This document shows positions 1-64,000 of a DNA stretch of 64,000 nt, one piece after another. The notes under the pieces are model-generated. The model saw only the letters and a list, made by a program, of their open reading frames with translations, did no database searches and was not told the DNA's origin. The translations under genes were made by a program, and so were the position numbers. Source of the DNA: Azolla caroliniana (lineage: Eukaryota > Plantae > Polypodiophyta); assembly GCA_043228905.1 (NCBI GenBank), contig JBHGNT010000005.1, positions 5,952,001 through 6,016,000 of the forward strand. Direction: 5' to 3'. The number at the start of each line of letters is the position of its first letter. Within the stretch, counting starts at the first letter, position 1.

Positions 1-1389
1 CAGTATTTCCACAAATGCCCCCTTGCTTCTTCTTCTTCTTTTTGGTTCCTCGTGTCGTATACCTACCTATAGGCTATGAAGAGAAAAAAAAACCATCAAC
101 AACTACTGATACAGTAGATGATCTTGAGATGTTCATTGAGATCCCATACACTTTAAGGAACCACAAGATGAAAAGACCAACAAAAAAAAGTCATCAGTTA
201 GAGTGTTATAGTATCAATCCTTCGCTTTCGTTCGTCCTTTCAAGAAGTCCCCGACCCCGGAAGAACCTGAGTGCCCCGTTGTTATTCGTTATACCCCCTC
301 CTCTCCCAGGTCCTCCACAAATGACCCTTCAAAGACCAAGTTTTACCCTTTGACTTTGAAACCTTCTTACATTACCTTTACATGTTTTGATTTCTTTGGT
401 CCTACAGGCCGTATTTGGCCACCAAAGATGATAATGAGATATCTCACCTTCTTCTTCTTTTCAAGAAGAGTCTCGCATTCTAAGAAAAAAGAACATTCAC
501 AATTCCCAATGCGGTCGAACTCAAAGAATTGAACAATGCCAAAGAGAGTTACGACATTTACAAACATTCTATATGAATGAGGGTGTTGAACTTTATGAAA
601 ATTTATGTAGAAGAATCCAATGAGGGAGTTTGTGTTTCCATACACGGTCATCAACAATGAAAATGACCCTAATATAAGGAATGCCTCTCTGTCTCGGTAA
701 CCCTTGAACAACATGTGGAGTCATACCACTAACTTTTGAGTGTGTGGTTCAACTTAGTCGGTATGATGATTGAGGTCTCTCGTGTAAATGATGTCTTGCA
801 ACCAAATATTTGGGAGCATCAATCCTTCCAAATATTCCATAATGCAATACTTGAGATTGTAGGAAACATCTCAATGATGACCTCAACCTTTCTAAGTGTA
901 AAAATCACCACAATATCTCAATAATACCCTATATATGTGAGCATAAATACAAGATGCGAGAACTGCCTTTGTATTTACATGTAAATCGATTGTAAGCCTT
1001 TATCACAACATTGCTCCCTACATTCGTAGCCCTAGAGTGAACGCAACAAACGCATTGGACATTAAACACTATAAATTATGAGAACACAAATATAGAAATA
1101 GACAATGTACATGTAGATCATGCTCAACTTCAACCGCCCAAAGTCCCCACATGTAGTTGTACGTGTATAATCTCCCATTTAATGTAGACCATTGCTAAAC
1201 TATTATATGATAAAATTAAGCATACAAACATATTCAAACTCATTATATTAATATTGAGATGAAGCCATGTGTCCCTTATCCACACAATATTTGAATAAGT
1301 ATTTACAATTTTATTGCAGAGTGGAGGCCCACCACTACTCCCCATGATCCCAAATACTACGTTCAATTTGCTCTTTCTCCACTCACCTC

Positions 1390-1520
1390 AAACATTTATG
1401 GTTAGTTCTCTAAATATGGCAAAGTTTGATGGAAGCAAATGTAAGTGCATTTGAAAGTTTGATGATTCATTGTTGCTTCATAGATTTCCATAAAGCTTTT
1501 GATATGGTGCCTTCCGAACA
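1390..1520 (+). pseudogene. RTE-like LINE RT remnant, left piece (interrupted by the gypsy element)
   Basis: 1468-1512 translates HCCFIDFHKAFDMVP, the non-LTR RT motif (CFxDFxKAFDxV). The matching downstream RT motifs resume at ~6930. Confidence 0.6.
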
Positions 1521-1566
1521 TGTTTCTTTTTTCCAAAAAAGAATATGCTCCATTAGTTAAATACGT

Positions 1567-1860
1567 TGTCAGGGTAGTTGTGGTTCATGCGGCGAAGTCG
1601 CGGGGACTAAGGTTAAGGGGAGTTGAAGAAACTTAACTTTTAATAAGGCTTGTATGGTGATGATAGAATGGTTAAGCATAGTAAGAAGAAGAGTTACGAG
1701 TAATGTGCGTGTGTGTGTGTGAGAGAGAGAGAGAGACGAGCATAGATAAAAGATAGAGACAATGTATGATTCAAGAAAGAAGATTGAGACAAAGTATGAT
1801 TCAAGGAACAAGAGTATATGATATAAACAAGATGTATATTAAATATATAATATTTTACCA
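1567..1860 (-). repeat. 3' LTR (possibly partial) of the gypsy element
   Basis: Aligns with 5881-6122: TGTC..GTAGTTGTGGTTC.TGCGGCGAAGTCGC.GGGACTAAGGTTAA ... TTTTACCA. Confidence 0.75.
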
Positions 1861-2002
1861 ACTTTACAATCCTTGATCGCAAGATGAATCTTTTCAATAC
1901 CGACCCTTGATTTGAACCCACGACTTCCATTTTGAAATGCGAGGCTCTTCACCGAATAAGATATCTTCAATACTTGTTTAGATTCTTTTCTCCCCCTTCC
2001 TC

Positions 2003-3956
2003 TTACCTTGCTCTTGATAACATATCTGCTATTGCATTTCTATTCCCAGAGATATGTCGAACTTCAGGGTTGACTGATCTAATATAGATACACCATCTTA
2101 ACATGGCTTGATTTGGAATATCACGATTAGCTATGATACCAAGAATAGGCAAACAATCTGTTTCCATTATTACTTCAACACCAATTAAGTAATATTTGTT
2201 TGTCTTTACTGCTGTTACTATCCTCCATAGCTCTCTTTTCACCTGTACATATTTTCTTTGTCGACCACTAAGAACCTTTGCTCCGAATCGGACTGGATAC
2301 CTTTCTTCCCCATCTTGTTGGCTTATCACCCATCCAATTCCAATGGGACTAGAGTCTACTATGAGATATATGGGTCGGGTGTAGTCAGGTTGCTTTAATG
2401 GTGGAGCTTGTGCTAAGTAGTACTTCAATTTCTTCATTGCCTCTGAATGCTCTTCATTCCATTCGAATGCCTCTCCTTTTCTTAGGAGTCTAGATAAAGG
2501 TTCAGATAAATGGGCATAATGTGGAATCCATTTACAGTAAAAAACACATACCCCCAGAAACCTTCGTACTTCTGAGACGGATGTACATTCCTCTTGCATA
2601 TTTTGAATTGCATTGACCTTGGCTGGGGATGGCTTTCTCCCGTACGGGCCACACATATGAGCAACTATTAATATCTCTTTTGCCCCAAATATTGACTTCT
2701 CCCCTAATAAGGTCAAATGCACTTCTTCCATCCTTGATAGTACCTTCTCACAATCCTTGATATGGTTAGCGACGAATTGATGACAACCACTTTCGTCCAA
2801 TTCCTCATTCTTCTCTTCCTCCTTACCTCCCTTAATCGGAACATCATCTAAAAAATGCATTGTAATATGAGGAATAAAATCACAAAGTACCTTGTTCATT
2901 CCATTCATCATATGTGCCACTGAGTTGGTCGCTCCTTGCGGCAAGGTACACATCCGTACTAACCCTATAGGTGTCTTGATAGAAGTTATATCTCGACTTT
3001 TGATAGCAAGTTGAAATTGATCATACCCGGAATAAAGGTCTCCCATTGAATATATAGCTCTTCCTGCAAACATCTCAGCAAACTCATCCACAATTGGACC
3101 TACTCCCAAGTTTCGGATTGTTACCTTATTCACGGGTTGCATATCTTTCTTTAACACAATGAACCATCGACTCAAGTAAGGAGTGTTCGATGGTTCCAAG
3201 ATAGCCATCCTTATATCTTTTCTTTCAGAAGTTCTAATAGTTGAGGGATTCTAGCCCTAGGCATGGGTATTGGCTTAAAGTTCCATGGAATATGAGGAAT
3301 AGTGAATATAACCATGGGCTCTACAATTTCTGGATCCACACACCCTATTTCCTCAGGTTGGAATGCGAACGCCTTTCCATGCCTTTTTAACATCTCCTTG
3401 AATTGCTTTTCTTTAGAAGGTAATAGGAAGTCACCCCCTCCTATTTTCATCCCTTGTATTGTTTCCGGAGTAAACACATGTCCCACCTTTCGTGGGTCTC
3501 TGATCATTGGCTCTGTGGCTGCTTCTTTGATTGCTTTTTCACTATCCCCTAGAAGTGGAGCAGCAATAGGACGAACCTTCTTCTCCACTGTCTTGTACTT
3601 TGTTAGTACATGTGCTTCATGATCCTTTCGAGCAACTTCTTCAATGACCCCGTACATCTTGATTGAATGGACAGGAACTTGGATTTCGTTGTCTTCTTCC
3701 ATTGCTTCCAAATGAGTTATTGTATCTTCAAAACTTAATTCTTCAAACATATCCTGAATTTCTTCATAATCATCTATTAATCCAGAACACTTAAAGTACT
3801 CAAAAGCATTTTGTATTTTATTATTATTTACTTTTAGTATAAAAGTAGCACCATTAGATGAGATTGTACAAGGAATATCTTTATTTACATTATTATTCAT
3901 GGGGTTTTCTTTTATGTTCGGGCTATCACAGCCCCTACATGTAAAAGCCCTATCTA
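2003..3956 (-). pseudogene. gypsy pol (RT-RNase H), disrupted
   Basis: ORFs 3211..3900 and 2003..3208 carry the RT and RNase H motifs. Their frame break and the stop after ADMLSRAR are decay. The frame of the 3211..3900 ORF stays open back to the slippery site at 3957-3963. Confidence 0.85.
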
Positions 3957-5726
3957 AAAATCCTGGGAAAACTCTTCATCCATCTCTTGAATTGGATGTT
4001 CCCTCAAGCATTCTTTGTTTCTTTCATGGTTGGGCCTCACGGTTACGAATTGGACAGTCTTTCTTCCATCTTGACTCTTGATTCTCGCGAAAGCCGAACC
4101 ATCATCAATAACCTTTGTTTCCATCCTCACTACGGTGATGTAGGGCTGACCAAGGATGACGGGGTAGGTTGATCGATCCTGCACAAAGAAATTTTGATTC
4201 ACTGACACATCACCAATTGTTACCTTCACACTAGGACATGCTCCGAATAGATCCTCCGTAGTCTCTGTGGCAGCTCTTATTTTCCACCCATGATTCTTGT
4301 CGATCGGTCACCATCCTCGAGCGTAAAATTCCGATGACATCATGTTAATCTCGGATCCATGATCGATCAAAGCAATACATGGAATTTGCTGCTCCCCAAT
4401 TTTTGCAGGTGCCTCCGTTGTTACTCGAGCCCAATGGTCCCTTGTATAGTGACTCCTATCCCTTTCATGGACGCCAACATCATTTTGGTTTTTTACACTT
4501 GCAACATTGATGGTGCCACCATACAAATCTTGGAGTGTTGCTGCACACCCTCTTGTAATTTCCTCTGTCACATGTCTCTTCCTTCTAATAATATCTATGA
4601 TAACTTCATGAAATTCTTTCTTTGCTATACCCAACACTTCTCTTAAAGTAAATTCTACCTTACTATTTAATATTCTTGTTTCTAGTACCTTTTTTATATC
4701 CGTCGTTGTTTCTATGTTTGAGGCAAGCTTGAAAGATGGGCCTGTCTTTCCTTTTACTTTATCAGCTTCCTTTGGCTCAGTAGCACATATTGTGCATTCA
4801 TATCTCTTTGTCGGATCAGCTTCCTCAGCTCTCTTCCGCTTCTCCTCCACTAGCACATATTGTGCATTCACTTGGGCGAATGCTGATAACGCGTCTACTG
4901 GATCATTCCATCCAGTGAAGTTTTGTATTTCATCTCCCGCTCTTTTTAATTCATCCATTCAAACCTTCCCTTTTCTTGCATAATCCATCACATCTTACCA
5001 AAAGCCAGATCCACCATATGAGTCTTCTACGCGCAACCCTAAGGTTGCCACTGATTGTATCGCTTGAGTCGTTTCTCTCTCGACGTCTTCCATTAGCTTT
5101 TTCATTCCACCTCGCCCGAAGTTGAGTTGAAGTGGTTGTCGAGTCTCTGTCGAGTGAATTTTGCCATCTTGATAGTAGATTTTATTATGATTAAGAGCAT
5201 CCCTATGTTCTTGACAATCTTTCTTTTGGTGGTCGATGTTGTCACACCACATACACCTTCGAACCAATCCACCTCCTTGCCTTGACGAAGTTGAGCTTTG
5301 TCTCGATTCCAACTTCGTCACTTTGATCGACAAGTCTTTCATGCCTTTCACCAATTTGTGCAAGAGTGACTCTTCCACTTTCTTTTCTCCCGACTCATTC
5401 CCCGTTTCTTCATCATTTTTGTTGGGCAATTCCATAAACCATAACTTTCTTTTGCAGAAATGGGCACACGCCCTTTTCACCTCCTCCCAATCTTCGGTAA
5501 GTCCATTCGGACTATTATGATCTTCTAGAAGCATTCCCAAATCCTTCATGTCTTTAATATTAGTAGCTTGTAGAAACAATATTACTTTATCTGGCATTAT
5601 TGTATTTCTATCCCTAATATTTAATTGCTCAAATCTTTCTGAAAACTCTTTTAACACTTCCAAAATACTTAAATGCTTATTAGACTCTACCCAATCCATG
5701 AAAGTTCGCCTTGTCATCCTTGACAT
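3954..5726 (-). pseudogene. gypsy gag-protease, disrupted by in-frame stops
   Basis: ORFs 4995..5726, 4308..4958 and 3954..4229 share one frame and contain the zinc knuckle, the aspartic-protease motif LIDHGSEIN and ILGQPY. Confidence 0.8.
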
Positions 5727-5858
5727 ATTGTTGAGGTTGTATTAATTCAACAATGCTCTTTCGAAAGTTGCTCATGTTTGATGCTCCATATGTAGCTCTT
5801 GGATCCTTTGTTGTAGCCCAATCGTAGTGACTCAACTAAAGCTATTAATTTTGGCAGC

Positions 5859-5876
5859 TTCACGTCGGGTTCACCA
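5859..5876 (-). promoter_or_regulatory. Primer-binding site complementary to the tRNA-Trp 3' end
   Basis: The plus strand reads TTCACGTCGGGTTCACCA, which matches the 3' 18 nt (incl. CCA) of plant cytosolic tRNA-Trp as I recall it. It sits just inside the 5' LTR. Confidence 0.8.
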
Positions 5877-5880
5877 AATG

Positions 5881-6122
5881 TGTCGGAGTAGTTGTGGTTC
5901 GTGCGGCGAAGTCGCAGGGACTAAGGTTAAAGGGAGTCAACTATATATTTTATAAGGCTTTGTGCATTGATGTTAGGAAGATTAAGGATAAGAAGAATAA
6001 GAGTTAAAAGTATTGTGTGACAAAGAGACGAGGGTAGATTAGAGACAAAGATAATGTATGGCTTAAGAAGTAATAGTATATGATATTAACATGATTTATA
6101 TTAAGAAGATAAAATTTTACCA
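5881..6122 (-). repeat. 5' LTR of the gypsy element (outer boundary uncertain)
   Basis: Homologous to 1567-1860 and adjacent to the PBS. Confidence 0.75.
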
Positions 6123-6404
6123 CAAAGATTAAGGATAATAGGAATAAAAGTTGAAAGTAATTAAGGATTATTATTCTCTAAATTTCCCTTGATTGATTGA
6201 TTACCGTGTTTTCCCTTTCCCCTCTTTTTATAAGTATTTCCATGCATATGGTAATGGCATGCATGTAATTCACGAGTTACAAGTGATGCATGATCGCCAT
6301 TTGGCGCACATGTATTGCATCTGATGCATGATAGCCATCATGCTCATTTGAGCTCCCATGTATGAAAATATATATGGGATAAGTATAATGATGGATGTAA
6401 CCCT

Positions 6405-6675
6405 AAAACAAATAACCTAGCTTAGTGGTGTATGCTTTATGCTTGATATACAAGGTTGAGGGTTCAAGTCCCTCAATTGTACTTAATACAATATTTAAGT
6501 TTATTCTTATATAGCAAAGTACATTCTTGATAACATTTGTAAAAACAAATAGCCTACCCTAGTGGTATATACATTGAGCTTGGTTTATAAGGTTGTGGGT
6601 TCAAGTGTCTCAAATACTACTAAATACAATACTTAAGTTCATTTTTATATCGTGAAGCACATTCTTCACGACAAC
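6405..6675 (+). repeat. Two tandem ~137-bp units with tRNA-like Pol III A/B boxes (decayed tRNA-derived/SINE-like heads)
   Basis: Each unit has AAAACAAATA, TAG/CCTAGTGGT (A-box-like), AAGGTTG.GGGTTCAAGT (B-box/T-loop-like) and a shared AT-rich tail ending ACATTCTT..ACA. Confidence 0.6.
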
Positions 6676-6929
6676 GTTCCTATGTACACAACTTTAGTCC
6701 CCTTATCGGGCGGTCCTTGCCTAAATTATCCTATCATCCTCAACTACTATATACCTTGTGTTGATGGTAGAAAAGCTCACCACCAGACGTCTACTTACAT
6801 TTGGGCGGCATTCGACACGGAGAATAACTTGAATCACCAGGTAAATATATATTTGGTATTTCTCTCAATCTATTAGAAGGTGATATTTTGTGTATGTATG
6901 GGGGTTGTAGTTTCAATTTTTTTCATCAC

Positions 6930-7950
6930 CTTTATTGGTGTTAATCAAGCATACCAACTCCCCATAACACCCTTTGATTTATGCATTGATGAATTGGGGC
7001 AAATGGTTGACAAACTCAAAGAAGAAGGCATTGAAGAGGTTGAAATTTTATGTTATTATGACTTTGCTATACAAATATGATGTATTGTTTTTAACATATA
7101 TTGTAGAAGCTTCACGAAAGTTTACAAATAACAAATATGTCTTGGAAAACTCTTACATGAGTAACAATTGGAGGTTCAATAACCCTAAAACAAAGGTCGT
7201 GCTTATGAAGACTCAAAATAAAGATAAATCATGTACTATGTACAATAATGAGCCATGACAAATAGTACAAAGCTTCAAATACCATGGGTTTGACTTTCCT
7301 TCAATCATATTTTATGGAATGAACATGCAACTCACCACTTCAAAGTAGGAGAGAGAATTTACTATACACCTCAGAACATATGCACTAGATGAGATGAAAT
7401 CAAATATTGAGTTCTTAAGAAGACATTTTGGTGACACTAGTAAGAGAAAAGGGAATAGTTTATCATAAGAGCTTTTGCCCATCATGCACCAATTGAGAGT
7501 GTGAAATACCCCCCTTTATACATACACATATGAAAGGTGTAAGTTAAATCATCTTACATTCTCGAGACGATTTATATGCTATAGTTTAAGTGGCATAAAT
7601 TGATATATTCAAGTAATAAAAGTATAAAATTTTCACTTCTTCCTCTTCAATGGCTATTCTGCCTACAAAAAGTTGGCAGTTGATCATCTCTCAATCAATC
7701 AAATTGATGGCCAAGAGGAAATCATAATAGTCAAATATGCTCACCCTAACCCATTAACAAATTTCAATGCAAGTTTACATAGATATACTTGTCAAATTTC
7801 ATGCTCGTAAACATATCCTTACTAGTTTTTAAAATATCAATGATAAGAGGTACTAGAAATATCAATTTCTTTTTGGGCTTACAAGTTTATAAATGAAGAA
7901 AAGCATGTTTACCATGAGAGAGATAATATGAAGTTGATTTCTTGAGAGTT
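6930..7950 (+). pseudogene. RTE-like LINE RT remnant, right piece
   Basis: GVNQAYQLPITPFDLCIDEL is a decayed GVKQGCPLSPTLFGLCIDEL. KTKVVL...IVQSFKYHG is a decayed KTKV...FKYLG. Confidence 0.6.
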
Positions 7951-8787
7951 AGAGTCATGACACACTCCATTATCCCACTACCTTTTTGACTAGTCATGAT
8001 CTGGAGATGCCGATGATGTAGGACAAATCACGAAATCCCGAGGGAGTGGGGATCTGCTGCCTTCAAATAATTCCATTATCCATATTTGTAACTAGGAAAA
8101 TTCTTGTAACGAAATAAGAAATGTGATCCTATCAATTTCATAAGTTGTGACCTGACCCCATTCAACGTACCAAAATTATGACTTGACCAAATAATCACAC
8201 AATAGTTTCAATATTATGGTTATGTTTTGGTGGTTATATTATATATATTGAATGTAAGCCCTCATATACGTAATTCTCATGTCATTATCACTACAACCTC
8301 CCTTTCGGCAAATAAAAAGAACTTGACTATATATATATATATATATATATATATTCCAAAAAGATACTACATTAGTATTAGAAAACCCCATAAGGCTAAA
8401 CATACAAGATATACCACCGATCCCCTATGTTTTTCTAAATTCTAACCATCGGCTTAAATAAATACTTTGGTGTTGAGTAAAACCATTCCACCTTATCAAA
8501 AAGCTGTCTATAAAATATACCTATGTCCAAATGACATGAAACCATAGTTCCTAATATTCGCGTACGTCCAATTTACTGGACATACGCGAACGTTTGCAAA
8601 TGTACGCGATATTCGTTTTTTTTTCTTGACTTTTTTTGGGTTTTTAAAATTTTTGATATTCATAATTCTTTGTGAATAGAAGTGGCGTTTGACACACACA
8701 CACACACTCTCTCTCTCTCTCTAGAGTCTAGATATACACTCAACCACTGTCTCCTCACACATGCAAAACAGGGCTTCTCTCTCTAGA

Positions 8788-8828
<41 letters not shown>

Positions 8829-8962
8829 GTACACCATATACACCATATGTATATATCTATGTACCACATATGGATTTCAATCATACTTGGAGCCTTTTCA
8901 CGTATGAGTATGATACGAATATTGGCGTTTGAGTATGAGACGAATGGGACGTATGGCTAGAA

Positions 8963-9650
8963 CTATGCATGAAACTCCAAACACTTAAGCTCCGCTTGAT
9001 GTGTATTACCTTTTATACTATCCAACAACCCTTTGAGACTATGCACAATCTCTATCCAAATTCCTAAAATTATTTGGTCACGTCTTTTAGTCACATTTTG
9101 AAATGCCTTCAAACATCGAGCCTTCCAAATATACCAAATTGTAATACTACTTACCAATTGCCATATTTGAGGTTTATTAGTTTGTATTTGTGGATTCAAG
9201 GGGATCCAAAATTTTCCTGCCAAACCATGTCTCATCACAATAGCATCTGCAAACTCTTCCTATTCATATACCATACGTTTATCATGTACCACCACCCATA
9301 ATATTGCACCCCATGTATACATTGGTCTAGGATATACTGGAGTTAATAAATTTATGATTTGTTTCCATATGTCTAGAGCAAAACCACAACTCCACAAACA
9401 ATGTTTGGCAATCTCTATTACATCTGTATAGAAAGGGCACATCTTGTCTACATTTCCTTTTCGTCACCAATTAACTGGTATAGCATTATGAACCAACAAC
9501 CATAAAAAACAAACAATTTTCCTACTCATCTTTATACCCCATAGCCATTTCCCAAATTGTTTGAGATGTTGTGGAGAAAGTCCATTTCGTCTCCAAACAA
9601 CATTTGCAGTTGGGACTAATTTATTATATTTACATGGGGTAATATACAAA
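8963..9650 (-). pseudogene. L1-type LINE ORF2 C-terminal fragment (zf-RVT region)
   Basis: FLWLLVHNAIPVNW...CPF...HCLWSC...IW and TIWYIWKARC motifs. Confidence 0.8.
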
Positions 9651-9856
9651 TACCCACTATAGGTGTTGACTATCCCATGCCATCAATATATTCTAAACTC
9701 GATAGTAACTACATTTCATCCAAAAAGTAGACCTAATAATATCTCCTTTATATTTTATGTATCACATTCAGGCTTTAGAGTCCCTATAATGAATCAATGG
9801 TATGAAATTTGGATCAAGGTCTCCCTATAATGAAGCAACATAATCTAATCATGTTA

Positions 9857-9980
9857 TGAGTGTATAATTACTTTATAAAGTGTAATTTTTTGGACATAGG
9901 GGTAGTTTGGTAAATTTGGAACTTCCAGGGGCATTCTGGTAAATAGACGAACTTCCAGGGGTAGCTTGGTACTTTTTCCT
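9857..9980. mobile_element. Single terminal-inverted-repeat arm of the Mutator-like MITE seen at 48091-48338
   Basis: Near-identical to the reverse complement of 48091-48212 (GAGTGTATAATTACTTTATAAAGTG...GTACTTTTTCC). Confidence 0.75.
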
Positions 9981-11019
9981 TTTTTATACCACTCCTACTT
10001 TTATCCGGTGCAATGCATCTCCTTCTTGATGCAATCGTGTGATGTGACACGATAATTGGACTGATGTCACTCAAAGAGAGAGATGCAAGTATAAAGGAAG
10101 CAATATTAATATTATTGAAGTATAGGGTTGAGCTCTCGCTAGAGATCTAGGATGGCAAGGATACGTTTAAAAATAAACCGAAACGATTGAGATATATACA
10201 TATACTATTTTTAAGTGAAGAGAATCAAATAGACAAACTCTAATTTAGACTAAATAAGGCATGATATTATCTAATGGATATGGTTTGGAGTTGGACTTCG
10301 AAATTTAGAATGATCCAAAAGAAAACAAAAAACATATCTAGTTGAACAAGCAACATTTATTTACAAAGCTCTTATTTTTCTAATTCTAGAACGACAAAAA
10401 ACCACAATGACATACGACAAAATCCACTACATTATTGTGATGCATGTGTACGATGAACTAAATTATGGATAAAATACGTCATATGCATTCGTCCATTTCT
10501 TGTTTTCTTTATGGATAGGTGAATATATTTATAGTATTTTACATTGTTGAATAATATGAGAAACAATACCTTTCCGAAATCCACAGTTTTCCGATTATAG
10601 TTTGAACATTGGAAACTTTAGAAAGTGCACTACATAGTGACAAGTTCAACAGTTTGTTTCGTACACTTAACTTCTTGAAAACTTAGTTCTTTGGTTGAAG
10701 TTAAATATTGCTATAATACTATGGGCATGCAACTCACGTGCTCTCTCTCTCTCTCTCTAACATGACAAGCAAAAACTTTGGATATAGATGACTAAGCAAA
10801 CCCTCATGTCTTGGATAACATTAAAGGCTAGCTCCTCCAAGAACACCTCTCTCTCCCTCTCTCCATATAACATTAGAGTAAATTAAAAAAACATGCCGAT
10901 ACAAAACTCCTTAACGATTTTCGATCAATATATGACAAACATGATTTATGTGCACTTTTTTTTTTTTTCCCAAAAAAAACTCCCCTTCCATTAGTTATAA
11001 AATTTTACAAATGAGACGA

Positions 11020-13766
11020 TTATGTACAAATCCCTAAAGGGACGCGATAGTTCCATCTAATGTGGAAGCCCACTGACTCAAGAAAGGGAGAGGACGACCA
11101 TTATTGGATGAAGGCTATGCGTTGTCTTTCAACTCCCTCGGAGCCACCTTTAAGGCCATCATATTGGCTCTTCAGAGTGGCTACAATTTCACTCCATATC
11201 TCTTGCAGTAACCTTATTGGATGGGTGGTTTGGTTGGAGAAGACTCGCCTACATCGTTGTTTCCATAGAATCCAAAGGGTTATTGGGCTGACCAATTCCA
11301 ACACCTCTTGAGATTTGTCATTAACAGGAAAATAGTGGACATTGCCGCTGGAGGAGAAAAGAACCTCTTGTGCTTTCATCACCAAAGTCATCCCCTCCTC
11401 CTGATGCTCGTATCGGCCAATTGCAGCTTGCCGTGATAGCCAACATATATTTCCCCACTTGATTGAACCTTGCACCTGGCATAATTGCAACAAGCGGCCA
11501 ACCCCCCACCATATTCTATGGGACGTTGGGCAGTCCCACAGAGCGTGTCGTATGGATTCTACTGCATGTGGGCACTCTACACAATTAGGAGAGCTAAGGT
11601 TCCCACATTGCCATGCTCCCACCGGTAGGGACTTATGTATTAACAACCATTGGAAAGTGGTAATTCACCTCGCGTCTTGTTGCTTCTAGATTTTCTGCCA
11701 AAACTTGGTGATTATTGCGGAGGGAACTTGAAATGTGCGCCAGATCTTTGCAACAGCTGGTTCTCGGGCGGCTTGAGCAGCTAGAATGTGGCGACCCAAT
11801 CTAGTTGTGAATTGGAAGAAAGGGACGGGATATTCGGAAAAAGGGGCCCCTTTCACCTGCCAGCGAAACACAACTGCTGCCATTCCTATAAAATCCTGCA
11901 ATGCCTTTGATCCATGTCTCTTGAAAGCCGAGTTTCCTCATCACACTTTCTAGAAAGTTCCAGCATACCCTATCATAGGCTTTCTCAAAATCTAGTAGCA
12001 CCACTGATACCTTCTTGTTGGTCTGCTTGGGAAGGGCTACTGCTTCCCAAAATGAGAAGAGGTTGTCTAGGATGCTCCGATTTCTAACGAAACCTGTCTG
12101 TGACGGATGAATGAGTTCAGGAAGAAGTGGAGTTAAACGGCATGCCACGATTTTTGCGAGCAACTTATAGACAGTATTGAGAAGAGTAATGGGCCACCAT
12201 TTGTGAATGTCGTTGGCATTCCCACCACTTTTAGGAATGAGATGTATCATCCCCTGTCCAAAGTCCTCCGGCATGCTTCCAGAGGTGATGATCTCCTCAT
12301 ATGCATGGAGGAGGTCTTCTTTAATAGTGCCCTAAAGGCATGTGAAAAAATGCGGGGTGAGACCGTCAATTCCAGGGAAGCTCTCAACATCTAAATCAGT
12401 GAGGGCCTCCCATATCTCAATGATTGATAGAGGACGCACAAGCCAGGTATTCATTTCTGGTATGACTTTCTCGGGTAAGTAGGCGGCTATAATACCTTGT
12501 GGCAATATTCCTCATTTCGTCACCATCCTCAGTGGTTGTTCCATCCTCCCGGTTGAGGCTGCGCATCACAGTTCTAGCGTGTCTCGGGCCTTTGGAGTGG
12601 AAGAATTCCTTTGTGGTTTTGTCCCCTACTCGAATCCATCGCGCCATGCTGCCATGAAACTCCATGTCATATATTGCCTTTTCTGCCATGCTAAGTTCCT
12701 GTTTGGCCGTGGCGACTTGTCCTGCGATCCAACTACAGGATGGGTATCTCTGTTGGAGGCGTTGTAAGGCTATTAGTCCCCGTTTTGTCCTCTGTCGCTT
12801 CTCCTGAGCATCCTTGCGTCTAGTCTTGACAATCTCATGTAGGAGAGTAGAGGCTCTTGTAAATTTAGCTAAAAGTTTGTCTGATGCTGATGAGCCATTG
12901 ACGGGTAATGACCATTGGTTGGATAGTTGGTCCTTCACGTCTATAAGTGTGTAAATAGTGTGTGGGATGCGAGTCTGGAATGGGCCCCATTTTCGGTGCA
13001 ATTGAAAATGACCAGCTACCAGGTAATGGTCAGAGAAAGTCGTCCCTGGAGTTATGCGACACCACCCTCCCTTCGCTTCTAAAGCCTCCCCCACATAAAT
13101 GCGGTCAATGCGAGATAGGGTGGGTCCACTATTCCGCCCGTCTGATCGGGAGAATAGGAGAGAGTCCCTTTTTCGTTGGAAGTTGGCAGAATGCCAGATG
13201 TCTCGCAGGTTAAGGTGGACACATAGCTTCTCCCATTGTTTGCGTTCCCTTCCTTGTAGGACTATGGGGTGGTTGTTGGAACTATCATGAATGGATTCGA
13301 TCATATTAAAATCCCCTCCAATGCACCACTCTTCCGCACCCACTACTTGTAGGCGGATGCGGTCCCAGAATGTTGCTCTTTCTGTTCTGTTGTTTGGAGC
13401 ATAAACATTCATGAAGTTCCATCGTTGCCCTTGGATGGTCAGCGTGCAAAAATGTGCCCTACCAGGTATAAGTGATTCTTGGTGTATTAATCCCTGGGCT
13501 AGATGTTCCCGAATCAAAGTGCAAATACCACCATGATTTCCATCCTCCCCAATTGCTGGCTCCCAAATCGTTCACCATGATCCTGGTAGAAGGTCTCTGA
13601 CTTCCTTTAACTGTGTGCTATCGAGGTGGTGTTCCTGCAACATGATGATGTCAGCACCACTCCCTAGTAAATGTTCTTCAAGATCCCTTCTCAGTTTCCA
13701 TCTATTTTGTTGGTCTAGTCTACTTCTGAGTCCTTGCACGTTCCATGTTATAATCTTCATACTCAT
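11020..13766 (-). pseudogene. L1 ORF2 (APE endonuclease, partial RT, zf-RVT), disrupted and internally deleted
   Basis: IITWNVQGL, LQEHH, GGDFN, RIDRIY, SDH (endonuclease). PITLLN, QTGF, LDFEKAYDRV (RT). The sequence jumps at ~11820 to the C-terminal region (CVEC...HALWDC, LWILWKQRC). Confidence 0.88.
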
Positions 13767-13795
13767 GGAATGGGGTGGGAGGTTGCCAGTTGTGC

Positions 13796-15496
13796 CTAGT
13801 GCTTTGTACAACAGGTCATGAGTGGGGGGCACTCACCATTTAGACATCCAGACATTTCCAGGGATGGAATAGTCGTCCACATCCATGAGTGGAGTTTGTG
13901 GGCTATCTTGTGGGCTTCAATCGCCCCTTCATGCTTCTCATAGAAATAGACAAAGCTTGGAGTTAGTTGGGTGTTTATGATAGTCCACAGGTGGATGTGG
14001 CAAAGATGGGGGTCCTCTTCATCCATGGTGCACCAGAATTCAGTGTTATGCCAATGTTGCTTTAGTTCATTCATGAGCTCTTCATCTCTTATTTGTGCTA
14101 CAAAGCACGCTGCTTGGTTACATAACATATCTTTAATCTTGGATTTCGATCAATCTTCCTGAGTCGAAAGCAAGAGTGGAAAGGAGATTGAGGTCGTCGG
14201 AACTCCGTTATTGTGCACCGTTGATACATGTACCCTTATTTTTTCCACTGCCTTGGGCCCTATACCTAACCATTTCAAGGCGTTTTGTGGGTGTGGTTCA
14301 AGGTCTTGGCTAGAGGACGCACACTCATTTGTGTCCGGGACGACTATGATTTGAGGCGTGACATTCACACTTCTGCCTTGGGTTGCTTCTTCTGCATTGG
14401 GTGTCGTTCCACTCAAGCTCCTTATTAGGGTCTTTACATGACTTATTCGTCTGCGTTTCCCTGTTTTGTAAGCTTTAACGAGAACTTTCTCTTGGGTGCT
14501 TGGTGTCACCTTAGGTCGTTCCTTTGGGCTTACGAAAGAACTAGGGGAATGCTCATCTGTGGGGGGGAGCTCTTGTAGTAGATCAAAGCGATTGGGGCTC
14601 ATAGGCGATGGAGGATTTTGTGCCGGTGATGTTTTCCGAAGGACATGGGTTTTTTCCACCACTCGCCATTCCATCACAGCCTTGTCGGGTCGTGGTGGGG
14701 GAGGCTTTTGATGTCTTATGGTATCCTGACCTTCCAAGGTCTCCTTTGTAGGATCTTTAATACGTCTTGTGGGGCAATTCTTTTTTAAATGACCAAGTTT
14801 TTTGCATGCAAAACATTGCCCCGGTGCGCCAATCACTTCTATGCGTTGTTCAATTCGCATTCCGTTTTTCCCGGGAATGAGGATCTTGGAGGGAAGTTTA
14901 TTGATGTCCTGCACCAAGAGGCGGATAGAGGGAGGGCCTAGGTGCTTCTTTAGTCTGTTTGGTAGCGTTAATTCCTCATCCAACATCATCCCAAAGGAGT
15001 TGCCAATAGTAGGAAGTAGCATGTTGTATTCTAAGGATAGTCCAGGAAACAACATTGTTACCTTTTTCATGGAGTCATCCTATTGTGCGGCTTTCTCTGG
15101 GTTAAAACCATGTGTCCATTTACGCATGAACAACCATGTATTACGGACCTGGCAGGGGGAAAGTGCGATGAGGTTCGTTGCAGACTCCTTGTCTTCTAGT
15201 ATGATTTGATAGAAGTCTTTACCAAGCGGTTGGACTTCTTTTATACCACGGAGTTGTGAATGAAATTGAGCTTGCAACATATCTCGCAACAACCCTCTGT
15301 TTGGTCGTGATCCCATCACTCGGCATATGACCGCTATTCGCTCAAGGCGCTCTATCTCTTTCTCAAGTAGAAGCATCTCTTCGTTGTTGAAAATAATCTC
15401 AACAGGACCCCCGCTATCAGAGATGTTTTTTCCGTTATCGATCAAGGGGCCTGTTGGTGCAATGTGTTCGACAGTGGCGATGTTTGAAGGTGCCAT
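13796..15496 (-). pseudogene. L1 ORF1 (DUF4283-like region + CCHC knuckle), disrupted
   Basis: VICRVMGSRP...FMRKWTHGFNP resembles the plant L1 ORF1 N-terminus. CFACKKLGHLKKNC is the zinc knuckle. Stops at 15080 and 14150. Confidence 0.8.
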
Positions 15497-16029
15497 TAGT
15501 GATAAAATTGGATTGCGTCTCTTTCTCTCTTCTCCTTCTTTTGGGGGGGGGGGGTTCAGTCCTCAAAACCTGCTCCTCCTCGAACAATGGGGGAGGTGTG
15601 AGAGGAAACCCTAAATGATGGCCTCCTCACGAAACTGAGGAGGGTGATGCAGCAGCGGCGGGGAGGAGAGGCGCTCCGGCTCCAGCTCTAGCTCCAATTC
15701 CAGTTCTGCTGTCTACCGGTGCGATTCAACCCTCCTGTGCCGCTGCTCTGCTATGCCGGGCGGGTCTCCTGGTGAGACGCCCACACCGTAGACCTCCGTT
15801 GAGGGTTGGCGCGTCACTTTGCTGCTCCCGCTCTCTAGGGAGACCCTCAAATAACCTTTGACGTCGATTTATGTGCACTTAGAATATTAGCTTTTTGCTA
15901 TCCAAAAAGTTCTCTCCCTCTCTGTCTCCATAAAATTAGCATTTATATTCAAATAAATACATATGATTGTACAAAAAACCGTTAACCTAATATAAGTTTA
16001 TAACCATGAGGGTTATTATGCTAGGTAAA

Positions 16030-17030
16030 ATTTTTAAGGTTTAAAAATCTTAGTTAATAAAGTGCAAATTTGCAACATAACTACCCATATTGCTTTAGTA
16101 ATTGATCATTTATGGAGTTTGTACATGCCAACTTCCTCAAGAATTGTGTAGGAAAAACATATGCCTTTAGAAATCTTCCAACATTTTTATTGCCATCACC
16201 AAAGGCAACTAGTTGAGAAACTACAAAGTGATGCAAACAGTAAAGGATGAGCTTCTTATGCATTATCTTTGAGAAAAATACTTGTATGAGATGTTACCTT
16301 AGGAAATAATGAACACAAATCTCCTTGAGAATATTTGTTAATATGTTTTCCTATTCAGATGTGAAGAATGAGTCACAAGACCCCCTCCAACCCTCTTGAC
16401 TTTTAGATAAATACATATGTTCTCTACCTAAACATTTGACACATGTGGCTACCTCTATTTTGGATCTGATAGGTTATGTTTGTGGTCTCTCATGGACAAT
16501 ACAAATATCCAAATTGCCATTAATTCACATAGTTGCTGATATAAGGAATCAATATGGCATCCATGGACAATATTCCTTTTGACAATCAATCAAGCAACAC
16601 TTTCCAACTAGTTGTATCGTGATACCAATATAATTGAGTAATAATTAAAAAGGCAAAGGTAACATAGACATTTGTCTATATGTGCCATGATAACATATAC
16701 CCTTATATATCATGAAGTTCATAGCTTTAATGGAAATTATACCCACACAATGCTTTAAGATCCATCTTGTTTTCCTATCATATGATATTTTAATGAATTG
16801 CAAGTTTGAACTACAACAAAGATAAAATAACTTCTATGTTACCCAAAGATTAAGACTACTTAGAAGCAACAGGATATAACACTTGCCACACTAATAATGA
16901 GAAATATCATTCCTCATTTCTAGACAAATGACGAGTATAGTGATCAATTTGAAATGAATTCCCAAATATTTATGGCACATCAAAGGTTTTGGGAGGATAT
17001 ACATTCATAGTATGCCAAAGAATCCACTCC
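16030..17030 (-). pseudogene. Highly decayed LTR-retrotransposon integrase-like remnant
   Basis: Only weak, frameshifted similarity to integrase core motifs around 16150-16260 and 16550. Confidence 0.3.
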
Positions 17031-19097
17031 ATTTATGTTAGTGTTTAAAAGCACAATTGCATTTATTGCTACTTTTATTTATTTTTTGTTTTCAAAACTA
17101 CACCTTAGTTTCCATTACCAATCCAATAAGCATATACAAAGCATACAATCTAGACGAGTTTATGATGGCATAGGAAAAAGGTTTTATCCCCCACTATGTC
17201 ATGAGGTAAAACAAACTGCACCTATGGAGGAAACAACCATCAAGGGGGTAGATATTGGCAAACCATTTTGTCATTTCTTTCCACAAAGACGAACAAATTC
17301 TTCCACTTGCCTTCAAAGGACCATTGTTTAACATATTGACCTTTTAAAATTGAAATAAGCATCAACCAAGTTTCCTTCATACAATGAATAGGATTTTGCT
17401 TTATTTGCTGAAACACATTTTTGCATCTACCTATCCATATATTCCACAAAATCATCAATGATATCGTAGACCAGACTATGGCATCTACATTCAGCCTATT
17501 TGAGCTTGAATATGGTACGCCCTTAACTTGCGGTCCCCTAGTTTGAAGGATATTTTTTCCCTTGCATAATTAGGCTTATCTACCCTTACATCCATCCAAA
17601 TGACATTTCCCGTAATCATTTTAGGTCCATATGCAACATCAATGAGGCACAACATACATTTCCAAACAGAACATGCAACCATACAATTCCATAATGCATG
17701 TTGCATTGATTCCAGATGAAATCCACAAAAAGAGCAACTTTTGCTTCCCTAATCCATATGCATCTGTTCCAAGACTAGAAGTGCATAATTGACACATAAC
17801 CATCTAAATGTAATGATTTTGCGACACATGCAAAGCCCACAACCGTTTCCAAAACGCCAATACTGCATGCATAGGAATACTATTACTTGACCATACCTTC
17901 AGTGCAACCGGCATAATTGAATTCCTCCTTCGTTGGAATTCCATACCTAATTTTACAGAGTAATCAAAGAAAGATACCATCTTACCATTAGCATCTCTCC
18001 ACCACCATTATGATGGATCCCACGCTAACTCCAATGGATGGGGATCAATAATACATATCTTTCCTATTTTTGCAACCACCCTAATAGGCTTCCACTACAC
18101 TAAATTGTGAAGGTCATTCTCCACAGGGACCCATTGTAATTTTCCCTTGGAAGCCATTTTATACGCCAAGAAGGAAACATTAGATGTATAATTTCTTGCT
18201 CCAATCAAGACATTAAAGAAGAGAATGTCTTGTACCATACATGGTTTGAATTAAAAGAAGAAGGCAAAACTCTTTTAGAAGCATTACTTATTTCTTGGAA
18301 CATTAACTTACTGCATCTTATTGAATTCAAAGCTTGTTCCTTAACATCCCTAGAAAATTGATTACAGTTCAACCATGTACCAACATTAGCTACAAATGCA
18401 TCATCTATCGCCGCCCAATTTAATATTGTAATTCTTCCCGACATATTACCATAATCATCGTGAATCAAGGGGTTCCAGCAAATTGGTTGCCTTTTCCACT
18501 TGTCCTCCCATATAGAATGTTTATGCACAAAATTAGGAAGCAAACATTTTCAAGATCTTAACAAAGAGTTAAAAAAATTATATGAAGTGAAAATAGAAGT
18601 CCAACGCATATCCTCATGCACACACCACCACCTCACATTTGGCTTCCAATGGCCACCTATAGAAGGAACCAATTCCTTTATATGTTCATGAAGTAGCAAT
18701 TTCCATGGCTCATTCCCTTGGAAACATACTTCTTACAATAAATTTCCCAAGTAATGCTTTACATTGAAACATTGGGTCTATCAACCCTAATCCGCCGTCA
18801 TGACGAGGAGATATTATCACTTTCCACACAACCTTAGATCTTGCATTTACAGTAGATGCACCCCATAAGAATTTGTGAACAAGCCTCTGTACCTGAGAGA
18901 GAACAAATCTCGAAAACAACCAAGATGAAAGGATATACCACATCGAAGACAAAAGCACTTGATTAGCAATTACGATTCTTCTAACAAATGATAAATGCCT
19001 AGAAAACCAAAACAACAATTTCTTTTTCAATGACGTCAACAAAGGGGCAATAAGTTGATCGTGTGAAATATCAACACTGACTTGACAACCAAGATAT

Positions 19098-22000
19098 TGT
19101 TAGGATTTTGTTCCTCCGAATGGGAGAAGTCGACAACCGAATTCGGGTCGGTCAGATCGACCAACGAGTTGACTGAATTGAGAGTTGACAGTAGTGAAGA
19201 TCCCTGGGATTGAAGAGTTGGACGGACTAGTTAATCGACTCGAGAAGAGGTTGAAGATAGAGTCAACTAGTCGGACCGATGGGGTGGTCGAAGACAAGGC
19301 CGACTAGTTGGATCGATTGAATAGTCAACAATAGGAGTCGACTAGTCGGATTGACTAAATTGTTGACTTGTGGGTTGGACAGTCGAGTCAACTATTTCTT
19401 TTTCAATGACATCAACAAAGGGGCAATAAGTTGATCGTGTGAAATATCAACACCGACTTGACAACCAAGATATTGTTAGGATTTTGTCCCTCCTAATGGG
19501 AGAAGTCGGCAACTGAATTCGGGTCGGTCGGATTGACCAGCGAGTCAATTGAATTGAGAGTTGATTGTAGTGAAGATCCTTGGGATCGAAGATTCGGACT
19601 GACCAGTTAGCCGGCTTGAGAAGAGGTCGAAGATAGAGTCGACTAGTCGAACCGATCGGGTGGTCGAAGACAAGGCCGACTAGTCGGATCCACCAAATAG
19701 TCGACAATATGAGTTGGTTAGTCGGATCGACTAAATTGTCGACTTGTGGGTTGGAAGGTCGGTTCGACCAATCGGTCGATTAATTATTATTATATTATAA
19801 TAATATCTTATTCACACACACACACATAGAATGAACCATATGTGCATTCACATTTGAGAATGATTCAATCAAACATGTATGGTAAATCATCGCAAAGTTA
19901 GAAAAAAATAAAAGATTGGAATTTTAAAAAAGGACTATGATCTATATTATATATTGATACAATTGAAAGTTCAAAACTTAGGAATGACTTAACTACTAAA
20001 CATTAGAAAGCATGAACATAAAAATTAAAATTTTCAAAGACATAATTGTATTGATGATGAGCTCATCTTGCAATTATCAATGTTCTTATCTCGCAACTAG
20101 TGAAGGCATCAATTTCTTCACTTTAGAACTTTACAAAAAATGAGTATGAACTATAGAGATTGAATCAAAATATGCCATTATAAATTATAATCAAACGTTC
20201 AAAAACTCATAAAATGTATATTTGAGAACATGAAGAAAACCCACAATCAAACCCAAGACAACTTACCACTAGGGTAATCTAATTTCTTACAATAAAAAGT
20301 CTAGAAAAAGAATAAAAAAAAAGGAATACACATTTTTCCCTTTTCAAACGTGTTTGGTTCCAAACATTTGTATACTTGCACGAACACGTTCATTACATTC
20401 TATGTTGCATGCATACACATATATATATGGAGCTAGGGCAAGATTATTATGTTGCTGTAGCAGTGGTATTAAGTGATATAGAAGGTAGAAGAAAAAGTGA
20501 GTGAGTGTGAGCAAGTGACGGCACAATTTTGTGGAGCTCGCCAAAACCCTATGAAGGGATTCTCTGAGATTCGAGTTTTGTATGTGGAAAGCTTGAGAGT
20601 TTTGTAACTTGTTTTTTTGTACCTTGAATCATAGTGAAACTTTTGTTGCCCCGTGGTTTTTCCCGTTTAAGGGTTTCCACGTAAATCTTGTGTACTTTAA
20701 GTTTTTGTATTGTGTTTTCAATCTAGTTTCTCCGTTCACTTTACAATCCTAAACCTAATAGATATCATATTGACCTCCCATGTTGAAATCGACTAAAGTA
20801 TATGAATCAAAGTTGATCGACCTTTAGCAACCGATTGACATGTATGAACCCGAGCTGAACGAAGAGTCGGCAAACACATCCAAACCTGAGTCGACCATGG
20901 TCGGTAGAAGATATCTAGTCATACAAAGGAAAGCACCCTCCTAATACTCTAGCCAATATATCCTATTGACTGATGAGGATGAACCAGAATGCTACAAAGA
21001 AGCCATGGCAGATGAACACAAGGAGAAGTGGCATAGTGCAAGGCAAGATGAAATGGACTCCTTGCATGAAAATTCCACTTACGACCTGGTAGAGTCAGCA
21101 AACACATCCAAACCTGAGCCGACCATGGTCGGTAGAAGATATCCAGTTAGACAAAGGAAAGCACCCTCCTAATACTCTAGCCAATATATCCTATTGACTG
21201 ATGAGGATGAACCGGAATGCTACAAAGAAGCCATGGCAGATGAACACAAGGAGAAGTGGTAGAGTGCAAGGCAAGATGAAATGGACTCCTTGCATGAAAA
21301 TTCCACTTACGACCTGGTAGAGCTACCGAAAGGTAGGAGAGCCCTTAGAAACAAATGGGTGTTCAAGCTGAAAAATGGGGAAGATGGTTGCGCACCCAAG
21401 GCTCAAATTGTAGTAAAGGGATTTCAACAAAATAAGGGGGTCAACTTTGATGCAATATTTGCACCAGTTGTAAAGATGGCATCCATCCGGATTGTATTAA
21501 GTATTGCTGCCAATATGAATATGGAAATAGAACAGTTGAATGTAAAAACGACATTCTTGCATGATGAAAGGAAAAGAGAATTTCATATGTCGACTAAGGA
21601 AGAACTTGTATGGTCTAAAACAAGCTCCACGTCAATGGTATAAGAAGTTTGAGTCCTTCATGTTGGAACATGGATTCCATAAAACACAAGTTGATCACTG
21701 TGTTTTTGTCAAACGGTATAGTGAATGTGAATTCTTGATTCTCTTACTCTATGTGGATGACATGTTAGTAGTCAGACAAGATATCAAAAGGATTGTGAGC
21801 TTAAAGAAAGCTTTAAGTAAATCGTTTGCCATGAAGGATGACAAAAGTTTTGGAAAGATTTAATATGTTTGAGGCAAAAGCAATAGGGTCTACATTGACG
21901 ACAAATTGCAACCTAAATGCTAGACAATGCTCGAGAAACAAGGAGGATAAGGCTGAGATGAGAAGGGTGTCATATGTCTCGCCGTCGGTAGTCTAATGTA

Positions 22001-23290
22001 TGTTATGGTCTATACAAGGCCGGACATTGCATTTGTGGTCGGAACAGTAAGTCGATACATGAGTAGTCCAGGAAGAGAACATTGGGCAGCTATAACGTGG
22101 ATACTCAGATATTTTAAAGGCACCTCAAGTGTATGCCTTAGGTATGGCTCTAGGAAACCTATGCTCGAGGTTTTGCAGATTCCGACATGTTGGGGGATGT
22201 AGATTCCAGTCAAAGCACATCAGGATATGTAATGACCTATGCAACAGGAGCTGTATCATGGTAATCAAGATTGCAAAAGATTGTGGCCCCATTGATCACA
22301 GAGGCTGCGACAGAGGTGAGGAAGGAACTGATTTGGATGACGAATGTTTTTAGAGAACTAGGAATTAAGCAAGAAAGATTCCTACTCCACTGTGATAACT
22401 AGAGTGCCATACATCTAGCCAAGAACGCCGCTTACCACTCTCGTACCAAGCACATGCGAGAGAAAGTTGATGAGAATGAGTTTTCCCTTGTGAAGATCCA
22501 TACTGACGAAAATGGATCAGATATGCTCACTAAGATCCTATCTATGGAAAAACTTAATGTTTGTCGACGGAGGACAAGTTTGGCCGACTTTCCCTACAAG
22601 AGTGAAGATGGAGTTTGTTAGGATTTTGTTCCTCCTAATGGGAGAAGTCAGCAACCGAATTCTATTTGGTCAGTTGGATCAACTAGCGAGTCGACTTGGG
22701 GGTCGACTGAATTGAGGGTCAACCATAGTGAAGATCCTTGGGATCGAAGAGTTGGACCAACTAGTTAGCCGACTTGGGAAGAGGTCGAAGATAGAGTCGA
22801 CTAGTCGGATCGCCCGAATAGTCGACAATAGGAGTCGGCTAATCGGATCAACTAAATTGTTGACTTGTGGGTTGGACAATCAAGTCAACCAGTCGATCAA
22901 TTACTTATTATTATTATATTGTATAAATATCTTATTCACACACACACACACACACATTATACATATATATATGGAGCTAGGGCAAGATTATTATGTTGTT
23001 GCAACAGTGGTATTAAGTGATACAGAAGGTAGAAGAAAAGGTGAGTGACTGTGAGCGAGTGACGGCACAGTTTTGTGGAACTTGCAAAAACCCTAAGAAG
23101 GGATTCTCTGAGATATGATTTTTGTATGTAGAAAGCTTGAGAGCTTTGTAACTTGTTTTTTTGTACTCTTGAATCATAGGTGAAACTTTTGTTACCCCAT
23201 GGTTTTCCACGTAAATCTTGTGGGCTTTAAGTTTCTGTATTGTGTTTTCATTCTATTTTCTCTATTCGCCTTATGGTCCTAAACCTAACA
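19098..23290 (+). mobile_element. Rearranged Ty1/copia element (gag/integrase lost; decayed RT-RNase H)
   Basis: LTR starts TGTTAGGATTTTG at 19098, 19474 and 22616, and ends AAACCTAA(C/T)A at 20760 and 23290. Polypurine tract ~22600-22613. NKWVFKLK, LYGLKQAPRQW, LYVDDML, TRPDIA motifs. TSD GATAT/GCTAT. Confidence 0.88.
22616..23290 (+). repeat. 3' LTR of the rearranged copia (675 bp)
   Basis: TG...CA termini, preceded by a PPT, homologous to 19474-20760. Confidence 0.85.
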
Positions 23291-26099
23291 GCTATCGTAT
23301 TGACCTCCCATGTTGAAGCCATTGAAAATCTGGATGGGGCAACCAATACGAAACCCCATTATTCTTTATTCTTATTCCAATGGAGTTATTGCAATTGATA
23401 ATAGCACTTGATAACTCACAAAATTCTTGCACCACACATTGAACCTTATGCAAATTCTGTTCTTCCCCATCCACATATAATGTTGTGTCATCAACAAATT
23501 CATTATCAAGCACTTGCTTATTATGTAATTCCCATTGCAAACCTTTAATTCTTAAATCATGATTATTAAAATACACATGAAAAGCCTCAACTATTAATAA
23601 GTATAGGAAAGGGGCCAAGGGGCACCCTTGCCTAACCAATCTTGAAATAGAGAAGGGAGTACCAACTTCTCCTACCACATATACGGAGCTAGACACATAC
23701 TTATACAAGGCTCTTACTGCCACTACCCAAGACATTGGAAATACTAGTCGTAATATAACTTCCTTGAGAAAAGATCAATTAACTCTATCGTAGGCCTTTT
23801 CGAAGGCCAATAGTAGCACCATTAGATCAACATCCTTCTCTTTTGCCAAAACTATAAGTTCTTAGAACATGAAAATGTTATAAAAAATAGAACGCTTTCG
23901 CATAAAACCCGTTTACGATTTATGAATAGTATCCCTCAATAAGGGTTGCATACGTAAGGAAAGAACTTTAGCATAAATCTTTTTTATAGATAGTATTCAG
24001 GATAGTAATCGGGCACCACTTCTTAATGTCAACTACCACTCCCTCTAATTTAAGAAAAAAAACAACCTTCTTGAATTCCATTGATAAGGCATGTCACCCA
24101 AAGTAAACACCTCAGATTGTAACGCTTCTGTTACATTGATTCCAGTGTGATCCCAATAGCAAAGAAAAAATTTAGGAGGGAAACCATCCATGCCAGAACA
24201 TACATTCTTACCTTAAGGCCTCAATTGTTGCATACACTTCATGAACATTAAAAGGTTTAACTAATTCTTTAGCCATATATAGGTTAACTTTCGTTTTCAT
24301 AACACACCATAATGTAGACCTTAAGGCTAATTGCTCATGTGTAAATTATTGCCTAGTTAGCAAAGATTTTTAAAAGTCCGAGGCAATTCTCCTCATCTCC
24401 GCATCATTCGATGTTAATGATCCATCCTCTCTTTGTAATTGCCTCATCACATTCTTAGTGCGGCCAATCTAATTTATACTAAAAAAATCAACATTAACCT
24501 TATATGCAAGGGTGCCCATTTTGCTCAGGATGCATGAAATTTGTGTTGGGCTACAACATCCTTGAATTGTTGCATCTCATCACGTGTTTGATGCAATTCA
24601 GCTCCAACCCACATAACCCATGGGTTCTTGTCTTGCAACTTTTGAAGAGCAACAATCGTCCACCTAGAAGATTGCTACACTTTTTGTAAAAGAATGGTAA
24701 ATAAAATGTCTCTCCTAAAAAGAGTTTATAATTTAACTTTCCATATCCTAAGAATTAAAGCCCATGTTAACCAAAATCAAATGAACCTTACAATGATATA
24801 ATATCTTAATAACGATGAGAATGATGAAATTTCTTGCACATACATGTGTTTATGTAGTAACTTAATTCCTTGCTCAAAATATTAGAATCATTTACCAAGG
24901 ATTTTTGCCCAACATATTAGTATTAACTTCATTGCTTTTGCATGGCCCCTAGGACTATGCTTCTCCACTTGACTAAGAGAGAACGTGATGGCGGATAATT
25001 TGTTGTTCACCTAGAGCTTATTACTTGGAATTGTAGAGTTTTCCATGGAAGAAAGGTGATGCAAACATGAGGTAATCCTAGAAGTTGACATACTTATTCT
25101 TTAAGAAAACGATGCATGTCATATGTCATCTACTAGAGTCCCATGCATTGTGGGTTACCCCAACCACTCTATATGGATGCTAAGTTTATGAAAACACGAT
25201 TGCAATGAGGGATAAAAACCATGTACAAAGAATAAATACAAATCATATTTTTTAATTACTTGTCTTATTGATACGCTTCCAACCAAACATGGTAGTTGTG
25301 TTCTTTATGATATGTCTAGACTTTGATTAATTGAGAGTTCATCAATGGTAATTAACAACTAGTGGCTAAGGAACAATTGACACTCATCCCTTCCCACATT
25401 GCCAACAATATGGTAGACCTTGACCTAAACTCCCCAAGTGATGATCTCGGTGTGAGAGGAAAAACATTGAACGAGAAGTATGTTGAATGAATCTTACACA
25501 CAATTTTCACTGTTTGTGAAAGAGATATACACAAAAGATACATGTAGATTCATGCAAAAAAAGCACCAATATGCATTGTGCACTGCTACATTCCACTTAT
25601 GGAATTGTTGTGGTATCAACTTTTTTATTAGACAAGTCTCCACAAGTTGTACAAGAGATGGTAATACATGAGTAATTCATCTAATGTGCCAACGTAATTA
25701 ACTAAGAATCATAATTCTAAGTAAAACAAGAAGGAACCTCTTGGACACATGAAAACACCACCACCATACCCACATCAACCAAAATGTTGATAGCAAAATC
25801 CAATTGTATTTACACATCTAAAATCGCGATCTTTCCATAATGGGGACCAAAAAAAGCTACCTTGGTGGAGCATATCTCCACTTTATTCTCTCTCTACAAT
25901 GTTGTTGCTTATGAAACACAACATCAAGCTCACCAGTTAGAGTATGCATCGACCATATCTCCTTGACAAACTCAACCACATTTTGTTTGACTTTTTGAAT
26001 TACACATTTACATATTGCCTTCCACAATACCCAAATTACTAAAGAAGATATCGTAAACCAAACCTTGGTTTTGACATATTAGTATTGACTTAAAGATAA

Positions 26100-26800
26100 T
26101 ATATTCTCTTAATGCTTCAAAATGTCGCTAAACATCTTGATGTGCTCATAATGTTAGAGAATCGTTTTTAGGTAATGAATGCATGTTAGATATTGCATAC
26201 ATAGTATCAAACAAGCTCACCACCATTACAAAAATTATGTCAATGATAAATGTTTGAATGCTACCTTTGAGGAATGTGAACGCATCATGTTTCTCAAAAT
26301 TTTAACAAATTCATTTTGTGGTATTGATAGGCACAAAGTCTTGACTTGTATTAAGCCCATTTTCCATGTCTCAAGTTATTATGGATGTGGCATATATGTT
26401 GGATTGACCTTTTGTATATAACCCGGATTCATCTTGTAAGTTGGATTTACTGAAGGTGCCAACAAAACGATTGGGGAGGCGACATATAAGGTCGATTTGC
26501 CTTCATCTTGTTTTTCATGTTGCTCATCCTAAGAAGAGTATTTTGAGGGATATGTGGCTTTATCCCAAGATTTCGTTAGCCACATAGTCTTGACATTGGA
26601 TAATGTTTTCCAAGATCACTTGATTTAGATTCATATGAAAAATACACCCATCATAGGGTATGTTGGTAAATCCTCGATAAAGTGGCGGAATTATAAGGAA
26701 TATGATGGTTTGTAGAAAGTCTCAACTATACTTTATCAAAGGTTTTACTGATCTATTTTTCAGTGATGAGAGAGGGGAATAATGTAAGAACAATGGTAAT
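26100..26800 (+). pseudogene. Decayed chromovirus-type gypsy integrase/chromodomain end with PPT
   Basis: YKVDLP...FHV-like (~26485-26520) and LIKWRNY-like (~26672) remnants, then GAGAGAGGGGAATAA followed by TGTAAG. Confidence 0.45.
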
Positions 26801-27947
26801 CCCAACAAATTGGGATGATGTACTAGGGCTTAGGGCTTCATGTATAGATAGCACCATGTATGAAACTTGAGAATAAATCTAGGGCTTTGGGATTGGGGGT
26901 GGGGGCGGGGTGGCTAATTGTCGTCATGATGTAGTGATTGAGTTGTAGAGTCATCGAAGTTGTCACACCAAATGCATTAACATATTACTCAAATTATAAT
27001 TTTATTAGCGATTTATGTATCTTTGGAATGTATAAAATAATTTCTAACAAGAACCTTGCTTGGCATATGATATCTATTGTAGAAGAGACATTTTTGAACA
27101 AACTTTACTTCATAAGGTTGACCCTAACACAAACATTTCGTTGAACATAATTATGTGTTGGGGTGAGAGTATGGATGACATAATTATTAGGGATGATATT
27201 AATACTTAGAAAGTTTGAAGGCACACTATTTAGTATGGCACAATGGAAACTAGGCTTCTATAGTTACCCATTTAAAGTAGTGTTTTATCTTTAATCAAGA
27301 AACTTGCTTCTTTCAATTGTTTTCATTAGGCAAACATGAATATACTCGTAATTGTTAACACCTTCCATATTCTAATGGATTTTTTTTGTCCCCTCATAAT
27401 ATTAGAGCTCTTTCAAGCTTCTATATTTCTATACATTCACTATACATTTTATGAGTGGGGCATCTTGATACCACTTTTTGAGTTGTGATTGTAGAATAGT
27501 ATCTATTATATGATTGATTGCAAGAGGAGAAATAAAAAAGTGATAAATTGATGATGTGACACGTGATAAGTGAATCAACAACAATGGTAAAAAAAAAAGG
27601 ATGATAGACGGTAAATGGTTAGTGGGTGATGCAAGAAAGAGAGGACATCAAGGAGAATTGGAATAATATGGGTTTGTTACGATGTTTGGAGATGGACACT
27701 TTATCGATAAAGTGTACAATTCTTACTAGAAAAAAAATAACCCAAACTAGCAAAGATTCTAAACAACCTTAACATGTAATTATTGGCTGGGGGCGAGAGT
27801 TCAAATCTCTCTTGGAACAATTGGAAACGTGTGTGTGCGGGTGCTAGCTTGCAAACATTTGGGTATGGGATTGGGATTGGACACTCAAAAGCATGACAAC
27901 AATCCTCCCTCCCCGCCCCCCCCAAAAAAACAAAACCAAAAAAAAAA

Positions 27948-28002
27948 AAACCCTAGTTTAAACGCGATGAATACGAGTAAATGAAGATGAAACCTTTGGG
28001 CC
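27948..28002 (+). promoter_or_regulatory. Telo-box (AAACCCTA) plus site II (TGGGCC) pair upstream of N6AMT1
   Basis: AAACCCTAG at 27948 and TGGGCC at 27997. This pairing is established for plant translation-related promoters; function here is inferred. Confidence 0.4.
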
Positions 28003-28119
28003 GATGAGAGTTACAAGCATGTGTCGTGGACCATGGTTGGTTCCAGGAAAGCGGAGGTCGGAGCCCGACCCAAGCAAATCAAAGGAGGGATGGGAGGGAG
28101 GGTGAGAGGCATGACCAAA

Positions 28120-28134
28120 AAGAAAGAAGAAGAA

Positions 28135-28176
<42 letters not shown>

Positions 28177-28245
28177 TGATGATGAATGGTGGATGATGAT
28201 GAATGATGGATGGATGGGTAGATGGATGGGTGGATGGGTAGATGG
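28120..28245. repeat. Compound (GAA)n/(GAT)n/(GGAT)n microsatellite
   Basis: Directly visible. Confidence 0.9.
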
Positions 28246-29479
28246 GGTTAACTTTCTGTGATGGTGGTGATTGTAATTTGTAAGGATGGATTCCCCACCC
28301 AAAACAGGAAAAAGGAAAAACAGAGGAAAACAGAGGAACAGTGTGTGTGTGTGTGTGTGTGTGTTGGGCAATGCAGTGTACATACATACATCTAATCTAT
28401 ATTTACTGATTTACTGTGTCTCACCTTTTTCTTCTCCTCTTTTTTTTTCAGTTTTTGTGGAGATGGATAAAATTTACATAATATAATCCCCCACCCCCTT
28501 CATTTTCTCCTTCATTTCTTCTTCTTCTTCTTCTTCTTCTTCTTCTTCTTCTTTCTTCTTTCTTCTTCTTTCTTCTCCCGGATCGAGCTTCGGAGGTACC
28601 CTCTCCCCTATTCCTCTGTTTCTGCTTTGTTTCCATTTTTTCCCCTCTTTCCTACGGGTTTTTTTCTATGGCTTCTTAGCAGTTCTTAGCCAATCATCTT
28701 CTTTCCTCTCTTCTCCCCCTCCCTCTATCTCTGTCTCTGCTTGAGATCTGTGAGATTTATTTATTTTTTCTCTTTCAAAGTGGGGTTTTTTTTTTGTTGT
28801 TGCTCCGTTTATTCATGGCTCGCATTTCTTCACTATCAATCAGACCTTCTGAGCATGACTTTACTATGCATTTAGTAGCCACAATTCACTATATACATGG
28901 TATGTTTGTGCAAGATCTGAACAGAAGTCAGTCTCTATTATGACAGGTTTCATTTGTTTGCCTTTGTAGATTGTATGAAATTTTGATGATGTAAGATCCG
29001 AGTAGTGAAACTTAGGTGTTTGGAATGGGATTTTCTCAATATATTGTTTGAATTTGTGACCATTTTTATACATATTGTACTTTTCAATGTTGATAAAACA
29101 GAGTTTGGTCTTGATGTAAGAAACAGTGATTTTTTATTATTATGAGAGTAACATTAATTTTGCACGTGATGTAGCAGAGCTTAAATTTGGCATGGACATA
29201 TCTCTAGATGTGGAAAAACCGTTGACATCGGAAACTTCAATTTCTCACCCAGTAGTTTGGGAGAAGTCTAACAACAGTGCGGTAAAAAAATTCTCAACAG
29301 TTCATATGTGTACTATCTTTTCGATTGAGAGATTGATAAGTCTTATATTGTATCAATTTCATATATGCATATATTGTGCAAACATGCAAAGATGATCCAA
29401 GTCTTTTTTACCAAGCCTAGTTTTGTCTGGTAGTAGTCAATTTATAATTGAAATTCCATTGTTGGAAAGAGCTCATCTG

Positions 29480-29830
29480 CCGGTTTCATGTGATAAGGCC
29501 ATCCAACCATCATATTAAATTGATAAGGTTTCATGTGATAAGAGTAAATTGATACTGTTAAAAAATAAATAGGACTATCCTACCATCATTTCATGAAGAG
29601 GTTTCATGTGATAAGGCTAAATTGATACTATTAAAAATTAAATAGGGCTATCCTACCATCATTTCATGAAGAGATTTCATGTGATAAGGCTATCCTACCA
29701 TTATATAAATTTGATAAGGCTTCATGTGATAAGGCTATCCTACCATCATATTAGATTGATAAGGTTTCATGTGATAAGGTTAAATTGATACTGTTAAAAG
29801 TTAAAATAGGGCCATCCCACCATCATTTCA
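29480..29830. repeat. Minisatellite array with GGTTTCATGTGATAAGGC / TATCCTACCATCAT core in the presumed N6AMT1 5' intron
   Basis: TTCATGTGATAAG recurs six times, interleaved with ATCC(T/A/C)ACCAT modules. Confidence 0.85.
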
Positions 29831-29900
29831 TGTTTTTCCCAAGTATGTATATTTGTTAGGTGTTTTTTATAACCACATGTGTGTGTGTGTGTGTGTATGC

Positions 29901-30677
29901 ATGTATCATGGATTGCAGGTGGCAACGCCTCGCACCAGGATTGCAGACATTCGTCTGGTAAGCCGGCATCCTGAAGTTTATGAGCCGTGTGATGATTCAT
30001 TTGCCCTAGTGGACGCCCTTCTCGCAGACCGACAATACCTTGCATCTCTTCGTCCGAGCTTGTGCTTGGAGGTTGGATGCGGGAGCGGATACGTGATCAC
30101 ATCCCTCGCCCTCATACTTGCTAGCAATTGTGACACTAAAGTTCACTACCTAGCCACTGATATAAATGAAGTGGCGGTGAACACTACTCGAGCTACCCTA
30201 CAAGCCCATAAGGTCGATGCAGATGTGGTGGTAGGAGACCTTGTTTCGGGTTTCCAGAAGAGACAATTGAACGGTAGTGTCGATGTGCTTGTGTTCAATC
30301 CCCCTTATGTGCCTACTCCCGAGGATGAGGTGGGAGTAGATGGTATTGCATCCTCTTGGGCAGGAGGTTATAAAGGCCGTGTGGTGATCGATCGGATGCT
30401 CGCTATTGTAGATTCGCTCCTCTCTAGTAAAGGTGTGTTTTATCTTGTGACAGTCACAGCTAACAATCCAGGAGAGATTTGCCAGATCATGAGAAAGAAA
30501 GGATTTGCTTCTAGAATTGTAGTCCAAAGGTATACTGAGGAAGAGAGCTTACACATTCTAAAGTTTTGGCGAGAAGCATTAGACGAGACTTTGGATTTTA
30601 CCGGGCCTGCCCTTACGTCTCCGCGATCTTCGTCATTCTTGCAACGTTCTCTCTCACGTCTAGTATCGTTTAAATAG
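29901..30677 (+). CDS. N6AMT1: HemK2/N6AMT1 (MTQ2-like) eRF1 glutamine methyltransferase; start codon uncertain
   Basis: VYEPCDDSFALVDAL, SAM-binding motif LEVGCGSG, ATDIN, NPPY, WAGG..GR.VIDR. Intact to TAG at 30677. Confidence 0.93.
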   Translation: MYHGLQVATPRTRIADIRLVSRHPEVYEPCDDSFALVDALLADRQYLASLRPSLCLEVGCGSGYVITSLALILASNCDTKVHYLATDINEVAVNTTRATLQAHKVDADVVVGDLVSGFQKRQLNGSVDVLVFNPPYVPTPEDEVGVDGIASSWAGGYKGRVVIDRMLAIVDSLLSSKGVFYLVTVTANNPGEICQIMRKKGFASRIVVQRYTEEESLHILKFWREALDETLDFTGPALTSPRSSSFLQRSLSRLVSFK

Positions 30678-32234
30678 CTATACATACCTTCACAAATGTA
30701 CATAATGGGTTCTTTTCTTTCTTCTTTCCCAGCATTTTTTTGGGGCTATGACCATGTGAACATTTGTTGTAGTATAAATGATGCATGGTTGAAACTCCAG
30801 CATGTTTTCTTTAGAGACAAATTTCTCTGGGTGCTACTGTTGGAGTTATATTTGGCGTTTTGGTTATTCTATTTTATCTCCATGGTGAAATCTAAATGCA
30901 AGGCAAATGTGAAGCTTGTTAAGGCAAAGATCAGCTAAGTATCATTTTTGTCTAGTTTTTGTAGCGCTTAAATTGCATGCTTGAGAAAATGAGTTATTCT
31001 TGGCATGTTTATGATTTGTATATAATGTCACCTATCTTATGGTTTATTTTGTCCGAGGGTTGGCTCCTGAAAGAGAAGTGTGACCGATCGCAACGTCACA
31101 AATCTTTTTTCTTATGGTATACCTCAATGCAGCATACTTGACATTAATGACAACTTGGCAGTGAATTTCCCAACTATACCATAAGAAAAAAGATTTGTCA
31201 TGGCTTGGGCAAATCGTTCTTAGTTTGGACTGTTTAGTATTGTGGGTATTATTAAGGCTGGAATGTGCAGCCAAAAGTCATGTTAATGGAGTGCTTGGAA
31301 AAGAATAGAGATAAGGAACTTGGGCTATAACATATTGTTGCGGATGGTGCAATTAGTGATGTTGATTATATTCTAACAATCTTGGGCGAAAAACGTAGGT
31401 TCTATAAATGTATTGGGTCAAATTCTTTTTCTTTTTATTGAACCTTGATTTTTTACATTTGTCACATGTGCAGGATTGTTTGAATATCTTGAATATACAT
31501 CTTCGTGTCTTGGTTTGGAAATTGACCTTGACCTCAAGAACAACCTTGAATATAAATGGCAATTGTTTCTTATGAGATACAAAGGTTTTGAGGATAGGCC
31601 AATGTTCTCATAAGTTTTTGTTTGTGGGCATCAATCAAGTAGGTAAGCTCCTTGAGCACCATTTACTAGCACGTTAAATGGTGGTGTTGGGAAAAAGGGT
31701 GAACATCTCAAGTGGGGAGAGGGATGATAATCTAGTGTATCAAAATTTCAACGAACATCAACCAAATTTATTTTGCCAAGTTAGTTATAGACATTGCAAC
31801 TATCGGGCATTTCTCAACAAAAATTTATTTCATCAAGTTGGTTATAGACAATGCAACTATAGTGCCTTTCTCAGATGGTAGACATGAGAAAACTGGGTTT
31901 CAAAAACAAATGTCTAATTTGGTTTCAAACCTTTGTTTTTGCATGAGAAATTTGGGTTTCAAACCCAAGACGTAGTGATAGTAGTCTAACGACGTACTGT
32001 TAGCGTAAGCAAATTACAATATAAGAAAGACAGAGAAGTGACAGTGAGTTTGCATGTGCGTGGTTAGATGTATGTTCTTGCAAGCACATATATGTGGCCT
32101 TATTTTGTTTGCAAAAAGAAATAAAGATGAGTATTTTGTTGACATTTCAACTTCCCAATTATTTTTTCCCAAAAGGTTTGGAAGTTGAAATAGCAAACCC
32201 CACATTGTTCTACATAGGATCACAACAATTACAA

Positions 32235-32440
32235 AGTAGGCATCACTCAAGATAATCTTAATGTGTTTTCATTGTGTAGGAAAATATTCCATTAGCCAAT
32301 CCTTAGTAGTCACCACTCACGATAATCTTAATCCTTTTACATTGTGTAGGAAAATATTCCATTAGCCTATCCTTAGTAGGCACCACTCAAGATAATCTTA
32401 ATCCTTTTTCATTGTGAAGGAAAATATTCCATTAGCCTTT
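32235..32440. repeat. Three tandem ~70-bp units
   Basis: GTAG.CA.CACTCA.GATAATCTTAAT...ATTGTG.AGGAAAATATTCCATTAGCC occurs three times. Confidence 0.85.
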
Positions 32441-33490
32441 CCTTTTTGGGGAGACATAAACAAAAGAATCTTTGTAGTGGAAGTATATATCAAAATACCC
32501 ATTGTCATCGTCATCCTTGAGCCTTGGGTTGCAAGAGAAATGTCTCACAGAAAATAAATAATTACAAATTATTCGAGTTGATAATGCCATCTCATCGTTT
32601 TTTGGTAATAATATATTGTTTCAATTGCTTTTGTTTGTTGATTGTTATAACTTATTAGTACATAAGCCCTGTAAATTCCATCCTCTCGAAACATTTTTTG
32701 TCATATAACTTTTATGCGCGCACATGACTCTATTTCAAAACCTATTTTTCCTTGAGCATCATGAAAGGTCACTCTCATTTTTTGCTATAATAAAAATGAG
32801 TCTGTCTATGTCATTGAATTTACACGTGATAAAGTTTCACAACCAAAATAACAATCATGTTTTGTGCCATTAGTAAAATATAATCATTGGAAATCACTTA
32901 GCAAGTTTCATAATTGGATCTAAGGAGGTATCAATGCAAATCCAAAACATCATGAACATGATCACAAAATCACATAATTCTATTATCCCAAGCCCTTGTA
33001 TTGCAGAAAAGGATGATGACCTTGCCACTCCCAAAAAACAACATACAAATGAATAGAAACCGGGATTCACTAAAACGAAGTTCATATACATTTTAAAGCC
33101 TAGATAGTTATTATATACCTAATGACATACAATAATGTTAATGAGATGAACGGCAATATAGAAAGCAAGTAAAGCAAAACACAAGATTTCCCAAGCTTTA
33201 CTTGTCTAAAATGGAATTAATTGAGGAGGAACAAATTCATCATCAATTGGTCATGCAAATGAGGTCTCTTGTATGTGTCAGATTGGATATATGACAGATT
33301 TCTCAATGAATGCTTGAACATGGAGAAAATACTTTTAGCATGAAGAAATGAAATTTGCACATGTCAAACACTTTCACTATATACATGGAGGATAATATGA
33401 CTTCAAATATTTAACAAACAATGCCCATACATTATCTAGATTAAGGCTAGAAATGGGTCATCTTGGCAAAATCCAATGGCAAAAAAAACT

Positions 33491-33630
33491 GCCATTAATC
33501 AAAGACTACATTTCTATGGGAGCATTAATCATTTTCAATTGTTGAGGCCATTAATCAAAGACTACGTTTCTATGGGAGTATTAATCATTTTCAATTGTTG
33601 AGGCCATTAATCAAAGGCTACATTTCTATG
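33491..33630. repeat. About 2.5 tandem ~56-bp units
   Basis: GCCATTAATCAAAG.CTAC.TTTCTATGG at 33491, 33547 and 33603. Confidence 0.85.
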
Positions 33631-34149
33631 GCAAAAAAACTCACCTAGATGGATTTGTGACGATACATTTGAATTAAGCGAGGAGTTGCTGCAATGCATA
33701 ACAGTTGCATTAATGCAAAAAATCGATGACAAGAAGAGTAAAGAAGGTTGTAGCATAACAATTCTAGGACAAATGTGTCAATGCAATGCATAACAATTTC
33801 ACTATTGCAAAAGTCAATCACAAGAAAGAGTAAAAAAAGCTGTAGCATGACAATTCTTGCACATATTAATCGTTAGAAACATACTTACCTGACATGATTA
33901 TTGCTTAAATGGCAACTAAACTGACATTGTCAATTAACATGGCATGACAGCTTTTGCAAATTATTATTTTTGTCCAAGAGATGAGGGATGCTAAAATGCA
34001 TTTAATACATAAATAGCCTTCCACACGAGCTAGAATTAGCATTTTTCAATATACAATACAAATGGCAGCTAGGACTATTCATTCAGAGAAAAACAATTTC
34101 CATCAGCATGTTTCCCCTCATATATGTGATCAAATAGGTTGATGAAAGA

Positions 34150-36402
34150 TTACGAGAACCCACCCATTCTGTGACTTAAATGCACTCTTGTTGGTTTACA
34201 CTTACCATACGCATCAAAATAATTGTCATCCAAGCACAACGTATGTTCAAATGCCCACTCACCAAAGTTCAGCTTTCCCCATTTCTGAGAAGCAGTTAGT
34301 AGTGTTTGCCACAAAACAAGATTGGGTGAAATGGGCATTCTTTCTATTGCTTCAGCTAATTTCTCTAATTCACCCAAACGTCCAAGAAGATCAATCATGC
34401 AACCATGGTGTTCAATTATCGGAATAATACCATAACGTTTGCTCATAGCCTCAAAGTATGTCAGGCTTGCACTAGATAGACCTCTACGACTGCATGCATT
34501 GAGAACAATAATGAAGGTAATCATATTTGGCTTTATACCTTGACCAAGCATTTCATCGAATATGTGAAATACCTCTTTGCTTTCTCCTAGCTTAGCATAT
34601 CCTGTCATCATTGCTGTCCATGAAACCACATCTCGGACATGAAGCTTGCTAAACATTTGATGTGCTATTGTAAAAGATGCACACTGTGCATACATGTTCA
34701 GCAAGGCATTTCCCACAATATCTATTCTTAATAAACCACGCCTTTCGATTTCAGCATGTAGATTTTGGCCTTTATCTATAGCTCCAATGTTTGTACAAGC
34801 TTTCAAGGCACAAAGGAATGTAACTACATTTGGCGATACACCATCAAGTTCCATCCTTTCAAAATAAGCCAGTGCATCCTCTCCACAATCATAATTGAGA
34901 TGTACTGTGATTAATGAGTTCCATGACACAACATCGCGATCTTGAAGTTGGTTGAACAATTCTTCTGATTCCATATACTGACCGCATTTGCCATACATTT
35001 CCACCAAGGCAGTGCCGATAACACAATCTCTCGTGAGAAGTTCCTTCCGTTCAACTTCAACACGTATTTCTCTTCCTCTTCCCAAGTCTCCAAGGTTTCC
35101 ACATGCTTTCAAGCTGAAGTTATAACTTACAGAGTCAGGTGGCACACCCTCAACTTGCATTTGTTCAAAACAGTTGAGAGCTTCCTCATCAAGCCCATGA
35201 TTATTATATCCTACAATTAGATGGTTCCACGCAACAACATCTCGAACATGAAGCTTATCAAACACTTCTTGTGCTCTAGTAAGCAAACCAAATTTGACAT
35301 ACATCTCAAATAAGGCCGTGCCAACATGAACATCTCTTTCCAATATACTCTTCCTTTCAATTTCAGCATGAATTTTCTGGCCCTTTTCTCTAGCTCCAAT
35401 GTTTCCACATGCTTTCAAACCGAAAACAATGGTGACAGCATCTGGACTAATACCCTCCAATTGCATCTGGTCTAAACATCTTAATGCTTTCTCTGCATTG
35501 CTCATTTTAGAAGAATATACCGATATAAGTGTTGTCCAAGATATGACATCTCTCACCGGAAGCACTTCAAACACCTGTTCCGCCATGGAAAGCATGCCAC
35601 AGTCACAATACATATTTACCAATGCATTACCAACATTTAGATTTGTGTACATAAACCCATTACTTTCAATGTCAACATGGAAATATTTTCCTTTTTCTAC
35701 ATTGCCCACGATACTACAAGCTTTCAGATTACATACAAAAGTGACTTCATTAGGGAAAACCCCTTCAACCTTCATCTGCTGCAACAATTCAAACGATTTG
35801 AAGGGCATACCATTTCCTACATATGCATCAATCATGGTGGTCCAAGAAACAACATCTTGTTTCAGCATCATCATCGAATCAAAAACTTCTTCACATATCT
35901 CAAGCATACCACATTTAGCATACATAGCGATAACTGCACTGCCAACAAAGACATTTTCTCGTAAATATTTCATTCTGACAATATCCTGATGGAGAATGAA
36001 AGCAGACTTAATGTCATTCAGCTTTCCACATGCTTTTAACAAACTAACCATAGTTCGACCTGACGGATGAACATAACAAACATCACTCTGCATTTTGTCC
36101 CAAATATATAATCTTTTGTACAGAGCTAAGGCTTTCTTTGGATTTCTAAATTTGACATAGTCATGGATAAGGGAGTCAAAAGAAAAATTGTTATTACGGT
36201 CTAGCATGTTAAATAGCTTCTGAGTTTTTTGTGTGTTTTCTACGTTACTGGGAGATTGGAAAAGGTGTTTACCAAGTAATTCATGCGATTGTAGACCAAA
36301 TCTCTTCAAGTAGGCATAGAGACACAGTGGATGGCTTTCTCTTCTGCTTTGTTTAATGGTGCAGATGAATAAGAGGACGTGGATGGAAGATTGAGGAAGC
36401 AT
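34150..36402 (-). CDS. PLS-class pentatricopeptide repeat protein (organellar RNA-binding/editing factor) with E-like C-terminus and no DYW in this exon
   Basis: 750-aa ORF with repeated P-L-S triplets (DVVSW..MI..Y, PD.VTF...LKAC, VGNALV.MY.KCG). Terminal EHHGCMIDLLGRLG...W.TLL.A E-domain signature. Confidence 0.93.
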   Translation of the reverse strand: MLPQSSIHVLLFICTIKQSRRESHPLCLYAYLKRFGLQSHELLGKHLFQSPSNVENTQKTQKLFNMLDRNNNFSFDSLIHDYVKFRNPKKALALYKRLYIWDKMQSDVCYVHPSGRTMVSLLKACGKLNDIKSAFILHQDIVRMKYLRENVFVGSAVIAMYAKCGMLEICEEVFDSMMMLKQDVVSWTTMIDAYVGNGMPFKSFELLQQMKVEGVFPNEVTFVCNLKACSIVGNVEKGKYFHVDIESNGFMYTNLNVGNALVNMYCDCGMLSMAEQVFEVLPVRDVISWTTLISVYSSKMSNAEKALRCLDQMQLEGISPDAVTIVFGLKACGNIGAREKGQKIHAEIERKSILERDVHVGTALFEMYVKFGLLTRAQEVFDKLHVRDVVAWNHLIVGYNNHGLDEEALNCFEQMQVEGVPPDSVSYNFSLKACGNLGDLGRGREIRVEVERKELLTRDCVIGTALVEMYGKCGQYMESEELFNQLQDRDVVSWNSLITVHLNYDCGEDALAYFERMELDGVSPNVVTFLCALKACTNIGAIDKGQNLHAEIERRGLLRIDIVGNALLNMYAQCASFTIAHQMFSKLHVRDVVSWTAMMTGYAKLGESKEVFHIFDEMLGQGIKPNMITFIIVLNACSRRGLSSASLTYFEAMSKRYGIIPIIEHHGCMIDLLGRLGELEKLAEAIERMPISPNLVLWQTLLTASQKWGKLNFGEWAFEHTLCLDDNYFDAYGKCKPTRVHLSHRMGGFS

Positions 36403-36959
36403 CTTTCAGCTGCTCTTCTGAATCAAAATTCAATCATCATCATATTCTCCTTCGTCTTCTTCTTCCTCTTCCTCTTCCTCTTCTTCCTCTTCTTCTTGTC
36501 GAACCTTGCATGAACCATACCAAATGATAGGTACACAGGAAATAGCAGACGGAGGTCGGCCATGGAAGCTTGGATCGCTGAGAGAGATCACCATCCAGTT
36601 GAAAAAGGGTCCGCAGGGGGATTCGGATCGATTGCAACAATAAAATCATTCAAGTTAATCATTTCATTAAAATCATTCAACTGTCCGTGACACTTTCTTT
36701 ACTCTGGCCATTCATGTATGGGTCGCCAAAAGGCCACACATTTCATTATTATTCATATAGCACACATATTTATTACCAAACTTAATCATTCACTAAATCA
36801 ACGTATTACTAGTTGGTTTACTAAATTACTCGTGTGAATGGGACACAACATTTTAGAAGTTTCGATCATTCCATGTCCATCCTATTTGCTCGAAGTACCA
36901 ATACATGTGATGATGAACTATTCATCATATCATGTATGCACAACGACAAACCTCTATCC

Positions 36960-37560
36960 ATGGTTTTGAAGGCTCTGTTGGCCCTATTCACTATTATGAA
37001 GGCTTTTTGACCTTGTGCACTCATAGAGTTTCCTCAAGTCAAGCAACAAACATCATGCATGCTCCTAATTCGTAAAACCAAATCATATGAACTTGAGGAA
37101 AGAGCTGTTGAGTACATGTTAAGGTTACAAACGTCAAATGAACTTCCTAGAATTGCAAGGGAAACAAGTCAAAAGATACTACATTTGTTTCATGATATAT
37201 CAATAGATTCCTCTGTAAATAAGGCTATTTGTAACTCCAGTGTATCAAAGTGTAGGATGGTCATGTTGGATGCGTTATACTACGTACATTGCACCAAACT
37301 ACCAAATCATATTTTGCAAACAAATGAAAAAACACTCATACAACACATGTTAGAGCCCATTCTTTTCCTCCTTCCACACCATTGCATCCTTATGATTTAG
37401 CTCAGTCTTTTGATACAATGCTCTACCTCTAATCACATTCAAGTATACTTTCTACACGTTGCAAATCAGGTCTACTCCCTATATACACTCCTCTACTGCA
37501 ACATTCATTTTAAACCCTTGAACATCAAGAGTCGATACTCAATTCCACATAATATATGAA
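36960..37560 (-). pseudogene. Probable decayed non-LTR (RTE-like) retroelement remnant
   Basis: Only weak, stop-riddled similarity (KY(L)G-like at ~37440). Confidence 0.25.
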
Positions 37561-38295
37561 AATGCTTTGGTCCCACAGGTCATATTTGGCCTCCAAAGAC
37601 AATAATAAAATCTCTCTAAAACAATCATAGAGACATTGAACAACACAAACAGACCACATAGATATGGTTCTTAAAGGGCAACATTTGTATTTACTACTTG
37701 ATCAACATAAAGTTGTCATTCTTTAAAAACTAACTGGGAGATCTTTTACATCCAAATTATTCCAGAATCATTTGACCATGTGGAATGTCAAACAACATGT
37801 CAATTGACATGCTTATACTCCAGAGATCATAACTATCACCATTAGATATCAATGACTCGTTAAAATCATATATGTAATTGTATGATTTAATATCGGCATC
37901 AAAACAACTTAGTGGAGATAGGAAATTACTGCCAGCATTTCCTATATCTGTTATTTAAGTTATAAATTGGACGGATGGCTAGACACAACTGCTTATTACA
38001 CTGAACCACCATACTTTTAAAATGATTGAAAAAATAAAAGACTAATATCTATGATGATTAATGTGCTCATCCATGCATGAAGCAATTTATTTACTCTAGT
38101 AAAGGATAAACCCTAGGCTAAGGGTTCTACGGAGGAGCAAATTTTCACAACATTCCTCCATGATCAATCATTAGTCATTTCTATAAGAATACAAATAATC
38201 AATTTGATGAATACTATAATAACGTTACATGATAATGGGTCAATGTGACCCCAAAGTGGTAGATTGTGATGATGGATTTATCAAGTATGACGAGG

Positions 38296-44150
<5,855 letters not shown>

Positions 44151-44156
44151 GTCCCA

Positions 44157-44312
44157 GGAAGGAATGGAATTGAATGGAATTGAATGGAATGGGATGATAC
44201 TGAATGGAATGGAATGGAATGGAATGAGATGGTACTGAATGGAATCGAATCGAATCGAATGGTACTGAATGGAATGGAATTGAATAATGGAATAATTTGG
44301 ATGGAATGGAAT
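44157..44312. repeat. (GGAAT)n/(GAATC)n pentanucleotide satellite directly 5' of the ADCS start codon
   Basis: About 30 degenerate GGAAT-type units, directly visible. Confidence 0.9.
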
Positions 44313-46599
44313 GCAAAGGACGCCAAGTAAAGAAATCTTGCGGTTTTAAGATCCACTCTTTGTGTGAATGCCTCCTGTTTCCATCAGTCTTAGTTTGAGG
44401 GTGTTAGGTCTCTCTCTCTCTCTGTCTGCCTTTCTTCATAAATAGTATAAATAGTAATAATGTATTAACCCTAGCAAACTCACAATAACAATGGTGTTAT
44501 GTATGTACATATATGATAAATCTTTGTCCTCTCATATGTTGGGATGGTTGGGACATCAACATTTGTCTTTAACTTAATTGCCTATAGTCCTTTGTTGTAC
44601 CGATGAGCTAGGAATTTGTTGACACAATTCGCATTGTGGCTAGGCCACCATCATATTCATCATGTGATATTGTAGTATGATTTGCTACATTGTGACACGT
44701 TGTATTATGCTCTCAAATTCTTATGTGTCTATGGTCATATTATGTTTTTTTTAGTTATATTATGTATCTTCGATTCATATCCATGGATGGAAGTTGGAAC
44801 CATTTTTGTATGTGATTGTGACCGGTTTCGTTGGGCTTATGACATGTTTTGAGTTCCTTTATGATGTACCACTAATTTTGAGGGCAAATCAAAAAAATCT
44901 CGAGACGAGGGATCAATTGGTGTATCCACGTACCACGACTCTAAATTTTAGCACAAATTATAAGAGAAATGATAAATTACGAGAAAGAAATTCACAAATG
45001 GGGTTACATGGCACTAAGACGTTGTAGATTCGATCAAGATTCTCACGATGAGGATATGCAATGTGGTTGACATGTCATCTGCAACCAATGCTTTACGTTA
45101 GAGATTGGCATGTGAGTCAAGCATATATGGAGATGGTGACGTTGTCATAGATGCCGATGAGCATCCCATGAGTTTCAACAATTGGTACCATGATTGACTA
45201 ATGGATATAAACTATCATTGTTGCTAAACAAACTCACACCACCTACTTTGCTCATCCTACCTATTGCTAGCACCATTATACCTTTCATCACTTCGTAATG
45301 ATCCCACTTCCACTTGTGTTAGGACAAAGTGAGAGTTTGGAGGTAGGAGATGTGAAAATGAGAATGTTTTGAGGAACTTCAATAAGTTATTAAACTACTA
45401 ATCATAGGCCTTGTATTCAAGGCTTGACTTTTACTAGATGCGACAATTGAACATTGGGGTCTCTCTTTATGCCCATCCTATAGATTATAATTCATCTTCC
45501 ATGGCATTAAAAGACAACCATTTATTGCACCATTGTCAACAAAAATATACCCTAATAGAAAAATACGTCATAACATACATTTCAATGATGGGGAATAATG
45601 TGATGACTATGGTTGTTTGAGCATGAAAGCTTAGGCGGGTCAATATGTTGGTCCCATGTGTGAAAGCTACTCCATGGTGAAGATGACTAATTTGGAATGT
45701 TAGGGAGAGTGTTGGTATCATGTTTTGTGTGGTTTGTATCACAAAATCTTCAAACCTCTCCCCTTCATGTTTCTTCTCAATTTCTACAATTGTGCAGAGA
45801 GCATGAAGGATAAAATGCATAAAAAAAAGTAACATGATCCAGCTCTAAACTCATCATTTTAGCATGCTTCCACCATGACAACTTTCATCTAAAGAAGAGA
45901 AACTAGTATATAACTAGTGTTTATGGCTAGAAATGTGATCATCACATTTGCTACGTTATCATGGTTGCTGCATGTTTACTAGTATCATGCAAAATACGTT
46001 TGGGGCTTAGATTTATAGGAATGATGTGATCCCTACGCACAACAAGTATTATTCCGCTATGTGGATGTGAAGAAGCTTCACCAAGATATCAAACACCAAA
46101 AGTCAAGATTACACATTTTACAAGGTATATTGCATATGCACATACAATATGTAATAGTGATCACAAGTGCACATATAATTTGAGTAGTGAAACATCATAT
46201 TCATATCAAGGTTAGGGCTATGGTTGTAGCATGAGGATGTGATCTATTTGTTGTCTTTACCGACATACAAATAGATATCACTAGCAAACAAGTCCCGCCA
46301 AAAAACTCACGTTGCACCAACATACATCTTATTTCAAGTGGATAATGTTTTATGGACTAAAGCTATTATATCATGACATGGGAAAGGTTAAGGGATATGT
46401 GTGTAACCACGTTAATGACTCAAATGTATGGTTAACAAATGGGTTGGCAAGTTCTAATGCATCTTGTTGTGGTAGTTGAATGGAACTAAATACACATCTC
46501 TCTTGAGTGATGTTGCACATAAGGAAAATACAGTTAAGCTCCATGTAAGATAAGGACCCCATCATGAGAATGTCCTTGCATGAATATACATATGCTTAA

Positions 46600-47960
46600 T
46601 GTGTCTTAAAAGCTTATCTAAAACATATTTTCAAAGCACTTGATCAAAACAACACATGATTTTGCATCTACATCATATTAAAGGTTCTTTATGTAGAATA
46701 CCCAAATCCTTTGTGCCTTCCCACAATTTGAGGGGAACTACGCACTAGGTATGTTTTTGCTAACCTTCAACCACACGCACTTGCAACTATATTTATTGAA
46801 ATACATATATGGGGAGATTAAGTTACTCTTCTCATAGCAATAATATTATGAAGTTAGTGGTTATGAGCGTTATGGAATTCAAATTTGTGATAATCTGGAT
46901 CCATCCTAAATTTAATGATCAACAAATATTCTTTCTCCATTCTTACTCTATCTTTGTGGGTATAATGTGTTATGGTTCCTGTCACCTAATTTAGTGAGTT
47001 CTATGAAGAGTACATAATATTAAGGTTAAATGTCATTGAGAAAAACATTTTCAGTGCATAGTCTAAAAGTAATATCGAAACAATGGATCAAAAATATGAA
47101 GTGTCACTTTTAAATGTGAACTCGAGTTTACTTGTGTCTTAGAAATTTAAAGATTTCGATTGGAATATGTATATAGCTCATCCGTGTCACTTTTAAGTAA
47201 CTTTGTTTGTACTAATGAAAAACATGATTTCATTTTACAATTTTCCTAAAATAAAGAGAATTAAAGGGTATGATCAATTTCAAAGAGACCATATAAATTC
47301 TCACATGCATCAAACTATGCTTCGTCGTTACATTGAGGCTAATACAATATACTTGTGTGATGCGTTAGCATTCTCGAACAAGCAAGTGATTGCATTTAGG
47401 AAACATGATCCTTTATCGCGTACTAACTCTAATGGACAATCAAAGTGCACAATTATGTTCCACACAAAAATTGGGTTGTGTCTCACTGTCTTGTGCATCA
47501 CTCTTTTAGCAAGCTTTGACTTTAGCCCACTTTGTGCAATATTCCACGGTAGTAATGATGTCATGATTTTGATTAAATGTTGTGTTGGTTGGTCAAAGGA
47601 AATCTATTCCCCATTTCTCGAATGCCTGGCAAGCTATGACTTGTTATAGGAGGTTCTTATCAACCTTTAATGGGTGTTTATCGCATTTACACTCATGAAA
47701 ATGTTTGTGTATTTGTAAATGTCTTCGAAATGCATCAATCACCTCAAGTTGGGTTGGAGATAATGAATTGAGATTCCTTGAAGGGGCCAACACAAGTACT
47801 CATACCTTCGAGGGACACTTTCCAATTATCACTATCGAGTCTCAAGGGGTCACCTTTCTCACAATGGGTTAATTGAAATTTTGGTAGATGTCACTCCCCA
47901 ATGGCAAAGACTACAATGTACACCATACATCAAGACATAAAATTACTTATTTCTCCACTC
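46600..47960 (-). pseudogene. Decayed Ty3/gypsy integrase remnant
   Basis: FVWNIIVHFDCPLELVRDKGSCFLN is a decayed F.E.I..RFG.PLE.VSD.G..F.N integrase core. Confidence 0.6.
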
Positions 47961-48090
47961 CATGCCACGGTGGAAGCTTGAAAGCCTTCTTAATTTGTTA
48001 ACTTAAATTAAACACAAATATAATCACTACATTATTTAAGAATCATGTTTATCTTTATTAATATATATTTACCACATAAGAAACATATAA

Positions 48091-48338
48091 GGGAAAAGTA
48101 CAAGGATACCCCTGGAAGTTTGTCTATATTACCAGAATGCCCCTGGAAGTTCCAAATTTACCAAACTACCCTTATGTCCAAAAAATACACTTTATAAAGT
48201 AATTATACACTCAAATCTTTGGTAAATAGGGCTAGTTCAGGTCCATTTCTTCCATCTTTGGTAAATAGGGCTTGTAGATTTGAGTGTATAATTACTTTAT
48301 AAAGTGTAATTTTTTGGACATAGGGGTAGTTTGGTAAA
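48091..48338. mobile_element. Mutator-like MITE/foldback with long TIRs (right arm truncated)
   Basis: Starts GGGAAAAGTAC. 48156-48218 is inverted at 48276-48338. The central spacer holds two TCTTTGGTAAATAGGGCT copies. The complete right arm is found at 9857-9980. Confidence 0.75.
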
Positions 48339-50965
48339 CCATATATAACAACATTTGGTGACCTACATAAAAAAGGGAGTGATATGGTGGTTATATAGTG
48401 TCTAAAAATTGTGCCTAAGCTTCTTTTTTCTTGTGGAGTAGTTTCGTTTTGGTTGGGTTAAGTTGATGACTAGAGAATGTGATAGTTGAAATTTCTATCT
48501 CGAACTTGACCAAATACCATGCCAACCACAAAGATAGATGTGTAGGTGTGAATACAATACTTTTTATCTCAACCTAATGACCCAATGCTTGTTTCTCTCT
48601 CGAGGCATTCTCTCATTAATTCAAAGAAATTTGTGCAACTATTAGCCCACTTAAATTCATTACATGGTCCATAAATTGACCAGTGTGTTGGCATAAGTTA
48701 CTTCCATTGAGCGTACGTCTTCATTTCAATGGTCGAGATCATATGTCGAGGCCAAACTATCACATAAAATCTTTATGGTGAATAAGAAGAGAGTGCTCAT
48801 TGGGCATTCTCAAGCTACAAACCTTGTAAACCAAAACTTAGTGAACTCTCATTCTCCTAGCTCGTTTATTGTTCCTAACTAAGAAACTAAATGTAGCCTT
48901 AATGTTATGTATACCATATATACACTAACAAGAACAAAACCACACTTAGTAAGTTAAGACACTACATAACAAATACAAAGAGATCAATGTTTGGCTCTCA
49001 GTACTTAACACCTAATATTGTTAGAGTATGAGAGAGACTCCTCTAGCATAATTGAAACCCGGGAGCTTTTTGATGAATTATTGTTGGTTGGAGGTGTGGT
49101 ACAATGGACTTCCATGTTATTGGGCTAAACTAAGCACAATAAGAACGAGTATGCTACACAACTCTATCCTCAAATACTTGTGCAAGGTCTCTTACCTAAT
49201 ATGATGACATTTTCTGGTATGAAAGCAAGTGGCAACATGGGAGATTTGGTAGTACATATTGAAATGAAATTAGATTTTGAGATGGATCTCAGTTAAATGA
49301 AGGATCCATGGCTAGTAGTAGCCATTGTCTTACACAAGACAGGCTTGGGAAGGATAGTCACTTCCTTTCCATCTATTTTGTAGGTTGTAGCTTTTATGCC
49401 TTTTTTAAAACTAATGGAAGGATATTTTGTTTTGAAAAAACATAGATCTAAAGGGAGATAAAGTTCAAGGAGAACTAAAAGGTTATGAAGTGACCTTTAT
49501 AATCCTTTACAAAAGTATGGGCCCCTTTCACATGGTTATTTAGTTTATACAAACGTTGCTCACATTAGTAAAAGGAGGACACACCCTCCAATACTAATTT
49601 AAATGACAGTAACAACTATATAAGCAAGTTCATACCCTATATTTACGAGGTTGGTTGATGCTTGCAACCGCATTGAAAGGTTCAAAGTTCAAACATAGCG
49701 CACGCGTCTATGAGCCAAATTGGTATTTTGGTCTCACATCAAAAGACAATGTTGGACCCTAATTTTGTACACTTTTGGATGAAGTTTACTAGCTTCACAA
49801 AATGAGGAGCGAGGTGTAATTGAATAACCCAACTATTCTCTCCAAAACAATATGCAAAAGCCACGATTCAAGATTGCATACATTGAACAAATGGCCTCTA
49901 TAATAGGTGCAACGAAGGTGATACAATGACATATGAAAATTTAAATAATGAATCGTTCCATTCAAAATTGCATAACCCCACCCAACAAAACTTCCTAATC
50001 CCTAGTTAATGTCAAACCTTCAAGTATGAATGTATGATTGTTATGAGGTTTGACGACTCAATGAAGAGGTTGCAGACACCTACCAAGCCGACCACGAAAG
50101 TCGGGGTATATTTTTGTACTTTTTGAAGATCCCTTCTCTTTAGTTTATGTGTGTGCATGTATTTTGTTTATGTTTGATGTGACCATGAGTGTGTGAACGA
50201 ATCTCAATATAAATATGAGTTTGTTATGCACTTATAGGTGTGAATCTATGCACAAAATTGTGTGTATATTGTGTTAAGTACTTGTATATAGCACAACCCA
50301 TGAAGACATTGACATCAACATTCGTACTAAAAACTAAGTGTAGGATCGAGAAAATGAGGATAAAACAAAGTTGGTTCTAGAGCTTTAGGCCTAATGGTCA
50401 ATGGTCACCCCAATGTTAAAAGAGACAACCTTTTTGTCGGTGAGCTATAATTGTCACGTTTGTGTGTTTTCTTCTTCTTGAATTCTTAGTCTTAAACCCC
50501 TTTTTCAATCCAAGCAAGATCTCTCTCTCTCTCTCTCTCTCTCTCATATTTTGTATAAGTCGAGTGCTTAGTGTTAAGCGCTACTTAGCCAAACACCAAT
50601 CAATCCTTTTTATTCTATATATTGTGTGCATATTATGTATGTTTATTATTTAAGTGTTTAATCTCTTTGTTGGTGTTTAGTACCTCATGTATCTAGCATT
50701 AGTACCTATTAAGGTATTAACTAGCTCTTCAGCGAGATACTTAGCACATCTATGAGATACAAGTGAGGGTTTGCGGGTTAGGGTTATTGAAGTTAGTGGC
50801 TTGAGAGTGTTTAAAGCACTTTCACTCAATTGGCCACCAATAGGGTATATGGTGGTCCAAACCCCTCAACATACTATTTTGGCAAAGAGAGAGAACTCCG
50901 ACTAAAACGAATATGTATACTTGGTGCAATATATATATATATGTATATATGTATGTATGTATGTA

Positions 50966-51016
<51 letters not shown>

Positions 51017-51959
51017 CAATATGTGTTTTCTTTTAAGTGTGTACGTGTGTGCGTGCACGCATTCACACAAACATTGACATAAATAATATAATGGGGTTGT
51101 GTGTATGTATTCTCATGTGTATGTGCATGTAATGGTAGAAATAAGTGTGTTTGCATATGATTATGTTTATATCATATATGTGCGAGTGGGTGTGTTTGGA
51201 TACGAATATGTGAGTAGACATGTGTGCATGATTATAATCGTAGTTGTGCAATGTGTGTATGTGATAGTTTATGTGTGTCTATATGTGAGTGTACCAAATT
51301 TGGTCCTTTACTTTGAATCCATCAAGCACATGGTCTATAATTCTTCCCGAAACAAGTAATTTCAAGTTGGGAGGTCGATTATAATTGAATCTCTATGATG
51401 GTCATAGATCTCGTAATTATAATAAGTTTCAATGAAAATAAATCCAAATCTATGCTAATTTTACTATATTTGAACTTTTGATATTTTACAATATAATAAC
51501 TCTTACCATGAGAACTCGGTTCAGAATATATATTTGAACCCATTTATATTGTAATGTGCAAGATTGAAGTGAGGAAATATTAGCATTAGATGAAATTTGG
51601 GGGGGTATCGTTGAGTTTCAACATGGCTAGCCAATGATCGACAACAAAATTGTCTTCGTTATCATAAGCCTCCCACGCACCTTCGTGATCCCATTTGTTG
51701 CAAAGTAGGGCTTGATTCCCAAAACTTGAGAACTTGACTATGAGCTCTATTACCTATCATTTGGGAGATCTCTTGTTATATAAAAATAGTAATATCACCT
51801 TTCACCCATTCACTGCATGCTCTTCCCTTTTGAACATGCACTTGTTCTTATCCTTGTATTGGTGCTTGGTTTCAATAAAAAGCATGTGAACATATTCACG
51901 TTTAATGTTGCATATTTTTTTATCATCATTGGTACACATGGTGGGCTCCTGCTCACGGC

Positions 51960-54900
51960 GTGTTAGAAAGGAGAGGTGGAGTGTGTATTTCGGTGAGGAA
52001 ATCAGCGGATATCATCATCTTGGATCATGGCATATTGATCGAAGGTAGGGCTATGTTTTGCTACTTGGAATGGAGGAATGTAAAATTTGGGGTGCTGAAT
52101 GTCTACGCACCTAACATTAGCAATGAGAGGACCTCATTTTGGAGACTGTTGGCAAACAAAATTCCCTCCGTCGACAATTGGATAGTGGCAGGGGATTTTA
52201 ACATGACAGAGAGAGTGGAAGATTGTCTTGGGGCTCATTCGAACTTGCTACATGGGGAGGAGTTTAGAGCGTGGGGTTTCTTAACTTCTATGTTGGGAAT
52301 CCGAGACTCGTGGTATTCTACTATGGCAGTTGAGGTGAATTCCTTAAGGTTCTCACGATTTGGCTAGAAGGAGAGTGAAGGATGTCACTCTAGATTGGAC
52401 CGCATCTATGTGAGCCCCGGGATAGAGGAATGGAGTGGCTTCTCATCCATTCTTGCTGGTTTTACTTATTCGGATCACCTTCCAGTATCCTTGACTCTTG
52501 AACCTATTTATAAGAAGAAGAGTGAGAGCAATGTGAGGATTCCTCCGAAGATTTTCGGTATCCAAAAGGTTAAGGATGCAATGAATACCATTTGGACGGC
52601 ATCCCCATCAGCCCACGACCCGATACAGGTACTAGAGGAAAATATTATTAATTCTTCTTTGTTTCTTCAGAAAGTGGCTAGGGAGGAGCTGTTAAGGTGT
52701 CAATACCGTCTGCAATGCCTAAGGAAGGCAGTCATCTCAGCTCAAAAGCTCACGCAAGTGGACCCATGTTGTGCTTGGGCGAAAGACAGGCTGCAGGAGG
52801 CCACTAGGTTGTTGTAGGAGGTTAGACAGCAACGTGAGCAATTCCTCTTCAGAAAGTCAGCAGCATGGTGGGCTGTCAAGGGAGATAAAGTTAACAGGGA
52901 ATTTTTTCTTGCCAAGACTCTGAAACAGAGAGGAACACATATTCATAGTCTCAAACGGGAGGATGATTCAATGACATTTGATCAAGAGGAAATCTTGCAA
53001 ATGGCGACTAATTACTACAGAGACCTTTTAGCTCCTACGTTGACAAACGACCCTCCGAGTAACCTGATGCATGGTGTAATTACATGCTTGAAAACCAGGA
53101 TTGGAGAAGCAGCTAAAGCGCAGTTGTCAAAAGCCATAGAGGAGGAAGAGATTGTAGCGGGGCTAGATAAGATACAGAGTATGGCTTGTCCTGGTGCTGA
53201 CAGTCTTCCCAAAGCCTTCTTCAAGGAGTTTTGGGAGCAAATTTTTCCAAGCTTGAAAGCTGGACTGCAAGAGATGTGGAGAACGGGACGGATGCCGAGT
53301 AGCTTCAATGAAGGCTTGATCTACTTGATTCCGAAATCGGAGACTACGCTGCACGAGATTAAGCAATGGAGGCCGATTACAATTTTAAACCTAATTTATA
53401 AAAATTTTGCTAACATATTAGTGCAGAGAATCAAGCCCTTCCTAGGCGATATCATCCAATCCAATCAAACTGGTTTCATGGAGCATCGTTCTATTATGGA
53501 CAACGTGATTTTGTTTTGGGAGGCTGTTGCAACGGCGAAGGTGACCAATCAAAACTTAGCCTGTCTGATGCTCGACTTCGAGAAAGCCTATGATCGAGTG
53601 CAATGGTCTTTCTTGGAAGAAGTGATGAAGGTCATTGAGCTACCATTGGAATGGAGGTGTGCTGCCCAAGCCTTATATAGGAATGGCTCGAGTAAGGTGC
53701 TGATTGCAGGGAGGAAAGGAGCTCAAATCATTCTTACTCGATCCATCAGGCAGGGTTGTCCTCTTGCCCCCTTTCTTTTCCTTTTTATTACTGAAGCAAT
53801 GTCTGCCCTTTTTAATAGCCAAGGGGCAAATCTTCATGGTCTTTCGATCCCTAATGCAAGGAAGTCCCTGCTGGATTCGGAGTTCGCGGACGATACGATG
53901 TTATACCTCCAAGGAAATGAAGCGAATCTTGAGAGGGCACAGAGTGCTATTGAGCTCTTTTGCAAGGCATTGGGAGCGTCCATTAATTGGAAGAAGTCCA
54001 AGGGTTTTTGGACCAGCTTGGAGCCCGAGCCTGTTTGGAATCCAAATGCTGAATTCAAATGGATTGCAAATGGGGAAGCCACTAGGTATCTGGGAACGTG
54101 GATTGGGGTAGATATCGACAAGGGAATTCAATTGCAACATATTCAAAGCAAAATCTGTGACAAAATTCGCAACTGGTCAGGGATGAACTTATCATTGGCT
54201 GGCAGGATCATAGTAGCTAACCATGTGCTTTTGTCTACATTATGGCATGCAGTTTCAGTGTGGATGTTTGACAAGCAAGCTATTCGTACTGTTAAAGCGT
54301 GTATTAGGGGATTTCTTTGGGCGGGGATGAGGAAAGACAATGCGGCAGCCAAAGTATCATGGTCTACATTGATTCTTCCCAAGAGTAAGGGGGGTTTAGG
54401 ATTGGTTGACCCTGGATTGCAGAGTCAGGCATTGTTATGTAATATATTGGTAAGAAGCTTGCTACCCGGTGATGAGTTATGGAAAACATTGATACATAAT
54501 AGGAGCATTCTATGGAGTCCAAGATTGGGTGGGCAATGGAAGTCACACAAAGCGTGGCCTTTTTGCATGGACTTAAAATTGAGGAAATCTAACCGATTGG
54601 CTGATCATACTTGTATGTCAGTGATGCAGGCGTGGAGTATGCTTCGTGGGCATCTAAGTCGGAATCGTCCAAGTACTAGTGCTGAATGGATGTGCCAACC
54701 CCTATCGTGGAACGAGACCGTGCAATCGCCAGAAGGAATGATGCTTGGACAAAGCAAGCGCATGTCGTGGGCTATATTGCATTGTCTAGGGATACACTCG
54801 GTGGCTGATTGGCTGCGGTTGTCCGGCAATAATCGTGATCAATTATATGAAGACATGGGAAAGGTCAGAAATGGCAGAAAGATGCTTGACGTAGTCAATA

Positions 54901-56021
54901 CAGCTGTCTCCTCGCTTCCTATTGGTAATGAGGAAGAGGGTGAATGGTCTGGACAATGTGATGGTACCAGAAATATTATCAATGTCAGGGGTCTAGGAAA
55001 GAGTGGGAAGACCGTCCTGATGGGATTATTAGATGAAAGTGCAGGCTGGTACCCTATTAGAATTGTGGCAAGACACGGAAAGAAATGGAAGGTGAATCCA
55101 CCAGTCGAAGAGGTCGAGGAGGATTGGATCTTGTACGTGGTTGAAGGCAAGCCTCTCGAGCGCGTAGAATGGGATCCCGCTGAATATAGGTGGAAGGGAG
55201 AACAAGCTAAATCACTAGGTTTCTTCAAATACTCGACGCGCTTGGGGAGAAAGTTAGGTTCGTATCGTGAGAAATGTGCCAACAAGTGGACCCATGCAGC
55301 TATTGATTCAATCTTCGTGGATAGAACCAAGAGCAGGATATGGAACTCATCCCTTCCCGAGCGGATCAAAGTGTTTTTCTGGTTAATCACCCATCGGGTT
55401 GTTCCAACAGGAGAGTGGCTTGGGAATAGAGGCAGCATGAGTGGTTGCAAGGCGTGTAGTGCTAGCTTGGAGGACATCGCTCATTGTTTGTGGTGCTGCC
55501 CACGAGCGCAAGAAATCTGGCTGAGGAGCTTAAGAATCTTGGCTCGTTTTGGGGTTGAGGTTCATGTATCGAGCGCAGCAATCACTTGGCTGGCCACTGA
55601 ATCGGCCTCGTGGTTTCAAGGGTGGGATGGAAACAGTCCTTCTTTAATGGTAAAGCAAGGATCTGTGCAACCATCAATGCAAGGAGGTTTATTCTTCTTA
55701 CAGGAACGCTACGTGGACATATGGGTATTACTGGTCGGCCTTACGGTCTGGCAAGTGTGGGTATCTCGGTGCAAGGAGACCCTCGCAGGTAAACGAACCC
55801 CACTGGTTGAGAATTTAATGATGATCTGGTTTAATCTTATTTCTACGTTGCGAGGTGAGTTTGAAAGTCTTCAAGGGCCATCTGATGCAAGTGAAAAAGC
55901 TAGAGCTCGATTCCTTCGGAAATGGAGCGGTTCGTCGATGCTGCAGATAATGGATGGTAAAGTGAAGTGGAATTATCAACCACCGCGGTGGCTGTTCCCT
56001 CCAAGTGTTCCTAACATCTAG
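51960..56021 (+). pseudogene. L1 ORF2 (endonuclease-RT-zf-RVT) with premature stops at 52367 and 52817
   Basis: WRPITILN, LDFEKAYDRV, RQGCPLAP, FADD, RYLG, GGLGL, CKAC...HCLWCC, VWQVWVSRC. Confidence 0.9.
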
Positions 56022-56164
56022 ATGGGTGCTGCCATGAGGAGCGAATGGAGGACATATATGCTGAATTCTGTTTTGTATGAGGCTCACGTGGAGAATAGGT
56101 GTTCGAGTAATGCTATACACATAGAATGATGTGGTGTTTTGGAGTTGTTTTTTTATGTTGTTTC

Positions 56165-56763
56165 TGTTGGGATTGCGGTCCCTCCGGATGGGATGGTCGG
56201 ATGTCCGGAGATGAATGACGACAAGCCCGGTTGCGGTTTCGGAACCGGATGATGAAGACCCCGGCTTCGGAGCCGGATGACGAATGTACCCAGAGAGAGA
56301 TCCGGATGCGGGGACATATCTGTGAATATGTTCGCCAAGGGCCCTTGAGGCTATAGTTGTAAATAGCCCTAAAGTCATATGTGTATAAATATGACTTAGG
56401 GCAAACAGTTGTGTTGTTGCTACTCATTTTTCTGTTTTTCCACTCAAGAGGAGTGAAGAGAGAGCAGCCGTGAGAGATAGAGCGTGAGAGAGGGAGAGGT
56501 CGACGCCTCTGTGTAATACCGCCGCCTGTGGCGAGGATAGCGAGCTCAAGGTCGTCGCCTTGCAGCTCGCCATTGTATATTTCTCTGTGCATAGTTTTGG
56601 TTTGGAGTCTTGCACTCCCGTGGTTTTTCCCGTATAGGGTTTTCCACGTTAATCCCTGTGTTATCGTGTCTTTCTCTGTGTTTCCTATTTTCTGCTGCAT
56701 TGATTCGTGATTTCTCGGTTGTGGCCGAGTGGTGAAAGCGAATCGGAGCGTTGATTCTCAACA
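56165..56763 (+). repeat. 5' LTR
   Basis: TGTTGGG...CTCAACA; about 4 substitutions versus the 3' LTR by eye. Confidence 0.95.
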
Positions 56764-56766
56764 AAG

Positions 56767-56778
56767 TGGTATCAGAGC
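56767..56778 (+). promoter_or_regulatory. PBS for tRNA-iMet
   Basis: TGGTATCAGAGC, 3 nt after the LTR end. Confidence 0.92.
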
Positions 56779-56794
56779 GACGGCAGTGCAGAAA

Positions 56795-59700
56795 ATGGAA
56801 GGCGGCAGCAGCGGGCAGCCGGGGATGATGGTGCTGAATGCGCAGAATTACGCCGACTGGAAGATCAAGATGGAGGATCTTCTGATTGTTCGGGACCTGT
56901 ACGAACCGATTGACAGGTCGGAAATACCGAAGGGGGTACTTGAGTCGGAATGGAGGCTTCTGAACCGGAAAGCCGTTGCAACCATTCGGCAATACGTCGA
57001 CGTGAGCGTTCTACAACATGTGGCGAACGACATCAATGCATATGAGATGTGGCGGAAGCTGTCGGGCCTCTACGAGAGGAAGAATGCGTTGAACCGGACC
57101 TCCCTGATGAGGAAGATAGTGAACCTCAAGTACCGGGACGGCGAGAGTATGGTGGAACAAGTAAGCACGTTCATGGGATTCGTGAACCAGCTTGCGGCGA
57201 TCAAGTTCCCGCTGGAGGATGCAATGCAAGCCATCATTCTGATGTGTACATTGCCGGAAAGCTGGGAGAACTTGGTGGTGACTCTCAGCACCTCCTGCAC
57301 GGAAGATAACTTGTCCCTACAAACGGTAAAGACAAGTATTTTGAACGAAGAAGCGCGTCGGAGAGATAAAGAACCGGCCTCCGACTCGAAGGCGCTGCTT
57401 ACCGAATCGGAACGGGGAAGACAATGGAACCGGAGTCCGCAAAGACGGGAGAAGTCGGGGACCCGGTCGCAGTCAAGAGGAAGACCCACATGCTTCCACT
57501 GTGGGAAGCCGGGGCACTTCCGGAAGAATTGTCGGCATTACCGAAAGGACAACGGAGCCGACGACACCGATTCGAAGAAGTCACCGGAGAGAAACGGTGC
57601 ATACCGGGGAGCCACGGGCCGGAGAGGTCCGGATCGGCGAGGGCAGGACCGGAAAGGAACGACGGCACTCGCGGCAAGTGAGGAAGAAATCATGCTCATC
57701 ACCGAAGAAGGTGAACTAAACATTGCCGGCGATGAGACGACCTGGGTGGTCGATTCCGGAGCATCGTTCCACCTGACCCCGTAGAGAAGATACTTCTCAT
57801 CCTACACAGTCGGTGAGCATGGCTGTGTTCGGATGGGAAATGAAGGTACGTGCCGGATTGCCGGCATAGGAGACGTGTGGTTGACAACCTCGACCGGATG
57901 CAAAATGCTGCTGAAGGATGTCCGACACGTTCCGGAGGTTCGATTGAACCTGATTTCGGCCGGGAGGCTAGACGATGAAGGCTACACAGGTAGCATCCGG
58001 AACGGCGTAATGAAGTTCAGCAAGGGGAGCCTGATAGTGGCTCGGGCCCGGAAAGTCAACACACTGTACCTTATGAATGCCCGGTTGTGTCCGGAAGAGT
58101 TGAACGTGGCAGCCGACAATGCCGGTGAGCTGTGGCACAAGAGACTGTGCCACATGAGTGAAAAGGGGATGAAGAGGCTTGCAGAAGACAACCTTATTCC
58201 AGTGAAGCGTGTGCACCTGGAGAAGTGCACCGATTGCCTAGCCGGTAAGCAAAACCGAACCTCCTTCCACTCAAGGCCACCGACGAGACGTGGCGCACCA
58301 TTGGAGTTGGTGCACACCGATGTGTGTCAGGTAGAAACGAAGTCACATGGCGGAGCCCAGTACTTCGTAACATTCATTGATGATCACAGCCGAAAGCTGT
58401 GGACGGCATCGTTGAAGACAAAGGACCAAGTATTGTCCGTCTTCAAAGAACTCCACGCGAGAGTGGAAAGGGAATCCGGCAAGAAGCTGAAAGCGATACG
58501 AGCGGATAACGGAGGGGAATACCGGGGGCAGTTCGCGGAGTACTGTCGCTCGAAGGGAATCCGGCTCGAGTTTACTGTGCCGAAGACGCCGGAACTGAAC
58601 GGGCTGGCCGAGAGGATGAACCGGACCATAATGGAGAGGGTCCGGAGTATGCTGGCGCATGCGAAATTACCCAAGGGGTTTTGGGCTGAGGCAATGTCGA
58701 CGGCGACATACGTGATAAACAGATCACCCTCAGTACCTTTGGACGGAGACACGCCGCAGAGAGTGTGGACCGGTAGGGAAGTATCCTATCGGCATCTGAA
58801 GGTGTTCGGTGTCTCGCATACGTGCATGTGGCAAAGGACCGGAGAGGAAAGCTAGATCCAAAGACCCGGCCATGCATATTCCTCGGTTACGACGACGACG
58901 AGTTCGGCTACCGAGTATGGGACCCGGTCGACAAGAAGATATTCAGGAGTCGAGATATCATCTTCATGGAGGACAAGACACTCGCCGACTGGGAGTCGGA
59001 GAAGAAGATGAAGAGCTCCAAGTCGACCGGTGAGAATCAACTCTACGAGGAGCAGTCCCGACCGGCAAGGGACCGGTTAACACTCGAAGATCCGGCCGAA
59101 GACGGTGAAGAAATAGAACCGGCCGAAGAAGATGAAAATGATACCGGAACCGGCCCCGATCCCGAAATGGATTCGGATGAAGAAGAATCGGAAGAACCGG
59201 TTACCGAAGCTCCGGAACGGAGATATCCTCTAAGAGAGAGAAGGGCTCCCCGGAGATTTCCGGAACCAGTGCACGTGCTGCTAACCGACGAGGGGGAGCC
59301 GGAGAGCTTTGAAGAAGCGAAGCATGACACCCATAGCCGCAGATGGTTAAGTGCTATGCAGGAGGAGATGGATTCCCTGCATGAGAACCACACATATGAA
59401 CTTGTGGAATTGCCGAAAGGAAAACGGGCACTCCGTAACAAGTGGGTGTTCAAGCTGAAACCGGGAGATGCCGGAAACCCCCCGAGATACAAAGCCAGGA
59501 TCGTGGTGAAGGGGTTTCAGCAGAAGAAGGGCGTCGACTTCGACGAGATATTTGCCCCGGTAGTGAAGATGACCTCCATCCGGACGGTGCTGAGCATAGC
59601 GGCAAGCATGGACCTCGAGGTAGAACAGATGGACGTGAAGACGACATTCCTTCACGGTGACCTCGAAGAAGAGATCTACATGTAGCAACCGGAAAGATTC

Positions 59701-60867
59701 GAGAAGAAAGGGAAGGAGCACCTGGTATGCCGGTTGAAGAAGAGCCTCTACGGTCTGAAGCAGGCTCCCCGGCAATGGTACCGGAAGTTCGACTCCTTCA
59801 TGACAGACGAAGGGTACCACAAAACGCAGTCCGATCACTGCGTGTTTGTGAAGAAGTTCGAAGGAGGAGACTTTCTAATACTCCTCATGTACGTGGACGA
59901 CATGTTGATCGTCGGACGAGACCAGGTCAAGATACGGATGCTGAAGAAGGCTCTTCACCGAACCTTCTCAATGAAGGACCTGGGTCCGGCGAGGCAAATA
60001 CTAGGGATGCACATCATCCGGGACCGGAAGAAGAAGCAGTTGTGGTTGTCACAGGAGAAGTACGTGACAAAGGTGCTTCACCGGTTCAACATGTCGGAAG
60101 CAAGACCGGTCGGGTCAACACTCCCGGCAAACTGCAAGCTGTCCAGCAAGCAAAGCCCCAAGACAAAGGCTGAGAAGGAGGACATGATGAAAGTACCATA
60201 TGCCTCTGCCGTCGGGAGCTTGATGTACGCAATGGTGTGTACCCGACCGGACATAGGATATGCAGTCGGAGTGGTGAGCCGGTACATGAGCAATCCCGGC
60301 AAAGAGCATTGGAACGCGGCCAAGTGGATACTCCGATACCTGAAGGGCACGGCAAACGTGTGCCTCCGATTCGGCTCCGGTAAGCCCGAACTCGACGGCT
60401 TCACCGATTCGGATATGTCGGCTGATGCAGATACCAGCCGGTCCACATCAGGGTATGTGATGACGTATGCAGGGGGAGCTGTTTCATGGCAGTCGAGGCT
60501 GCAGAAGACGGTTGCGTTGTCAACCACGGAGGCGGAGTACATGGCGGCTGTTGAAGCCGGCAAGGAAATAATATGGATGAAGGACTTCATTAGAGAGCTC
60601 GGTATCCAGCAGGAGGAGTACCGACTCTACTGCGACAGTCAGAGTGCCATCCACCTTGCGAAGAATGCGGCCTATCACTCCCGGACAAAGCACATCCAGC
60701 GTAGATACCACTGGATCCGGGAAAGGATAGAAGACAAGGAGTTCGTGCTGACGAAGATCCACACGGACGAGAACGGGTCGGATATGCTGACCAAGGTACT
60801 TACACCCGACAAGCTGGAAGCATGCCGGAAGAGGATCGGATTGGAGAGACATCCCATGCCGAAGTGA
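56795..60867 (+). pseudogene. copia gag-pol polyprotein with stops at 57782 and 59683 and a frameshift near 58810
   Basis: CFHCGKPGHFRKNC, WVVDSGASFH, LWHKRLCH...C..C, LVHTD...DNGGEY...NGLAER, YVDDML, TRPDI, SWQS..Q, CDSQSA. Confidence 0.93.
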
Positions 60868-60875
60868 AGGGGGAG
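60861..60875 (+). promoter_or_regulatory. Polypurine tract
   Basis: GAAGTGAAGGGGGAG immediately before the 3' LTR. Confidence 0.85.
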
Positions 60876-60877
60876 TT

Positions 60878-61476
60878 TGTTGGGATTGCGGTCCCTCCGG
60901 ATGGGATGGTCGGATGTCCGGAGATGAATGACGACAAGCCCGGTTGCGGTTTCAGAACCGGATGATGAAGACCCCGGCTTCGGAGCCGGATGACGAATGT
61001 ACCCGGAGAGAGATCCGGATGCGGGGACATATCTGTGAATATGTTCGCCAAGGGCCCTTGAGGCTATAGTTGTAAATAGCCCTAAAGTCATATGTGTATA
61101 AATATGACTTAGGGCAAACAATTGTGTTGTTGCTACTCATTTTTCTGTTTTTCCACTCAAGAGGAGTGAAGAGAGAGCAGCCGTGAGAGATAGAGCGTGA
61201 GAGAGGGAGAGGTCGACGCCTCTGTGTAATACCGCCGCCTGTGGCGAGGATAGCGAGCTCAAGGTCGTCGCCTTGCAGCTCGCCATTGTATATTTCTCTG
61301 TGCATAGTTTTGGTTTGGAGTCTTGCACTCCCGTGGTTTTTCCCGTATAGGGTTTTCCACGTCAATCCCTGTGTTATCGTGTCTTTCTCTGTGTTTCCTA
61401 TTTTCTGCTGCATTGATTCGTGATTTCTCGGTTGTGGCCGAGTGGTGAAAGCGAATCGGAGCGTTGATTCTCAACA
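60878..61476 (+). repeat. 3' LTR
   Basis: 599-bp near-identical copy of 56165-56763. Confidence 0.95.
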
Positions 61477-61786
61477 GTTTCATCTACACATTGTTTTCCT
61501 TTGACATGCAAGATGTCTTGTAAGATATGAGTTGTAAATGATTCCTTTGTACATTCTTAACTAATGGAAGTAGATGTTTTTGGAAAAAAAAATATAGATC
61601 ACCTCTTTTACCATCAATTGCCTTTAGCAAGTATTGAACACTTCACCCTTTTGTTCTAAAATTAGCTCTTACCATTGTTGTTGACTTCTTCTTTTTTACA
61701 TTTCCTTTTGATAATGACCAAAATCCCAACCTATTATAAAACTTGACTTTGTTGGCTCTTTTCTGCTGTCACATGTACCATATCAT

Positions 61787-61934
61787 GAGGTCAAAAACCA
61801 TAATGACTAAATGCATGGACTACTCACCTTTTGATGCCAATGATGTTAGTTTCACATTCCTTGTAAAGGTAAACATTGTCAACACTCTAACAATATTTGA
61901 TACATGAGTGGGACTATTATCAAATACACCACTT
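61787..61934 (+). repeat. Left copy of the ~148-bp direct repeat flanking the Penelope-like insert
   Basis: GAGGTCAAAAACCATAATGAC...GGACTATTATCAA.TACACC is repeated at 63226-63375. Confidence 0.92.
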
Positions 61935-62543
61935 ACTCCCGTCTTAAAAAGCAAAATTCATAATCTTTCAAATTACGCCCTTAGTAAATTAGAAATCAAA
62001 CTTTTAAACCTAGGACTTCTGTTTATACCCCCCTGCCCCCCACCTACTAACCAATCCATTCTTCAAGAATACCAAAACCTCAGTAGATCCTTGAGACTTA
62101 AACATTTCTTTAAAGACTTAAACTCTCCCCCCTCTAATCCCTTCAAACTACCCAACCCGAATTGGAACCCTCCTACTAAGTATCCACCATTAGAGTCTAT
62201 ACTCCATAAACACAATATCTCTCTCTCCACAAACCTCCATAATAATATACAGCCTAATACCAAAATACCACTACACCTCCAAATAGCACTAACCAGCCGT
62301 AGAAAAAACAAACAAATAATCATCCTACTAGCGGACAAAAACATCGGAGTTTGTGTCCTCAATAAAAAAACATACCTAGATGAAGCCCTAGAACATTTTT
62401 CCGACATCACTACATATGTATTTTATATCTTCACTCATTTCTTTTCTCTCTCTCTCTCTCTCTCTCCCTTTTTTCTCCCTTCTCCCTTCCCCCTCCCCTA
62501 TACCTCTCACTACCTTTTTGTACACATTTCACTAAAATCCATA

Positions 62544-62579
<36 letters not shown>

Positions 62580-62966
62580 CTCTTTTCCCTCAAACCTTCT
62601 CTCCACCACTCTTACTAACTTCCTTTTTCTTTCCCTTCTTATTCCCTTCCTTTATTTTCCCCTTCTCACCATCTTATGTTTACTTACTTATAATTACATA
62701 CCCTATCACTCATTCATTTCCCCTTATCACCCTATCCCACTCCCACTCACTCATCTGTCTTATCACCCTATCAATCTTCCTATCACCAACTCATTTTCCC
62801 CTTTACCACCACCCCCCCTATCATCAAGATCTTCCACCTTAAATCCTTACAGCCTTCTATCTATTTACACTCTTATTACACCCCACTCACTATGATTATA
62901 CTTTCCCTCTTTCTCCTCCCTTCCCCATTCTCAACATCCTATATAAACCACCTTTTTTATTTACAT

Positions 62967-63021
62967 GACCTTTTGCACTGATGAGCTCTAAGCGAGCGAA
63001 ACTAGTTTGTTGCATAAGGTC
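62967..63021 (+). ncRNA. Type I (minimal, PLE-style) hammerhead ribozyme motif
   Basis: GACCTTTTGCA-CTGATGA-GCTC(TAAGC)GAGC-GAAA-CTAG-TT-tgt-TGCATAAGGTC. Conserved CUGAUGA and GAAA cores, 4-bp stem II, 11-position stem I with one U-U mismatch, and a short palindromic stem III. Confidence 0.8.
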
Positions 63022-63050
63022 TTTCCTTTCATTTTAATGAAAATTTTTGA

Positions 63051-63052
<2 letters not shown>

Positions 63053-63125
<73 letters not shown>
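63053..63125. repeat. (CT)n microsatellite
   Basis: About 35 units, directly visible. Confidence 0.95.
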
Positions 63126-63129
<4 letters not shown>

Positions 63130-63225
63130 CTTTGTGCTTAGAATCTCTTCTTTTCCTATTACATTATCTACCATATCACAAAGTCACCCGCACTCTTTGC
63201 TACAACCGAACGGTTAATAACAAAA

Positions 63226-63375
63226 GAGGTCAAAAACCATAATGACTAAATGCATGGACTACTACACCTTTTGATGCCAATGATGTTAGTTTCACACTCC
63301 TTGTAAAGGTAAACGTTGTCAACACTCTAACAATATTTGATACATGAGTGGGACTATTATCAACTACACCTACTT
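63226..63375 (+). repeat. Right copy of the ~148-bp direct repeat
   Basis: Differs from 61787-61934 at about 5 positions (3 substitutions, 2 single-base indels by eye). Confidence 0.92.
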
Positions 63376-64000
63376 GCAAAAGTGGGTTAGTACTAATAAT
63401 ATGCCTCAATCAAAGGTGAATCTTACATTTGTCATTACTAGATCGGCCAACCTAGTGGGCCATGATTGCATGTTACGATGACCTTTCCTTCACGTAAATT
63501 GACTTGCCATTGACTTCAAGAACAACATCCTCTATATAAGAATGGAGAGTAGCATTACCTAATGCAAGTTTACAATAAAAAAGTGCATGAACATGAAGGT
63601 AGCCAACTCATGGACGACAATTTGATGACCATAGATTTTGAGGATAGCTTACTCCAATGCCACCTAGATAATGATTGGAAGATTGATAGAGACGAGAATA
63701 TAGGGCTCGAGCCACACAACTACTCATCCTTTGAGGTAAACCATGACTTGTAATGAAGTGGATGCTAATGTTAGCGATGGTTCATTGTGATTAACACACA
63801 ATGTGGTCATGTTGGTAGAGTCATCCTAGACAGTGACCCATGATACTATAAATATCATGACATGTAACACTGCAAATAACCAACACCTCTTATCTCTCAT
63901 ATGAAATCTATGGTAGAGATACAATGGCCTTAATTTAGTACTAAAGCCATTGTCACAACACTTTCATACAAACATTGGTTATGACTTCATTTGTTGACCC

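What the first reader, a model, noticed from the sequence alone, without database searches (positions are those of the whole stretch)
61935..63225. Hammerhead-ribozyme-bearing Penelope-like retroelement in a probable fern nuclear genome
Seen: a 1.3-kb insert with ~160 open codons resembling the PLE pre-RT region (NLS..LS..E..LL.LGL.F.P; LRLK.FF; W.PP; ADKNIG.CVL....Y). It stops before the RT core and is followed by a C/T-rich spacer, TATATAAA (~62940), a hammerhead motif ~20 nt later, (CT)n and an A-rich end. Known: PLEs carry minimal type I hammerheads in their pseudo-LTRs, and in land plants are reported patchily (conifer Dryads, spikemoss). Inference: a non-autonomous, internally deleted member of a ribozyme-processed PLE family that may be undescribed in this lineage. 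It could produce self-cleaved or circular RNAs like retrozymes. This is the best candidate for a new system in the window.
Basis: partly seen in the sequence, partly recalled or inferred. Interest (0 to 1): 0.85.

Follow-up and report, generated by a model that had tools for sequence, protein, structure and literature searches.

The report
Fern telomere-type retroelement at internal site
This is a broken 1.3-kb copy of a Penelope-type jumping gene of a likely fern host, from a family that has no DNA-cutting enzyme and whose relatives join telomere repeats; it carries a predicted self-cutting RNA and sits inside a chromosome between two copies of a 144-base stretch, likely because it was copied into a DNA break, and the kind is already known from a spikemoss and conifers.

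Summary
61931-63225 is a 5'-truncated, internally deleted (about 1.46 kb) copy of a Penelope-like element (PLE), with a TATA box and a type I hammerhead of the dimer-dependent kind. Full-length relatives have ORF1, a likely -1 frameshift, an RT that ends without GIY-YIG, the same hammerhead, and head-to-tail arrays. One sister subfamily joins (CCCTAAA)n. The RT groups (100/99) with endonuclease-less RTs of Selaginella, Ginkgo and Cryptomeria, so this is a fern member of the known plant EN-minus (Coprina-like) PLEs, not a new system. I found no sign that the deleted form is a multi-copy retrozyme-like family. The point of interest: six copies, this one included, end in non-telomeric DNA 10-23 nt before the next ORF1 start, about 170-220 nt past the ribozyme cut site and just after a conserved motif and hairpin. 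That fits internal RT initiation on uncut or re-ligated RNA, and likely insertion at DNA breaks. No report from ferns turned up in my searches, but three key papers were not held. The scan had already reached this reading twice on other pieces of this genome.

The parts
61787..61930 (.). Left copy of the 144-bp target duplication
   Evidence: boundaries from loose ends
61931..61940 (+). 5' junction: truncation inside the RT ORF (about codon 29 of P0001) with 3-nt microhomology ACC, followed by an 18-nt skip between two ACTCCC repeats of the element
   Evidence: comparison with L001, L018, L038; this junction itself was not seen in the 4 runs
61931..62417 (+). Remnant of the RT ORF (pre-RT region up to just past the ADKN motif); 97.5% identical in DNA to L001 over 483 nt
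62417..62419 (+). Internal deletion junction: 1458 nt missing relative to L038 (RT core, thumb, stop codon and about 190 nt of 3' UTR), 1 extra base, imperfect microhomology
   Evidence: other copies continue into RT here (loose ends)
62419..62940 (+). C/T-rich 3' UTR of the element, 81-84% identical to L001, L018, L035, L038
62941..62948 (+). TATA box; a TATA-like element lies 36-39 nt before the hammerhead core in 32 of 32 occurrences (promoter function inferred)
62967..63021 (+). Type I hammerhead motif with palindromic helix III (AAACUAGUUU), predicted dimer-dependent; predicted cut after 63007; 63010 is T here but C in most copies
63055..63125 (+). (CT)35 tract, part of the leader of the next unit in tandem arrays
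63190..63216 (+). Conserved GCACTCCTTG-type motif followed by a small covarying hairpin; candidate RT-initiation signal (inferred)
63217..63225 (+). Templated A-rich 3' end, about 17 nt before where the next unit's ORF1 ATG would be and 217-218 nt past the predicted cut
   Evidence: 3' junction contig in runs X1 and X2
63226..63370 (.). Right copy of the target duplication (145 bp)

Best explanation
The stretch is a 5'-truncated, internally deleted single copy of a two-ORF, endonuclease-less Penelope-like retroelement, likely of a fern and likely of the Coprina-type plant clade, and it was likely written into a pre-existing DNA break by the family's reverse transcriptase. Shown: the full unit is ORF1 + RT without GIY-YIG + C/T-rich UTR + TATA + hammerhead + leader, arranged head to tail, and the window copy runs about 217 nt past the ribozyme cut site into that leader. 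Inferred steps: (1) a tandem array is transcribed from the TATA at the end of the upstream unit, so the RNA starts near the hammerhead and reads through the next one; (2) RT is made by a -1 frameshift; (3) RT starts internally, just after the conserved motif and hairpin and 10-23 nt before the next ATG, on RNA that is uncut (or cut as a dimer and re-ligated) at the hammerhead; (4) the primer is a free 3' end: a telomere overhang for the subfamily that ends in CTAAACCCTAAACCC, and a host break for subfamilies that lack that end; (5) here RT jumped 1.46 kb or the DNA was deleted later, copying stopped in the RT ORF, and the cDNA rejoined the target 144 bp upstream by microhomology, which duplicated that stretch. 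This copy cannot encode RT, and its lone hammerhead is predicted to be inactive without a partner.
For: Homology and continuation into RT. 28 of 43 family loci L001-L043 hold an open DKN..YIDD..CWTK frame. A GIY-YIG profile that finds 22 of 121 proteins finds nothing in six frames of 52 loci plus the window (best E 0.95). IQ-TREE on 35 picked rows: 19-row clade with Selaginella, Ginkgo and Cryptomeria at 100/99; FastTree on 117 of 121 rows: 30-row clade at 100 with no EN-positive row. Telomere joins: L006 3' end into (CCCTAAA)n, and L008 5'-truncated ORF1 capped by about 13 repeats. Hammerhead: 29 of 29 family hits of a loose core pattern have a palindromic helix III (22 CUAG, 7 CAUG); distal helix I occurs as two reciprocal types (12 and 7 of 19 distinct; 6.6 own versus 4.1 cross-type Watson-Crick pairs). 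Six non-telomeric 3' ends lie 10-23 nt before the ATG. Frangieh et al. 2024 (PMC11167929, parts 1-2 of 4 read) show internal initiation at an AC-rich stem-loop with uncut RNA as the main substrate for an animal PLE. Contigs without insert and with a single copy of the duplication: X6 (3082 nt) and a diverged homologue in X2. A host gene's best named hits are ferns (69-72%).
Against: No genome was held, so chromosomal position is unknown; the window only lacks telomere repeats. The 5' junction and the deletion junction were not seen in any of 4 runs, and the X6 empty site could be a graph-simplification product. L034, the one other locus with both flanks well covered, shows no target duplication, so the 144-bp repeat is not a family signature. 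L011, L035 and L036 end earlier, near the (CT)n tract or the ribozyme, so the 3' end is not fixed; the seven end comparisons were picked by eye from 32 motif occurrences. The nine core hammerhead pairs show no compensatory change. The loci are short-read contigs from related samples and may be collapsed or chimeric. No named Coprina sequence (Sm1/Sm2) could be put in the tree.
Confidence: 0.8

Rival explanations
1. The deleted form is itself a multi-copy non-autonomous family that is cut by its hammerhead and circularised like a retrozyme.
For: It keeps the TATA box, an intact hammerhead core and the candidate initiation signal. Summed contig depth is higher over the hammerhead region (about 3500-5000) than over the ORF (about 800-1650) in X1. 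Retrozymes are proposed to derive from PLEs (bioRxiv 10.64898/2026.07.22.740005, part 1 of 5 read).
Against: The junction is in 0 of 52 loci (these loci were chosen by RT motifs that the deleted form also has) and is spanned by no contig in 4 runs (weak, because laying was cut 13 nt past the junction). There is only one hammerhead, and it is of the dimer-dependent type. An excess of 3' ends is expected from 5' truncation alone.
Confidence: 0.08
2. The copy was inserted by ordinary target-primed reverse transcription at staggered nicks 144 bp apart, made by a nuclease borrowed in trans (a LINE, another PLE or a host nickase).
For: A clean long duplication flanks the insert and the 3' junction has at most 1 nt of homology. 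LINE remnants lie in the window. A very long TSD is reported for rotifer R9 elements (title only, in the reference list).
Against: L034 has no duplication. The 5' junction shows microhomology and an 18-nt skip, which is more typical of break repair (inference).
Confidence: 0.15
3. The duplication or the junctions are an assembly artefact (two alleles or homeologues merged around a collapsed repeat), or the fragment came in by DNA-level gene conversion from an existing array.
For: The 5' junction was not seen in 4 runs. The two duplicates differ at 4 of 144 positions, and runs carry mixtures of left-type and right-type letters.
Against: The 3' junction is present as its own contig in X1 (depth 43.5 against flanks of 56-62) and in X2. 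The 3' end falls where other retrotransposed copies end. Mixed letters are expected if both duplicates exist and bubbles were collapsed.
Confidence: 0.1
4. The family arrived by horizontal transfer from animals, like conifer Dryads.
For: The best outside relatives include EN-positive proteins from presumably animal contigs (26-35% identity); Atlas feature neighbours of the Selaginella homologue are mostly rotifer and chordate clusters.
Against: The closest named relatives are from a lycophyte and from gymnosperms (37-42%), and Selaginella branches first within the clade, in keeping with host history (the node above it has only 89/92 support, the root is a midpoint root, and most rows are unnamed).
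Confidence: 0.04

Closest known systems
Telomere-associated EN-minus PLEs of Selaginella moellendorffii (Coprina Sm1/Sm2) and EN-minus PLEs of Pinus and Picea
   Same: No endonuclease, type I hammerhead in the pseudo-LTR (PMC4209133, parts 1-2 of 4 read), DKN motif, telomere association in a sister subfamily, and the same RT clade as an unnamed Selaginella protein (37%) and gymnosperm proteins.
   Different: Fern host, which the review table does not list (PMC9033089, passages). Two ORFs with a frameshift signal, whereas Coprina is said to have typically one ORF (PMC13159263, passages). Several subfamilies lack the telomere-complementary 3' end and have non-telomeric junctions. Whether P0025 is Sm1 or Sm2 could not be checked.
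Athena/Terminon elements of bdelloid rotifers and the two-ORF Coprina-1_Alen
   Same: ORF1 plus RT, head-to-tail chains, 5' truncation capped by telomere repeats, hammerhead followed by reverse-complement telomere repeats (passages of PMC6431247, PMC8557442, PMC13159263).
   Different: Athena is rotifer-specific. In the fern units the telomere-like stretch lies hundreds of bases after the hammerhead, just before the next ATG, and only in one subfamily.
Poseidon PAc of Anolis (internal RT initiation)
   Same: 3' ends downstream of the hammerhead cut, at an A/C-rich stretch beside a small stem-loop.
   Different: PAc has a GIY-YIG domain, and its initiation site lies inside the ORF rather than in the leader.
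Non-LTR retrozymes
   Same: Type I hammerhead with palindromic helix III that needs a partner.
   Different: Retrozymes are tandem non-coding units, each with a ribozyme; this is one coding remnant with one ribozyme.

Membership tests
Penelope-like elements | PLE-type RT with N-terminal DK(G/N) motif, core and thumb | tested here: met
   ADKN in the window; full RT in relatives; precomputed PF00078, PF28514 (DUF8422), PF26215
Penelope-like elements | Partial-tandem/pseudo-LTR arrangement with hammerhead | tested here: met
   L001, L018, L019 tandems; hammerhead between units
EN-minus (Coprina-type) PLEs | No GIY-YIG endonuclease in or next to the RT ORF | tested here: met
   0 hits in 52 loci plus window; 22 of 121 proteins positive, 16 of which built the profile
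EN-minus (Coprina-type) PLEs | Attachment to telomeric repeats (family level) | tested here: met
   L006 and L008, sister subfamily at 70% amino-acid identity to P0001; degenerate tract between units in L001
EN-minus (Coprina-type) PLEs | Telomeric location or telomere-complementary 3' end of this copy | tested here: not met
   No CCCTAAACCCTAAA within 1 mismatch in the window; the 3' end is non-telomeric. Chromosomal position of the window is unknown.
Coprina clade | RT groups with named Coprina references (Cc1, Pc1, Sm1, Sm2) | not testable with these tools
   No Repbase sequences on hand; only grouping with an unnamed S. moellendorffii RT was shown
Coprina clade | Typically a single ORF | tested here: not met
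   ORF1 of about 750-900 aa plus conserved AAAAAAC and hairpin before RT; a two-ORF Coprina is published, so the feature is not strict
Dryad / Penelope-Poseidon / Neptune (EN-plus) | C-terminal GIY-YIG domain | tested here: not met
   RT ORFs stop just after the CWTK linker
Naiad/Chlamys/PLE-X | N-terminal EN or CxC domain before RT; 28S rDNA target in spikemoss PLE-X | tested here: not met
   No EN hit; no CxC before the DKN motif in P0001 by inspection; no rRNA family match in 58000-64000
Type I hammerhead ribozyme | Core CUGANGA/GAAA/NUH with helices I-III | tested here: met
   below the Rfam gathering score
Type I hammerhead ribozyme | Self-cleavage | not testable with these tools
   No assay possible; dimer fold only predicted
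Non-LTR retrozyme | Tandem non-coding units, each with a hammerhead | tested here: not met
   One hammerhead in the window; coding remnant present
Non-LTR retrozyme | Circular RNA | not testable with these tools
   No raw RNA reads were available

The most novel reading that the evidence does not exclude
Within one fern, a telomerase-like, endonuclease-less retroelement lineage has split into a telomere-seeking subfamily that keeps a telomere-complementary 3' end and several subfamilies that lost it and spread through chromosome interiors by priming on DNA breaks, all using one conserved motif-plus-hairpin initiation signal about 200 nt downstream of an uncut or re-ligated dimeric hammerhead; the 144-bp duplication here would be a footprint of such break repair.
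Probability: 0.4. Interest if true: 0.62.

Novelty: new member of a known kind. Interest (0 to 1): 0.4.

Why it matters
The family fills the gap between lycophyte and gymnosperm EN-minus PLEs, which points to an old, likely vertically inherited vascular-plant lineage of telomerase-related RTs. Intact, near-identical relatives exist (28 of 43 loci with an open RT frame), so two open questions become testable in a plant: how elements without an endonuclease reach internal sites, and whether hammerhead cleavage matters for the template. The window copy itself is a dead fragment.

Tried and rejected
Pfam on the window fragment gave only a spurious DASH_Dad3 hit. Pfam on three ORF1 proteins gave no credible family. 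The PDB profile search gave 0 matches. The bare hammerhead core pattern is not above chance. My first motif-versus-chance script had a pattern bug and missed the window's own motif, so that number was discarded and redone. The first tree did not finish. For the 117-row tree I dropped P0003, P0031, P0038 and P0121 for short coverage; the 35-row tree used rows picked by hand. Expression: no RNA holder was listed, and X14 is probably DNA, so there is no evidence either way. Contig depth is not a copy number; it suggests only an order of tens of copies. No cover at 62390-62480 is a hole and proves nothing. Self-BLAST of 28 loci found no long flank duplications like this one, but most of those loci lack one flank. 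A look-up of earlier scan findings by sequence (P0001) found nothing. Gladyshev & Arkhipova 2007, Lin et al. 2016 and Arkhipova et al. 2017 were not held, so I saw them only as cited by others; they or their supplements, and Repbase/Dfam, may already list fern copies. The Craig et al. 2021 supplement held had 0 hits for 'fern' and 'Sm1'. Searches that returned no fern PLE description in their listings: (listings and abstract starts only, except for the papers named as read).

Full report
Observation. The sequence at 61.9-63.2 kb is as described. An open frame covers 61908-62618. Its first part matches 9 proteins among 475 longer candidates, best P0001 (621 aa, 85% identity, E 1e-80); 8 of the 9 carry RT domains. 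Homology ends at 62417. Contigs of three DNA runs continue there into the RT core, so the window copy is broken at this point. After the break comes the family's 3' UTR; relative to L038, 1458 nt are missing.

Hammerhead. The bare core is common by chance and Rfam is weak (E 0.12). The core with three helices occurs once in the window and in 0 of 300 control sequences. A loose core search of 52 loci gave 30 hits. The 29 in family loci all have a self-complementary helix III (22 CUAG, 7 CAUG) and a GUU triplet. The nine core pairs are 98.8% paired but show no compensatory change, so they add no covariation evidence. The distal part of helix I exists as two reciprocal sequence types, which is probably one or a few events. 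Monomers fold into an inactive-looking shape, and two copies can pair through the palindrome. This is the architecture that Cervera and De la Pena 2014 (PMC4209133, parts 1-2 of 4 read) describe as needing a dimer. They also report canonical type I hammerheads in telomeric EN-minus PLEs of Selaginella. A TATA-like box lies 36-39 nt before the core in 32 of 32 occurrences, which would put the start of transcription near helix I (inference from usual TATA spacing, recalled). The window has U at 63010 where most copies have C, which gives a G-U pair in helix I.

The intact element. A metagenome scan gave 52 loci, 43 of them close and long family members. The unit is ORF1 (about 750-900 aa, Pro/Asn/His-rich, no Pfam family), a conserved AAAAAAC with an ORF1 stop just behind it and a hairpin (read as a -1 frameshift, inferred), an RT of about 620 aa from the first Met, a C/T-rich UTR, TATA, hammerhead, a leader of about 200-450 nt, then the next ORF1. 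28 of 43 loci have an open RT frame. No GIY-YIG is detectable in any frame of the loci or the window, while the same profile finds 22 of 121 proteins. The contigs are short-read assemblies from related samples, so they are not independent and tandems could be partly chimeric.

Relatives and host. A profile search found 186 proteins, of which 120 were listed. The closest named ones are from Cryptomeria, Selaginella moellendorffii and Ginkgo at 37-42%. FastTree (117 of 121 rows) and IQ-TREE (35 picked rows) put the family in a clade with these at 100 and 100/99. The clade has no EN-positive member and Selaginella branches first. A host gene at 29907-30674 has ferns as its best named hits (Adiantum and Ceratopteris, 69-72%). 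A 2022 review lists EN-minus PLEs for Selaginella, Pinus and Picea only (PMC9033089, passages). Craig et al. 2021 (PMC8557442, abstract, sections 3 and 12, passages, supplement search) define EN-minus PLEs as generally telomeric.

Telomeric and internal copies. In subfamily L003-L008, the leader of L004-L006 ends in CTAAACCCTAAACCC just before the ATG. L006 runs from there into pure (CCCTAAA)n, and L008 has a 5'-truncated ORF1 capped by telomere repeats. That is the terminal-attachment signature described for Athena/Terminons (PMC6431247, passages). The window's subfamily and others lack this end. I compared seven ends picked by eye from 32 motif occurrences. Six (window, L014, L029, L034, L037, L038) pass into non-telomeric DNA 10-23 nt before the ATG and 172-217 nt past the predicted cut; the seventh, L006, is telomeric. 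Three others (L011, L035, L036) end earlier. Just upstream of these ends is a conserved GCACTCCTTG motif and a 3-bp hairpin with compensatory changes in all three pairs (14 sequences). L001, the closest relative, has a degenerate telomere-like tract between units, so this subfamily may also use chromosome ends. The window has genes and no telomere repeats, but its chromosomal position is unknown.

Mechanism. Because the insert spans the ribozyme, the template was uncut or re-ligated there. Frangieh et al. 2024 (PMC11167929, parts 1-2 of 4) found internal initiation at an AC-rich stem-loop and uncut RNA as the main substrate for an animal PLE; the fern ends fit this. With no endonuclease, the primer must be a pre-existing 3' end. 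The near-blunt 3' junction, the microhomology and 18-nt skip at the 5' junction, and a long duplication that L034 does not share fit insertion during break repair. The 3' junction is confirmed in runs X1 and X2 and not seen in X6. X6 has a 3082-nt contig with one copy of the repeat and no insert, and X2 has a diverged homologue of the empty site. The 5' and deletion junctions were not seen in any of the four runs, which leaves some room for an assembly artefact.

Retrozyme idea. The deletion junction is absent from all 52 loci. The copy has one dimer-type ribozyme. RNA could not be examined. The idea is not excluded but has no support.

Earlier scan notes. I looked them up after forming this reading. 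Two unreviewed notes on other pieces of this genome report the same family, the initiation signal and break patching. They are not independent evidence.

Verdict. Real, a new (fern) member of a known kind; interest 0.4. The bolder reading, a telomere-type lineage that has shifted to break-primed internal spread, has probability about 0.4 and would merit about 0.62.

Noticed in passing
window 56165-61476: Full-length Copia-type LTR retrotransposon, LTRs 99% identical, 5-bp target duplication GTTTC, with in-frame stops; it ends 310 bp left of the duplication.
   Followed up: partly
L030:~995-1010: A dispersed copy starts inside the hammerhead core about 10 nt before the predicted cut, which suggests a template that was uncut or re-ligated at its 5' hammerhead.
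   Followed up: partly
L028:5506 and ~5765-5800: A second, degenerate hammerhead copy about 260 nt after the first: a short tandem of the ribozyme region that resembles a retrozyme-like unit.
   Followed up: no
L001:4104-4254: Degenerate telomere-like tract (AAACCCT alternating with AATCCCG) between two units, flanked by a short repeat of the leader.
   Followed up: partly
L001:1331-1420 and 21 other distinct sites: Conserved slippery heptamer plus hairpin between ORF1 and RT, a candidate -1 frameshift signal.
   Followed up: partly
window 29907-30677: Intronless-looking HemK/N6AMT1 methyltransferase ORF, used to place the host among ferns.
   Followed up: partly
window 34150-36405 (-) and 38296-44345 (-): A PPR-like ORF and exons resembling aminodeoxychorismate synthase (labels recalled from motifs, from no database call), with a (GAATG)n-like tract at 44139-44323.
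   Followed up: no
window 2003-5741, 11101-15562, 52818-56021: Gypsy-like and LINE-like retroelement remnants (labels by inspection of translations).
   Followed up: no
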